Source: Lepidodermella squamata
Taxonomy: Eukaryota; Animalia; Gastrotricha
NCBI GenBank assembly: GCA_047495785.1
Contig: JBLDXI010000042.1
Span: forward strand, 992,001 to 1,056,000
DNA: 64,000 bases
Direction: 5' to 3'
Below the pieces are notes generated by a model. It worked only from the letters and a program-made list of their open reading frames with translations. It searched no databases and was not told the DNA's origin. A program made the position numbers and the translations under genes. Shown here piece by piece: positions 1 through 64,000 of the stretch. Numbering within the stretch: the first letter of the stretch is position 1; every line of letters begins with the position of its first letter.

Positions 1-409
1 ACAAAAATTCACCCTAAATTCAGAAAATTGTGAACAGACTTTACCTGCTATCATTGTGTCGATTTGGATGTTTTTTCGTAAAATGGCTCTAATTCTGCGG
101 GCAGTTCATTTTTCCATTTTAGCGAGAAGCCAATCCCTTAAAGAGTAAGGACTTGTTGTTTTTTCCTCATGCTGTATATTGTTGTAAGTTGATGCCAATT
201 GTTGGCACCAATCCTTCCTATACATCAGCTAGCAAACAGGATGGCAAGGCGCGAAAACTTTCCATTGTGGGCGGTTGTCTAAGAACCCTGCTGAAATTAA
301 CTTCGGCGGAAAGCTGTCGTTGTCGTTGAGGCAGAAAAAACTCGGCGGAACTTCAAGCGTAAACATCGTTTACATCGTCCTTCTTCCTGGACAGCAGGGT
401 TTGAAGAAC

Positions 410-538
410 AGGGGTACTCCGGGACTCCAATCATAGGAAGGCTAAAAAAATCCACTTGGGGACCGTTTGGTTTCTTTGACTGGGTGCTAGAAAACAAGTA
501 GAAAACACCTCAGCTCAGGGATCCTACTTCGCCCACTG
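410..538. mobile_element. Degenerate short MITE-like element, family ending GGATCCTACTTCGCGCACTG (copy 1)
   Basis: Terminal ggatcctacttcgcccactg (519-538) recurs at 10840-10859, ~27895-27914 and ~36931-36950; left boundary approximate. Confidence 0.55.
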
Positions 539-873
539 CTGGACAGGAGGGGGAAGTTTTAAATGAATGATACGTATTTAAGATGAAAATATTCACGTAA
601 ACATCTCATTCTTGAATTTAAATTTCTTCTCAATTTTGAGCCTGCTATACACTTTGCGGTAAAGAGTGTGTACTTTGAAACCAACGTGTTCTTCGGAATC
701 GTTATCATTTTCATAATCTTGTTACAAATAAATAATGCTGAAATACGCCAGAAATGTGTTAGTAATCAAAATTTTATTCAAAATTCAAATAAAATAATTA
801 TAAAACAATCACCGGAAATACAGTATGAAAGTTCAAGGGGGGCAAATTGCTTGTCATTTCTTTCTTTTCGAGA

Positions 874-2541
874 TTAGCCAGAGCTCGGACCTTTACGTCT
901 AGGTTCCGAAGCTATACGGCCGTCAGAACCAGCACTTGCAGCTATGCCAGCGAAGAAAGCTGCTGCAGCAGCTGTTCGATTATCCGCTCTTGCAACTAGA
1001 GACGGCGCAATCTTGCCAACTGCCAATGCTGCGGCGTCCTTAGTTGCGACACTCGCCGAAATTAACGTCACATTTCCAACCGTAATATTCATCGGTTGCG
1101 CAGCCAGGGCACTTGCTCGCAGAAACGCCGAAGCCACCGGCGAGTTGACAACCTCTTTCGCCACTTGTTTGCCCAGATTTTCCATGGCTAACGTAACATT
1201 TGTGGACTCGCCAGTTTTCGACCCAGCAAAGGACGCAACCATGGACATGATTCCTTGAATGCCGTTCTTCGTGCTATTCCCAGCATCAGCTGCTTTCGCA
1301 CTCGCCTGGCTAGCAAGTTTTTGAAAGGCCTGAACTGCGGCTGCCTGCAGGTTCTCCTTACCCTTAAAGTCCTGAATCGCCTGCCCGAAAAATCCATAAC
1401 CAGCCGGGACGCAAGCACTGCCGTTCGATGTAACATAGGGCGAGGTAATATTACCACCCTGAGCGTAGATTTTCAGCATATCAGTCTCGTTCAGCGCGAC
1501 ACAAGGCATGCCGTTCGCAGCCATTGGCACAAACTTGCCGACTTGGTCCTTGAAAACGCCGTCAAAGGCCTGTAATAGTCCTTGAACAGTTCCGTTCCTC
1601 GAAATATTCATCGGAATCGCAGCTTGGATCGCATCTAAATTAACATTTGAAGTTATCAAACTTGGCACGGCACTCGCAGCCGCCTGGCCGATATTCGCCG
1701 CAACCCCAGGTACGCCTTGTGCCAATCCGGACAAAGCAGATCCGTTGATTGCAATAGGAACGCGGTTGACTATGTCTTTGACCGCTTCTGGGTTTGATAG
1801 ATTCACAGGAATGAAAAACCCGGCCGTAGCATTCTTGAGAAGATTCCCGACCAAAGCGGTGAAGTTGACCTGGGGGGTGTTCCCCGCTGACTGTTGGACG
1901 TTGACTTGTACTCCTGATGATCCAACGCTAATACTGGACTGCAAACCAGCCAAATAGTTTTGTAACACTGAGCTCGGCTTTTGACCGTTTGCATTCGCCG
2001 TATTTACAGCGCCTGCAACGTTAGGATTGTTTAGCACATTGGTCAAAGTGTTAGCCGAAATGCCTTGCGCCGCCGTACCGGCTGAGTTTATGGCTGCGTT
2101 GGCCGAATTTACGGCACCCTGCGACGATGAGGTGCCTGAGTTGGCGAGGTTAGCTAAATTTTGCCCTGAGATCGCGCTGTTAACATTGCTTTGCACTGAG
2201 GAAGCAGCTGAGGCCGCGGCGCTAGCCGCGCTGTTTTTAACCGCGTCGAAATTAACCGAGGCTGTGTTGCCCAGGTTGACCACATTCGCCTGGCCTGCAG
2301 CACCAGCCGCATTGATGTAGCTATTCGCCGCAGCAGCCTGGGATGAAGCAGCATTGTTTATCAAATTGATTACGTTAGCGCCTGAAGCTGCCGCGGCTGA
2401 GCCAGCTGAGCCAGCTGCTTTCTGAGCTTGGTTCACCATATTCGCAACTTGGCTGCTGCTCGGCATGTTGACACCGTTTATCGATATTTGGGCATGGGCC
2501 TGCGAGAGGCACAACAGAAGGCCTATTACTGGTAGGAACAT
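874..2541 (-). CDS. Secreted Ala/Asn/Ser/Gln/Gly-rich low-complexity protein, 555 aa, intronless, unknown function
   Basis: First ATG of the long ORF is at 2541; signal peptide MFLPVIGLLLCLSQAHA|Q; several N-x-S/T sequons; no TM segment seen. Confidence 0.85.
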   Translation of the reverse strand: MFLPVIGLLLCLSQAHAQISINGVNMPSSSQVANMVNQAQKAAGSAGSAAAASGANVINLINNAASSQAAAANSYINAAGAAGQANVVNLGNTASVNFDAVKNSAASAAASAASSVQSNVNSAISGQNLANLANSGTSSSQGAVNSANAAINSAGTAAQGISANTLTNVLNNPNVAGAVNTANANGQKPSSVLQNYLAGLQSSISVGSSGVQVNVQQSAGNTPQVNFTALVGNLLKNATAGFFIPVNLSNPEAVKDIVNRVPIAINGSALSGLAQGVPGVAANIGQAAASAVPSLITSNVNLDAIQAAIPMNISRNGTVQGLLQAFDGVFKDQVGKFVPMAANGMPCVALNETDMLKIYAQGGNITSPYVTSNGSACVPAGYGFFGQAIQDFKGKENLQAAAVQAFQKLASQASAKAADAGNSTKNGIQGIMSMVASFAGSKTGESTNVTLAMENLGKQVAKEVVNSPVASAFLRASALAAQPMNITVGNVTLISASVATKDAAALAVGKIAPSLVARADNRTAAAAAFFAGIAASAGSDGRIASEPRRKGPSSG

Positions 2542-2869
2542 TTTTTCAAAAGAGGTCGACAAATAATGAAATGAATTGGCTTCACGTTGCGTTGAATATG
2601 CGGGGATGCCAATCCTAGAATAACATGTTCTCGGGTCACTCGGGAATCATCAATTTAACCTGTTAGTTTAACTTGGAAAAAACCGTTAAGTACAATATTA
2701 TCCATGTGGGACTGGGCCAAACGGCATTTCACAGAAAAGGCGTGGTAAATTGTAAAATCACGTGATAATATGCCCTAATTGCGGCCTCGACCACGCTACG
2801 ACCTCGCTCACAAGAATAGGAAAAAAGGATTTTTTCATTAAGGTCCAAAGTCAATAACTTGGAGATGAT

Positions 2870-3380
2870 TTGCAAGTGAAGTGGGGTTCGGCGTATATTA
2901 TATATATATTTCAGCAAACGGCAAGAAGTATGTTGACTGAAAGAGGGGGAAGGATTCTTGGATTCCTGGATGACCTTACTCAGTTTTTCTTGAGAATTTT
3001 GTATTATCGAAATGCAGACCTTTAGGAAGCTCCCGCACCCGTCTCGAAACACGACAAACCTATCCACCCCCAAAGTTGAGGAACTTGCAGAAACCAAATT
3101 TTTCGTCAATTGTTCACCTGTAAAACACCTGTAACGCACATTTTCCCAGCAACCCTGATGACTATCAATCCAGAGACACCCAGATTGCATTGGTAAGGAT
3201 GATCCCTAACATTCTTAGCGGTACTTCGCTCTCTTTATCAGCCTGTTTATGAGATCGCTCATTGAAAGAAGCAGCATCACCTTCGAACCTTCAAGCCGCA
3301 TCAATATCTCACAATTTCAAGAATTTCGCCAAAAATCCCACTTTTCACTATTTTGTGTCAGTTCTATGTGGGACATCTCA
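2870..3380. repeat. Old dispersed repeat shared with ~21030-21330
   Basis: 2950-3035 matches the reverse complement of 21031-21120; 3191-3236 (tggtaaggatgatccctaacattcttagcggtacttcgctctctt) matches 21186-21231 directly. Confidence 0.55.
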
Positions 3381-4176
3381 TGGCGCTTAGCTATAAGCTG
3401 GAGACAACATGGTTTGAGATTCTGGTCGACGTTCATATATATTCATATGATACCGTCCGCAAGAAATGCAATAAAGGTACTTTTAAATTGTCTTAAGTAA
3501 GGCTCATCCACACCTGGCACTTGCTTTGCGACCCAAAAATCAAATTTCTTAACAGAATGCAAACTCTGAACCGCAGTTAATCTTTTGATAAGATGTTTCT
3601 TTTTTGAAATTTTTAATGTAAACAACAGCGCGAGGAATTTGCGACCATTTCCCTTTTTTATTTGAGATTGTGAAATCTGTGAAAATGGACGCAGTTAATC
3701 TTAGAATTTTTTATGGATCACTCTCTAGTGTGGGAAAATAGGGTCAAAATTCTCTATGAGATATCAACCAAATTGAATAAATTTTCAAGAGTTTTTCCTT
3801 TAGATTCTTCAACTTTTTCATGAGATTGGCTCTTCACGGCATTTTGGACGGTTTACGGTCGAATAAATTGGGAAACTAACGGATCGGCCTTCCAAAAGTT
3901 CCAAAGGTTTCCAAAAGTAGCCAAAAATGACAGATGCAGGACACTCTCATACAAGCCATGGGAACCGCCGGTATTAGATCAGACCAAAATAGAGGGCGGA
4001 TTTTGTTCAATTTTTATTGGCTAGTTCTCAACCAAAAAAAAACAATTTTATTTCTGAAAAGCGCATATTAATTTCGTAGCGCCAGCTTTTTTGGTTAGTA
4101 GCCCATTTTATTTCAATTCTCCCCATATATTAAAATAAATTTAGAAGTTCAAAGAGAGTTATAAATCTGCTTCGGA

Positions 4177-5755
4177 TTAACTTGACGCCTTGGTAGAGTT
4201 AGAGTTGGCGCTAAAATTAGCCCTACCACGAGGAGAGGCTTGGAGGGTCGCAAGGTAGACAGAAGCAGCAGCTCCAGCCGCGTCCATATTCGACTTTTGG
4301 GAGATTACGGGCATCACGTCGCCTACTTTCTTGGTGTCTCCATCCGTCCTAGCCTTGGCCGTACCATTGTTCTGTGCCACTGCTCCAGCACGTTCCTGCA
4401 CAGTCTTAGACCGAGCTGCATTGATGCCATCTGTCATCTTCTTCACTAACGTATCAAGATCAACGGTTCCATCAGCGCTAGCCGTAACGTTGAACTTTGT
4501 CATCGCCTGGCCGAAAGCGCCAGCGATCTGGGCATTAGGATCCTTCTTCCGTCCGCTATCCTGCTCGTTTTCCTTGCTTTTAGCAGCAGCGGCAGAAGCA
4601 GCAGCAGCGCCAGTCACGTTGCCTGTCGCGTTGCTCGGGGCGGGGTTCTTCGGTGGTGGATTTTGAGTAATGTTTTTCAGAAGAGCTGCGACATTCGGGT
4701 TGTTAGCCACAGACCCAACAATCGCCCCACGAATCGTCTCCAGCGGCTTCATATCAACGATTTTCGGAGGTTCCTGCCTTGGGTTGGTCGAGTTCCAAAT
4801 GGCGATCAGTTGCTTCTGAATATCCGTACCTGCGGCAGTAGCCAGTTTCAGCAGATCAGGCTTTGTAGCCAGGATTTTCGAGACCTCTGTGGCGTTGACG
4901 AGTTTTAAAATTTCAGGGCTTGAAGCATTGACTGCCCATCGAACAAGATCTTTTAATCCTATAGCAGTACCGTTGGTCAGCTTAACAAGGTCGGATCCAT
5001 CAGTTTTGTTATCAGCCTTGGGAGCGTCAGTCTTCGGAGCATCTTGCTTCGGAGCATCTTGCTTCGGAGCGTCTTGCTTCGGATTCCAAAGATTGCATAA
5101 TGCGTTCACTTGAGATTTCTCGTCATTTCCACCCGCAAGTGCTGCTTTGGCCAATTCAGAGTTGGCCGCCATCGGTTTCAGAAACATGACCACGTCAGTT
5201 GTGTTGACAGCGTTCAGGAAATTATCGCATGAAGCGTTGTAAGCCAATCGTTTAAGATCATCGAACGTAATCGCAGTTCCGTTCTTGAGTTTTATTTTAC
5301 CATCGCCAGTGGCCGTTGAGGTTGGACCGGATTCTCGGACTCCAGTTGAAGCTTGACCCGAGGTTGATGAAGAGGAATCCACTCTAACAGGTTGGGCAGC
5401 AGCTTGAGCGGTCGCAATAGCTATAATCATCTTTTGAACGTTATCCGATCCAGATGTGGCAGCGAGTTTTGCCATATCAGCATTTGCAGCGATCATCTTA
5501 GCCACCTCAGCTGTGTTGACTTGCTTCAGAAAATCAGCCGCAGATGTAGTATTGGCCAGCCGCTTCAATTCATCGAAAGTTACGGTACTCCCGTTGGTCA
5601 GTGGGAATTTAACCACATTAGCTGTCGAAACCGAAGTCGAAGTCGAAGCTTGGCCATTTGCCGAGGCGATCGACAACAACACTAAGAAAAAATATCGAAA
5701 AATTCCTATTTTGACGTGGAAGTCACTTCGACTCACCGAAAATGAGAAGGCGCAT
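4177..5755 (-). CDS. Secreted glycoprotein, 507 aa, with three ~75-aa internal repeats and PKQDA pentapeptide repeats; exons 5737-5755 and 4177-5681
   Basis: ATG at 5755; 55-nt GTGAGT...TTCTTAG intron (5682-5736) splices in frame to give signal peptide MRLLIFVLLSIASANG|Q. Confidence 0.85.
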
Positions 5756-6171
5756 TTTTAGAATATTTAGAATATTACAGAGCAAGAAAAATGAGAAGGC
5801 TCCTCGATCTCCGTTGAGCTCAAGTTATGTAAAGCCAATCCTTTCACGAGCGCATTTTTTGCGATCCCGGTGTGCTCACGAACTTCGAACCTCGAGGTAC
5901 ATTTCATTTTTTCAACCCTCGTGTTTTCCCGCTGGTGAGATAGGATGGCCAAGCCTCTATGTAGATTACTCCGGATAGCCGTTCTCGCTTTGGCTGTTAG
6001 CAGTGCCAACAAGAAAATTATTGGGGCATGACCGGCCGAGGAAGATTCCAGAAAGAAATGTCAAAATTTAGGTCAACATTTTGCTAACAATCGGAATTGA
6101 TTTTACATAAGGAATTTGTTGTAAATAAGAATTTATTTTTTAAATAGCCATTGTATAGAAGTCTCATTCGC

Positions 6172-7271
6172 TTATGATTTAGCGCCCCGATCCATCAACA
6201 TTTTAACAACCTCAACTCGATTGCTACGAGTTGCAAGGATCAAAGGCGTCTCGCCATCGTTATTCTTTGCGTAGTACGACGCCCCACGGCTGAGAAGAGC
6301 CGCGACAGTCTCGGCATTCCCAACTTCAGCCGCGTAATGCAGCGCTGTATTGCCCCAAATATCTCGCCCATTCACTACAACCGACTTGGCTAGCAGAACC
6401 CGGGCTATCTCGGCTTGGTTGAACTTCACCGCTGTCATCAAAGCGCTCATCTTGTTGTTATCTGCCAGATTCGGGTCGGCTCGTTTTTCGAGCAGCGTCT
6501 CTAAGATTTGCATATTCCCACTTTGAGCCGCGATCATCAAAGCAGTTGATCCATTCCGGTTTTTCACATTCACATCAGCCCCGTTGCTGCATAGCAGGCT
6601 TACCATCTCTGAATTGCCCATCGTTGCAGCGATGATTAGACCTGTTGAGAAATCTTCGTCCTTAGAATCGACTGGAACACCCTGTTTCAACAACCGGACA
6701 ACTTCTTCAGTGTCATTCCTCGAAACAGCTGGGATGAGTAGCGAGGGATGGGGTATGCATTTCGGTGTGATTGCTGGGCGCCATTGGCCAGGTTGCAAGC
6801 ACGTGAAGGTCGATAGGACAGTGTTGGATTTCGTAACCAAAGGCGTGTAGTGCTCCTCGCAGTGAAAGAAAACCATAGAACCTATATCGAGAACAGAGTT
6901 CTCTTCCAGTTTTGTAGGCGAATCTTCGCCTGTGATTAGATCCAATTGCGTGAAGTAGCCATTTTCTACATCAGGAATCATACACTAGATAAGAAAGAAT
7001 TTTTGCGGATTTTTAGGAATTTTTTGCAAATTTTTTCTACCTTGTCTTTCTCGCATGGCCCAGCATCAGTCCATTTACCGTTGGATTGGCAGAAAACAGA
7101 CGGAGCGCCATGGTTGTTGTAGCCCGGTTCACAGATGACCTCGCGTATTGACCCTGGTGTTGTAGATCCTGGTTGGATGAAACCGTTTTCCATGGTAACT
7201 AAGCTCGGGCAGTTTTTCGCCCATGATGCTAGTAGTTTTGAACTTATAACTAGGAAAACAAAAACAAACAT
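6172..7271 (-). CDS. Signal peptide - 2x Sushi/CCP - ankyrin-repeat protein, 347 aa; exons 7041-7271 and 6172-6984
   Basis: Phase-0 56-nt intron 6985-7040; CCP motifs CPSL..ENG..CEPGY..CQSNGKW..PC and CMIP..ENG..FHCEEHY..CLQPGQW..PKC; ~5-6 ankyrin repeats (GSTALMIAA, GNTALHYAA, GETPLILA). Confidence 0.9.
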
Positions 7272-7557
7272 TTTCAGCTCTGCGTTTTCGGGCTATTGTG
7301 AAGTTTACGCTTCTGAGCACAACTGTACAAAGCACTGAGAATGGGTTCTTTTCCGCCGTGTTGCACTAAATAAGAAAAGCTCTCACGTAAATGCTTGTTG
7401 CAGTTTTCAGTGAAGGGAATGACGGAAGGCGGAAATAGCCCACAAATATGAGAAAAAACCATACTCGAAAGCTGAAAGCTTACAAATACAAAGTTAAAGC
7501 CTGAATCATAAAAGAAATGCTATATGACCAAAAAACTCGGAAAACCAAAAAACTCAT

Positions 7558-7630
7558 CCTAACCCTAACCCTAACCCTAACCCTCACTAAGCCTAACCCC
7601 TAACTCCAACACCAACTCCTTACCCTAGCC
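7558..7630. repeat. Interstitial telomere-like (CCCTAA)n tract
   Basis: About four perfect CCCTAA units (7558-7584) followed by degenerate units. Confidence 0.75.
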
Positions 7631-8039
7631 ATTGATCATTGACCAAAGTTATGCCTTCTTAAAGCTAAAAACTGAGATTCCCAATACCTATATTTTCACT
7701 CTAAAATTTAGTGGAGATAATTTCATAATGAACTACGGCTAGTTCTCAATTTTCTGATGTTTTCCCTGCATTTCGTTCCGCTACATTCCAGCATTTAGCA
7801 TTTCAGGGTTGGGTTTTTTCATTATATCATTCAATTTTATAACAGTAAACATGAACTTGAGTATTTATTTGCTTGTTTTAGTTTTTCCGCTGCAAATTTA
7901 CGGATGCTTCAAACGGCTAACTGTGAAAGTAATTACTGTTCGAATTTTCCTAATTGATTTTCGTGCAATTAACTGATACCCACAGAATGACTCTCCGCCG
8001 CCATTTTTCGAAAGCCTAGTTCTAACTTCGAGGTATGGC

Positions 8040-8885
8040 ATGAGTGAAGCATGTGCAGCTGGTGATTTAGAAACCGTAGCACAACAGCTGGAAATCCTAC
8101 GAAATTCCAGCCAGTTGGAAATCGACTGGCGAGACGACCGCCCCGAACTGGACTGCGGCCTATGCGACTGCTACAAGCTACCAACTTGCCTCCACAGAGC
8201 CGCAGCAGCGTGCGGGCCTAACGACGGAGCTGTCCAAGTCGCGAAGCTGCTCATAGCAAACGGGGCTTCGATCAACTCAAGGGAAAAACTGAACGAAGAA
8301 ACAACCTTGATGTTAGCAGCAGCGAACAAAGACCCAGATGCGAAAATGTTGATATTTTTACTGGAAAAGGGGGCTGACTCCGCTTTGAAGAACAGCCATG
8401 GAGAAACTGCGTTGATGCAAGCGGCTCATTTCGCTCCGAACGGCGAGGCAGTTCGATGGTTGATCGAGACTGGGGCTACGATTGATGACGAGAACAACGA
8501 AGGAGAAACAGCGTTGAACTACGCCACTCAGAATATCAACGAAGAGTCGCTGCTTCTGCTGATAGAACGAGGCGCTTCGGTGAATCATAAGAACAAACGC
8601 GGCGAGAGTGTGTTATACCAAGCGGTGAGTTACGGCCAGTCGAACCCGGCTTTGGTGCTTATCGATCACGGGGCTGATGTGAATGAGAGGACGGCAAAGG
8701 GCGAGACTATTTTGATGGCTACGGCTAGGAATAATAACTTGGCTGTTGCTGAGGCGTTGCTGGAACGGGGAGCTTCAATTAGCGTTAGGAATAATGATGG
8801 TAAAAATGCCCTGCAAATCGCTATTGAAAATAATTCGGATGAAATGATTGAATTGTTGAAAGAGGGTGGAGCTACCGAGGAATAA
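8040..8885 (+). CDS. Ankyrin-repeat protein, 281 aa, apparently intronless
   Basis: About 7 repeats: GETALMQAA, GETALNYA, GESVLYQAV, GETILMATA, GKNALQIA. Confidence 0.9.
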   Translation: MSEACAAGDLETVAQQLEILRNSSQLEIDWRDDRPELDCGLCDCYKLPTCLHRAAAACGPNDGAVQVAKLLIANGASINSREKLNEETTLMLAAANKDPDAKMLIFLLEKGADSALKNSHGETALMQAAHFAPNGEAVRWLIETGATIDDENNEGETALNYATQNINEESLLLLIERGASVNHKNKRGESVLYQAVSYGQSNPALVLIDHGADVNERTAKGETILMATARNNNLAVAEALLERGASISVRNNDGKNALQIAIENNSDEMIELLKEGGATEE

Positions 8886-8938
8886 ATTCGAACAGGCATG
8901 GCATTCTATTGAATCCTTTTATTTTCAAGACTATCAAT

Positions 8939-10302
8939 TTACTTCGCAGCCATAAGGGAGAATAGAGTTATATCAAGTAGAGCTACAAGAAACAATATGA
9001 TCAACATAACAATCAAATCCATAAGTCTAATCATTCTAATATGGAATTTACGACAAATCAGAAACTCCCGAACAGCAAACTCGGATTCAGAGATCATACA
9101 AGCTAGGCAAGCATAGACAGTGATCACAACTCCTGCGGCGAATTTCGCCCCGATCACCGTAACAATGTGAACATGCTCAGCTGTTTTAGGAATCATTCCG
9201 AATACTAGGGTTAAAATCACGGAATAGGCTAAAACCACTGTAACATTATAAGTGGTCCGCTCTGGGTCGCCTGGCTCAATCATCAAGCCAGCTAATTGAA
9301 TGAAAAACAGGCTAAAAGTTGGTATTATGAGGTTCCATACGTAGTAGACAGATTTTCGTTCGAATGTGAACTCGAAATCGGGTCTCGAGTAATTTTCGGT
9401 CAAGTTGTAGGACAGCACAATCCATACGTTCGACCTGTGGCCGATGAACCGCCAAATCTCGCTGTCTCCTAAAAATGAGTCTTGAGCCGTAGTGTCGACG
9501 TCGAAACCATCGATCTTGTAGCTGGCTTCGCCCGTCGTTTCGTCAGAGTCGAAAACTGCCGAACAGGTTTGAGTATCGAATGGGAACTTTTGGAAACTGA
9601 AATTCGGACAAAATATGTCGAGTCGGCCTAGGACGAACCAATAAGCTTGAGAGCCAAATGGTGAAATATACACATCCCCGATTTGCCTGTAACAGGAAAT
9701 ATTGACGAAATTGCTCAAAATATGAACTAAACCCCGTTTTCATTTGACAACAGCGTGATTTTGCGTGATTATTCAAATAGCCCCGTCAAATGAAAATGGG
9801 AATTTAGCTACATTTTTGAATTTCTTGAATTAACATACTCTTTTTGAGGTTTAGCATTGATGACAGCTGATTGATGGAGAATTGACGGTCGCCAAATTTT
9901 ATCTGGAGGCTGGGCAAAATAGAGCGATTGAGGGTCAAATGTTGAATTTGGTTCGCACAACGCTTGTCTTGTGGGAAATATATCAGCACATCGCGGCAAT
10001 CGACATGGCAGATTCCAGCTGTAATCCATGCGTACAATAAGCGAGAGGCGCTGTTCAACGTCGCTGATTTCTATGAAGCGGAAAAGATTCATCGACACAG
10101 AAATTTTGACCTTCTTCTTGAATTGAGTCGCGAGTCCAAATTCTATCGGAACGTTATCTACCGCGGCTGCTGTGCAAAATTTGAAATAAGAATCTCTGAC
10201 CTCATCTGCAAATGATTGATTGTTGAGATAATTGAATCTTTCGCTGGTAACAGCGGCGATGAAATAACTTGAAATCAGGACTGCTTCAAAGCCTCGAAAC
10301 AT
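8939..10302 (-). CDS. Divergent Cys-loop (pentameric) ligand-gated ion channel subunit A, 403 aa; exons 9839-10302 and 8939-9686
   Basis: Signal peptide; EISDVEQRLS and IWRPSI motifs; Cys-loop CPNFSFQKFPFDTQTC; FERKSVYYVWNLIIP; four TM helices with MIPKT M2-M3 loop; phase-2 GT-AG intron joins in frame. Confidence 0.92.
9733..9800. repeat. Fixed-spacer inverted-repeat element, copy 1 (intron of channel A)
   Basis: CCCGTTTTCATTTGAC-N36-GTCAAATGAAAATGGG. Confidence 0.85.
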
Positions 10303-10395
10303 TTTTTTCAAATTGTCACTTTTTTCGATCAAAAGCGAACCTTTTCAATCATAAATAATTGATTGACGCGCCGCAATTAATTTTCTACTTAAACG

Positions 10396-10475
10396 GTATT
10401 TTTCATTTGACAGGTCTAGCATTAATTTTACATAAAATATTATAGAAATGTTCAATGTCATCAAGTGAAAAGGGG
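10396..10475. repeat. Fixed-spacer inverted-repeat element, copy 2 (upstream of channel A)
   Basis: TTTTTCATTTGAC-N48-ATCAAGTGAAAAGGGG. Confidence 0.8.
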
Positions 10476-10512
10476 CTTCCACTCATTTATGAATTATTAA
10501 ACCTCAAATTAA

Positions 10513-10640
10513 TCAGCCACTCGTCATGAGCAGGGAATAATTGTTGTGAAAACTCAGAAACAATGACTGAAAAATCATTTTGAACAGGCGAAATCGTTAT
10601 TCGTGACTACGCGACAGCGAACAGAGTAAAAAATACTTGA
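10513..10640 (-). pseudogene. Relic 3' end of a fifth, channel-C-like subunit gene
   Basis: Minus strand reads RCRVVTNNDF...NYSLLMTSG* versus channel C HSRVVRIIDF...NYFSHMING*; same position relative to the inverted-repeat element as the 3' end of C. Confidence 0.55.
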
Positions 10641-10711
10641 ATACTAATCTGCAGGAGGTTGAAAACGCTTTTCAATACTCTAATACTCATAATGCCCCTT
10701 GGTATTCTAGA

Positions 10712-10859
10712 AGAAGTGGGCGCGAAGTACGGGGGGAATGAGGGGTATCGTACCCCCCAGTTCGGCAGGCCAAAGTGGAAAAACCCTCAAAAAAGCACAG
10801 GGTCATAAAATTAGGACCCAAAAATACCCCCCAATTCAAGGATCCTACTTCGCGCACTG
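10712..10859. mobile_element. MITE-like element, possibly hAT-type (copy 2 of the ...CGCGCACTG family)
   Basis: Imperfect TIRs agtgggcgcgaagta / tacttcgcgcactg; flanks attctaga / attcttga (7 of 8 match, possible 8-bp TSD). Confidence 0.6.
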
Positions 10860-10975
10860 ATTCTTGAGTTTCTTTTTCGGTTTTCAACAAGGTTCAAGGT
10901 TACAATCATTGTGACATAAAACATCAAGTATTTGATAATAATATTTTGAGAAAGACAATGTTACAAGCTTGTGGT

Positions 10976-12343
10976 TTACTGTTCAGCCATGAGAGAGAAT
11001 AGAGTCATATCTATGAGAGTCACAGAGAACAAAACAACTAGCAGAACACTAAAGTCCAAAACTTTAATCCTGCGATTTTTTAATTCATGCAGCTTTCGAT
11101 CAGCAAGCTCAGATTCCGACATCACACTAGCCAGGCAAGCATAGACAGTGATCACTACTCCAGCGATGAATTTTGCCCCTATAACTGTGACAATATAAAC
11201 ATGCTCACCTGTTTTCGGGATCATCCCGAAAACCAGAGTTAAAATGACGGAATAAGCTGAAACCACGGTAACATTATAAGTTGTACGCTCTGGGTCGCCT
11301 GGCTCAATCATCAAACCCGCTAATTGAATGAAAAATAGGCTGAATGTTGGTACTAAAATGTTCCAGACGTAGTAGACAGGTTTTCGTTGGAATTTGAACA
11401 TAAATTTAAGCCTGGAGTAATTTTCGGTCGAATTATAAGACGAAACGACGAGGACCTCTGATTTGAGGTCGATCAACTGCCATATCTCGCTGTCGCCTAA
11501 AAATGCGTCTCGGGCTGAATCTTCGATGCCAAAAAACGAAATCGTGTAGTTTGCTTCTTCTATTGTTTCGTCAGAGTCGAAATATGCCGAGCAGATCTGA
11601 GTATCAAAGGGGAATTTCCGGAAACTGAATGAGGGACAGAATACGTCGAGCCGACCCAGAACAAACCAGTAAGCTTGATAGTCTTGCTTGAAGGGTGTAA
11701 TATAGACATTACCAAACTGTCTGTGGAGAGAAATGTGTTAACATTTTCAAGTAAAGTCGAAATTTTGCTAGCTACCGATTTTCATTTGATTAATTTTTAG
11801 TTTTACTCAGTAGAACTATTAGTATGTTATTTTTCTGTCAAATGAAAAGGGGTTGTAAGCTTAATTTATCAAATATTACTCGTTTTGTGGCTTGGCGTTT
11901 CTGACAGCCGATTGGTGGAGAATTGACGGTCGCCACGCTTTATCCGGGGGCTGGGCAAAGTAGATCGTTTGATAAATGAAAGTCGATTTCGGTGCGCATA
12001 ATCGTCGCCTTGTGGGAAATAGATCGACACATCGCGGTATTCGACAGGGCAAATTCCAGCTGTACTCTGTCCGTAAAATAAGCGACAGCCGCTGTTCAAC
12101 GTCACTGATTTCAACAAATCGGAAGAGACTCATTGAAATATCGACTTCAACTTGTTTGTTGAATTCGGTGGCCAGGCCGAATTCTGTTGGGATGTCATCG
12201 ACCGCGGCCGCTGGGCAAACTTTGTAATAAGCCTCCCTGACCTCATCTGCAAAGGATTGATTGTTAACATAATTGAATCTCGCACTTGTAACAGCAGAGG
12301 CACAGCAGGTCAAAATTATGAATGCCTTAAATTCTGCGAACAT
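10976..12343 (-). CDS. Divergent Cys-loop channel subunit B, 402 aa; exons 11880-12343 and 10976-11720
   Basis: Close paralogue of A; Cys-loop CPSFSFRKFPFDTQIC; in-frame phase-2 splice. Confidence 0.92.
11775..11852. repeat. Fixed-spacer inverted-repeat element, copy 3 (intron of channel B)
   Basis: CCGATTTTCATTTGAT-N46-GTCAAATGAAAAGGGG. Confidence 0.8.
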
Positions 12344-12447
12344 TTTGTGAAAAAACTGCCAACTTTGCCTCAAGAAAACAAACTTTTCTGGTCATCACTT
12401 ATTTATTAGTGCACTGAAAGTGCAAACTTGGGTTTTCTACGCTAACT

Positions 12448-12526
12448 CCATTTTTCATTTGATTAATCACGATAATTAAGCATTAAATCACAGTGAAATT
12501 ATAATTTTTGCCAAGTGAAAAAGGGG
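12448..12526. repeat. Fixed-spacer inverted-repeat element, copy 4 (between C and B)
   Basis: CCATTTTTCATTTGAT-N46-GCCAAGTGAAAAAGGGG. Confidence 0.8.
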
Positions 12527-12562
12527 CTTTTAGCTATTCATAAATTATTTAGCGAAAGATTA

Positions 12563-13835
12563 TCATCCATTAATCATATGAGAAAAATAATTAACGTCTA
12601 AAGTCAAAACAACAACCAAAATTATCACGAACACACAAAAATCGATAATTCTAACAACTCGAGAGTGAAATAGTCGACAAATCCGGAATTTTCGCTTAGT
12701 CAACATTGAATCACCGTAAAGGCAAGTCGAGCAAGAGTATATAGTTATAATAACACCAACAATAAATTTAACAGCCACAACTTGGACTAAATGAACTTTT
12801 TCAGCTGTTTTCGGGATCATTCCGAAAACTAGGGTTAGAATGACTGAAGAAGCCAAAACTACAGTAACAGCGAAAGACGGCCGTTCCGGGTCGGTTGGTT
12901 CGATCAATAACCCGGAAAGCTGGATAAAAAAAATTCCGAAAGTCGGAACTATGATATTCCAGATATAGTTATCAGGGATTCGCTCGAATTTCATCGTGAA
13001 AGTCAGACGATTTGAGGTGTAACTACCGTTGTTTGATACTGCGACTTTTGTTTCATACGTGAAGGGCTCGACAAGTTGCCAAACTGCACTTTCGCTTACA
13101 AAATCATCCCTAGCAGATGTGTCAATATCGAATTGTAGAATAGTATATTTGGCTTCTCGGGTTTGGTCCTCCGAGTCGAAAATCGCTGTGCATTCTTGCG
13201 TGTCGAAAGGGAACCGCTCAAAGCTGAATGATGAGCAGTAGATATCAAATCGGCCGAAAACAATCCATTCGCAGGAATATGTTTTCAAAGGATAGAAGTA
13301 TATATTGCTCATCTGGCTGGAAACGAAAGGCAAAATGTGTGACACTTTCCAGCTCAGCTATGAAAACTCACTCTTTTGTCGTCCTAGTTTTCGACATTGC
13401 TGTAACATGGGCCAAGTTCGGTCTCCAATGCTGCTCGCTAGGTCCGGTGAAGTACATTTCACTGAGATCGCCCTCGCATACATCAGGCTGTATTTTGAAA
13501 ATGTCTTTGCACTTCGGAACTTCGCATGGCAACGTCCAGCTGAAGAACATTTCAGCGAAAACAGAGAGCCGTTGGTCGATGTCGTTAATCTCCAGGAATC
13601 GGTATAACAAGAAGCGAACGTGTACATCAACGATTGATTTCATGCTAGTCGCGGCTGCGTACTCGAGGGCGAGATCTTTCGACCATGCGGCTGGGCACAG
13701 GTTCCTAAACCTCGTCCTCATTTCGTTAACGTAGGAAAAATTTCTCGCCGGAATTTCATAATCATCTTCATCCTCCTCATCTTCGGCGCTTGAGGTCGCG
13801 ACCAAGGCCAGGACAAATAAAAATCCCAGTTTCAT
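12563..13835 (-). CDS. Divergent Cys-loop channel subunit C, 405 aa; exons 13372-13835 and 12563-13316
   Basis: Signal peptide; acidic N-terminus; Cys-loop CSSFSFERFPFDTQEC; 4 TM; 55-nt phase-2 intron. Confidence 0.92.
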
Positions 13836-13910
13836 AGTGACGAACGCAAAAAAACAATGATAGAGAACAAAGTTCGATTAATAGTCATCAAAATCATCAA
13901 TAATTCATTA

Positions 13911-13991
13911 CCCCCGTTTTATTTGACAAATACGCCAAATTTAGCATAAAATATATGTGTCAAAATTTTGTTGTGATCAAGTGAAAAATGG
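13911..13991. repeat. Fixed-spacer inverted-repeat element, copy 5 (divergent promoter region of C and D)
   Basis: CCCCCGTTTTATTTGAC-N48-ATCAAGTGAAAAATGG. Confidence 0.8.
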
Positions 13992-14074
13992 CAATTATAA
14001 TATTTCTGTGTTAAATAAATAATTTAACGGGTTGAATCAACTGCAAGTTTTTTCGTTGAAAATCAGAATTAAGC

Positions 14075-15352
14075 ATGCTTTTCCAAATTATTTTTGCCAT
14101 TTTGATCCTCCCAACATGGACGCGAAAGTTTGATTTTCTGAATGGCACATCTTTCTCGTCAGAGTTTCAGGAGGCTTACTTCTCCTATTGCCCAAGTGCG
14201 AAGTCCTACTACCTTCCGTTGGAATTCGCTGCTGTTTATTTTGGCAGTAAAAAGCTCGTTAGCGTAACCGTTGATTTCGTACTGTTCCGCTTCATTGAGC
14301 TGAACGACGTTGATCAAAGACTATCACTTCTCGGCCAAATGTACCTTTCTTGGAATTTCCCATGCCCAGAGCCAACATGTGAACAGTTGCTGCCTAATCG
14401 AAGTGATGTGTGTTCGAGTGTTGATATGAAATACTTCTCGCAAGCTTATTTCAGCGTACCGAATACTAAAATCTGGCTGCCTAATTTGAACCACATCACT
14501 GCAATGTCGAGCCCAAGAACAGCAGTAGAGTAAGATTTTTCTGAAATATTCTGAGAATTCAAAATATTTTTTTTTAGCCAACTTAGCGACGTGTTCATTC
14601 AACCGTTTCAAGATCCGCAAGTGGAATGGTCATCAAGCGGGCGCTTTGATATCTACTGCTCTTCATTCTCCTTCAAACGGTTCCCATTTGATTCCCAAGA
14701 ATGCACAGCAATTTTCGAGACAGACACAGCCTCGTCCGATATTACCTTGGACTTGCACCTTTTTACTATAGATGACGCGTCTAAACATATATTCATTGGC
14801 AACAGTGAAATCTGGCAGTTGAAGGAGATAGACAGCAAGACGAGCACAGTAGCCGTGGAAAACGCCTTCGCGAACGCGACCCGACTTCATTACACTCTGC
14901 GATTCGACCGAAAGCCCGGCTACTACATTTGGAACATCCTACTACCAACTTTTGGCCTGTTCGCTATTCAAATCGGCGGCTTGATGATCGAACCTAACCA
15001 TGCAGAACGCGCGACCTTCGCTATATCCGTTGTATTAGCCGATTCAATCGTGCTAACCAGCGTTTTCGGAATGATCCCCAAAACCTCGGAAATGGTCTAT
15101 CTGGTATTCATGATTTTCTCAAAATACGTCTGCGGCGTTTTGGTATCACTCTACATAACAACCGCGTGTTGTTTCGGCGATAAGAAATTTGGCAGACAAG
15201 TTTTGACATTTCGACTTCTGAAAATAAGAGTTGTCCGACTATTGGACATTGCCGTAGGCTTCACAATACTATCTCTTATCATTTTTCTCGACATTATATA
15301 CTTTTACTACATGATAAACTCGAAACACCATTTATCACTTGACAATATTTAA
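14075..15352 (+). CDS. Divergent Cys-loop channel subunit D, 409 aa; exons 14075-14529 and 14578-15352
   Basis: Cys-loop CSSFSFKRFPFDSQEC; FDRKPGYYIWNILLP; 4 TM; 48-nt phase-2 intron at the same position as in A-C. Confidence 0.92.
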
Positions 15353-15405
15353 CAATTCACATTGTAATATGTGTGAAATGCGGAAAGTTGACAAATGAAA
15401 ATGGG
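15328..15405. repeat. Fixed-spacer inverted-repeat element, copy 6 (overlaps stop codon of channel D)
   Basis: CCATTTATCACTTGAC-N46-GACAAATGAAAATGGG. Confidence 0.7.
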
Positions 15406-15412
15406 TGTTTTC

Positions 15413-17378
15413 TTATTCATTCGTATTTTTTAGTATTTCGATCGATTCTTCAATGCTGGCAGCTTCCTTAACCCCCGGCATCACGGTTTCGTTCAATGAA
15501 TTGCGCCTGAAAGCATTCGCTCCCTTAGCTAGGAGGTAGGCTACAACTTCTTTCTGATCCGCCTCGACGGCTAGCATTAGGGTGGTTTTCCCGTCTACAA
15601 CGCGAGCTGCATTGATATCAACGTAGCCAGATTCGCAGAGAACTTGAACAGTTTCTAGAGCTCCGTTGACAGCAGCTCGTTGCAACGGGGTTAGGCCATG
15701 TAAGAATTCGTTATCGCGACCATCGAGTAGACTTTTCAGGTTTTCAGTTGTCGCTTCCTTCCCCCAGCCATTTTCCTCGCTTAGTTGGAGATAACGTGAG
15801 ATTAGAAGCTCGATAATCTTCGAATGAGAATGAGCAGCGGCGAGATGGAACCCGCTTGCGTTGTTGAGGTGTTCCATATTAGGAATTTCGCCGTGTTTCT
15901 CTTTGTTGTAGCCTAGGAGGTAGAGTAAGGTTGCATCGTATTTCGCGCTTGATGACAGCAACTTTGACAGAACTTTGCAATCCCCTTTAGCACAGGCTCT
16001 CATAAATTCCTATGAATACATATTTTGGCACGTGAGATTCGAAGAGAAGTTGCGCATACTTTTTCTTGATTCAAAGTGAAATCGGGGCGAGGGACCAGTT
16101 CTTTTGCCCCGCAATTTAGATCAGAGAGAAAAATCTAGGAATTGTTCTGAATTATTCAAAATATTCTACACAATTTGTTACTTCACCTTCCTGAGCCGCA
16201 GAGTTTCAGCTCCCAAGATGCGGTCTTCGATTTCATCTAAATCCGAGAGTTGTTGGAGAGCGTTAACAATCCTATCATTCTCCAGTATTTCCTCAAAGCC
16301 AGGCCTCTGAGCCGGTTCTTTTCTGAGTAAAGAAGCGATCAGATTGACAAGATCCTTGCTGTAGATAGACTCGTCAATCCTGCTTGAAGGCTCATAGCTA
16401 CACAGAAAAATTGTGAAAAATCTCCGATAATAGGAAAACGACAAACTCATCAGGCGAAGATCTCAAATCATCGTCCCCTCCAAACTGGAATTAATAAAAA
16501 TGTGAAACAAAAATTTTAAAAATTTTAAAAAATTTACTGGACGTTTTAGAGTTGCCATTTGGTGTAGCAAGACTCCAAAGGCCCAAACATCCGTTTTCAC
16601 ATCGAAGCCGCATCCGTCATGAATCTCAGGAGCGCTGTACGGCGAAACTGAATCAGCCGGTTGCTTCAGCACGTCCAACTCGCCGATTTTAATTCGAGTT
16701 CCATGCGTAATAAGAATGCTCTGAAAAAAGCTTAAAAATCAACAAATCGTTTGGAAAAGGTAACGAATTACGTCATCTTTGAGATCTCCGTGAAGAAATT
16801 CCTTAGTGTGGATGTAGTCCATAGCTCGAGCTATCTGAGCAGCCCACAGCCAGATAACAGTTTCTGGCAACAAACGGCCTCGTCGTCGCTCGAGAGCTGT
16901 TTCTAACGTTTCAGCTGCGAAAATTGTGTAAAGAGTTGGACCAAAAGAAAGGGGAAAGTTTACTGTCATAGTCGAAGCCCTCAGATAGCATGTGAACTCG
17001 TTTTCCGTCTAAAAACACATCATCCATAATATACTGAATTTGGGAGGAAGCACAAATCTTACCAGTATAAACATCAAGGACCGAAACAATATTAGCGTGG
17101 CAGCATTGTTGCATTTTGACAAACTGAAAAGAGGTCAAATTAAATTTCAATTTTATTCGAATTTTTTTTACCTCGTCGTTGATTTTCTTGCGCATATCCT
17201 CGTCGAAATCACTGATGTCCATCTCTTTGATAACGACCCGCCTGCGGTCTGTTCTCCTGGTTGCTTCATAATTGTCCCAAACGCTGCGCGAGCCGACAAA
17301 TCGCGGACTTTCCTCCTCGAATTTGTCATGGGCATGCGTTAGGAACGTATACGAAGCTGATGCCTTTAACGATTGCAT
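15413..17378 (-). CDS. NEK/NIMA-like pseudokinase fused to C-terminal ankyrin repeats (~9 exons)
   Basis: VVIKEM, HANIV, LLPETVIWLWAAQIARAMDYIH, HGDLKDDSIL, KIGELD, YSAPE, KTDVWAFGVLLHQMATLKRP, PAQRP; in-frame splices 16187/16134 and 16060/16009 link the kinase to the ankyrin exon 15413-16009. Confidence 0.8.
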
Positions 17379-17856
17379 GATTTGTTGTGCGAGGAATTGT
17401 TTCTCAAAATAATACTGAGTACGGCGAATTTCTACGCAAAACAAAGCGTACTAATCAATCGATTCGAATTATGACAGTCTGAGGCAATAATCTCGCCTGA
17501 GTCGGATGATCAAATAAAAATTATTTTTTCATAATTTAGCGATTTCGTTCATTTTTAATCAATTTAATCCTGAAATTAGATATAATTAAGCTAATACCCT
17601 GATTTCATTTGGCTGAGCCGCTTTTTATAGCATTATTTTATTGCAGCTCAGTCAAGTGAAATTGGACGATAACGTGAAATAGGCTTATTCGTGAAATGTT
17701 GGAATATTTAGCACTTTTATCGCGATTGACGAGTTTTTGGGCTGTTTTAGGACGCGTGCCGTTGAGTTGAATGAGGTGGAGCAATAAACTGCACGTGAAT
17801 AGCCTATTCTGATGTTCGCCTTTATTAGGGCGTGCTCGCACACGTTAGTACTAGTG

Positions 17857-17930
17857 GCCTCCTTGGCTCAGTTGGCTAGAGCGCCAGTCTCATAATCTGG
17901 AGGTCGTGAGTTCGATCCTCACAGGGGGCA
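17857..17930 (+). tRNA. tRNA-Met (CAT), elongator type
   Basis: Acceptor stem GCCTCCT/AGGGGGC; D arm GCTC/GAGC; anticodon loop CTCATAA; T arm GTGAG-TTCGATC-CTCAC; downstream oligo-T terminator. Confidence 0.97.
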
Positions 17931-18062
17931 CTATAATGTTTTTCATTTTTTTATTTTATTTTTATTTATTTCTCATTTATTAATATACTCCACTCACGTT
18001 CTCGTGATGAGCAAAATAACAGCTGCTCAAATGTTTGAAAAATACTCATTAAATAACCCACC

Positions 18063-19660
18063 ATGGAAGTTTTTCCTACATTTATTCTTTACTTGTATCA
18101 CGCTATCGCCTTTGCTTTGATGGAGCCTGGGACAACTATTAAAGCAATCAGTCATTCATTTAAGGAAGGTCACGATGAGAAAACTAATCCTCTTTTTGCA
18201 CCTGAGTTGAATTTTCTTTCTTCAACAGCAGGGAAACCTTGTAACAGGCCGAGCTTTCATGAGATCAAGCCCTCAAAAGCGAGAATTTTTCGTGGCGAAG
18301 AGCTGCAAGGCCCAGCGCCTTGGATGGCTCGAATCATGTTTCGGTATGTCTCTCCTCTTGTTCAAGAATCAACCAACTGATCCATCTTAACAGGACAGAC
18401 CAAGGGGATTTAATTAGCAAGTTTGGGTAAGCTCAGATTTTGAAATTTAGGACAGCGAACTTATACCCTACAACAGTCGCTATCAAGGAATATGTACCGG
18501 CTTCTTAGTCTCGTCCGAGTGGGCTATCACAGCAGCTCATTGCATGACAGAAAACAGCACCCATATGTGAATTTATAGCGAAATCCACTCGAACTGGTTC
18601 ATTGTTCCTTCTTAACAGGCTCTGGGACGATCCTTACTACCATCCGATGAAATGCTTCAAGGACTATGACGTTGTAGTTCGTCTGGGCAAAGGGCCTATT
18701 GACGGACAGCCAAAAGATCGAAATTTTGTCGATATCCCAGTCGATCATTACGTGTATCCACAAGCATATAGACCAGGTATTTAATGAAATTAATATCCAT
18801 TCCAACCTCAAGCTTTTCCCTTAGCGGAGGAAGTCACTACGACGCATGGTGATATGGCTTTACTGCATCTCCACCTTAAAATGGCGACGAATAAGGAATA
18901 CACGGCATCAAATGCTGGCGAGAAGCACCTCTGTTTACCGGGCCCGAATGACGAATTAGATACTTTGCCTGAGAAGAGCCTGGACCCAAAACACACCTGC
19001 ATCGCATTGGGTAAATGCTCGAAATATCTAAAATTTCGAAAAAATTCAGTAATTTTCAGGATTTGGCCTGAGATATCCGAGAAATTTTGGAGAATTTGCA
19101 AACCCAAAAACGGCGATGGCTGGAAAGCTGAGACTGGGCGAAAAAGAGGCCTGCCTTAAGAATTACCCTTTCGCCATAAATGGTTCCGAAATATGCTTGG
19201 AAGGTTACATCGACGAATCAGCAACTATGCAAATTGGAGAGGATATGGACGAATTTTCGAGAAAACCATCCCGTGTGATGGAGATTCAGGCGGCCCGATA
19301 TTTTGCGTAGACCGTGAAAATCGTTACAAGTTATACGCTGTTTACGTCGCCGGTATCACTCGTTACGAAAAATGTGGCCTTGACGATTTTGCCATAGCAA
19401 CGAGTCTGCTCCATTATCGGAAATGGTTCGATGCCTTCTGGGCGTTTTGGCCGGTCTGGAAAGCAAAGTTTGACTGTTCCAGTCATGTTCAGGCTGCGAC
19501 GCAGTACTGCTTCGAGCGAATGCATCGGCCATGTGTTGGTGATATAAAGTGTGGCGTTAACAAAACGCATCGAACAGTTGCTTACAGCAGACGTCAGTAC
19601 CTATCGATGAAATCGAATCATCCTGATTACACTGTGCATACAGCCTTTTATTGCAAATAA
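18063..19660 (+). CDS. Secreted S1-family serine protease (paralogue 1) with Cys-rich C-terminal extension, multi-exon
   Basis: Signal peptide; activation site R|IFRG; CTGFLVSSEWAITAAHC; GDMALLHL; CDGDSGGP. Confidence 0.9.
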
Positions 19661-19918
19661 ATATTGTTTCGAGTTTCGAACACTTTTGAGATTGAGAAAC
19701 AGTAATATTAGAATGTACTTTTATTGTAAACCCGGAAATGGAAACGAGTATCCATTAATGTGGAATATGGAAAATAACAGTCCCATAAGGAACGCAAGCA
19801 AAGTAAACACGCGAAAAAGGGTTCAGAAACTCTGAAATGAGGGATGAGGACACATCTAATGGCCAGCAAACTTTTTACTATTCTTGTGATTTTTTGAATA
19901 TTTCTAAAATTTTGCTAG

Positions 19919-20153
19919 TACCTGGTTCGCATAGCGCAGCCACTTTTTACCGTAGCCGAGAAAATCGCACAATAGAGCAAACGAATTAACCGCCTAATGA
20001 GACACAGTTTTTAGGCCGATATTTTTTACTTGCAAAATGAAAAATATTGGCCAAAAAATCCGTTCGCGTTCAATTATTCAAATTACGGGTTCTATTGTGA
20101 GATTTTCTCGGCCTCGGTAAAAAGTGGCTGCGCTATGCGGTAATTTTCGGTAT
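19919..20153. mobile_element. Foldback MITE
   Basis: ~50-bp inverted arms cgcatagcgcagccactttttaccg..gagaaaatcgcacaataga / tctattgtgagattttctc..cggtaaaaagtggctgcgctatgcg plus an inner inverted pair; TA at the ends. Confidence 0.8.
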
Positions 20154-20454
20154 ACTTGTTATTACCCGGATGACCAATTTTCTCCGGATTTTTAATTTTT
20201 AATCCCATGAACAAGGACAAGTGTCCCAGAAGTTGAGCAACTATTTTCATTTTGGCTACTTTCCATCTCGTCAAACCGTCAAACCGTGGGTAAAATCTCC
20301 TCAAACCGGGTAAAATACCGAAAATTACCGAACCAGCGAACCAGTTACCAGTAACCATGGGATTGTCCGGGTTTTCTCCGGGAAATGTTTCATTTCTTCG
20401 GTTAAATCGCGTATAATTATGGAATATTCTCTCGGTTAACATTTATAAAGGTTT

Positions 20455-20545
20455 GAATGAATGAATGAATGAATGATTTTATTTAACTTCCACTCGACTA
20501 TACCCGTCTATACCGTCTATAAGGCGTCTATACCCTTTCGGGTTT
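20455..20545 (-). repeat. (ATTC)n tail with adjacent short tandem repeats; probable 3' end of a non-LTR retroelement
   Basis: (GAAT)5 then ttttattt (AATAAA on the minus strand) and ctatac(c)cgt repeats. Confidence 0.4.
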
Positions 20546-22586
20546 TGTGGAAGGCGAAGGAAGGCAAAATTTAAGAAAAAACGCCCACCCCCGCAGTTAG
20601 CAATTTGCTTTTACCAAAATTGCTTTATAAAAGTTTAATTTATCAAAATTAATAATTTAATTTATCAAAATTGTTAAAATTTTCTACAAAATTAGCCAAA
20701 ATAAAAATAGTTGCGCAACTTCTGGAACACGCTGCAAGGCCGTTAACAAGTGAGAAGTGGGGTTATATGAGAAGGGGAGATTTTGAACGATCAATGAACG
20801 AGGAAGGAGTCGAACGATAAGAAAACGATGTTGATAATAATCAGGGATGCTCGCACGGTAAAATTTGCTGATTTTTAAAGAAAAGCGCGCCTAACAAAAT
20901 TCAGACTTTTAATTGCATCAAATTAATAATTCGTCGTTTAATAAAATCTGATGGCCTTTTCTCTTCCTAATAAATAAATCTAAGAGCCTTTTCCGCAGCT
21001 CATTAGGTTCACTCGTCTTTTGACGTGGATTGGAGCCTCGGGAAGGTCTGAATTGTGAACATTCAAAATCCTCAAAGAAAACTGAGAAAGATTTATATCA
21101 AGGAATCCAAGAATCCCCACTTCAACATGGAGCAAAAATTGACAAAACAGCCTTTGAATGAGCTTACCGTACGGACCGATGGAACTGGTAGGGATGATCC
21201 CTACCATCCCTAGCGATACTTCACTCTCTTCAAGTTTTTCAAGTCAAGACACTGTTTGCTGTTTGCTGGAAAATACAGAAAATACGCCAAACCCCACCTT
21301 TCATTTTTATCTTGGCATCTTATGATACATATAACTTTTCTTTCAATCTCTTCAAATCAGTCATCATCGCTAGTCTTCTTTCTTTTTACCCAGCAGGAAA
21401 AAAATCGTCCGTAGAGAGCTTTCGTTTGATTTTTCTCGACGAAGCAAAATTACGCCACAACAGAATTGAAAGGCTTTTCCGGAAAACACATCATCTACCT
21501 ACTGTCTACTGCATATAGTTGATAGTTTTAACCTCATAAGTTTTTTATTTAAAATGCTTTCGCACTATGGGCATGATCGTATGCCATACACGAACATGAC
21601 ACGAACATCGTAAACAGACCTCAACATCACCGGTATACAATGACGCAGAGCTGATGCGCTTGTATTTTCACTTTTCTCGAAAATTCGCAACAACTTGGTT
21701 GAAAGAAAGCTATTATACAACTAGCATTTACACACATCATCCACATCACTATCTGTTTATGTGATCTGCCATCCACACGGTGGCAAGAATAAAAGACATA
21801 ACGTACAACGTAATTAGCTCCAAACGTTTCGAGCAAACGACACCGGTGCAGTTATGCTCAATTGTGGGCTGGCTTGTATGATGCGCTTTTGCAACATCAG
21901 CCTAGGGCAAGTACGTGAAGAAAATTACAACAGAATAAAGGCATGGACGCATCGCCCAGATATTTCTTCACCAGTTAATATTTTGTTGCGCGATGATGTG
22001 AAAATTGGCGAGTCATGAAACGCCATCCATAGTGAAACTAATAAAACAAAACTGCAGGATACAAAAATTATATTAATGACAACAATTGGCAGGGCGGTAT
22101 CATTTACACTCATTAATTGCATGACATGCAATTTTATCGCGCAAATGCGTTTCGGCTAGTGGCCTGACGCAGAGCCTTAAATTTCTTCCAGTGACTGGGT
22201 CTCAATGAGCGAAGCCGCAAAACTCATAATTATTTTTTTGAACCTCCTTTGAATTATTCACTTATTTTAAAAGAAATTTAAAGTTGAATAAATCTTGAAT
22301 ATTTGATTTTTTCCTACATACGCATGGTAACATTTTGCCATAAGGAAATTGAATTACTCAATGGCTGCATAGCATCTTTTAAGATGGAATTTTTATTTCA
22401 AATTGTGACCCTATTTTCACAGTGGTATGACCCAGTGCGCATGTAGGAATAGGATTACCCTTAGGATGTATGAATAGGATTAATCTGATCTCTATGCCAT
22501 GGAGAAATCCAATTTCCTCCGTCTCTGAAACCCCGAGTGAGTTTGGCTCTATTCTGTTGGTTTCCTAGACTTTTTTTACAGTTACA

Positions 22587-25500
22587 ATGGCTTTCTATGC
22601 ACTACTCGCCGTAGCCGCAATATTTTCATCAGCTTCTGCTTGTCCGGCTACGACAACAACAACTTCATCAACATCAACGCCATGCCCTACAGCTGCTGGG
22701 AGCAGCTGCCCTAACGGGCAGAGTTGCCTTGCCTCAGCTCCGACTCCTTGCCCTGATGGGAAGAGTTGTTTTACTACATCAAATCCTTGCCCAAGCGGCC
22801 AGACGTGTCAAGCCCCAAGCGTCGCGGCTTCAACGACTTACAATCTCTGTCAAATCACTAAAACTTTAGGAGCAACATTTGTTACCAACTTGAAATTCTG
22901 CACGTCAAACGCTGGATCCTGCTCATCAGTCTTCACTACTGGAGCAACTGTAACGCATATAAATTTGAGATTCTTTCAACTTGTCAAAATGTTTTACAGA
23001 CGGCTAGCGGCGTAGCGGCTACATCGTTCGCGAGTTTCGACGAATGCTGCACAGCCGCAGCGACTGGTGCAACACTAGTTTACGAGATGTTCCCAACCGC
23101 TACCTCTGCGAAAATAACAGCTTGCTTCGGGGCTACAAAAAATAGCGTTTACGCCAGATGGCAACCAGCAACTGGTTCTGCTTACTGCATGCAATTCCCG
23201 CAAACCGCACTTAATAGCGTAGACACAATTGTAACCGATAATGGCGGGGTAAGACTATGTTCTTTCCAGTCTGATGCATAAATTGTTCAAGGGTTACGTG
23301 GAGTACTGTATGCCCAAGGCCCAAGGCTAAAAAAACCGAACAAACCAGATTTTTAACCCTCTAACCATTTCACGACGGGCGCGACGATTTCGGAATTTCG
23401 ACTTTGATCGACCTTTCGAGGAATATTGCTTTTTAAATTCGGAATGGCTATTCGTACATAAATATGTATGCGATTTTGGCTATTCGTACATATTTATGTA
23501 CGCGAATTTGGCTATTCATACATAAATATGTACGCGATTTCGGCTATTCGTACATAATATGTACGCGTTTTTGGCTATTCGTACATATGGAGGAAACACA
23601 CCTAAGACCACGAAAAACGGAATATGGCGTAGTATTGACCCGCACATTTTTATGTGGGAGTGGATATTCGCACACATTCTAGTACAGTTTTACGACTATT
23701 CGTAAATATTTTCAGAAAATGAAACTGCATCATTTTTATTCTCATTTGCATCATTCAAACCTTTTTCATGATCAATATTCGGTGTTATCATTAAGTATCT
23801 TAACGAATACTAGGTTTCAGTTCAACTAAGGATTAGGACTTTAGGCTCCGGTCTTCGGCCGCGTTTTTTCGATGATGGGAAGACGGTTGCATGCTGACTT
23901 TCGAGGCAGCTAATAAGGTGATTTCGCATGTCCGTTGAGGATTTGAAGCAGGTCACACCAGGATCGCCGCCATCGATGAGAAGAAGTAAGCATGCAGCTG
24001 CGAAAACGCCGCAATCGGTACCGTTTGATTGCCTCGGACATGGCTCAAGGTGAACCTTCAGCCGCCCGTCTTCCATCAGCAACCGGTACCTATCCCTCAG
24101 TTGGGCGCGAAGCTCTTCATCCATTGATGTAGCCGGCAAAGAGTCATAAACTGCAACCTTGCGGTGGAAAGTAGTCGACAAAACCCAATGGGTGTTTCTG
24201 ATGTTGTGGAAATAAAATCCTTGTTCGGTTGCCACATCGCCAGCAAGTGCAACCGTTGTAGCACAAGGGGCCGTTTCTAGCCGAAATGACGATTTAGCGA
24301 GCGCAATTGACGTTATAGCATCCATAACTTCGTCTGTGAGCCACCCTCCTTGCTCAATTATCTCCTTCTCGTCGAGCGACAGGTTCAACTCCGGGACCCA
24401 AGCCCTATCGATTTCTTCGAGAAGGCTTATTTGCTTGAGGTCTTTGTCGACCAAGCAGACGCTCGGGCAATGCAGGCGCTTTCCAGGTTTTCCAATCATT
24501 GACTTGATGTGTTTTGCTGCAGTTCGGCGTTTGATGCACATGTTGAGCGACGTAAACTCCTTTCGAAACTGGTCCTTCTCTTCTTCTGTCAGCCTGCAAT
24601 TCGCTGGATAAGTTGCGAAGTCATCGGCGTTCACCGTGTGGCCCGTGTGCCTAAAAACGGCAGCAGCTACATGCCAGAGTCCATCTTTCCTTAATGTAAG
24701 CGACAAACGCGCCTTGCACTCAGAATACAGATAACCTAAAGTTGTACTTGGGTTTCAATGCTCTAAGAATCAACATTTTATTACCTTGGTTTTCTCGGAC
24801 ACCATTGCTCTTTGTCGCACGCTCAGTACTGTGGCAACATTCGACAATCAGTTGCTTGGGCATCGTTGAACGCTTTATGAAAGGCTGATGAGTTTGATCG
24901 CAATGCTTCTTCACCTTGCCGAACAGTACGCTCTTCGTCATGTTAAAAGAAGCGCCATGAGTGAAAGAGCCTGGGTCGCAGTCGATAACAAGACCTGGAA
25001 TCAAAGTCGGACCGGGATTCATCTCAACATTGCCCGACTGAAGCAGTACATAAAATATTATCAGTCTCCCTCGCTTGCCCGAACCGTTGTTGACGGCAAT
25101 TTTGAACTTGACGTGGCACGTCACGGTTAGCCACGCTGGCGTTAGCCTGGGCGAGGAGGATGGCGATACAGAATTGAAACCAGGGTGGCAGCCATTGCCA
25201 ATTAGGACAAGAAAAAGTAAAGTAGATATCATTCTACCTATAGGTGAACTCTGAATATTAGATTGAACACAATTTCACAATGAACCCGTTTGAACCGAAT
25301 TATAAGCTGAATTGTGGTTGTATAAAACAAGAGCTTCCAGCCTAATCTAACTTATGTCTGGGATTCCAGTATAATCTGACCAATGTTCAAAATATAATCG
25401 AGAAGCAAAGCAAAGCAAATGTGGGTTGTATTCGGGACTAGACCTCATAAAAAAGATCCGATGTCCATATTATTTCAAACGACATCTTCAAAATTAAGGC

Positions 25501-26621
25501 CATTATTGAGAAATATAGAATGAAAGATATCAAAATTTTGATCGAAATCCAAGAAAACTTGAGGTTAGCTGTTGTTTAAAGACTGGCTTAATGAAAGTAG
25601 ATAGTGGTTTGAGAAGCTAATATTTCCCCAAGACAGCGCGCTTCCTCCGGTAACAAGGGCATCAGCGTTTTCGCAAGGAATTTCATTAATGTGATGGGAC
25701 GGTGACGAGCCGTATAAACTGGTTCAATGCTAAAATATTTCATTTAACAACCTGAACAAATTTTTTATTTTTTTTTATTTTTATTTTCTCGCTCAGTAGT
25801 AGACACTTTTGTATCTCCATTCATATATTGCTTTTCAAAAATTACACTCATTTTTTATGGACATTTATTTATTTCATCTCACTTATCTGGCTGATTTATG
25901 TTTATTAAGCCTATTTAACCACATTTTTTACCATATGTACGAATAGCCAAAATCGCGTACATATTATGTACGAATAGCCGAAATCGCGTACATATTTATG
26001 TATGAATAGCCAAAATCGCGTACATAAATATGTACGAATAGCCAAAATCGCGTACATATTTATGTATGAATAGCCTCACTCTTTTAAATTTTAAATTTTA
26101 AATTTTTTCAACTTGAAATTTCATTGGTTTCTGATAATTGTCTGATCCAACAAAACATACCACGGGTCCGCCGTAGTCTCCCAGACTTCAACTTTTTTTT
26201 GATAGCTAACAAGAGTGAGGGAATCTTAGGGACATTCATGGGAGTAGTTTAGAATCTAAAATCCCAAAGCTGAAGGCACCTGACCCAGAAATTAGGATGC
26301 TCGAGAAATCGCCTGAAATCAGCTGGGCGGATTCGGCCCGTTTTTGTAACGGTGAACGGGGTAATCCGATGAACTCGGAACAAAAAATACCATGAAGTCC
26401 CTCCTCCCTCCCCCGCTTAATTCAAGGAAGGTATGGAGGACGAGAGTCGTTCCAAAACAGCGGCAATGATTTATGAAGTATTTTTCCTGTTCTTTCAGGT
26501 ACCATGGGAACATGACACTTACACGTCATGCTGTGCGACAATTGCTATGATGAACGGAAATGTAAATTACGGAATACCTAGCAAGGCGGTATTTGGTGTC
26601 AAGCCTATGACTTGCTACTGA
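22587..26621 (+). CDS. Secreted Thr/Cys-rich protein, copy 1; exons 22587-22949, 23000-23248, 23292-23318(?) and 26499-26621 (alternatively ends at TAA 23330)
   Basis: Signal peptide; three CPxGxS/TC repeats; two copies of a C..(F/Y)C..CC..YxxP..K..C(F/Y) unit; terminal exon has a good acceptor and an open frame in both duplicates; last donor uncertain (GC). Confidence 0.7.
23440..26081. mobile_element. Non-autonomous Mutator/MULE (Foldback-type) DNA transposon, 2.6 kb
   Basis: ~145-bp TIRs (23446-23590 / 25931-26075) built from ~4.5 tandem ~32-bp units GGCTATTCGTACATAAATATGTACGCGATTTT; 9-bp direct repeat TTTTAAATT at 23431-23439 and 26082-26090; absent from the duplicate unit. Confidence 0.88.
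23822..25232 (-). CDS. Transposon-borne polyprotein: hydrophobic leader - 2A-like motif - FAR1/WRKY-GCM1-like zinc finger - Ulp1/C48 cysteine protease; exons 24785-25232 and 23822-24735
   Basis: 49-nt intron 24736-24784 joins the two ORFs in frame; LLQSGNVEMNPGP; ECCH...ECKARL...WHV...HTGH; WLTDEVM, HWVL, VYDSL, RQSNGTDCGVF; basic C-terminus KKRGRRP. Confidence 0.85.
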
Positions 26622-26964
26622 TTATTCATGAGGAGTATGGTTCAATGAGCCGTGAAAACAGATTTAAATACTAATATTGGACGTTGATTCTTGATAATTT
26701 AATAATCGGCTCAATATATCGGCTTATTTCTTTATCGCTACCTTCAAATGATAGTTGTCTATGTACTTTGTAGCTTAATGGATTGCTTTTAATCCTGCTA
26801 TGTTATGTCCTGCTATAACTAACGAGTTCTCGACTTCGAACTGTGTAATATACTGTATAGACTCGATACTGCTATCATCATTAAAATACTTTTCGACACT
26901 AAAAACTGTGAAAAAAATCAAAGCGTCATTCAAAAATAGCGGGATTCCATTCGGGATACCATTC

Positions 26965-27845
26965 TGAAAGGAAAGCCATGCAATAGGCCGGATTTCAAAG
27001 ATGTTAAAAAGCCGAAAGCGAGAATTTTCAATGGCGATCGATTCCAGGGTCCAGCCCAGTGGATAGGTGTGGTCATGTTTCAGTAAGTTCCCGCAATGAA
27101 TTAACAACAGATGCAAAAATCATCGCATGTTTAACAACAAGAATGGAACTTTCGAAAGCAAATCCGGGTAATTGAATCATGCATTCAAGTTTCATAGTTC
27201 GAATTGACCTTAGAAAGTACAATGGGCTATGCACTGGCTTCCTAATCGATGATGAATGGGTACTAACTGCCGCACATTGCATGGCTTTGAACGAAAAGCT
27301 TATGTAAGAAACGCCTTGCTTATTATTTGTCTAAGAAAAAAAGATCGGCCCCATTTGTTCAAGGCGATGGGACCACAATACATATTTCCACCCGCAGACA
27401 TGTAACAGGACCTATGATGTCGTTTTCCGATTCGGGAAAGGCCATATCGATTCCGACCCGACTAAGACACCCTACGTCGACATACCAGTCGATCACTACG
27501 TTTACCACAGCGATTTTAAGCCAGGTTTCATTTAAATTTTGAGCAATTTTCCAATTTCATTCATATTTTTCTGCAAGGTGATTCGGCTGCTTTTGGCGAC
27601 ATAGCTCTGCTCCGTCTTCACCTTGCGAGATCGACAGAAAAGGGCTATGCAACAGTCAAAGCGAATGAACGGCATCTTTGTCTCCCGAATTCAGGCGATA
27701 AATTAGAGGCTTTGCCAGAAATCAGTATACTGATTTCTGGCAGGATCAGGATAAAGATCCTGATCACACCTGCATCGCAATCGGTTACTCGCCAGATTTT
27801 TCCTGAATAGTCTTCGCCAGTATCTTAAATGCAGATTTGCCAGAA
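26965..27845 (+). pseudogene. Truncated, frameshifted S1 serine protease (paralogue 2, closest to paralogue 3)
   Basis: Near-identical to 37825-38650; signal exon and GDSGGP exon missing; net +26-nt insertion at 27726-27752; ends at a MITE/LINE junction. Confidence 0.85.
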
Positions 27846-27851
27846 AACCAC

Positions 27852-27914
27852 AGGGGGGGACCCCTTGGACATAAAATTGGGGCCCCTAGTTCGAGGATTC
27901 TACTTCGCGCACTG
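27852..27914. mobile_element. Partial copy 3 of the ...CGCGCACTG MITE family
   Basis: ggggcccctagttcgaggattctacttcgcgcactg. Confidence 0.6.
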
Positions 27915-28455
27915 TTGTAATCTACATCAACGACTTGGCTCTTGTTCCCACATACTCAAAAATTGTCTTCTACGCCGACAACACCACAATGAAATAATAA
28001 TAGCCTGGGCTACTACGTAATTCGCGATAAGCTGCGAGATATGGACCCTAATGCTAAGCGGTGTAGGTGGCGGTTACCGAATGACTCTCAAATGAAGGAT
28101 CGATTCCATCCGGGAATTACGCGGAATTAAGTTACGCATGTTCAAGGTCACACGTGGCCCGTGTTTGACGAAGTCACGGAGTTCCCCGTCAACTGTGAAA
28201 GGCCTCAGGCCGACAGTGGTAATCTTCTGCTCTAGTCAGAACATCGTCGAAGCCACGCGACTCCTCCAGCTCGATGTTCAGAAAGTAGCAGACTGGCTCG
28301 GAAGCAACAGCTTGATGGTAAACGCCAAGAAATCGTTACTAATGGTTGTCGGTGCTAAAAGTGAATCGATTACTGAAGTAAGAATCATTATGAAAGACGC
28401 TTCTCTCAGGCCGTCTGACAAAATGGAAATTCTCGGCTTTATCCTCGATCGATAG
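27915..28455 (+). mobile_element. Non-LTR retrotransposon reverse-transcriptase relic, interrupted by ~220 nt
   Basis: VIYINDL...VFYADNTT (degenerate YADD), resuming as LQLDVQKVADWLGSNSLMVNAKKS...ILGFILD. Confidence 0.85.
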
Positions 28456-29359
28456 TATTTATCTACTGGAACTCAAAAAATTAGAAAAAGGACTATTTGG
28501 TCTGTCGATTTTTGAAATTAATTAAAATTACAATGGGCGGGCGGTTAGGTGGCATAAAAAGTGGTCGCGTGCCGCGCTTTTTGCAATAACAGCTCAGATA
28601 AATTCACTATGGAAAGATTGTTTGCGTCCTATCTGTTACAGTGTTGTCTATGCTGCGGCAGTTCGTAGATCTCAAACCTCGGTCGAATTTGCTCATTGCT
28701 CACTACATTTGCCGGTTACCACGATTTCGTAAAGGTATGTCATCAACCCAACATAACGTCGGTGTTTGAGGGCTGGGAGTTGGACCCAGGTAGTTTTAAA
28801 AAATCTTAGCTTAGTCCAGTCGACCCAGGATTTAAGGAGCCGCGTAGGCATAGGCATAGGCAATCATCCCGCCCTCCAATATGGGACAGCAGTAAGTTTT
28901 GAAGGCATTTCCGAGCTGTTTTCTTGAGAGGTCGGTTGTAACTTGAGTAGTTGCGTGACCACCGTGTTGCGTGTTGGCTTGCGCGAACTTTTCTCCGGAT
29001 AAACTGCTCCCTGGTCAGCCCCGAGTAGAACGGTAGTTGTTGGTTGATTCGTCGTTGGTTTTTCTTGCATCTCGGCGCTTTTGGCAATTCGGGTAAGTGA
29101 AGACCGTGTCAACGCGCTTTTTTAGGTCGCTGTACGAAGCCGCCCATGCCATTTCTTCCCCTCCTTCGACCAGTTAGATTTCATCTCCTCCAAGGTTAAA
29201 GGTTAAAGTATCGGCGAAGGTGTAAGTTTCCGGGACTTTCAAAGCTCGAGAAGCCGCCCGGTGGATCCCCGAATAAGAGATCAACCAAAATGTGGGGTCG
29301 AGGGCGCTGTCTAAGCAGATTCCGGCATCTTCTTGCTCGGAAGTCGCTTTTCGCTTTCA

Positions 29360-32182
29360 TTTTATCCCGCCAAAAACAGAGATGTCGTTTGACTTTTCTC
29401 GACGAAGCAGCAAAAAACACAGTGGAAAGTTTTAAGCTCTCTAGTTTTTTTCCTTCAAAATGCTTTCGCTCTACAAGCATGATCGTATGCCATCCACGGT
29501 GATGCAAACAACTAAAACAGACTTAACATCGCCGGTATACAACGACGAAGAGCTGTGTGCGCATGTATTTTCACTGTTCTAGGCGAAGCTCGTTCACTTG
29601 GTTGAAAAGATATTACAACCAGCATTTACACACATCATCCACCGGATCGTTTTCATCATTATATGCTCTTTTGTATTCTGCCATCCACACGGTGGCAATA
29701 ATAATAATATACACAACATAAAACGTCGTAATTAGCTTCAACGTTTCGAGCGAACGAGCAAACCGGTTGCTCACTTGTGGGCTGGCTTGTATGACGCGCT
29801 TGCAACATCAGCCTAGGGCAAAAAGAGAATACAGCCATGGACGGATCGTCTAGATAGTCCTTCACCAGTTAATATTTGTCGTGCGATGATGTGAAAATTG
29901 GCGAGTCATGAAACGCCATCCACAGTGATGAAACTAATAAAACAAAACTACAGGATGCAAAAATTATAATAATGACAACAATTGACAGGGCGGTATCATT
30001 AAGGTACACGTCACTAATTGCATGCCATGCAATTTTATCGCGCAGGTGCGTTTCGGCTAGTGTCCTGAGGCAGAAACGTAAATTTTCCCAGTGAACGTGT
30101 TTCAATGAGCGCGGCCGCAAAACTCGTTCTTTTTTGAACCTTCTTTGAATTATTTTCTTATTTCAAAAGAAATTGTTGAATAAATCTTGAATATTTGATT
30201 TATTCCTACATGCGCATATAGTAAAATTCAGCCATTGCGAAATTGAATTTCTCTATGGCTAAATTAAATTTTTTAAGGTGGACTTTTTATTTCAATGTTT
30301 AATCTATTTCACAGGGTTATGAACCTTCAACACCCCAAATAGTGGCTCCAGAGAGGGCGCATGTAGGAATAGGATTACTCTATTCACCACTCTCTTTCCC
30401 TCCCCTCTGGAACCCCGAGTGAGTTTTGCTCTATTCTGCTGGTTTTCTAGAAGTTTCCACATTTAAAATGGCTTTCTATGCACTACTCGCCGTAGCCGCG
30501 GTATTTTCATCAGTCTCTGCTTGCCCGGCTTCGACAACAACAACTTCAACAACATCAACGCCATGCCCTACAGCTGCTGTGAGTAGCTGCCCTAACGGGC
30601 AGAGTTGCCTTGCCTCAGCTCTGACTCCTTGCCCTGATGGGAAGAGTTGTCTTACGACATCAAATCCTTGCCCAAGTGGCCAGACTTGTCAAGCACCAAG
30701 CGGCCCGACTACAACGACTTACAATCTCTGTCAAATCACTACAACTCTAGGAGCAACCTCTGTGAATAACTTGAAATTCTGCACATCAAACGCTGGATCC
30801 TGCTCATCAGTCTTCACTACTGGAGCAACTGTAACACCTATAAATTTGAGATTCTTTCAACTTGTCATAATGTTTTACAGACAGCTACTGGCGTGGCGGC
30901 TACATCGTTCGCGAGTTTCGACGAATGCTGCACAGCCGCAGCGACTGGTGCTACACTAGTTTACGAGACGATACCAACCGATACCTCTACGAAAATAACA
31001 GCTTGCTTTGGGGCTACAAAAACGAAAGCTTACGCTATATGGCTAGGACCAGGTTTTGCGCCTTACTGCATCCAATTCCCGCAAACCGCTAAAAGTAGCG
31101 TAGACATAATGGGAACTGATAACGGGGTGAGACAATTCTATTCAGTCTAATACTCAAAGTGTGCGAAGAGTTACGTGGAGTAATGTATCCCCCAAGGCCA
31201 AGAAACCGAAAAAACCACAGGGGACACTTTAACCCTTTCACGGCGGGAAGTACGATTCAGAATTTCGATATTGAAAATTCGCAAAAATTGAATTAGATGA
31301 ATTCTTGGTCGCCCTTTTAAGAAATATTGCATTTCAATGATGGATACAAGGTGTTAAGACCAGGACACCGTTATCTTGCATGGTCAGAATGTACTAGCAA
31401 TTTGAAAATAGTCCACTTAAGGTTAAAATTTCAATTTTTTCAAAAATCGCCTGAAATCAGCTGGGCTGATAGGACGATTTCGGCCAATTTTTTGTACAGC
31501 CTCAACGGTCATAGACAACGGCAAACCAATTTCGAAATCGTGGTCAGGGCCTTCTTAAACAGGCGACAAATATTTTTTCTCAACCAGATACAAAATTCCG
31601 CCATAAATGGGTTTATCATGGGAACCAAAAAAGCCCCCCTCTCCTCGACCCCGCTTATAATTCAGAGAGAGTCGTTTCAAAGCAGCGGCAATGATTTATG
31701 ATGTATTTTCCCGGTTTTTTCAGACACCAAGGGAATATGACTCTTACACGGCATGCTGTGTGACAGTTGCCACGACGAACGGTGGTATCAGATACGGAGC
31801 TTCTAGCCATGCTGTATTTGGAGTCAAGCCTATGACCTGCTACTGATTATTCTCGCTTGGTTCAACCAGCCGTGAAAACAGATTAAAATACATATTTGAC
31901 GTGGATTCTTGCTAATTTATGACTCGATATATCGGCTATTTTCTTCATCACTTCATCACACGATATTTTGATATGTACTTGGTAGCCTAATGGATTGCTT
32001 TTAATCCTGCTATGTTCAGCAAAATAAAAAACTTTTGGTTTCCACTTTTCAAAGAATGAGTTCTGGACTTGGAACTGTATAATATACTGTATAGATTCGA
32101 TACTACTATCCCCATTTAAATACTTTTTGACGCTGAAAACTGTGCAAAAAAACAAAACGTCGTTAAAAAATAGCGGGATTCC
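29360..32182 (+). repeat. Local segmental duplication, unit 2
   Basis: Colinear with unit 1 but lacks the MULE. Confidence 0.85.
30468..31846 (+). CDS. Secreted Thr/Cys-rich protein, copy 2; nonsense change in exon 3 (TAC>TAA, 31181-31183), possible pseudogene
   Basis: Same exon structure as copy 1; terminal exon ~31724-31846 TPREYDSYTACC...KPMTCY* is still open. Confidence 0.65.
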
Positions 32183-33063
32183 TTACCTATACATGAGATT
32201 CCCTGTACTTAGTCTCTTACAACTACAGACTTTGAGCAATTATAAAGGACACAGCGCTCCATCAGTAGAAAAGTTGTTGTACGGGTCGGCGCAAGCGCAA
32301 AAATGCAAGAGATATTCAGGACTGGAATTTTCCAGGTTTTTTCACAACTTTTATGATTCGATTTTGAAAATGGCAACATCCCGAGAAGGGGTGGCGGGAG
32401 CTTCTGCCCGATTTTTCAACTTGCTCTGATAGGGCAGTCGAATGAAATCAGACCACGCCTGAGAAGATAATAATTCATTCGATCCAATCCGAATCTTCTA
32501 TCGAATCAGTGTTTCCCCTTGACGGAACCACGCGTCTTATGCCTTGAAATTACGATTTCCGTGATCGCTCAATGCCATTAATTCAGTTAAATTCAAAAAG
32601 AAAGAGGCAGCGTAGCAGCGTAAAAATTATCGAAATTATCTCAATTTTTTTCACATTTCATATTAATTAGTCATTTTTGAATAATTCTGTAAATTTTAGG
32701 CGAAGCGTAAATTCAGAATTGAACACTCGGTCTTATAGAAAATTTTACGCTTAATTTTCTGGAGATTTTTTCAGAATTATTCTGGTCAATCTTGACCCTC
32801 GAGAAATATCAGAAAAGTGATATCAGGCCACTGGAAAATTCCATAATTTGGTTCCGCTCACTGTAAAAAGAGGACCGATTTGACCCATAGATTATAGATA
32901 CATGCAGATAAGATCTATGGGACTGCCTTTATCGCCAGGCAACGTAACTCCAGATAAGAAAACTTATGGGCGGAGACACCAAAGCTGGAGTGATTACACA
33001 TATTTTACCCTATAAAATTAAAAAGATTGTTGTATAAAAGATTCTTCATCTTGCTCGTCTTTT

Positions 33064-34398
33064 ATGCCTTACATAATGAAAACAGCAGTCATATACTTGC
33101 TTTCCACGATTATTATTTCTTCAACCCAAGCTGATCAATGGTGGACGGATGAGGGTGGTGATTCGACACATTCTGGCTACCGGCCTGACATTCTTGGAGA
33201 GGCCTCGCCTAGTATGGAATTCGGCAAACGCTGGGAAAAAACTGTGCGCCCTGTCGATGGCTACATAACCCTTAACCAACCTTTGGTCTTCCAAGGCTTG
33301 ATCTACCTTCAAAGCAACAAAGGCACATTCTACGTAATCCGCGAAACCGATGGCGAATTGGCTGCAACAATCAGCATAGAGAGCCCCAATGCGGACAGCC
33401 AAATGATAGCCCAGCCTTTGATCTGCTATGGCAGTAATGAGAGGCCGTATTTAATTTCTCGAATTGATAAGATAACCCTTCGAAAGACGGTGTTTCTTGC
33501 AATTGATATTGAGACGAGGCAAATAACAAGTAAAACATACGACCTACTGCAAGCTGCAACCTTCGCCACAGATTTCCGCATGTCCTGCAGTCAGAGGTAC
33601 GGCATGTTGTACGCAAAAGGAACTGAGAACGGGAAAAGAGTTAAGGCCATGTCCATACCAGATTTTCAGCAACAATTCGACGAGGGGTTAAATGATAATA
33701 ACTCAGTTTATTCGTCTGCAATCTATGAGGAACGGGTCTTCATCTCATCTATAGGCCGGCTTTATGAATTGAATCCTCTCAGCGGAGCCATTTTGAACGA
33801 GATTTCTCTGGAATCGAACGCCGAGGGTTTGTGGACACCTATTGTCGTAAACAATATGATTATTGCTGTTACCTTTGAGTATAAGGACGGTATAAGCCAG
33901 ACGAATTTGCATGGTATAGACCTTACAGTCCCTACGCCCATAGTCAAATGGACAACTCAAGCTGTCAGCAGCACTACAATATCGACAATAATGGCTAGCG
34001 ATGGAAATTTTACATATTTCGTTAGACCAGAGGACAAAACGTCGATTGCAGTTATCCGCAACACCGATGGAAAGTGGGTGAAAACCATGCAATGCAAAGC
34101 CTCACAGTTGCCTTTAGGTTCTCACCTAATTGTAACTGAAGATTTCATCTTCACAGAAGCCTGCTCGTATCTAACGGCCTTTAACAAAACAAGTGGCGCT
34201 AGTGTGCTGCAGACAAATTTTGACGCCGACACTGTGACATATCACGATGGCACGATCTATGCTATTCAACTCTTCGATCCGCCGATTATTGGATCTTACA
34301 GGGTCAGTGAAGATGAATCAAACTCGGCTCATCCTTGTTCTCCACCGTACTTTTCCTTATGGATATTGGCTCTGCTTGCTATTAAATTCCATACTTGA
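33064..34398 (+). CDS. Intronless secreted, probably GPI-anchored PQQ-like/BamB-type beta-propeller protein (likely start 33076)
   Basis: Signal peptide; WWTDEGGDSTHSGY N-terminal motif; blade motifs (FYVIRETDGE, LYELNPLSGAI, LHGIDL...VKW, LTAFNKTSGA); small residues followed by a terminal hydrophobic tail. Confidence 0.8.
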   Translation: MPYIMKTAVIYLLSTIIISSTQADQWWTDEGGDSTHSGYRPDILGEASPSMEFGKRWEKTVRPVDGYITLNQPLVFQGLIYLQSNKGTFYVIRETDGELAATISIESPNADSQMIAQPLICYGSNERPYLISRIDKITLRKTVFLAIDIETRQITSKTYDLLQAATFATDFRMSCSQRYGMLYAKGTENGKRVKAMSIPDFQQQFDEGLNDNNSVYSSAIYEERVFISSIGRLYELNPLSGAILNEISLESNAEGLWTPIVVNNMIIAVTFEYKDGISQTNLHGIDLTVPTPIVKWTTQAVSSTTISTIMASDGNFTYFVRPEDKTSIAVIRNTDGKWVKTMQCKASQLPLGSHLIVTEDFIFTEACSYLTAFNKTSGASVLQTNFDADTVTYHDGTIYAIQLFDPPIIGSYRVSEDESNSAHPCSPPYFSLWILALLAIKFHT

Positions 34399-35248
34399 AT
34401 GAATACATTAATGGGAAATGATCAATCTCGTTCGAAGCACTCATATTCGTAAGACATATCAATCGGTGTCCCTTATTATGTTAACAGCCTTAATTGTAAC
34501 TAAATTTGCTCAACAAAAGTACCAAGAAATGCTTGAGCTCACCTCTATTGAACATCAAAACAGTTAAGCTTATTCTGCGCCGAGTTCTACTAATTCCTTC
34601 CCACATTTCCAACAGTTATTTATGCCGCATCCAACATGACCGGATCTAAGCTCGAAATCCCGAATTTTGATTGTTGTTTCTCCCGGAGGCAAATTCAGCT
34701 GTTCGAGAAAAACGACTGGAACCATTATATGCCCTAGTTTTTCATCACTTGGTGCTTGCGTGGAATCTTCTTGACTTCATTCAGGCGAGCCGCGATTTAG
34801 CAGCCTGTTTGGCACGCGTCGCCATGTTGAGTTGTTTACGAGAAGAACGGTTCAGGGTCCAAACGTGAGAAGAATGAATGGAAAACTCGAACGATGGACT
34901 TTGCCCTCGACCAGGATCGAACCGCCTCTTGTCGATGCCTGGTTGGCTGGTATGAGCGAATCGGGAAAAATGAATACCTTGCCTTTAGGTGAGCTGAAGA
35001 CGACGCCGAATAGCAGTACACAGTAGGATTGTGTTGAGTCAGTAATAAATATTGTATTTTAATCGTGCAAGCGCCGTCGCAATCAGGTGTTAGGAAACCT
35101 GGTACGCACTTCACGTCCCCTTAGAATTCGAAAATCGATACGCAGATATTAACAGCCTTCAGCGAGCAAAATTTGCAATTAAACATAATCAGTGTCTGTC
35201 TCTTTCAGCGCGTTGCCATGGCACCTGTCTCAAGACGTAGCAACGGTC

Positions 35249-35484
35249 TAAAGTATGCGTAATATTTTTTTTGCATCGCATTTTTTCAATAACTTTTCAA
35301 CCATGAGGAATGTTTTAAAGTTTTCGTCACCAATTTTTTCTCTCGCACCCAATTCAAATGAAAATTTGAGGAAAGTTTACCGCAGACTAGATCTATCGAC
35401 TGGTGAAAACCACTTTAAAACATTCCTCATGGTTGAAAAGTTATTGAAAAAATGCGATGCAAAAAAAATATTACGCATACTTTA
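35249..35484. mobile_element. Young TA-flanked MITE with long perfect TIRs
   Basis: ~70-bp perfect inverted arms taaagtatgcgtaata...gaatgttttaaag / ctttaaaacattc...tattacgcatacttta; degenerate copy of the core at ~37190-37310. Confidence 0.9.
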
Positions 35485-35527
35485 TTTTTAGCTCCTGTAT
35501 TCAATTACAGCCCTCTTTATAGCTTTC

Positions 35528-35580
35528 CCTTGTTTAAAGACCGGGTCTGGCGCCCGACCCAGTGCCTTTATCGCACTGTA
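35528..35580 (+). repeat. Fragment of a dispersed repeat also present at 47388-47436 (possible SINE)
   Basis: cccttgtttaaaga..ggtctg....ga.cc.gtgcctttatcg is shared. Confidence 0.5.
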
Positions 35581-35895
35581 CATATATATTCAAGCTTATT
35601 TTTCTTCGCATGAAAGCACTCGCAAATTTGTCTTTTGTATTGCGTGGACGATAGGAAACTTCCGTAAAAACCTGCGATAAAAATAAAAGCCTTATATCAT
35701 CCTCTACAAATGAGGGAGGCATTGCCTTATCTAATAGATTACCCCCGAATACGAAAATAAAATAATGAAGTTCCAATTACAAAAGTCGGGTTCGCCTATA
35801 TTTATATTCCATATTCCGTCCTAGACCTCAAGCATCAACTAGTGATGTCGTTGTCGAAAAGTTTAACGGAAAAGTTCTCGGACATTATTTTTCAG

Positions 35896-36729
35896 GGAAA
35901 AGTTACTTGGAGCCCTTCTCTGTGGAATGGTAGAATTTCAACTTCCTGGGGTGTTAAAGACTTGTTCCTCGGTTCGTGCTTTACATATTGGGTGCTTTAC
36001 GACTGTGGGCAAAACTCATTCATCTCCTGCATCTATGCAAAGGACAAATATGGTGTCGTCATTAATTATGCAGCGCTCAACTTGATGGTTCTTACTCGTC
36101 TGCTTGCCCAAAACTCACTTGAGTTCACGAAAGAGTTGTACAAGCAGGCGAAAGTTGACATTCCTGCCGAATGGGGGCCTATGGCTGTGCAAACAGTAAC
36201 CAACTACGGAGCTCACAATGAAATCAACATAAAGACCACATTGAACATAATCCGTCCAGAATATATAATCTGTGAATGTTTTTTAACTCCGTTACGAATT
36301 CTTTGCTTCAATTTTATCTTCAAGAACAACACCGACGACGACTGGGTACTTTCGACTATTTGCTTTTGAACGATATTCTACAAATATATGTTTCATTTTC
36401 AGAAACACCGGCTGACACATGGTGCTTCTGTTGGTTTGTTGGTTGGAGCAACGTTTATTTCCATGAATATCAGAGCAAATGACCCAGAGCGAGGTTGGAT
36501 TATACCGTGGAAAATGATAAAGTTCGGAGCTGCATTTGCAGCAGTTGGCTACGGGCCTAAAAACGTGGTTGGTATATTATTTGCGCACACGGCTTGGGGG
36601 CGGCAAGGCGAACAATGGCTGAAAAACCAGAAAGTGAAATATTGTTTGAACTTTCTCACGATGTTCTTTGAAGCGCTGGCAATTCAAGAAACGATACCTC
36701 CGTTTGATCCTTTTGTCTCGTGGGAGTGA
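35896..36729 (+). CDS. 3' exons of an unknown hydrophobic protein (5' end not resolved)
   Basis: Acceptor ttttcag at ~35895; open frame; plausible phase-0 intron ~36345-36402 joins the two ORFs; AATAAA after the stop; no recognisable family. Confidence 0.4.
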
Positions 36730-36903
36730 TGTCCGGGAAGGAATCGACCTCATCGTACATCGTACGGATTTATGACGTTAATAAACAAATTAATCCGGTT
36801 AAATAATCGAAAATGAGTGTCTCAATTCAACACAGTCCTGCTACAATTTGTCAGATTTTGCGCTCTCTGGCGATGAGTTGAGAAGGCACTGTGACTCCAC
36901 TAT

Positions 36904-36950
36904 GGGGCCCGAAAATACCCCCTAGTTCCAGGATCCTACTTCGCGCAGTG
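36904..36950. mobile_element. Partial copy 4 of the ...CGCGCACTG MITE family
   Basis: ggggcccgaaaataccccctagttccaggatcctacttcgcgcagtg. Confidence 0.6.
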
Positions 36951-37658
36951 CAGTGGATTCAAGTCTCTTACGGTGGGTCACCGATTTATCTACAAAATTC
37001 ATCCGCTACCTGAAATTGGCTTACCAAGCGCCGGATAATGTTTTGTGGATTATGAACTTTCCTCTGGGTTCAAAATTGAAGTTCTTGGTTGTAGGGACCT
37101 AATTCTCAGCGAAGAAGATTGCCCGATAAAGCCTCTCTGCATGCCATTCAACCACAATTTTGGAAGTTTTTGCTGACATCTCAAGCATTTTCACCGCCGA
37201 TTTTATTCAGATCTCGAATCTGATTCCAAGGAGAATTTCAGAAAGGTTTACCGTACACTAGATCTATATCGAATGTTGGAAAACCGCTTCGAAACATTTA
37301 CAATGATTTATTACGAGACAAAGATAATATTGTCCGTAATTTATTAAAATGGCTTAACAAACACAAATAAATTAATTTTGCGATTAATTTGTTCGGAATT
37401 GAAGCAGTTTTAAATGTCCCAAGTAGCAAGCATCAGTAGGACGCGGTCTTGGATCCTACTGGAGCTGCGGGGGATGGGAATTTTGTTTTGCTCTACTCGC
37501 CAAAAATGACAAAGTGATTTTAACTTAAAAAAATGGGTACTGTAATCCTAGATAGCGATCCAAATCTAACGACCTCTGTTCTAATTCACATCACGCGCTA
37601 GCTCACCGAATGCGTTGAGAGACATTCATGATAAGTACTATAGTCAATGAGCGGCTAA

Positions 37659-39274
37659 ATGATGAAATTCCTAACGCTTTCTGTTATATTATCTTTTAAA
37701 GTCGTACAAATCGACGCTGTAATCAAGTCAATATCTCACCACTCTGTATCTCATCAAGGTAACTAAAATTTGGGTGCGCTCATTCCTTTCTTACATTCTA
37801 ATTATTGTTTATTCCGATCGAAAAGGAAAGCCATGCAATAGGCCGGATTTCAAAGATGTTAAAAAGCCGAAAGCGAGAATTTTCAATGGCGATCGATTCC
37901 TGGGTCCAGCCCAATGGATAGGTGTGGTCATGTTTCAGTAAGTGCCCGCAATGAATTAACAATAACAGATCCAAAAATCATCGAATTGTTAGCAACAAGA
38001 ATGGAACTTTGGAAAGCAATTTTGGGTAATTTGATCATGAATTCAAGTTTCAAAGGCTGAAAATATCTTAGAAAGTACAATGGCCCATGCACTGGGTTCC
38101 TGATCGATGATGTGTGGGTACTGACAGCCGCCCATTGCATGGCTTTTAACGAACAGTTGATGTAAGAAACACCCAGCTTTTTCGACTATGAAATCTTATT
38201 GGTGCCAATTTTTCAAGGCGATGGGACCACAACTCATATTTTCACCCGCAGACGTGTAACAGAACCTATGATGTCGTCTTCCGATTTGGGAAGGGCCCTG
38301 TCAATTCTGACCCGGCTAAGACACCCTATGTCGACATTCCAGTTGATCATTACGTTTACCACAGCGACTTCAAATCAGGTTTTACTTCAATTTTTTATAA
38401 AGTTAATTTCTCATAGTTTCTCCAAGGCGATCCGACTGCTTTTGGCGACATAGCTCTGCTACATCTTCACATTGTGAGATCAACGGATAAGGGCTATACA
38501 ACCGCTAAAGCAAATGAGCGGCATCTTTGCCTCCCAAATTCAGACGATAAATTAGAGGCTTTGCCAGAAATCAGCAAAGATCCTGATCACACCTGCATTG
38601 CAATTGGTTTACATTTCGAATTTTTCCGAAAATCTTCGCTAGAATGTTGATTTGTAGGCTACGGATTGCGGTATCCATGGGATGACAGCGGTTCGAACTT
38701 TGCTCTCATCGGTAAGATTCAGCTGGGAGCAAGCAAGATTTGCAACCAGCATCGCACCTTCACGAAAGACGGGCCCGAGATTTGTTTCACGGGCTATGTT
38801 GACCAATCGAAAATTCCTAAGGTTAGCGATCCAAGGGATGAAACTGAAGTAGCGGCCGCTCGTATATCAGCCACCACCTTGACTTGTAAAGGAGATTCTG
38901 GCGGGCCTGTTTTCTGCCCTGATCGCTCTACCAGCCCTCCGAAATTTAAACTCTACGGCTTATCGATAGGCGGTACTGGGCAGATATGCGGGCTTCATAA
39001 TGTATCAATTGCTACCAGTCTGTTACACTACGGCAGTTGGCTGGACAAATTCTGGACCTTATGGCCAGGGTGGATGGGTAAATTTGAATGCGAACAGCAT
39101 ATACGTTCTGCGACCAAGTATTGTTTCGAGGTGATGCGACGGCCGTGCAATGGGGATATAAAATGTGGGCAAAACAAGACGCATCGAGCGGTTAACTACA
39201 ACAAACGAAGCTATTGGCACGTTAATTCGAATGACCCAAAATACATTGTTCACTCCGCATTTTATTGCCAATAA
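37659..39274 (+). CDS. Secreted S1-family serine protease (paralogue 3) with Cys-rich C-terminal extension, multi-exon
   Basis: Signal peptide MMKFLTLSVILSF; R|IFNG; CTGFLIDDVWVLTAAHC; GDIALLHL; CKGDSGGP. Confidence 0.9.
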
Positions 39275-39381
39275 ACCAATTTCTTTGAATTAACCGCATT
39301 TTCAACAGGCTTTTAGTCAAATAAAAGGGGGCGCGAGCGAGGCGGCTAGCTTACGCAAGTATGAAGATGTTTTATGTACGG

Positions 39382-39429
39382 TACAACGATTTTCCTGCTT
39401 CCTAGCTAGGAAGCAGGAAAATCGTTGTA
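39382..39429. repeat. Perfect 48-bp spacerless palindrome
   Basis: tacaacgattttcctgcttcctag|ctaggaagcaggaaaatcgttgta. Confidence 0.95.
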
Positions 39430-39629
39430 ACGTATTACCGCGCTTTGAGTGTCATGCCACTATAGCTCGTTTTACAGTGGCATGTCACTATGCCCCGTTT
39501 ATAGTGGCATGCCAAATTAAATTTCAATGCAAAACATTAGGTGCCACTATAATCGAGGAAATTGAAAAAGGGTCAAAAACCATGTTTCACTTTATAGTGG
39601 CATGACACTCAAAGCGCGGTAATACGGTA
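39428..39629. mobile_element. TA-flanked MITE (Tc1/mariner/pogo-like ends)
   Basis: TIR cgtattaccgcgctttgagtgtcatgccactata / tatagtggcatgacactcaaagcgcggtaatacg; internal repeats of gccactat/atagtggc. Confidence 0.88.
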
Positions 39630-40515
39630 GGAGGAAGCTTTCTGTTACATCGATGCTCTGCTCGATAGAATTCGTTCATACACCCAGACGCCTCTCTGCT
39701 GCGTAATAACCGAACTTATAAAGAAAAGAGCAATCGCCAATAGTCTGATCCGTGACTCCTATACATTGATCGACGTAGCAGGAAGCGTTCCATAACATCA
39801 ACAGGAAGCCTTTCGTTCGATTCGTAAAATCTCGAATCGATCTCACCGTTGTTGGGGCGATGCAGGAATTTTGTAATGCTTCGTTCCTTTTGTTTCCTTA
39901 TCTGAACATTTATGTCCGTCTATATCGGTTCAATCGCTGAAGACTGTCGGCAAATGCCAGCAGTAAACCCGCCTGATTTCGAAACAAATAATTTTCGGGT
40001 GTTTCTAAGCCGTTTCAAAGCCGGGAAACATCAAAGACAGCGGTTTCGACACCCCCAAGCACCGGGTCGTTATTTTAAGACTGGCTATTCGATTTCAGCT
40101 TCTATTGCGTTACCTATAGCTAGAACTATTTGCGATACCCTAGGAGCCGCCGTCGCTAATGCGAACTTTTTCCGAGTTTAGTCAGGGTAATCAGTTGGTT
40201 AAGTGCCGTGCTGCATGATGTTCATCATGGCAGAGCCTGTACCTTGCTCTGTGTGATTTTTATAATAATGGGCCACAAAAGTTGGCGAAAATCTCAAGTT
40301 TCGGAATCCAACGCACCGAGCTCCTATGATATGAAAAGCTAGCATTTAAATAATTGTACGTTCTGATTGATTGATGATGGCACGAAACAGATCAAATAGT
40401 CGAGGCGGAGGAATTTTCACGGTGGCGTTGAAAGCTTCCGTTCTGCTGACATAAGTGCAGAGGGAAGCTGCTCCCTATTCGCATTCTCAGCATCCTTTCT
40501 TTAAATGACAAGCGA

Positions 40516-41792
40516 ATGAACGAAACCTTCAAAGCTCAGTCGAAGCCAACAGCAGCAGCAGTTGTGCTGCCAGGTGGGGCTTGGATTTCGGCTGATATCG
40601 AGGATCGCGGCTTCAATGGCTCGCGGCCGTACTTCATCGGCTGGTTCCACGACCTCAGCAAACCCTCAATCGAAGGTCGACTGCCGTATACGTTGACCAT
40701 TGTCATACTGGCCGTATTCGGGATCGTAGCCAGCATCGCTAACATCGTTGTCTACTACAAACGCCGCGTTAACAACAGCTTCATCATGCTGTGTTGCTTG
40801 CTCGCCGTTCGAAAAATCGCGTGGGCGCTGAATTGCTGCGTCAGCATGCTGATCACGCTACCAACTGGATATTGGGATGCCAGTCCGATCTCGTGTTCGC
40901 TCTTGTTTTTAATATCGGGTTCCGTCGGCGGTTTCGGCGGATGTGTCAACTTTCTCATCAGCTACGAACGCCGCCTCTGCGTCACCTCTGCAAGCATGTA
41001 TCGGACCAGCTCGACTAAAGTAAGAATAATCCGAACCGCAGTTTATCTTCATGAATTCATGTCTTTTCATTCCAGCTTTTGATCCTCGCCGCCGTTTTGT
41101 TCGCAATCTGCATAATCCCTAATATAATATTTACATTCGCCTCGACGCCGACGATGATGCACCAGCGGCTGGTTGTCGAAGGCATCAACAACAACACAGC
41201 CATCGATTTGTGCGGATTTTTCCCGTATCGCTGCGCCGGTTCGGCAGACTCTGTCCTAGTAGTAGTGATCGTTTATCTGGTTTATGTTCAAGCTACAACA
41301 ATTGGACTGGCTCTGAACTATTGGTAACTTTGCCGTTAACTAACGAATATGAGCAATATTCTTGTTCAATTTAGGAAAATATTCTCCCAAATCCGATCAG
41401 TCCGGCGTCGTTGGCGTTTACAGCAAAGCGGGGCTGCGATAGCTAACCAGGAGGCGCAGTGGTACCAGCGCGAGTTGTTCTTCGCCAAACAGTCGATTGC
41501 CTCTGTTCTCGCGAACAACGTGTGCCAAATGCCGCTGGCTGTTCAGATTGCTCTGCAGCTTGGCTACTCAGAGATCGGGCCACGTTACGCTACCGGCGAC
41601 TTCAACAAATACAGCCACGCGTGCATCATGATTGAAATAACCGCATCGGCTGTAGTTCGCATGCTGAAACCCGGACCTGCCAATAATAGCGTCGGCAATG
41701 CTTCGCTGAATGGTAAACTGATTGCAATTGCGCAAAAAACAGACAAAGCTTCATCAACTAGCGAGCAAGGGCGATTCAAGGGCAAATTTTAA
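40516..41792 (+). CDS. Divergent rhodopsin-like GPCR; exons 40516-41019, 41076-41323 and 41375-41792
   Basis: TM1 GIVASIAN; TM2 LAVxK; ECL1 W..SPISC; TM3 ISYERRLCV (E/DRY-like); TM6 CQMP; in-frame GT-AG splices. Confidence 0.75.
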
Positions 41793-42525
41793 AAATAATT
41801 AAAATTTCGACGAAGTAGATCGAGAATAAAAATGAACCCAGCCTCGCTTTTAGATTAGCTTTTAGTAACCGATATACTGAATTTACTTGAGTTAGAATTG
41901 TTAGAGTCCACGATGGAATTGCGACTAAAGCTCGAAAGCCGGATATTCGTTGTAACTTTTTGTTGTATGACCAAATGACCAAATGAATCAGTTTTATTTT
42001 TCGTCCTCTGTGAAAAATGTGATGTTAATATCGTTCACGTCGCGGAAGAACTCGCACTTCGGTTTTTTTTCTCTGATTACAGGACTTTAGTATACAGTTG
42101 ACTGTATTTTTTGTACAGCTCATCTCGGCAGTATTGTTTTCTACGGTATTACAGCTGTAGAATTTGTACAGTAAATACCGGCCGTACATTAGCATACAGT
42201 AATCACACTGTACTGATAAGTACTGCCAAATGCCGTAGTACAGTGAAAATCGTGGAATATGTATCAAAGTATGAATGGCTATAATCGATGGGTCATGTCT
42301 GATGAACGCGTTTTATAAAGCCTTTATACTCGTTTTGACTCATTTCTGGTATTTGGCTGGTATTTGTTACCAGAAAGCCGACCTACTTTACGGCGGCGAC
42401 AAATGAGCTAGCGACAAAATAGACGCATATCATTATTATAGCGTAAAGAAATGTCATGCCCTTGAACGTTTGAAAATTATTAAGAATCACACTGAATTCT
42501 CGGAATTTGAAAAATTACGGTCGTA

Positions 42526-42732
42526 TGACATTTCGGCCCACGACGTTTTAGCCCCGACTTTTCAGTCCCGTCAAATGAGCCGGAAGAGATTTCAGCCCGC
42601 GACATAAGAGCCCTTATTCAAATAAAAATTAGCAACATTTTAGCCGCGACGAGAGACGTTTCAGCCTTAAATGTTTATTTCAAAGACGGCATTCCCTCAT
42701 TCGACATTTTAGTCAGCGACAATTCAGCCCTA
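42526..42732 (+). repeat. Degenerate minisatellite GAC(A/G)TTT(C/T)AGCC, ~8 units
   Basis: gacatttcggccc, gacgttttagccc, gacttttcagtcc, gatttcagccc, acattttagcc, gacgtttcagcc, gacattttagtc, gacaattcagccc. Confidence 0.6.
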
Positions 42733-43191
42733 ATTACTCCCAATAACTTATTGGCCAATTGAGTGCTCTGCCCATAACTATCCAACTCGTCGTAACTGCC
42801 TTGTTCGTTTCGTAAACACTATTCGGCCCGTTGTCAGCTCCCCTGTTGTAGAGGTGAAGTTTTATGGATGAGTGACCAAAACTGAACCAAATTTTCTCAA
42901 TCTTTTAGTTTCACGATAAATTGAGAATTGAGAGGTCTTGATGCACGATATAAATGGCCAACAATCAACATTTTAGGTTGATTTTTAGGTTGAAACTCGG
43001 TGACAATTGATAAAACGTTGTTTTTAACGTAAAACTCATCTTTCTCGCTCGTGCCTGGCCGCAAGCTGGCTCGTGTCGCATGAAAAAAATTTCCAACAAA
43101 AATATTTTATTATTTCAATTTTTATTCAACTATTTAGAACGAACCTTAAAGTGACAAGATTTATTGACTTACATTATCTTCCTGTTACAAA

Positions 43192-46100
43192 ATGCCCTGC
43201 GCTAAGCTGGGGTTGTCAGCATGGTCGATCCATGTCCTGTTACTGTCAAGTGTATTACAGCTATCGGCCGGTTCATGGGTGCGATGTTTCTCGCAGTTTG
43301 ACGACTCTTTCGACCAGATTTGCCGCCGATCTACTGTTGGCTGTGACATCTTGGAATCTTACCAAGTGCGTTGAGATTAATGTTTAAAACAAATTACACG
43401 TTGTTTATTACTTTTATTACTGTTACTAGTAATACTTTAGTCTTTAGTACTAACTTTAGTTTGATATCATTTCCTTTTCTCTTTATTTGGAATGATTGAT
43501 TTGGGAAAATTTCGTAATTTGATTGGAAAATAATTGAGCTTGTGCTCGGCAAAGGATGAAGGGATTCCGCCTTTCACCCCCTCGAAATCTCCCTCGAAAT
43601 CTCTCTGGGGGCCGTGAAAATTATTCACAAGAAAAAATGGTCCGAATTCGGGGGTGCACGATTGATTTTTACTAGCCATTCCATCATCCGAATTCATACG
43701 TCATGGGGCCTGCTAATTCGGGGGACAACTCTGCATTGTGCGAATTCGGGGGTTCAAAATTAACAATTTTCATAGGTGGGAATTCGGACCTAAGCAATTA
43801 ATTAATGCACATTTTTAAAAATTATTTGTCAACAATGAATGATTACGCAGTTTTCAATACCGAAATATTTATATTTTGAAATTCAAGTCAATTTTCAAGC
43901 CAGTCGACCTTTGTTCATGAATACGACACTTAGAACTTAGATGGTATGAATTCATAGTTCTGAAAAAACAGCACTTTGCAACCTCTTGATTTCAGGGCCA
44001 ACCCCCAATTTCAGATGGAGCATTGCCTGATTTCGGACCATATTTTTCAAGTGTTCCGTGGATCGTGGATCGTTAACGCTAATTTTGAAAAATGTTTGTT
44101 GATTTAGTTGATCCCTATTTTAGGTTATTTAGATTTCAAATGATTCATGAATCATTTTTTTTGCAGAGGAACAGTGGTTTCAAATTCAATTTTTCAAAGA
44201 TTGGTGAGAATCCTGACGTGTCATGATTTTATGTGATTTATCAGTGTCATTAATTTGATTGAAAGCGAAAGTGGGACATTGATTGATTTGATTGATTGAA
44301 GGAGGTCCGTGATTTAAGCCGTAAATCAAATCAAATCAAATTGAAAGCTCTGGACAGAGTACCAATAAGATTTTATATATTTTATATATTTTTAATCTCT
44401 CAATTGCTTTTTTTTAATTAGCTCTCGGATAGAGTTTACGCTGACAATACGCTATGCACCTTCGGGGTAATTTTTGTAATCTGCAAATTAGCAGAATGAG
44501 ACTTATTGTTTCACTAACAGCCTGCCCACAGCTGCTACAACCCTGCAACGCTAACACTGCGCTGTTTACCGGGCGATATTTCTTGCCCAGCGAATTTTTT
44601 CGAGGTAGTGAACAGCGGGGCTTTATGTATTCAACTTCCTGGTTAAAATTTCATTCTCATTCTGGCTGAATTCAGATCGAACGATTCCGAGGCTACGATT
44701 TACTGCGCAGAAGTCTAGCCGATTGCGAGAACTCGACGAGAAACGTAGCAATTGTTACTGAGGCGTTTCGCAATCGACTGTAATGTAATTACAGGGTTTG
44801 ACTTATCAACGATGCCTGAATGGTACCAACTACGTTGCCTGCATGCCTTCGAAGCTGAAATGCCCTGCTGGGACGGTTGGTAATTTTGAATGAATTTCGA
44901 TAAATTACCGAACTTCGAATTTTTTCAGTTGCCATCTCGGAGATATCAAACTCTGCCGGAGTGCGCCGCGACTTTCCGTGAGTTCGAGCAGAAAGAATTG
45001 AGATTGTATTAATTTTATCTATTGCTGTAGAAACGCGCCCCGTGAATTCGGAGTCGCACGTGCGCTGCTTCAATGAACAAACCGGTGCTTTCCTCGGCTG
45101 TCGGCCAGCAGCGATTGGCTGCTCGCAAGTTGCCAACGAAACATCGGTAGTTTTCCACTTGTGAAAACAAGGCGATAATTTTGGTACATTTAATTGTTAC
45201 TAGGGATTCAGCCCGCGGCCTTACATCGATCGTGCGCACTGCGAGAAATGGGTTCGGCGTTTTGCTTTATTTTTTTATTCAAGATGTTCTTAAATTCAAT
45301 GCCTCAGTTTCCCCAACTAGTTTTTGTTTTTTCGAAAGCGATAAGAGAGGAAGTTTTGTTTGGTAAAATTATATTGCTATCAAACAGCTCGGAAACATAA
45401 CTTAATTCCAGATATCTGCTGAGGTTTTCAATGCGCTCCCCTTTGTTTGCAGAATGCAGCTGCGTGTCTACGGAATGGCCGTGTTCAGTGCAGGAACAGA
45501 TGCCCGAATGGTTGGACTTTGGTAAGTAAATCGGATGACAGTCTACGAGAATGAGTCAATGTAAGGGAAAGGATTGAACTGAAAACAGAATTCGTTCAGT
45601 TCAGAGCAATGTTTCAGTGATTATCTACACTACGTCCGCCATCTAACTTTCAAAAAGAAATACTGTATACGTACTAATTTTCGCGGAAATCTTGAATTCG
45701 CGAATTACCCAAAAATGAACATTTTTTATTTTCGCGAAATTTTAAATTCGCGAGGGCGATCCTTGGATAATTGAGTAATAAAACACTAATTTTCGCGAAA
45801 ATCTTGAATTCGCGAGGATACCGCGATCTCGGTAAAAGTTATGTGCCTTTCGTTGCGCGCGGTGCTCAATTCCAGCCCGCTGATTGGTTATCAATCAGAA
45901 CTTGGCTCGCGCGCACTTGTACTTAGTAGTCTTCACAAGCGCGCGTATCAGTTCATTTTTCTTAGTATTGATTTTTAACAAATTTTAGACCGCGCGCGCA
46001 GATTTCAAAGCATTACTACCAAACATCGCGTCGGTTTTCAGACTACAAAATAATTCCAACAATTCGCTATCGAATAGATATAGGGTTCTCGCGTGAAAAA

Positions 46101-49100
46101 GTAATGGAAATAAGTTATACGCGCACCTCAAAATTTGCGCACAGGATGAGAGTTTGAAAACGAAATTGAAGTCGCGCGTAAGATTTTCCCATAATTCTTT
46201 TCGCGAGAAACATATCTATTCGATAGAGAATTTTTTGAATTTTATCAGAGTATAAAAACCGCCGAAATAATCAGAAGTATCTTTCTGTCAATAGCGCGCG
46301 CGGTCCTAAAATGATAATTTGAGTTGAATTTGATTGTTTTCGCAAAATCCACATTTACCCTCTGATTGCGCAATCTGAGGGCCCGTAATTCTCGTAACTC
46401 GTGCGCATGTCTTCCCGGTTATGCGGGCAATAGTGGCTGGTTGCGAAATTGATAGCTGTGTAGAGAAGCGGAAAGTGCTAAGGCGCGCTTTATCGACTAC
46501 TCGATCTACAATGGCACACTAATTATGGCACCAGTGATTTGATTGGCTTAGTCGTCTCAGCCAATCAGCGGCGCCAGCAGCAGCGGCATCCACTTTTAAC
46601 TCAAGCAGTTTTTCATACTGCTAGGAAATGTGCATGAAATGACCAAACCTTTTACTTCTCGAAGGTGCCTGGTGCCCAAGACCGCTTTACAAATCGTTTA
46701 GAATTACGTAATCTCTGCGGGCGATTTTCTTACGAGGGATTTTTTCGCGTGCAATGAATTTTTTCGAGGGATAAATTTTCGCGAATCTTGAATTCGCGAG
46801 CCGAGGTAATTAAAATCACAGCGAAAATGTGTACGTATACATATACAGTATATTTATCTAGGAAAATAAATCTATTACGATCTCATTTTCTCGGCAGTTT
46901 TTCTCAATTGGAACTTCTGCATTTTTCAGGTCAAGGTTTTCCAATCTACGCCATCATCGTTCGCGACTGCCTATTCGAACTGCCTAGCCTTTGCAGCCTC
47001 TGTCACCCCGCCGGTATAATTATTTGTTTTTGTATAAAAAATCTTAAAATTGTTTTCGTAGTTCAACTACAAACAGTGCTTGGATCCGGCAACCTTCGAT
47101 TTGATGTCTTGTGTTAAGAAAATTGAAAATTGCCCTGGCACTTCGGTGTGTTATGAGCAGTATTACTTTGAATGTAAAATTGATTGCTTTTCAATGAATA
47201 GACCAACGATTTCTCGAGGGCTATCGACTTCAACACAACAGAGACATGTCTTAACGGTAGGTTAGCTCTATAGTCCTCTGACGTATCTGTGCGCAAAAGT
47301 CACGTTAAAGCACTCGGAAGCCAAAGGGTCGGTGGAGAATGGTAATCTAGGATTCAGGGTAGGAAATTAGCGCCTTGACAAAAGCACCCCTTGTTTAAAG
47401 AACCGGTCTGCCACCGGATCCCGTGCCTTTATCGAATGACTGCTGTATCGTCCACTTGCCTTCGGGCCTGCTGTCGATCTAGCCGCTTAACAAAATTGGT
47501 ACTGCATGGCGGCTAATAGCCTATGTAGGCTGGAATGCTATGAATGGCCTCGGTTCCAGCATGTAGGGGTTCCAGTTCACGCTCAGGGCCTAGAAATGAA
47601 TATGACTGCATCATTGTGTTCTGACAGGAACTTGTTACCCATAAGAGGAGAAAACTAAATTCGAGCCAAAAAATAATGAAAATTCAGCTGAATTCGAACT
47701 TCGAACTGCGAACTGAGGAATAATAATAAATTGATCAACATTGTGTCATTTCAGCATCGAAGCCGGACTCGTTTCCGCACATCCGTTGCTTCAAAACGGA
47801 ATCGCCATTCGAGTTTACGGGTTGCCTGGCTCTTCCCAATCAATGCCCAGCTGGCGAGTCGAACGTAATTATTTGTTGTTAGCTATTGCGATCGAATTAA
47901 ATTTTCTAATTTTTAGGCAATCGACAACACGATTTACAGCTCGAAGGCTTTATGCGAAGACGGGGTAGGTCGTGTTTAGACGAATCGACAAATACGAAAA
48001 AGCATATACCATTCTCAAGAAATCGCCATTATCTTACATTCAATGCTCATCTCAAATTACTTATGAACTGTCCTCATTTCAGCACGCAGTGCAGTGTGAT
48101 ACCCCAGATGGCAAACGGTGTTACAAGACCTGTCCGACTGGAACTACTCAAGTAAGTTTCATCATCCGTGTGGCCGGTCAGGGACTCAATGCTGGTATTA
48201 TAGGTCAAACCCTACACCTCGGGATCCAATTTCGACGCCAACTACGCGAGATGCTGGCTCGAATACCTTGCGCTCAGCTCGAACAAGACCTACTATTTTC
48301 AATCGCAGGGTCCATTACTCGCCTATTTCCGCCCGCGACTGATCCAGTGTGCTGCGAATGGAGACCGTTTGGCCACGTTTCAAACCAAGGCGGATATGGC
48401 TGCGGCGATTCTCACAATACCTACTAACAGCTTGAGACAACCATACATCGGCCTGACGGCTGTATTCCGCTGGTTGGACGATAACTCTATTGTCGACATG
48501 ACGTCCCCGTTATGGTCTAACCTTGGTGTCCTACCGGGGAACTGTGAGTCTGAAGTCTGAATATGATTTTAAAGCCTGGAATAGCAAGCTTCTTTGACAC
48601 GGATTTGAAATTATTGATGATGGCACTTCCCATCTTGCCCAGGTATGGCTCTGTTTAGTCGTGGCTTGGAAGGTCAATACTGTACTGACGCAATGGACGG
48701 CTTAGTTTGCTACAAAGGCGACGTGAGTTCTTCAACACAAATAATATAATATTATAATGATTGAATATGACAATATTAGGCACCGGCAAGCGATAGATTA
48801 GTTTATGATGGTAGCTTCAATGGCACCTGGGCAGATGCTTCGAATGCATGCCAGTCGAAGAACATGACGCTGCCAGTTATCAAAGACCAGGATGCTTACA
48901 ATCAAACCATGGCGCTTTTAACATCACTCGGTAACAAATCGTTCTGGCTAAATGGCAAGAAGTCAGACCCGGCTGAAATCGGATGGATAACTGGCGAACC
49001 TTTTGACAAATCGTTGATCAGCATCAGGGAATTCATTGCATATCCTAACGCGGCCTGTACGTTCAATAGCATACCAACGCCGTAACACTTCAAGTGATTT

Positions 49101-49194
49101 CTGCTTTCTGTTAGGCTATATTTTATACCTCAAGCGTTACTTGCAGCAAAACCCTTGCTTGGACGTTGCTCCCGCGATATGTGAGCGAGTATGA
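43192..49194 (+). CDS. Secreted protein with eight tandem 4-Cys modules and two C-terminal C-type lectin-like domains (~19 small exons)
   Basis: Signal exon 43192-~43365; chain of AG/GT-bounded micro-exons with Cys-patterned frames; CTLD1 CAANGDRLA..YIGL..FRW.D..W; CTLD2 TWADASNACQSKNMTL..FWLNG..W..G..C..NPC..AICE. Confidence 0.75.
45661..46850. mobile_element. 1.19-kb non-autonomous foldback DNA element inside an intron of the lectin gene
   Basis: Ends tactgtatacgtactaattttcgc / gcgaaaatgtgtacgtatac..acagta; subterminal ttcgcgaa..ttgaattcgcga repeats; inner inverted pair ~45985-46100 / 46198-46312. Confidence 0.8.
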
Positions 49195-50790
49195 GCAGCC
49201 GCACGAAGCAAAACAGCCTACTACAGTCCTACTACATTGATAGCTGTTCGACTCAGTTTGAAAAGCATTGACGACTTCTTAAATAATATTATGATTACTA
49301 GCAACTTTCATCGGCAATTATTTTAGACGAATGCTTATATTTAATCAATTCATTTTGAGTTGCAAATTACTGAACAAATTAAGGTATTAGAAATTCAGAA
49401 AAATGAAGTGATGAAAATAAATGATGGGAAATATAACACTGTGCCTATATTTTTAACCTTGAAACACAAATCTATATTTTTTCATACTTCAAATATAGAT
49501 TTGAATATGAACTATATTTCTGATCTATATCTGAAATATAGATTCAGGTGTATCTATATTTTTGACCTGGAAAATCTATATTTTGAATATAGATGCCCAT
49601 TTCCAAGCCCAATACTTCCGAGGTCTTGAAACAGCTAATTCTAACGGAAAAACGCAGGGATATAGTTATCGCAACACAATTTATTATGAACGAAAATGGA
49701 GAAATTCAATTTTGAGAATAATTTAGACGGGGACAGCTTGGCAGACGGGCTGCAAAAATTGCCCGTAGGAACCAGAATTTCTCAGAAAACTCCGGAAAAT
49801 CGGGCAGCATTTCGTCCCCGCTGTGCATGAATTCGCAGCGATTCGTGGGTCGGATCGCGCAGAAGATCATTGAACAGAAATTCGGTCAGCAAGTCGCCTT
49901 CAACGATCAATAGAACGCGCCGGGAACACTGAGCAGAAAATCCAGAAAATCGGACAGCATTTTGACCCCAATTCGCAGAAATCACCACCTTGAAACTTTA
50001 TTGAACTTGGAGCACTCTTCCAGCGACAGTTCCGATTCGATCACGTTGAAAACATTGACGTACCAAACACCGTTGCGACGCGCTAGTCCGAAACTGAACA
50101 ATTTTCAACAACCTGAGATGCGATTCCGACAGACTGCTGTCGACCTTCTTTCATTGCATCCAAACGTGTCGTTCAGATCGAACCAGTTTCTTCGGATCGA
50201 AAGGCGCAAAGTTTTCGCGAACATTGATTTCGAAGGAAGCAGGTTTCAGGGTTGATGGGTTATCGAACCATTCGGCTTCAATTGCGGCAGCTTTGCCAAT
50301 CGGAGCAGAATTCTGGGAGCATTTGTTCGGGAAATTCGAGCGGAATTCCGGTCGGACAGAAAATCGACTTTCAAAACGAGACGAAATTCGAACGAATGAG
50401 AAAAATGAGCGAGAATGATAGAAACTCATTAACCTCGTGAAATCTCGTCTCCACTCGCCTGCCGGCTCGTTCCGCCTCGATTTCACTCGTTTCATTCGTT
50501 TTACTCGATCTATATTTTGTGCTTCACTCAAATATAGATTCCTACTCATGTTATATCATACAAATATACATTAGAATCGTTAGAACGCGAGCACACAACG
50601 CATCTTCATTTTTTTTACCGCACATTCCCAGACCCGACAATCGTATTGGTTGAATAGTCACGCGTAAACCTGCACAAGTGACTTATCGAAAACATTTTTT
50701 TCAGACCGCAAAATGTGAGCAATTCTTGTCAATTGATGCGCGGTCCTCGTTCGAAAAAATCATAATTTGAGGCGAAATTTGTTAATGTGC

Positions 50791-51745
50791 ATTTATTTAT
50801 TTATTTATTTATTTATAAGCTTTAACGCCCTTGACAAGAGGTAATTTGAAAGTGAAACATGTAATTGCAGGACAGTTTACAGATGAATAGGACATTGGCA
50901 AATGATAACAAAAATTGCTTTTTACGAGTGCAGATAGTGTAGTAGTGATGTAACAGCAATTTTTAGGCAACAACAATTCTTGACAAGCTGGATAGCTTCA
51001 TAAAAATATAAGATACATACAAGACAAAATCAAGGCTAATTTATATTCAATTTCAATTTGCCGGCATTATTGGAATGACAATACAGATAAACAGCTTCAC
51101 GACATTCCTGCGCTGATTCTGCTTGATGTGCTGCCGTCGGAAGCTGGTTCCACCAATCAGGCCCGCGGTAACCTAAACTGAGTGCACCGCGCTCTTTGCG
51201 TTCTGTTGGCTTGATCATTGGCTCAAAGTGACGAAAGCCGTACGCGTTGACTGCGTTCAATAGAGTTTGCAACATTGATGGCGCTTGTTGATGTAGACAG
51301 TTCCAGATGAATGTAGCTAGGTGGATCCCGTGTTTTTGATTCACGTCGACCCAACCTAGACGGCGTCTTGATGGTTCGGGATCAGCCAAGGGATGTGCAC
51401 CGCAAATGACACGAATGGCCCGATCTTGAGTTGATTGCAATTTGGCTAGCGAACTCGGCTCTGCCTGACCCAGCGTGATGTCACCGTAATTCAAATGACT
51501 AAACACAAGCCCGTTGGCCATCGTAATCGCCGTCTTTCTATCGACAAACTTGACGGCCAAGCGAAGGGCGTAGAGCCCTCTTCTCGCCTTGCTCTTGGCA
51601 CTCCTTATTTGTTTCTTGAAGGTGAGTTTGTCGTCGATGATAAACCCGAGAGTTATCATTTCATTTGACGGTTGGACAACCACATCGCCGATAGTGATAG
51701 CGAAGTTTGGAGCCGAAGGAACGGCGCACTTGAGTATCATGTGTC
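50791..51745 (-). mobile_element. 5'-truncated LINE (CR1/L2-like): C-terminus of ORF2, 3' UTR and (TAAA)n tail
   Basis: TLGFIIDDKLTFKKQI, LVFSHLNYG, KLQSTQDRAIRVI, RRLGW, SLGYRGPDWWNQLP; (ttta)n at 50792-50816. Confidence 0.9.
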
Positions 51746-52518
51746 CGATACTTCGGAGGAAGTGCGTTCAAGTTCAAGCAGGGATAAATTGGGCGCCAGA
51801 ATCACTGAAAACTCTGCTGCCGTCGAATGTTGCGATTTGGCCGTTGGTTTCTGATTTGAATGACCGTGTCGACCCGGCCGCGAATTTCTCCGCCCCTACT
51901 ACGGCTCTTCCATTGGTCACCGGGCCGTTTGGCGTCTCGAACTCGGCGCTCTATTTCAATTCAACCAATGCTATGGCAATAACTTCTGCTGATAAGGTCA
52001 AGCTTAACAACGTCAGTTTTACTATTACTTTTCTCGCAAAGATGTCGACCCAGCCAGATAGGCCGCTCCTAGAATTCGCACCTGATGGAACAACGCCGGG
52101 TCTGAAAATTTTGGCTCATACCAACCAAACTTTCCGAATTATAGCTAACAGTACTGGTGCTGATTTTGATTTTCAGTGCCCGTTAAGCTTGGAATGGCGC
52201 TTTCTGGCAATTCTTTTCAACAGTAACAACAACAGACTTGCTGCTTACTGCGACAGAAATGAAGGGTTTTCAAGGGTTTCATCACGACCTGTAACTAGAA
52301 CTGGATCCCTCAGCTTGGCAAGGTTAGTTTAGTCTCAGTTTCACCTGATATGGGTATCCATTCAAAATGTGTGGTTTTGAAGGTCTTGGGCCAGTCCAAC
52401 TGAGCCGCTTATGGGCAGTATCGCCTGTCTGAGCATTTTCTCTACACTTCTGGATCAAGGCAATTTGCGAATTGCGGAAATCAACTGCGCTTCTTTTTCC
52501 GTTCCTGTAATGCGTTAA
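51739..52518 (+). CDS. LamG/ConA-like (pentraxin-fold) domain gene fragment; exons ~51739-52322 and 52383-52518; 5' end abuts the LINE
   Basis: AIWPL..D, GPFG..SALYF, SFTITF, PLLEF, WRFLAILFN, MGSIACLSIFSTLL; 60-nt phase-2 intron splices in frame. Confidence 0.7.
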
Positions 52519-52981
52519 AAAACTCGCAATCGTTGACTCTTTCATTTTTTCTGTTATGATGAAATATTTAGAAAATTATTTTTGTGAAAACTCTGACCTT
52601 CGAAATTATTCTTAATGTGAGTCTGAACTAGAATAAAACATCAAGCGCATTCCCCATAGCGTTGCAAAACCAAGTGGAATTGTCCAGCTTCGAACTAGTG
52701 GATTCTGCCAGTAATCAAGACACGTGCCAATATTGATTTCTGCTATAGATAGGCATTGTTTACCCAAGATCAGCCTTGTTTACCTAGGCCGAAAAAAAAC
52801 GTGTCGACTACTTAGCAACAATCGAATTCAGTTACGCAGCACTTATCCTTACGGAAGTACTATCGTTGTGCGAACGCTTAATCACGCTCACCGCACTAGT
52901 TTTGTTAGCACCTCCAAGCCTTAGCAACTATGACTGAAAAGAAGTGATTTATCCTATACAGTTACCAGCTTTTCATCCATC

Positions 52982-55900
52982 ATGGAACGTAGTAATACTA
53001 TGCAAATGCAAATGAACTCAAAGCCGTTTTTATACATAAGCCGCACCCTTGATTACAAGTCGAGTGAAATTCAATGGCTAGCTAGTCGTCTTTCAAGCAG
53101 TTTCCAAGTCGTTTTCAACGATAACGATGATTTAGCACCCTCTTCTTACAAACAGGTTAGAAATTTTCCGAAAAATAGCCATTGAGTCTTGATTTTTCTT
53201 GCAGGCTATCGACCGATGTGAAGCTGTGTTGATTTGCTTCTCGGCGAAATTCAAAGACCAGCCAACGAATAAAGCCGAGATTGAGTACGCTGCTATGCGG
53301 CATAAACCCATGTTCGTGATATTTCTCGAAGAAATTCAAGAAAAATCTGGAAAATCGTGGCTCATTGCGAATCAACAAGACCACGTCGACTGCTTCTAGT
53401 TAGACGATTTGCAAAACGCGACCTACGGCATTGTCCACTCTTTGAAAGCTCAAATTGCGGCTTCGAAGATTGGCCTACAAGTAATTGGTGCTCCGGTGAA
53501 CGATTTCGATAAAATTATTCAAAGAAATGCGGCTAGTAAGGTGGATTTTTCGAAACTTTTGATGGAAGCTTGTTTCTCAGAAACTCGTAAGTCCTTGCCG
53601 AATTGTTTTACTGAAAATTTAGAATTTTTCGAAATTTAGGTTTGGTTATTCTATCTGGCCGGGCTGAAGTTGGGAAAACAGCTTTCCTCCTTAGCTTATT
53701 TCAAGACTCTGGCCTACAGAAGTTATTCAACGAAAGATGCGGCCTTCGAGCTGCGTTATGGGTCGACTGCATACGTTGGCGCGATAATTGGGACGATTTT
53801 GCAGCTGAAAGGCTGAAAAAGCGATTAGACCATCTTATCAGCGTTCACCACCCTGAAATGCTGACCTCTGCTGATGTAACCAGCGATGACAAACGCGACT
53901 GCCTTTTCGTGCTGGATAACGTGTATCGGCCGGAGATTTTCAAGGTTGTTCAAGACCATTTGTGCTCGAATAAATGGCCAGCGGTTGTTGTATGCCGCGA
54001 AAAATCAGTCGATCACGGAATGGTGAAACAGAAATCATTTTACCTACCGCCCTTCACTGAGCAAGAAATTTCCGCATTGATCGCCGCTTCCGAATTTGAA
54101 ATTGAAAAGGAAGAATTACACTCGATTTACAAGAATTGCGACGGTTTGCCCAGAAAAGCTTTGCGGCTAGCGAAATCTTCAGTTAGTCAAAACAACTGGT
54201 TCTCATGTTGCTCGAAACGAAATTCGAAAATCGACCCTTTAGATGACTGCTTCGTCGATCTATCGAATGTCAAACCTGAGCGGAGTGATTTCAAGACGAG
54301 TAGCGTGGATATCGATTTTGTTAGCGTTCCGAACCTTGACATTGCTTACTACAGACGGCGAGAGGAAACTGACCTAATGTCGAACCTGAAAAGTCTAGAA
54401 ACAGGCCTATTGATGGTTTGCGGGTCTGGTGGTAATGGGAAATCGACTTTAGTCTCGAAAACTCTGAGAACTCAAGCTGGTAATCATCCATTCAACACTA
54501 TTTTCTGGCTTAACTGCTATCGGTGGTATCGAGGGGTGGAAAAACGGCCTGAATACGTCGAGTTTGTTCAGAGGCTAATGGAACTCGGCGCTGAAAATGC
54601 TCCGCCAGAACAGTCTAGAAAATGGTTGAAAATTCGCGATATGGTCAAGTATTTTCGAGAGGACCGACATCGAAAAATCCTATTCATATTGGACGACTGC
54701 TATCATCACTCATTGGTCGAATCGTTCATGAAGCTTACCAATGCTCCGTTTATAGCAATCACCCGTCAAGCAGATTGGTTAGCAGGGGTTAAAGTTGAGA
54801 GTCAAATCTACGTGAAACGGCTGTCCGAATCAGTGATTTGTGACATGTTGTTAACAAATTACGAATTGAAGGATCGATTGGCCCTTGAAGACATCATATA
54901 CCTTGCTAGGGAATGCCATGGTTCCCCGATTGTCGCTGGCCTAATCGGGGGTCGATTTTCGAGGCAAAAGGACTGTAAGAAGGTACTCAGGAACGTGCAA
55001 ACCTCAGAGAATATCCATGCGGCGAATATTTCTGAGGAAGCTGTGATTTCAAACTTATTTCGAGAAACTTTGAGGCAATGTGATACGGAGGTTCGATTTC
55101 GTTATTTCACCTTCCTACTCCTAAACCCTGGCAAGCCATTTCGAGTCTGCGAGTCGATGAATCTATGGGGCCTCAGTTCGGAGGATGAAGCTCTCGAAAC
55201 TCTGTACTTCTTCGAAGAATTGGGTCTGGTAAGGCCGACCCGTCTTCAGAGGAAGAAACAGCCCGGTTTCGAACTAGCCTACCAGATCCATCAAGTTCTT
55301 CACGAATCTGCTCTAAATTCTGCCTGGTCCCTCTTCCAATCGAAATGCTCCACAATCAACGAAGTAAGGATTCAAATAATGGCGGAATGTTCGAGTCGAA
55401 TGAAGGCCTTGAACGATCTGTTAACCGAGCCGATCAATCTAGCTACGAAGGTCGCTCTTTTCCTATATAAGGCAATTGTATTAGACCTAGGCGATCTTGT
55501 CAAACGAATTTGCTACAAATTCAAACCCGGTGATTTTAAGAAGCTCATCAAGCAACAGGTCGAGCAAATATCATCGGAGGGCGTTAAGCTTCAATGTAAC
55601 GATGAAGGTCTAACCGCCTTAATGGCAGTTGCGAGGTATGGCGATAAGGACTTCATCAACCTAACCTATCGGTTTTGCCCGGAGAGCATCAAATTGATCG
55701 ATTCTTCAAATGGAAGGACGGCACTTCTATCAGCGGCTGAGAACGGGAACCTTGACGCGGTTAAATTTCTCCATAAAAAATGGCCTGAAGCTTTGGTTCT
55801 CTACGACAAATCTGGCATGACGCCTTTATCGAAAGCTGTGGCTAATGACCATTTAGAGGTGTGTAAGTACCTCGCTGAAAATTGGCCGAGGGATGTACCG

Positions 55901-56938
55901 GTTTCGAACGAACTAGGCGTAACTCCTCTGTCAATCGCGACGAGATACGGCTTCACTCGGATCTCGAAAATGTTCATCGAGTATTGGCAGAATCTCCCGG
56001 AAGATCCTGGTTTAATAGTCGAGCTAGAGACAAAACGAGCCCCTCTCCACTGGGCGGCTGAAAGTGGAGATTTAGGCCTAGTTATCTTCCTAGCAGAGCG
56101 ATCGCCCCTATCTATCGATCTCAGAGACTCCGAGGGCTTTACCCCGATTCATCTTGCGATTAAGAAGAAACGCTACCCTATAGTTCATCACCTGGTTGAG
56201 GTTTCGATGTATACGGTCAATGTTCCTGATCTGGATGGGAAATGGCCTATTTCGATGGCTGCGGAGGTTGGGTCGTTAGAGCTGGCCGTTCTTCTAGGCG
56301 AACGCTACCCTGAAACAATCGATAAGTGCGACGATCGAGATGGCAAAACTGCTCTATGTCTCGCGGCTGAAAACGGCCATCTCGAGATAGTGAAATACTT
56401 CGCAGAAAAGTCGCCTGATCTCCTAAAATTGGGCTCGAAAGGCCAAGTTCTTCCGATAATGTTCGCCTCAGCTCATGGCAATCTCGACTCGGTGAAATAT
56501 CTCAGTGAAAAGTGGTTCGAAAGCCTGAAAATGACAGATCGGGACGGCAAAACACCGCTTCACTTCGCGATTGCAGCAAATCAAATCGAGGTGACAAAAT
56601 TTCTATCAACAACTTGCCCTGAAACTATTCGGTACAAAGAGTCGACTACAGGCCGAACCCCTTTAGCCGTAGCCGCTTTTGTAGGCAGTTTGGTCTCAGT
56701 TGAGTTTCTCAGCTCGAAATGGCCTGACGCTATGAAAATGTGTGACAATGACGGCCAAACCCCGCTGATGCTAGCTGTCAGTAAGAAGCACGTGATAGTC
56801 GCTAAATTTCTCGCCCAGAGATGCCCGGAATCGATTGACATTCAGGACAATACTGGCTACACACCGCTAACACTGGCTGATTTGAATAATCTCACTGAGA
56901 TATCTGAATTTTTAGCCGTCTTGAGTAAACGGAAATAA
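52982..56938 (+). CDS. TIR - STAND NTPase - STAND NTPase - ankyrin protein, copy 1; exons 52982-53155, 53205-53586 and 53640-56938; in-frame TAG at 53397-53399
   Basis: TIR (FLYIS, AIDRCEAVLICFS, KAEIEYA); Walker A GRAEVGKT / Walker B LFVLDNV / GLP; second GSGGNGKST / LFILDDC / ITR / GSP / IHQ; ~12 ankyrin repeats. Confidence 0.85.
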
Positions 56939-57187
56939 AATAACCAAGTCGCAATATTGCCAACGGGTTTTTCGCCTTATTAATTATTCATAATTCTTAC
57001 CTGGGGTTGTATATCGATTCGCGATGGGCTAAATCAATATAAAGAAGCGCGTCTCACCTAACGAACGAAGCAAACAGACGCAAAAACACACATACCGCGC
57101 TGTTCGTAAAGTAAAACGGGGAATTCTACGTCAACCACAAATGGTCCACCAAGCGTCGATTTGAACGAATTATCTCCTAGTGGCCCG

Positions 57188-60100
57188 ATGATAGGGCTCA
57201 CGAATCTTAATCGGCCCATAGTCTACATCAGCCATTGCCATGATTACCGGCCTAGTGATGCAGCTTGGATTGCGAATCGACTACTTGCCCATTTTCAAGT
57301 GATTTTCCGTGAAAGTCACGCAAATTTCGATGAAGAGAAGATGCGAGAGGTATGTTTTCTCGATACTCATCAAATCTTACTGATTTTCATTGAATTTCAA
57401 TCTCAGAACATCGGCAGAAGTGACTGCGTACTGATCTGCTATTCAAACAAGTATCGAGATAGGAAAAATTGTCTAGCCGAGCTGAACTATGCAGATCTAC
57501 AGCAGAAACCTTTTTTCACGGTAGTTCTACAAGAAGATGCTGAAAAAACTGGCCGGCCGTGGTTGGTCATTAATCAGCATGAATACAAGGTCTGCTCAAA
57601 TCCAGAGGCCGTTAACAGCGCTATTCACGACATTGTTTTTGGAGTCAAACAACAAATCGCTTTAGTTAAGTAAGTCTTCAAAGCCAGTTCACATTTTGGA
57701 GGTTAAAATCGATCTACACCAGGGGTGCGCTGAGGCTGTACGGCACCTCGTTCCCACAATACAAACTGTATGGCCGGAAGAAGGATGTTGTCGAAGAATT
57801 TGCTCAGCACATCCTGGAAATGTCAACAGGATCGAGCGATAATCGTGAGCTATCATTTTTGTTATCCCTAGCAACCGTTGCTGTGATAATGCGTCGTTTT
57901 TGAAAAAGGACGCTTTTTCATGGTAACCGTTGCTAAGGATGATTGAATTTCTATTTTAGTTGTCCTTGCGATCACTGGCAAAGCTGAAATCGGGAAAACG
58001 TGTTTCCTTATCGTAAATTGGCCAATTTGAACATGCAAGACCACTATCAAAACAAATGTGGCCTGCGTAACGCCTTATGGATCGACTGCATCAAATGGCG
58101 GGATCATTTCGACGAATTTCAGGCGACAGCCCTTCACAACAGAATTTTACATCTGATGAAACCTGTCGAGAAATCACGCGATTTTCTGATAGTCTTCGAC
58201 AGTGTTTACCGCTTCGACGTCTATAAGGCGATTCTCGACTTCGATTGCATCAAAAATGTGCCTAAAATCGTTGTATTGCGCGACGAAACTTACGACGAGT
58301 TCTTGAAAGAGTTCAATGGGTCGCAGACCAACTACAAGCCTCGACTGTTGAAACTACCGCCGTTCACTGATAAAGACATAGTGGCAATGTTACTGGACAC
58401 CCACGACCTTCGAAGCTACAACGCTGATCAGCAGGAGATTAATTCCATAGCGAGGGCTTGCATGGGCCTGCCTGGTAAAGCAACGAAAGCGGCTAATATT
58501 TTAAGAACAGGTTCGGCTTGAACCTAGCAATTTATAGTAAAATTGAACTCGATTAGAAATAGGTGAATGGAAGTCGGGTTTTTGCTGCGTGAAACGGCCA
58601 ACTAACGTCGACCCTCTAGCTGAGTGTCTTAGCATGAAAGATATCGTTAGACCCGAATTTCTGTCACCCGAAAAATTCGAATCTCTGAACGAGCCCAGGG
58701 CTCTAAAGTAAGTTGTAGAATGGAGCCTCCAACAATAATTTAGTAATCTTTCTTAATAGATTCGTTGGGGTACCCAATATTGACGTTGTAATCTACTCGA
58801 GGAGGGAAGAGCGTGATTTGCTCAAGGGGCTCAAATCTTTGATCGATGAGGAATCGAGAGGTGAGTCCACATTCCTACGCTTTCGTTCGACTATTGGGTG
58901 TTTCCAAAAGGGGTTCTCATGGTGTCTGGATCAGCTGGGAGTGGAAAATCGACCCTGGTCTCAAAGGCCCTCAGAAACCAACGAAATCTCGATTTTCTCA
59001 GAACCAAATGCAATATTTCAATTGTGATGTGGCTCAGCTGTTTCCGATGGGGCAAGGGGATTACTACGAGGGCAGTTACCCACGAGTTCTCCCAGGCCTT
59101 ACTACAGCTTGGCTCAAACCTCGCCTCAGACCAGGACTATCGGAAGTGGCTAAGAGTTCGGGACATGATTCAATTCTTCGAAGAGCTCAACAATCCATCG
59201 ATCTTATTTGTCCTGGACGATTGCTGTCACGTGACTGTATTTGGCACTTTCCGGAAATTGGTCGAAAACTCCCCCTGCATCGTCATAACCCGCGACGCCT
59301 CACTGATGATCGGTGTCAGAATTGCTCAACAAATCGATTTGCCCAAATTTTCGGACGCTGCAATTATCGATATGCTGCAAACGAACTACGAACTGAAGGA
59401 CAAATTGACAGATGAAAATCTGGCCGAAGTCGCGAAAAAGTGCTATGGGCTCCCTATTCTGGCTAATCTTGTCGGTGGGAGATTCGTCAGCCAGCAAAAT
59501 ACCCGGAAAATCCTTGTCCAGATTCGCTTTCAAGAGTCGCAACTTGTTGGGAATAACGGATCTCTGAAATTGAGCGAGGAAGCTTTGGTTCAACATCACT
59601 TCAAACAACTGATGGCTTTAAGAGATGAAGAAGAACGGTTCCGCTACTTCACCTTCCTCCTATTGAATCCTGGTAAGGCGATTCGCGTCAGTGAACTCGC
59701 GGCATTATGGGGCCTTGAAAATCCAACCGAAGCTTCGGCTCTACTAAGATCTTTCGAAGAATGTGGCTTGTTGAGGCAATCGAAATCCCAGGGCGAATTG
59801 GCGTTTCAAATCCATCAAATGTTACACGAAGGTGCTCTAATCCTAGCTAAGGCCTACTTCCGGCTCGAAGATGCAAACATATCCCAAATCCGCATTCAAA
59901 TCATGGCTGAATCAGCTTTGAAGATGAAAGGCTTGAACTATCGCTCCCCAAGCCCGCCGAATCTCGCGGCTCGAATCGCCCTATTCCTATACAAATCCAT
60001 CGCGTTGGATATGTCTGAACTTGCCAGGAAAATCGTGTTCAAATTCAACGGCGGCGAGTTTCGAATGATATCTAAAATGAGTATAGACCCGGTCTCTTTA

Positions 60101-61240
60101 CCGGAAATTGCGAAACCTCAATGCTCAGTAACTGGGTTAACAGCTCTAATGGTTGTGGCGAGGTATGGCGATGTAGACCTGGTTAAGATTGTCCGATACT
60201 TCTGCCCAGATTCTGTCCGCATCGTTAATGAAAAGGACGGAAGGACCGCTTTATCTTTCGCCGCTCAAAGCGGCCATTGCGACGCGGTTCAATCGCTGTT
60301 TCATTGGTGGCCTGAAGCTTTGACTTTGGTCGATAAATCTGAGATGACCCCCCTCAGCTGGGCTGTAGCGAATGATCACCCAGATGCGACGAGATTTCTC
60401 GCGAAGGAATGGCCAAGTGACGCTAGAATCGCCGACTCAATCGGCCGAACGCCGTTATCTATTGCGACCAAAAACGGGTATTCCCTAGTCGCGAAGGTCC
60501 TGACCGATAACTGGCTACTCCGGGTCCAGGATATGGGGCAAATGGTTGAGAGGGACACGAAACGTACCCCTCTCCACTGGGCGGCTGAGAACGGCGATTT
60601 GGGCATGGTGATTTTCCTATCTGAGAGGTACCCACTTGCTATAGATTGGAAGGACGTGAATGACCAAACGCCGATGCAAATCGCAGTTCAACTCGGGCAT
60701 TATGGTATAGTGCGGCATTTTGTTGAAATTTCGCCGTATACAGTCAATATTCCGGACTCGAACGGAAAATGGCCTGTTCAAGTTGCGGCGGAGAAGGGGT
60801 ATCTAGACATGGTCCATATCCTGTTGGCGAAGTACCCCGATGCGGTGGACCAATTCGATGAAATCGGGGGTAGGACGCCTGTTTCAATAGCCGCAGAGAA
60901 CGGGCATCTCTCCGTTGTGAAATTCCTCCACCAAAAGTCACCGAAATGTATAGAGGTACCGTCCAATACTGGCAGGATACCTGTTATGTGGGCTGCTATG
61001 AATGGACATCTTCCAGTAGTGATATTTCTAGCGGAACAATGGCCTGGGGGCCTGAGAATAATGGATAAGAGCGGGAAAGCGGCTCTTCACCACGCCCGTG
61101 AGAGAAATCACGTTGAAGTGGCCAAGCTACTCTCTGACCTGTGTCCTGAATATCTGATAGTTCAGGAATCAGCCGCTCTAATGATTCCTCATGAAATTCA
61201 TGCTTTGATACCGGTTGATGATCAGTCTTCAACAGCTTAG
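57188..61240 (+). CDS. TIR - STAND - STAND - ankyrin protein, copy 2 (7 exons); apparent 1-nt deletion frameshift at ~58012
   Basis: TIR (IVYISH, SDCVLICYS, LAELNYA); GKAEIGKT, LIVFDSV, GLP; GSAGSGKST, LFVLDDC, GLPI, IHQML; ~9 ankyrin repeats. Confidence 0.85.
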
Positions 61241-61755
61241 TAACGTCTCTACTCGCTTTTTTCCTTATTAGTAATTAGTAGCTTTATCTTGTCCTTCAAC
61301 TCTCATTTTCCCGGTTGAAACGTTTGAAACGAACAGAAAGCTGTTTCCTTACTTCCAATGCATTGTCAATTACTGAATAAAACAAGAAACTGAAAGCTCT
61401 CATTATTTATAAGCAAATACGGCCGGGGCTCTTTGGCTTTTAGGATTGGAGATAAGGTTCTAAAATCGCTGTATCCACAACCCCTGATTTTCGACTGATT
61501 TTTACATTTTCATTGACCAAAAATAGATAAGAAGATTTGCGATATTTTTATGTCTACGCGTGTTGTAATTGTGTTATCAATAATTTATCTTGCGGTGTCA
61601 TTAACTATTCTATCAAATACCGATCATCTCAATGGCCACAACACACGGTCGATATCTCGTTAAGGTCTTAGCAACCTGCGCTCACTCGTGTCTCCCACAC
61701 GGGACAATTCGACCCTGTTAGGTTAGTAGGGCATATCATCTCTCAATTTCAAACG

Positions 61756-64000
61756 ATGGCTAGCCTAGGCAAACCGGTGATTTTCATCAGCTATCATCCC
61801 GCTGTAAGGAAGAATGACGTATTATTGCTGGCTAAAAAGCTCGCCAGTAATTTTGTTGTCAATTATGAAAAATCGAGCAATCCAGATGTTAACAGAACTA
61901 AAGAAGTAAGCATAACTCATAAACTGCCCTAAAATTCTTGAAATACTCTTACTTTCCAGACAATTGAACGAAGTGACTGTTTTCTCGTCTGTTATTCGAA
62001 CAAATATCGAGAGAGATCCGTCAATTTGATCGAGCTAACTTATGCTGACTTTAGGCGCAAACCAATCTATTCAATTTTGATGGAGGAAGACATACAACGA
62101 ACAGGGAATCCTTGGCAGATCCTCAGTCAACACGATCAAATCAAGTGTCTAACAGCCGAAGATATCAAAAACTCAACAAGTGACGTAGTAGTCGGGTTAA
62201 AACGCGTTTTGGCTGCTTCTAAGGCAGGAATAAGGCTAATCGGCTGCCAGATACCTCATGAGAAGCTTTACCAAAGGAAAAAAGAGGTTTTGGATGGTTT
62301 TCTTGGCAATGTCCATGGAATTTCTACAAATCCAGATGAATGTAAGCCTTTCTAAGAAGAAACGACTTGAAATTTCAGAACTGTCGTTATTCCAGCTCTT
62401 TTGGTTGTAACCGGAACGGCTGATGTAGGAAAAACTTGCTTTGTAGTCAACATATTGCGAGATCCAGCTCAACTAGACTATTTTTCATCGAAATGTGGTT
62501 TGAAAGCTGCATTTTGGATCGACTGCATCAAGTTTCGCTATGACTTCGACCAGTTTTCTATCGACAGGTTCAAGCAACGATTAGATGCGTTAGTCAAGTC
62601 GCAGCATCCTGAAATTGAGACTTTGCCAGTTGGCGGGCCAGATGGTACCTCATACGACTGCCTTTTCGTTTTTGATAACGTGTTCAATGCTCAAATTCTG
62701 CAAGTCATTCATGAACATTGCAGTTCACATCTATGGCCAACGATTGTGATCATTCGAGAGGAAAACTTGGATGAGATTCAAATCAAAGCGAGAAAAATTC
62801 GGCACCGAAAATTTGAGGTTTCAGCTTTTACAGAACAAGATATTAATGACATGCTACTGGAAACGTTCGAACTAAGGAAGTACAACCTTGATCAACAAGA
62901 AATACGGAATATTGCGAAATCTTGCGCTGGAAATCCAAGAAAAGCAGTTCAAGCTGCAAAAATTCTCCGAGCTGAAGGTACGGGTCTAGTTAATCCCATA
63001 TTTCTACAAAAAGTATGATTCTAGGTGAGCAAATTTCGATCTCATGCTGTTTGAAACGAACAAGTAAGGTCGACCCTCTATCGGAATGTTATCCCGAAAT
63101 CCAGCAAAAGTCGACACTTGAAGTTATAAAAACTGAGCCTGATACCAGCTCGCATTCGGCATTCCCAGCTCGAAGCAACGTATACTATAAAAGAAAAGAA
63201 GATTCAGTTTTCCAAGCCGGATTGATAGCGGTATGTGAAGCTGAGGCCGATCATACGCTCTGTGTTAGTGGCTCGGCTGGGTCCGGGAAAAGCTGCCTAG
63301 TCTCAACAAATCTACGCCAAAAAGCGATGGTTGAGATCCTCAAAGACCGATTCAAGATCCATGTTGCGATTTGGGTCGATTGCTACAGATGGAGGAAAGG
63401 CGTGACAAATCGAGACGAAGTGTTCGAGTTCAGCCAAACCGTACTGAATCTGCTTAAATCGAAATTCCGCGTTCAATCTATGGAAGAAATCTACTCGGTC
63501 GCGAAATTCATTCAAGTCGTGAAAAACGAATTAGGGCAACGAATCTTGTTCATTTTCGACAATTTTCAACATTCAACGATTTTGGAAATGTTCCGGAAGT
63601 ACCTTGAGGTCCAATCGCCCTGCATTGTGATATCTGAGCCTGGGAATGAGCCGAATAGTAACATTATCGAAATCGGGAAATTGCCTGAGGAGGTCGTTGT
63701 AGACCATCTCCAGACAAGTTGTGAGTTGAAAGACCGGCTTAGTTTCGAAGAGCTCTCCGAAGCAGCGAAATTGAGCGATGGTTCATTCGTGGCAGCTTCC
63801 CTTCTCGGAGGCCAACTTACTCACCAGAAGAGAATCCTTGCGAGAACTGAGCTAAAATCGATGTTAACCTCAGAAATCAATCAATCGACTGTAGAGGCAT
63901 TGGATGGAGCTGAGAAACGGAAGTTTTTTACTTTCCTCCTGTTCAACCCTGGGACGTCACTCCTAACAACAGATCTTGCCAAGCTTTGGGGCTTAGCAAA
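61756..64000 (+). CDS. TIR - STAND - STAND (- ankyrin expected) protein, copy 3, truncated by the window edge
   Basis: ATG 61756; VIFISY, SDCFLVCYS, LIELTYA; GTADVGKT, LFVFDNV, GNP; GSAGSGKS, LFIFDNF; no lesion seen in the part translated (introns ~61906-61959, 62342-62395, 62978-63024). Confidence 0.85.

What the first reader, a model, noticed from the sequence alone, without database searches (positions are those of the whole stretch)
25008..25232. 2A-like (StopGo) ribosome-skipping motif inside a DNA-transposon gene
Seen: codons 57-75 of the MULE ORF read LIIFYVLLQSGNVEMNPG|P, a hydrophobic run followed by SG-N-V-E-x-N-P-G-P. It sits after a 74-aa leader that begins with a signal-peptide-like stretch (MISTLLFLVLIGNG) and directly before a zinc finger and a protease ending in a basic NLS-like tail. 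Established: the 2A consensus is D(V/I)ExNPG|P; it is known from RNA viruses, non-LTR retrotransposons and some invertebrate cellular genes such as sea-urchin NLRs. I do not recall a Mutator-type example. Inference: co-translational skipping would release a secreted or membrane leader and a nuclear FAR1-Ulp1 protein; the D>N variant may give partial skipping, acting as a dosage or localisation switch.
Basis: partly seen in the sequence, partly recalled or inferred. Interest (0 to 1): 0.82.

Follow-up and report, generated by a model that had tools for sequence, protein, structure and literature searches.

The report
2A skipping site heading a Mutator transposase
A cut-and-paste (Mutator-type) jumping gene in this small animal genome has a virus-style 2A "ribosome-skipping" peptide and a short greasy leader in front of its transposase. 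Published 2A surveys I could search report this only for retrotransposons and a few host genes, and its activity is untested here.

Summary
**Observation.** It is confirmed. On the minus strand, an ORF starting at 25232 reads LIIFYVLLQSG-NVEMNPG|P at codons 57-75. It lies in frame with a FAR1/WRKY-type zinc finger and a Ulp1 protease once a 49-nt intron is removed.

**What the element is.**
- It spans 23440-26081 and is a true Mutator-superfamily transposon.
- It has 145-nt TIRs and 9-bp target duplications in three copies.
- Longer copies elsewhere carry the MULE DDE domain and a SWIM-like motif.
- The window copy is an internally deleted, non-autonomous derivative.

**The motif.**
- It fits the expanded StopGo core (D/G/C/N)(V/I)ExNPGP and the L-rich "...SG" upstream class.
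- The genome holds 18 such octamers against about 0.3 expected. All those I could classify head transposon ORFs: two LINE types and two unrelated MULE families.
- In the second MULE family the 2A 20-mer shows 13 synonymous and 1 amino-acid change. Its flanks show 21 and 44 (p = 3.5e-5).

**Origin.** None of 150 foreign relatives has NPGP, so leader plus 2A is a lineage-specific N-terminal addition.

**Not shown.**
- Skipping activity, transcription, and selection in this particular family are all unshown.
- The secreted-leader and dosage-switch ideas are speculation.

**Earlier scan notes.** The scan noted the same design earlier on other DNA of this genome (P-type and Mutator elements).

**Verdict.** It is a new variant of a known kind, of moderate to high interest.

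The parts
23431..23439 (.). Left 9-bp target-site duplication TTTTAAATT
   Evidence: The same 9 bases recur at 26082-26090. The copies on C3 and C24 have their own 9-bp duplications.
23440..23590 (.). Left terminal inverted repeat, made of 4.5 copies of a 32-bp unit
   Evidence: 145-nt arms, 97% complementary; period 32, 4.5 copies; exact end.
23825..24373 (-). Ulp1/C48-like cysteine protease domain (residues about 271-453 of the spliced product), followed by the stop codon at 23824-23822
   Evidence: Pfam Peptidase_C48 scores 19.2-20.3 bits, just under the 20.7 cut-off. PDB 6dg4_A Ulp1-like SUMO protease matches at E 8.3e-6, with the HW, DS, PRQ.NG and DCGVF motifs aligned. It is 32% identical to the Ulp1 tail of relative P0038.
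24410..24484 (-). Remnant of the DDE core (..CLVDKDLKQISLLEEI..) bounded by two in-frame internal deletion junctions (near 24410 and 24481-24484)
   Evidence: the C24 copy has about 359 and about 509 extra bases at these junctions, and the C3 copy has about 1.8 kb; those segments encode the MULE domain and a SWIM-like CxC...CxH motif.
24629..24974 (-). FAR1/WRKY-type zinc-finger DNA-binding domain (residues about 87-185), interrupted by the intron
   Evidence: alignments to the N-terminal domains of relatives P0004, P0030, P0069 and P0075. In the second MULE family the equivalent exon hits Pfam FAR1 at 22 bits, E 2.6e-4.
24736..24784 (-). 49-nt phase-1 intron (GTAATA...TTTAG)
   Evidence: its removal gives one 453-aa ORF; relatives align without a gap across the junction. 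No RNA evidence is available.
24785..25232 (-). Coding exon 1: leader, 2A and the first half of the zinc finger
25011..25232 (-). 74-residue leader (Met1-Gly74) with an 11-residue hydrophobic N-terminal stretch
   Evidence: hydropathy 2.7-2.9 over residues 1-12; no 19-residue TM-like segment.
25008..25067 (-). 2A/StopGo 20-mer RLIIFYVLLQSGNVEMNPGP; the core octamer NVEMNPGP is 25031-25008
   Evidence: It fits (D/G/C/N)(V/I)ExNPGP and the L-rich ...(A/S/C)G upstream class of PMC12846837.
25931..26081 (.). Right terminal inverted repeat (4.5 copies of a 32-bp unit)
26082..26090 (.). Right 9-bp target-site duplication TTTTAAATT

Best explanation
**What it is.** The region is the 5' coding end of a Mutator-superfamily DNA transposon, a MULE whose transposase carries a C-terminal Ulp1 protease. 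In this lineage the transposon has acquired an N-terminal add-on. The add-on is a 74-residue leader whose last 20 or so residues form a class-A 2A/StopGo element.

**How it most likely works.**
1. Translation starts at the ATG at 25232.
2. When the nascent ...YVLLQSGNVEMNPG lies in the ribosomal exit tunnel, the Gly74-Pro75 bond is not made and the leader is released.
3. Translation resumes at Pro75. This yields the FAR1-type DNA-binding domain, transposase and Ulp1 as a separate protein. In this deleted window copy the product is only the DNA-binding domain plus Ulp1.
4. The probable effects are that the transposase is freed from a hydrophobic, signal-like peptide, and that its yield is lowered. 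Both effects have been proposed for the 2A sites of LINEs.

**Shown.** The motif, its frame, its position at the domain boundary, transposon membership, the absence of 2A from foreign relatives, and peptide-level purifying selection on the equivalent 2A of a second MULE family in this genome.

**Inferred.** Skipping itself, its efficiency with Asn at p12, any targeting role of the leader, and transcription.
For: **Fit to known 2A sites.**
- The core octamer and upstream hexamer VLLQSG fit the published expanded motif and the L-rich SG class.
- Against F2A/P2A numbering it shares F4, L7, Q9 (as in P2A), G11, V13, E14, N16 and PGP (my reading of the sequence).
- Natural p12=N sites are highly active in vitro. 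Met at p15 is tolerated.

**In frame with the transposase.**
- There is no stop between Met1 and the zinc finger.
- The relatives' start Met aligns about 12 residues after Pro75.
- The only in-frame Met codons upstream of the domain are Met1 and Met71, and Met71 lies inside the 2A itself.

**Genome-wide pattern.**
- There are 18 octamers against 0 in the control.
- All classifiable hits head transposon ORFs: C2H2+RT LINEs, APE LINEs, and a second, distantly related MULE family (about 24% identity in the DDE region) with 2A at the same place.

**Selection in the second MULE family.** The 2A 20-mer has 13 synonymous and 1 amino-acid-changing codon difference. The flanks have 21 and 44. Fisher p = 3.5e-5.

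**Age of the Asn variant.**
- All five family copies have Asn at p12.
- The 80%-identical dead sister copies read Ser (AGT) there, one nucleotide step from AAT (Asn). This suggests the non-Asp state is old and not decay in a single copy.

**Mutator membership.**
Against: - **No direct evidence of skipping.**
- **No RNA evidence.** The only possible RNA run touches the TIRs alone.
- **Selection cannot be measured in this family.** The coding copies are at least 97% identical. The two 80% copies are dead: a roughly 109-bp MITE is inserted in the 2A region, 13 bp covering E-x-N-P-G are deleted, and differences are spread evenly over codon positions at 13/12/15.
- **D12 is sensitive in model 2As.** No D12 substitution, Asn included, reached the activity threshold in F2A or P2A.
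- **No complete copy examined.** All three larger copies carry different internal deletions or a frameshift, so no intact autonomous copy was seen.
- **The leader is atypical.** Other 2A-bearing transposons here have multi-TM leaders, whereas this one has a single short hydrophobic stretch.
Confidence: 0.6

Rival explanations
1. The site is translated but works mainly as a translational attenuator. It would stall or reduce output with little clean skipping, because Asn replaces Asp at p12. The element would then act as self-restraint on transposase dose and not as a two-protein device.
For: A large screen of eukaryotic 2A-like peptides found that reduced protein abundance is the commonest outcome for retrotransposon 2As (PMC13405545). 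Odon et al. proposed down-regulation of the downstream product (PMC3708506). No D12 substitution in F2A or P2A reached the activity threshold.
Against: Natural p12=N sites tested in their own context gave about 90% or more StopGo. The upstream context here is close to the active L-rich class.
Confidence: 0.2
2. The leader and 2A are a passively carried, non-functional relic. A fragment was captured from another 2A-bearing transposon such as a LINE 5' end, as MULEs often capture foreign DNA. It stays in frame only because the copies are young.
For: MULEs are known for sequence capture (established knowledge). LINEs with similar ...LLL.(T/S)(A/G)G-D-I-E-x-NPGP sites exist in the same genome. No selection can be measured in this family. 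Relatives abroad lack the module.
Against: Outside the 2A 20-mer the leader has no significant similarity to any LINE or MULE-B leader (z 0.87 or lower for the families that could be classified). The insertion point is exactly the N-terminal domain boundary, as in the independent MULE-B family, where the 2A is under strong purifying selection. The module predates the 20% divergence from the sister subfamily.
Confidence: 0.12
3. The 2A region is not part of the transposase translation product. Translation would really start at Met71 (inside the octamer) or Met98, and the upstream 70 codons would be a 5' leader or an upstream ORF.
For: Met is at p15 in 13 of the 18 octamers of this genome, an unusual preference compared with viral sites, so internal initiation at this ATG is conceivable. 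There are no RNA or protein data.
Against: Starting at Met98 would cut into the start of the FAR1-type domain as aligned to relatives. The frame is open from Met1, which has A at -3. In MULE-B the residues upstream of the Met are conserved at the peptide level, which a non-translated leader would not explain.
Confidence: 0.05
4. The match to the 2A consensus is a chance occurrence.
For: Only 8 fixed residues are involved.
Against: About 0.3 matches are expected in the whole genome and 18 are observed, with 0 in the control. The upstream L-rich SG context and N-terminal position match as well.
Confidence: 0.03

Closest known systems
2A-like sequences at the N-terminus of APE-type non-LTR retrotransposon ORFs (Odon et al. 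2013, PMC3708506; Heras et al. 2006 for L1Tc)
   Same: A class-A D(V/I)ExNPGP-type site lies in the N-terminal region of a transposon's enzymatic ORF, just upstream of its first functional domain. It is proposed to separate an upstream peptide and to limit enzyme yield.
   Different: The host element here is a class II cut-and-paste DNA transposon (Mutator superfamily), not a retrotransposon. p12 is Asn. The upstream product is only 74 residues long.
N-terminal 2A-like signal sequences of sea-urchin NOD-like receptors (Roulston et al. 2016, PMC4981915)
   Same: A hydrophobic N-terminal peptide ends in a 2A. The published model is dual targeting: unskipped chains go to the secretory pathway and skipped chains stay in the cytosol.
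   Different: There the 2A itself is the signal sequence at the very N-terminus of a host gene. Here a separate 11-residue hydrophobic stretch lies 55 residues upstream of the 2A, in a transposon. No targeting was tested.
Viral class-A StopGo sites with an L-rich upstream motif (F2A, P2A, T2A; Li et al. 2026, PMC12846837)
   Same: The core octamer lies within (D/G/C/N)(V/I)ExNPGP. The upstream hexamer ends in SG. F4, L7, Q9 and G11 are equivalent.
   Different: It is cellular or transposon-borne, not viral. It combines the rare p12 Asn with p15 Met. It sits near the start of the ORF and not between polyprotein domains.
MULE transposases fused to Ulp1 (C48) proteases, known from plant KI-MULEs (my recollection) and seen here in metagenomic relatives P0038, P0075 and P0029
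   Same: The order is a FAR1/WRKY zinc finger, MULE DDE, SWIM, then a C-terminal Ulp1 with an FP.S.KRG-type tail.
   Different: None of the 150 closest relatives has an NPGP motif or a leader.
Second MULE family of the same genome (for example contig C48, locus L055) and, according to earlier scan notes, P-element-type transposons
   Same: The design is a hydrophobic leader, then 2A, then the DNA-binding domain of a DNA transposase.
   Different: The MULE-B leader is multi-exon and has several TM-like segments. Its core is the canonical DVEMNPGP and it has no Ulp1. Its transposase is only about 24% identical.

Membership tests
2A/StopGo class A recoding site | Core octamer (D/G/C/N)(V/I)ExNPGP | tested here: met
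   NVEMNPGP at 25031-25008. Motif definition from PMC12846837.
2A/StopGo class A recoding site | Suitable upstream context: a hydrophobic or L-rich hexamer ending in (A/S/C)G before p12 | tested here: met
   The upstream hexamer is VLLQSG, preceded by RLIIFY. Class description.
2A/StopGo class A recoding site | Lies in frame inside a translated ORF that continues after the Pro | tested here: inconclusive
   The frame is open from Met1 through the zinc finger to Ulp1 after removal of the 49-nt intron. Translation and transcription are not shown.
2A/StopGo class A recoding site | Peptide sequence kept by purifying selection | tested here: inconclusive
   It cannot be measured in this family. It is met in the parallel MULE-B family, with 13 synonymous and 1 amino-acid change, p = 3.5e-5.
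2A/StopGo class A recoding site | Failure of Gly-Pro bond formation shown experimentally | not testable with these tools
   It needs a dual-reporter translation assay.
Mutator/MULE superfamily DNA transposon | 9-11-bp target-site duplication | tested here: met
   9-bp TSDs in all three copies examined: TTTTAAATT, TTTTTTCTA and AATAATAAA.
Mutator/MULE superfamily DNA transposon | Long terminal inverted repeats | tested here: met
   145-nt arms at 97% complementarity, built of 32-bp units.
Mutator/MULE superfamily DNA transposon | MULE DDE transposase domain | tested here: met
   PF10551 scores 31.8 bits against a 27.6 cut-off, and PF21056 scores 47.1 bits, in the C24 copy. In the window copy most of this domain is deleted.
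Mutator/MULE superfamily DNA transposon | N-terminal FAR1/WRKY zinc finger and a SWIM finger after the DDE | tested here: inconclusive
   The zinc finger is supported only by pairwise alignments to relatives. The SWIM-like CxC...CxH was seen by eye in the C3 copy and has no Pfam hit.
Ulp1/SENP (peptidase C48) | Catalytic His, Asp, Gln and Cys in the C48 fold | tested here: met
   HW, DS, PRQ.NG and DCGVF are aligned to the 6dg4_A Ulp1-like SUMO protease at E 8.3e-6. Pfam is just below cut-off at 19.2-20.3 against 20.7. The fold was not modelled.

The most novel reading that the evidence does not exclude
In this animal a 'hydrophobic leader + 2A' design has been adopted by unrelated mobile elements of both classes: two LINE types, two distant Mutator families and, per earlier unverified scan notes, P elements. 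It would then be a general transposon expression strategy in this lineage. StopGo would be used by cut-and-paste DNA transposons to release their transposase from a membrane-directed or signal-like peptide. This would be the first use of 2A recoding by class II elements.
Probability: 0.5. Interest if true: 0.75.

Novelty: new variant of a known kind. Interest (0 to 1): 0.62.

Why it matters
2A/StopGo recoding is documented in RNA viruses, non-LTR retrotransposons and a few invertebrate host genes. The surveys and screens I could search do not mention DNA transposases. These include two 2025-2026 catalogues, one listing thousands of eukaryotic 2A-like peptides and the other about 2,200 predicted 2A peptides from viruses and eukaryotes.

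A functional 2A at the head of Mutator transposases would have three consequences.
- It would extend recoding to class II elements.
- It would give a natural example of the rare p12-Asn core in a cellular context.
- It would pose a concrete question: why do unrelated transposons in one genome all put a hydrophobic leader in front of a 2A? Candidate answers are dose limitation, ER-localised translation, or disposal of unskipped fusions.

The question is directly testable with short reporters.

Tried and rejected
- **Leader homology to LINE leaders.** A BLASTP hit of E 3e-6 vanished when the 2A 20-mer was removed (z 0.87, 186 of 1000 shuffles as good). I therefore do not claim capture from those LINEs.
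- **Supposed intron in the diverged copies.** The roughly 108-bp extra segment in the 80% copies on C23 and C54 looked at first like an intron splitting the 2A. It is a repeated MITE-like element of about 109 bp with dozens of copies, so those copies are simply disrupted.
- **The NIEMNPGP fragments on C4.** I first read these as evidence of conservation. They are rearranged non-coding derivatives of the same element and say nothing about selection.
- **Codon-position test between this family and the 80% copies.** The result was flat at 13/12/15 and uninformative.
- **RNA evidence.** Only one possible RNA run was found, and its contigs touch only the TIRs.
- **Homologues of exon 1.** The word-index protein search found none in its 0.55-1.75x length range. 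The ESM Atlas feature search gave no usable hit. The exact-sequence contig look-up found nothing.
- **Taxonomy of relatives.** Cluster look-up gave only unnamed metagenomic records, including TARA Oceans, other ENA assemblies and Logan.
- **p12 = Gly or Cys variants.** None occurs in this genome.
- **Pfam on the spliced protein.** The spliced 453-aa protein could not be sent to Pfam or to folding because it has no reference. It was compared only inside scripts.
Full report
**1. The observation**

The feature is on the minus strand. The ORF 25232..24720 (170 aa) begins MISTLLFLVLIGNG. Residues 57-75 read LIIFYVLLQSGNVEMNPGP. The octamer NVEMNPGP is at 25031-25008.

The ORF stops at 24720, and the Ulp1-like ORF (24706..23822) lies in another frame. 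A 49-nt GT..AG phase-1 intron (24784-24736) joins them into one 453-aa ORF. Relatives P0030, P0069 and P0075 align without a gap across the predicted junction...VRENQ-G-YLYSEC.... I take that as good support for the splice, though not as proof.

**2. What the element is**

- A genome search found near-identical copies on contigs C24 and C3 and partial copies elsewhere.
- Comparing them shows that the window element runs from 23440 to 26081.
- Its TIR arms are 145 nt long and 97% complementary. Each arm is built of 4.5 copies of a 32-bp unit.
- All three copies have their own 9-bp target duplication: TTTTAAATT here, TTTTTTCTA on C3 and AATAATAAA on C24.
- The longer copies encode a MULE DDE domain. 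PF10551 scores 31.8 bits, above its cut-off, and PF21056 scores 47 bits. The C3 copy also has a SWIM-like CxC...CxH stretch.
- The C-terminal domain is a Ulp1/C48 protease. Pfam is marginal. A solved Ulp1-like SUMO protease matches at E 8.3e-6 with the His, Asp, Gln and Cys motifs aligned.

This is therefore a genuine Mutator-superfamily element with a Ulp1 tail.

The window copy has two in-frame internal deletions (near 24484 and 24410) that remove most of the DDE core. It would encode leader, 2A, DNA-binding domain and Ulp1 only. The C24 and C3 copies are also defective, each in a different way. I saw no intact copy among those examined.

**3. Is the motif more than chance?**

- A DNA pattern encoding [DN][VI]ExNPGP matches 18 times in the 121-Mb genome and 0 times when read backwards. 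From base composition I expect about 0.3 matches.
- Five hits belong to this family.
- Five belong to LINE-like ORFs with C2H2 fingers and a reverse transcriptase.
- Two belong to LINEs with an APE endonuclease.
- Five belong to a second MULE family.
- One could not be classified.
- Where enough upstream sequence was available, the 2A follows a hydrophobic leader and precedes the first functional domain.
- Variants with Gly or Cys at p12 do not occur in this genome.

**4. Fit to known 2A sites**

Li et al. 2026 (PMC12846837) expanded the core to (D/G/C/N)(V/I)ExNPGP. They reported that natural p12=N sites were about 90% active or better in reticulocyte lysate. They also described L-rich upstream hexamers ending in (A/S/C)G. 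The hexamer here is VLLQSG.

Numbered as in F2A/P2A, the site shares F4, L7, Q9 (as in P2A), G11, V13, E14, N16 and PGP.

Against this, a 2026 mutational-scan preprint found no D12 substitution above its activity threshold in F2A or P2A, although Met at p15 was tolerated. Activity with Asn is therefore context-dependent and cannot be predicted here.

**5. Position and origin**

- The start Met of complete relatives aligns about 12 residues after Pro75. For example, residue 23 of P0004 aligns to our residue 109.
- None of the 150 best relatives from a 1.84-billion-protein library contains NPGP, where about 0.2 would be expected by composition.
- I read five contigs carrying four of the closest complete relatives. 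None has NPGP or a core-like motif upstream on the coding strand, and their ORFs are closed 4-38 codons above the Met.
- Leader plus 2A is therefore a lineage-specific N-terminal addition to an otherwise complete transposase.
- Several relatives (P0038, P0075, P0029) also carry the Ulp1 tail, so that fusion is older than the 2A.
- I could not identify the donor of the module. The apparent similarity to a LINE leader is due to the 2A itself.

**6. Evidence for function**

Within this family, selection cannot be measured.
- The coding copies are at least 97% identical.
- The two 80%-identical copies (C23, C54) are dead. A roughly 109-bp repeated MITE sits in the 2A region, 13 bp covering E-x-N-P-G are missing, and differences are flat over codon positions.
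- Those copies still read ...LLLQSG-S-V.. . The module, and probably a non-Asp p12, therefore predate that split.

The best functional evidence is indirect.
- The second MULE family is only about 24% identical in the DDE region.
- It has HHRVLLLANDVEMNPGP at the same place, immediately before its FAR1 domain.
- Between its two subfamilies the 20-mer shows 13 synonymous-only and 1 amino-acid-changing codon difference. The flanks show 21 and 44. Fisher p = 3.5e-5.
- That shows peptide-level selection on a 2A in a Mutator element of this genome.

**7. The leader**

- Residues 1-12 are strongly hydrophobic, but there is no 19-residue TM-like segment.
- The leaders of MULE-B and of the LINEs each have two to seven such segments.
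- The stretch looks like a short signal peptide.
- Published models that fit are dual targeting by N-terminal 2A-like signal sequences (PMC4981915), down-regulation of the downstream product (PMC3708506) and the 'reduction' phenotype (PMC13405545).

**8. Expression**

No RNA run holds the coding part. One possible RNA run has contigs only on the TIRs, including a TIR-to-TIR joint (23554>25857) that looks like a MITE derivative. The other run is DNA-like.

**9. Novelty**

- Full-text searches and targeted reading of five 2A papers found no mention of a DNA transposase carrying 2A. The five are Odon 2013, Rao 2025, Li 2026 and two 2026 preprints.
- Supplementary tables were not available to me, so an unremarked entry in those catalogues cannot be excluded.
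- This scan has already noted the same design elsewhere in this genome: P-type transposons (s1-401898, s1-422668, s1-391701), a Mutator element (s1-407525) and another DNA transposase (s1-395200). I did not reuse those notes as evidence. I found the MULE-B family independently, and it may be the element of s1-407525.

**10. Verdict**

- The element is a true MULE with a Ulp1 tail.
- The 2A is an in-frame, lineage-specific N-terminal add-on of a type shown to be under selection in a parallel family.
- Skipping, its efficiency and the leader's role are unproven, and the window copy is a defective derivative.
- I rate it a new variant of a known kind, with interest 0.62.

Noticed in passing
Genome-wide; loci L037-L054: 13 of the 18 uninterrupted 2A octamers in this genome have Met at the variable p15 position (DVEM-, DIEM-, NVEM- and NIEMNPGP), across unrelated transposon families. 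Viral sites prefer P, S, T, L, E, K, Q or A there. The cause could be shared ancestry of the module or use of the ATG as an internal start.
   Followed up: partly
L055 (G000:C48:945500-955400), about 3016-6325 on the + strand; also L056, L057 and L038: A second Mutator family has several TM-like leader exons, a canonical DVEMNPGP, then FAR1, MULE and SWIM-like parts and no Ulp1. Its 2A is under strong purifying selection between subfamilies.
   Followed up: yes
L048 and L052 (APE LINE); L042, L043, L045, L050 and L037 (C2H2 + RT LINE): LINE ORFs begin with a leader of about 200-420 residues upstream of the 2A, holding two to seven TM-like segments. Such a long membrane-like region upstream of a LINE 2A seems unusual.
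   Followed up: partly
window 24410-24484: Both internal deletions of the window copy keep the reading frame. The copy could therefore still make a DNA-binding-domain-plus-Ulp1 mini-protein, reminiscent of truncated transposase repressors. This may equally be coincidence.
   Followed up: no
L012 (G000:C23:992250-992950) and L013 (C54): A MITE-like repeat of about 109 bp with dozens of copies across the genome is inserted inside the 2A-coding region of the 80%-diverged sister copies.
   Followed up: partly
L032 and L033 (G000:C4, about 473.4 kb and about 524.9 kb): Two inverted copies about 51 kb apart hold a rearranged fragment of this MULE. They carry the 2A piece (NIEMNPGP) joined to an upstream piece of the element in the opposite orientation.
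   Followed up: partly
window 23554 / 25857: A contig in run X1 joins the two TIR regions directly and skips 2,302 bases. This suggests that a MITE-like derivative of this element exists in another sample.
   Followed up: no
window 21925-23281 and 29869-31150: Two near-identical paralogous units flank the transposon-rich stretch. Each has a Cys/Thr-rich secreted-looking ORF (MAFYALLAVAA...PCP repeats) and a small hydrophobic ORF on the other strand, so a local duplication of host genes is likely.
   Followed up: no
window 28138-28455 (+): This ORF looks by eye like the C-terminal part of a non-LTR reverse transcriptase (...ADWLGSNSLMVNAKKS...), but Pfam gave no hit.
   Followed up: partly
L058-L062: The closest foreign relatives of this MULE-Ulp1 transposase come from metagenome assemblies (two TARA Oceans scaffolds, two other ENA assemblies and one Logan run). 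This points to unnamed eukaryotes as hosts of the clade.
   Followed up: no

Follow-up and report, generated by a model that had tools for sequence, protein, structure and literature searches.

Introduction

TIR-NB-ARC receptors form the core of effector-triggered immunity in plants and are, to our knowledge, nearly unknown in animals. In the plant TIR-NLRs RPP1, ROQ1 and RPS4, an NB-ARC switch comes after an N-terminal TIR whose alphaC helix contains a glutamate; in SARM1 and plant TIRs this residue is catalytic. The AP-ATPases Apaf-1, CED-4 and Dark have a CARD head, a single NBD and a WD40 sensor or none. Two tandem P-loop and lid modules in one chain are found in type II AAA+ proteins (ClpA/ClpB/Hsp104, NSF, p97), where one of the pair often hydrolyses poorly and serves assembly. 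Tandem-NB-ARC NLRs are also known in plants, namely rice Pib and wheat Sr62-NLR and WTN1 (Wheat Tandem NBD 1) (PMC4917536; 10.1101/2024.08.30.610287; 10.1101/2024.08.30.610185). They carry a coiled-coil head and an LRR sensor, and WTN1 forms a calcium channel. Since immunity depends genetically on WTN1 and Sr62-NLR (10.1101/2024.08.30.610287; 10.1101/2024.08.30.610185), tandem-NBD NLRs can evidently work. As far as the accessible parts of two papers go, a TIR-NB-ARC protein is on record for an animal, amphioxus (PMC2246300), and coral NACHT/NB-ARC proteins have ankyrin as a C-terminal repeat class and tandem pairs or triplets (PMC4083563); those parts describe no double NBD for either group.

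Here we analyse three genes from Lepidodermella squamata that encode, like Pib, Sr62-NLR and WTN1, two NB-ARC-type modules in one chain. An earlier note on this DNA had taken a single STAND domain per NLR as the norm, a rule to which these three plant proteins are exceptions. Unlike the plant tandem NLRs, the proteins have a TIR head, an ankyrin sensor and an animal host, and their first module is cut after ARC1. The two groups certainly have independent origins, and because the locus proteins have neither the CC head nor the LRR they are an analogue, not a member, of the Pib/WTN1 clades. With plant TIR-NLRs they share an N-terminal TIR, with a putative alphaC Glu, and an NB-ARC switch, but they have no LRR or C-JID, carry the ankyrin sensor and an extra NBD-ARC1 module, and are 11–18% identical to them. 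Pfam NB-ARC and an APAF/Dark-type WHD are points of likeness to AP-ATPases. The type II AAA+ proteins belong to a different clade, with homology limited to the AAA+/STAND core, and offer an analogy only. The layout is unusual, not unprecedented: a plant-like TIR/NB-ARC/ankyrin receptor with an extra, shortened nucleotide-binding module.

Results

Three paralogues share one architecture

The window, as we call the whole stretch analysed, comprises 64,000 nucleotides (GCA_047495785.1 JBLDXI010000042.1:992001-1056000). At 52982-64000 on the plus strand it contains three paralogues, arranged head to tail and 32–49% identical in pairwise comparison (Table 1). The domain order TIR, module 1, Cys-rich linker and module 2 (NB-ARC) is common to all three, and ankyrin repeats lie C-terminal of module 2 in copies 1 and 2; copy 3 runs into the end of the window inside module 2, its ankyrin region lying outside. 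Gene models and motifs agree on a single architecture, as the earlier note had proposed, and every motif quoted there was found in the three copies. The 11 introns of the gene models are all GT..AG; 10 are 47–57 nt long and one is 115 nt. The host genome is that of a short-intron invertebrate. A C-terminal prenylation motif is absent from copies 1 and 2, which end in …LSKRK and …QSSTA, respectively.

Searches of public runs for the locus returned one DNA-like run (X1), the only one to contain it, and an unrelated run (X2), with splice joints in neither. Because no RNA run contains the locus, the splicing of TIR exons to NTPase exons is inferred from the genomic sequence.

Table 1. Features of the receptor cluster, numbered from the first nucleotide of the window
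Feature	Position	Strand	Details
Copy 1 gene	52982..56938	+	exons 52982-53155, 53205-53586, 53640-56938; 1284 codons; TIR, module 1, linker, module 2, ankyrin array
Copy 1 in-frame TAG	53397..53399	+	codon 123, C-terminal part of TIR
Copy 1 module 1	53586..54190	+	truncated NB-ARC (NBD + ARC1/HD1); residues 186-369; includes 53-nt intron 53587-53639
Copy 1 linker	54191..54397	+	CCxKRxxKxDPLxxC motif and pre-P-loop VP..YYRRREE segment
Copy 1 module 2	54398..55306	+	complete NB-ARC; Walker A, DD, ITR, GSP, winged helix, QIHQVLHE; Pfam NB-ARC 44.1 bits
Copy 1 ankyrin array	55709..56935	+	Pfam Ank_2 E 1.6e-60; matches within ORF residues 690-1079
Copy 2 gene	57188..61240	+	7 exons, same architecture, one break in reading frame
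Copy 2 module 1	57960..58510	+	single exon between phase-1 introns
Copy 2 1-nt frameshift	58013..58020 (about 58016-58018)	+	directly after module 1 Walker A: …GKAEIGKTCFLIV / LANLNMQ…
Copy 2 module 2	58911..59860	+	NB-ARC with winged helix and IHQ; Pfam NB-ARC 38.1 bits
Copy 3 gene	61756..64000	+	exons 61756-61905, 61960-62341, 62396-62977, 63025-64000+
Copy 3 module 1	62396..62977	+	symmetric phase 1-1 exon, 582 nt; sequence used for modelling
Copy 3 module 2	63246..64000	+	degenerate motifs, window ends inside

The TIR domains keep a putative catalytic glutamate

The three TIRs are 32–37% identical and share an invariant Glu (E83, E79 and E75 in copies 1, 2 and 3) within the motifs AEIEYA, AELNYA and IELTYA. 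Pfam TIR_2 matches copy 2 with 38.0 bits and exon 2 of copy 1 alone with 23.6 bits (cut-off 28), and the TIR exons of copy 3, scanned singly against Pfam, gave no match. Profile matches to TIR chains in the PDB were individually non-significant (E 0.05–0.7). Across the sequence and structure comparisons of the locus proteins, RPP1 and RPS4 TIR chains and ROQ1 and RPP1 NB-ARC were among the matches. The invariant Glu aligns with that of CLDEL in RPP1 and CVREL in RPS4, in matches that are weak (E 0.056–0.22), and it falls in a predicted helix (H93-104, alphaC) of a moderate model (pLDDT 70.5) whose fold matches (E 6e-4 to 1e-2) are intermixed with DNPH1-type folds. Alignment and model are compatible with the earlier proposal that the residue corresponds to the conserved alphaC Glu. 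Only chance matches were obtained when the TIR and the NTPase region were compared with PDB sequences by phmmer.

Module 2 is a complete NB-ARC in two copies

In copies 1 and 2, Walker A, hhhhDD, sensor-1 Arg, GxP, winged helix and an MHD-like His are all present in module 2, and in both copies module 2 exceeds the Pfam NB-ARC cut-off of 23.5 bits; weak Pfam matches to MarR/IclR wHTH were also seen on module 2 of copy 2. The motifs read GSxGxGKS and ILF(I/V)(L/F)D(D/N), with ITR, GxP and QIHQ(V/M)LHE in copies 1 and 2. In copy 3, Walker B is DN, the sensor-1 Arg is replaced (ISEP) and GxP is lost (GSF), and the MHD region lies beyond the window. It is copy 3, the intact one, that carries the degenerate module 2. 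A phase-1 intron precedes module 2 in copy 2, at a site homologous to that of the intron before module 1.

The ankyrin array of copy 2 (Pfam Ank_2 E 4e-49) is shorter than that of copy 1, and no LRR family appeared in Pfam scans at E <= 1. To judge by their domains, the proteins would work like an NLR but are not NBD-LRR (canonical NLR) proteins. The earlier note had set ankyrin sensors down as typical of fungal and bacterial NLR-like proteins, not of animal NACHT-LRR NLRs, a view that needs qualifying, given the ankyrin-type NACHT/NB-ARC proteins in the accessible part of the coral report (PMC4083563).

Module 1 is a shortened relative of module 2

Module 1 retains Walker A (GRAEVGKT, GKAEIGKT and GTADVGKT in copies 1, 2 and 3), the Walker B Asp (LFVLDNV, LIVFDSV, LFVFDNV), the sensor-1 Arg and GxP (GLP, GLP, GNP), and follows that Asp with Asn or Ser (DN/DS), not with another acidic residue. 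Neither a winged helix nor an MHD-like motif follows it; the stretch from GxP to the next P-loop is only about 70 residues long, and roughly 30 of these align to the pre-P-loop segment. The two modules match each other by blastp (E down to 1.4e-13) and by hhalign (99.4%, E 1.4e-21, 167 columns from Walker A to GxP), and the homology reaches about 37 residues upstream of the P-loop. On these alignments, module 1 is truly homologous to the NBD+ARC1 portion of module 2.

Against Pfam, module 1 gave nothing above threshold and no NB-ARC match, the best being NACHT (E 0.0064, 16.8 bits, cut-off 26.7) on the P-loop of copy 3 only. A profile of module 1 alone matched no STAND protein in the PDB, only a RuvB lid (E 0.16). 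An HMM search, as proposed earlier, thus recovers TIR_2, NB-ARC (module 2) and Ank above their cut-offs and leaves module 1 below threshold. In the language-model atlas, module 1 has NB-ARC/STAND clusters as its neighbours (score 0.92).

The AF2 model of module 1 of copy 3 has a pLDDT of 85.6 and a pTM of 0.77, and is biased toward the NB-ARC fold because its alignment included module 2 and Apaf-like rows. Its top Foldseek matches are NRC3, Apaf-1, NRC4, NRC2 and CED-4 (E about 2e-6). In VIA comparisons the AP-ATPases are the best structural matches over NBD-HD1 (Z 10.5–11.3; 11.3 for Apaf-1 residues 150-334, 10.9 for Dark), a Z that AAA+ clamp loaders also reach. Module 1 is predicted to fold like the NBD-HD1 of Apaf-1, Dark and the NRCs. 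A joint model of both modules was dropped, MAFFT having put the module 1 rows onto module 2 in the 620-residue alignment. The homology, the predicted fold and the missing MHD motif bear out the earlier description of module 1 as a P-loop STAND-type domain without a winged helix.

Relatives carry a single NBD

The module 1 copies form one clade (support 100/100) and the module 2 copies another (99/98), which makes the two-module layout older than the three genes. The trees did not recover a clade uniting both modules, nor did AU tests reject one firmly (p 0.033 with all rows; 0.117 and 0.149 with long branches removed), and the earlier proposal of an internal duplication is thereby neither borne out nor refuted. 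The tree was unstable across row sets and was set aside as arbiter between internal duplication and capture from a paralogue.

At all seven metagenomic animal loci with relatives (L001-L007) there is one NBD each. These relatives belong to the same NB-ARC subfamily as the locus proteins and share its signatures (KCG…WxxCxxW, the VP..Y.R.E pre-P-loop segment, winged helix and ankyrin array), but are without the second NBD. The motif WxxCx(R/K)W, previously thought private to the two modules, is therefore family-wide, and these relatives carry it together with the preceding KCG. One relative, P0002, has a duplicated ARC1 piece only. A segment of one locus (L001:4415-5014) was considered as the relative's TIR and rejected: it failed to align to the TIR rows and looks GST-like by eye. 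Public data contain very few members of the family, with 9 matches at E <= 0.001 among 1.84 billion representative proteins, and standard annotation would thus miss it. A protein-collection search with the copy 1 NTPase region and the module 1 alignment gave no match; the collection evidently lacks this genome's proteins. The earlier view of the family as lineage-restricted and expanded agrees with these results.

Two copies carry lesions

Copies 1 and 2 are disabled in this assembly, by a premature TAG and a frameshift, respectively. Rescue of either lesion by an alternative intron was rejected, since the sole flanking GT..AG pairs are 15 and 27 nt and out of phase. One X1 contig is identical to the assembly over 53354-53689, which spans the TAG; a second differs at 24 of 336 letters over that stretch and is unreadable at the TAG site. 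The frameshift is reproduced by a 933-nt X1 contig (57316-58248, 0 gaps). Among the variants listed in X1 for the coding sequence of copy 1, 31 are synonymous versus 8 non-synonymous, a ratio that indicates coding constraint on this copy. In the assembled haplotype, copies 1 and 2 are probably null alleles or young pseudogenes, and the lesions fit birth-and-death turnover of immune-receptor clusters.

Could the whole cluster be decaying, all three genes being pseudogenes or nearing loss and the double module having no present function at the locus? Besides the two lesions, the shorter ankyrin array of copy 2, the loss of three motifs from module 2 of copy 3 and the lack of an RNA run with the locus point this way. 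We nevertheless consider it unlikely, because the frames of copies 1 and 2 are open over 1284 and 1224 codons save one lesion each, copy 3 is intact as far as visible (696 codons, open to the window end), the variants of copy 1 are mostly synonymous, and the motifs of module 1 have been kept between paralogues just 36–42% identical.

Discussion

The locus is best explained as a tandem cluster of three old paralogues from a lineage-restricted animal STAND ("NLR-like") receptor family with an extra NBD-ARC1 unit, a reading that we regard as probable. The ancestral layout would have been TIR, NB-ARC and ankyrin repeats; ahead of the divergence of the three genes, the TIR and the full NB-ARC switch would have come to flank an extra unit, made up of the pre-P-loop segment, NBD and ARC1/HD1 lid of an NB-ARC. 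The NBD-ARC1 of this unit is, in copies 2 and 3, a single exon with phase-1 introns on both sides, and the pre-P-loop segment lies at the 3' end of the preceding exon. The ankyrin array may keep module 2 ADP-bound and off via the winged helix and the IHQ (MHD-like) motif; a ligand or perturbation would then trigger nucleotide exchange and oligomerisation of module 2, and thereby bring the N-terminal TIRs together. As the TIRs retain the putative alphaC Glu, NAD+ cleavage or synthesis of a nucleotide signal would be expected. Module 1 most likely binds nucleotide and hydrolyses it poorly, and might act as an accessory tier that separates the switch from the TIR and serves oligomerisation or spacing, or else as a pseudo-protomer with a cis-regulatory role.

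Module 1 might instead be an integrated bait or cis-inhibitor, that is, a pseudo-NBD that docks on module 2 and so keeps this switch off, or that mimics NB-ARC surfaces targeted by pathogen effectors. It lies in cis beside a complete switch, has neither the WHD/MHD switch elements nor the second Walker B acidic residue, and solved structures of effectors with NRC-type NLRs exist, NRC3-AVRcap1b topping the fold matches. The conserved Walker A, sensor-1 and GxP, however, favour real nucleotide binding over surface mimicry, and we find this role quite improbable. More doubtful still seems a double-ring oligomer that, much as in type II AAA+ proteins, stacks two complete STAND rings and clusters an enzymatic TIR: each chain does have two NBD-lid modules, and the module 1 model matches modules of ClpA/ClpB/Hsp104 (Z about 10.4), but STAND rings assemble through NBD-HD1-WHD contacts, for which module 1 has no WHD, and the modules are a linker of about 70 residues apart. 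That the gene models wrongly join a TIR and short-NTPase gene to an adjoining NB-ARC-ankyrin gene is scarcely credible, even with RNA searches giving no run with the locus, because a single ORF of 1098 codons, uninterrupted by stop or intron, runs all the way from module 1 into the ankyrin repeats of copy 1, the linker is conserved among the copies (31–48% identity, CCxKRxxKxDPLxxC), and copies 2 and 3 have their parts connected by GT..AG introns of compatible phase.

Taken further, the reading of an extra NBD-ARC1 unit in a TIR/NB-ARC/ankyrin receptor leads to a speculative joint interpretation, which we hold to be rather unlikely as a whole. The cluster would represent a class of animal STAND receptors, the first of its kind, that has two tiers of nucleotide binding. 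A hydrolysis-poor NBD-HD1, carried on a shufflable phase 1-1 exon, would provide a cis-lock or a second layer of assembly, with a plant-like NB-ARC switch on one side and a NADase-type TIR on the other. The origin of the class would be separate from that of the tandem-NBD NLRs of wheat and rice, and the module roles may be swapped in some members, as in copy 3, with its module 1 motifs intact and module 2 degenerating.

A lineage-expanded family of this kind in animals, combining an ankyrin sensor with a further NBD, would be an independent natural experiment on the coupling of a STAND switch to a TIR enzyme. It would also be a convergent counterpart to the recent plant tandem-NBD helpers (WTN1, Sr62-NLR), in which the second NBD is poorly understood, and it shows the symmetric exon as a route by which a whole P-loop module may be added to a receptor.

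Gene models and domain content

The window is eukaryotic in character, with approximately 43% GC and very short GT..AG introns. Gene models for the three head-to-tail paralogues (copies 1–3) were built by hand and verified via translation and mutual alignment. All 11 introns are GT..AG, ten of them 47–57 nt long and one of 115 nt; the long one is the copy 2 version of the intron between TIR and module 1 (the N-terminal NTPase module), and exceeds its homologues in the other copies. Four further introns of copy 2 have no counterpart in copy 1, and the intron 3' of module 1 is common to copies 2 and 3, so intron gain or loss is active among these paralogues. The three proteins can be aligned along their whole length, at 32–49% identity per domain, and we therefore consider the copies to be old paralogues rather than recent duplicates. 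A search for a fourth copy in the rest of the window found none.

Features of the window, with positions in window coordinates
Feature	Position	Strand	Details
Sushi+ankyrin ORF	6172-6981	minus	
Ankyrin-only ORF	8040-8885		
Cys-loop channel ORFs	8939-15352		three ligand-binding-domain ORFs
Trypsin-like ORF	19193-19660		C-terminal trypsin-domain match, E ~1e-4
Trypsin-like ORF	38666-39274		C-terminal trypsin-domain match, E ~1e-4
Upstream ORF	51036-51740	minus	234 codons
Upstream ORF	51589-52332	plus	247 codons
Copy 1	52982-53155, 53205-53586, 53640-56938	plus	1284 codons
Copy 1, in-frame TAG	53397-53399	plus	C-terminal part of TIR
Copy 1, linker motif	54200-54250	plus	
Copy 2	57188-61240	plus	seven exons; 1224 codons, one break in frame
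Copy 2, introns absent from copy 1	57670-57722, 58511-58562, 58708-58759, 58861-58910	plus	
Copy 2, frameshift	~58016-58018	plus	1 nt, directly after module 1 Walker A
Copy 2, linker motif	58580-58630	plus	
Copy 3	61756-61905, 61960-62341, 62396-62977, 63025-64000	plus	696 codons, open at window end
Copy 3, module 1	62396-62977	plus	
Copy 3, linker motif	63040-63090	plus	
Copy 3, module 2	63246-64000	plus	

The earlier note, made from the sequence alone, had described the array as encoding TIR - NTPase - NTPase - ankyrin receptors. Indeed, Pfam TIR_2 matched copy 2 at 38.0 bits (cut-off 28), NB-ARC matched module 2, which follows the Cys-rich linker, at 44.1 bits in copy 1 and 38.1 bits in copy 2 (cut-off 23.5), ankyrin matches were strong in copies 1 and 2, and all the motifs quoted at the time were found at their expected positions. 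Module 1, linker, module 2 and ankyrin array form a single unbroken 1098-codon ORF in copy 1, which places both NTPase modules in one coding unit independently of splicing. The linker keeps the motif CCxKRxx(K/N)(I/V)DPLx(D/E)C, with three invariant Cys, in every copy; metal binding or acylation are guesses at its role.

When the second TIR exon was used as a profile against the PDB, the meaningful matches were all TIR chains (SIGIRR, RPP1, RPS4, Cat1), and in these weak matches (E 0.05–0.7) the family-invariant Glu (E83 in copy 1, E79 in copy 2, E75 in copy 3) aligned with the CLDEL Glu of RPP1 and the CVREL Glu of RPS4. The residue lies within a predicted αC helix in a TIR model of moderate confidence (pLDDT 70.5), whose fold matches, all weak, were ThsB, TIR-STING, SPARTA TIR-APAZ, RPS4/RRS1, SARM1 and DNPH1-type hydrolases. 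With weak matches and a moderate model, the proposal that this invariant Glu is a putative catalytic residue is plausible, short of proof.

Module 1 as a truncated NB-ARC

Module 1 was not recognised by Pfam, the top match being NACHT, at the copy 3 P-loop (E 0.0064). Compared with module 2, it gave blastp E-values down to 1.4e-13 and a profile-profile match of 99.4% probability (E 1.4e-21) that spans 167 columns, Walker A through GxP; upstream, the alignment continues for approximately 37 residues and takes in the pre-P-loop segment. Walker A (GxxxxGKT) and GxP are present in all three copies, as are the Walker B Asp, followed by N or S rather than an acidic residue, and the sensor 1 Arg (VVVCRE, IVVLRD and IVIIRE). 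The AlphaFold2 model of copy 3 module 1 (pLDDT 85.6, pTM 0.77) shows a beta-alpha-beta order as in P-loop NTPases, together with a helical lid. Foldseek ranked NRC3, Apaf-1, NRC4, NRC2 and CED-4 at the top (E ~2e-6), and VIA-align gave Z 11.3 for Apaf-1 residues 150–334 and Z 10.9 for Dark, corresponding to NBD + HD1, but AAA+ clamp loaders score equally and the modelling alignment included NB-ARC rows. The protein-language-model neighbours of module 1, which are independent of that alignment, are NB-ARC/STAND clusters (score 0.92). Profile homology, predicted fold and language-model neighbours agree in pointing to a STAND P-loop module, as had been proposed.

Only about 70 residues separate GxP from the next P-loop, too short for a winged helix, which bears out the earlier remark that module 1 apparently has none; the MHD-like motif is absent from this interval as well. 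Module 1 does not qualify as a complete NB-ARC. We therefore regard it as a truncated NB-ARC (NBD + ARC1) and not as a complete second switch.

Relatives and origin of module 1

With module 1, linker and module 2 as the query, HMMER was run exhaustively against 1.84 billion representative proteins and returned only nine at E <= 0.001. In all nine, the region with the highest score fell on module 2 or on the linker just ahead of it, and in none on module 1; module 1 alone, as a profile query of a protein collection, gave zero matches. NB-ARC was found in eight of the nine at E below 1e-5 and weakly in the remaining protein, P0001 (E 0.0024), ankyrin repeats in four and TIR in one. The best seven of the nine came from metagenome assemblies, on contigs with animal genes (Cys-loop channels, Sushi, Band_7, G-alpha), and each relative whose locus was fetched has a single NBD (7/7).

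Internal duplication had been proposed as the origin of the two modules, based on motifs thought to be private to them. Their homology stands, but the motif argument fails, as the single-NBD metagenomic relatives share the KCG…WxxCxxW signature, and the outcome of the AU test for the modules as closest relatives depends on the rows included (p 0.033 with all rows; p 0.117 and 0.149 with long branches dropped). The tree unites the module 1 copies in one clade (100/100) and the module 2 copies in another (99/98), so the two-module layout is older than the split of the three genes. Module 1 of copies 2 and 3 is exactly one symmetric exon between phase-1 introns, and in copy 2 the homologous site ahead of module 2 is likewise occupied by a phase-1 intron; this exon structure points to DNA-level exon duplication or shuffling behind module 1. 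A metagenomic single-NBD relative, P0002 (L004:1821-3851), has its ARC1 segment alone duplicated internally (…KQCRGRPLLADL… then …LKCYGLPILAGL…), so partial NB-ARC duplications are recurrent in the family.

TIR-NB-ARC proteins are on record in amphioxus (PMC2246300), and coral NACHT/NB-ARC proteins of the ankyrin type, arranged as tandem pairs or triplets, have also been reported (PMC4083563). Our literature search found no description of an animal TIR / double NBD / ankyrin protein. The view that NLRs normally carry a single STAND domain has exceptions in plants, where tandem NB-ARC modules share one chain in rice Pib (PMC4917536), wheat Sr62-NLR (10.1101/2024.08.30.610287) and WTN1 ("Wheat Tandem NBD 1"). 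The last of these is needed for immunity and forms a calcium channel (10.1101/2024.08.30.610185). The locus proteins resemble these plant tandem NLRs in having two NB-ARC-type modules per chain.

State of the copies and their neighbourhood

The in-frame TAG of copy 1 and the frameshift of copy 2 were absent from the earlier note. Missed introns were rejected as an explanation, since no plausible intron removes either lesion. X1, the sole public sequencing run matching the locus, is DNA-like, with introns and intergenic sequence covered and no joints. One X1 contig of 933 nt matches the frameshift region without gaps. At 53354-53689, as at other stretches of copy 1, X1 yields a pair of contigs: one equals the assembly across the TAG, and the other, of similar depth, differs at 24 of 336 letters (7%) and spans the TAG stretch too, though the TAG itself could not be read in it. 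The pair would be explained by very high heterozygosity or by a close paralogue located elsewhere. X1 may be the assembly's own sample, so its agreement is not independent support for the lesions. The listed copy 1 coding variants (n=39) comprise 31 synonymous and 8 non-synonymous changes, of which 12 and 4 fall in module 1, a ratio that speaks for purifying selection up to the recent past. The lesions resemble null alleles or young pseudogenes of the sort seen in other receptor clusters with fast turnover.

Copy 3, the only intact copy, is unbroken up to the window end. Three motif residues are gone from its module 2, namely the second Asp of Walker B (DN), the Arg of sensor 1 (ISEP) and the Pro of GxP (GSF), and its module 1 retains Walker A, Asp, Arg and GNP; judged by these motifs, the two modules may be undergoing complementary degeneration.

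The window also holds Sushi, ankyrin and Cys-loop channel ORFs, and in a metagenomic relative (L001:2374-11306) an NB-ARC-ankyrin gene is adjoined by Cys-loop and Sushi genes; the Cys-loop and Sushi neighbours may represent a conserved neighbourhood. The two trypsin-like ORFs probably belong, as exons, to serine-protease genes. Two overlapping ORFs on opposite strands just upstream of copy 1, neither with a Pfam match, may be a transposon remnant.

Proposed mechanism

The stacked double ring envisaged in the earlier note is a less probable arrangement, given that STAND rings use a winged helix and module 1 has none. Most likely, the ankyrin array together with the winged helix and IHQ motif of module 2 would constitute an ADP/ATP switch, and upon activation module 2 would oligomerise and the TIR heads would cluster. 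Module 1 would bind nucleotide, hydrolyse it poorly, and serve either as an accessory tier for assembly or spacing or as a cis-lock. The proteins of this locus would be NLR-like in their working, but they are not NBD-LRR proteins like canonical NLRs.
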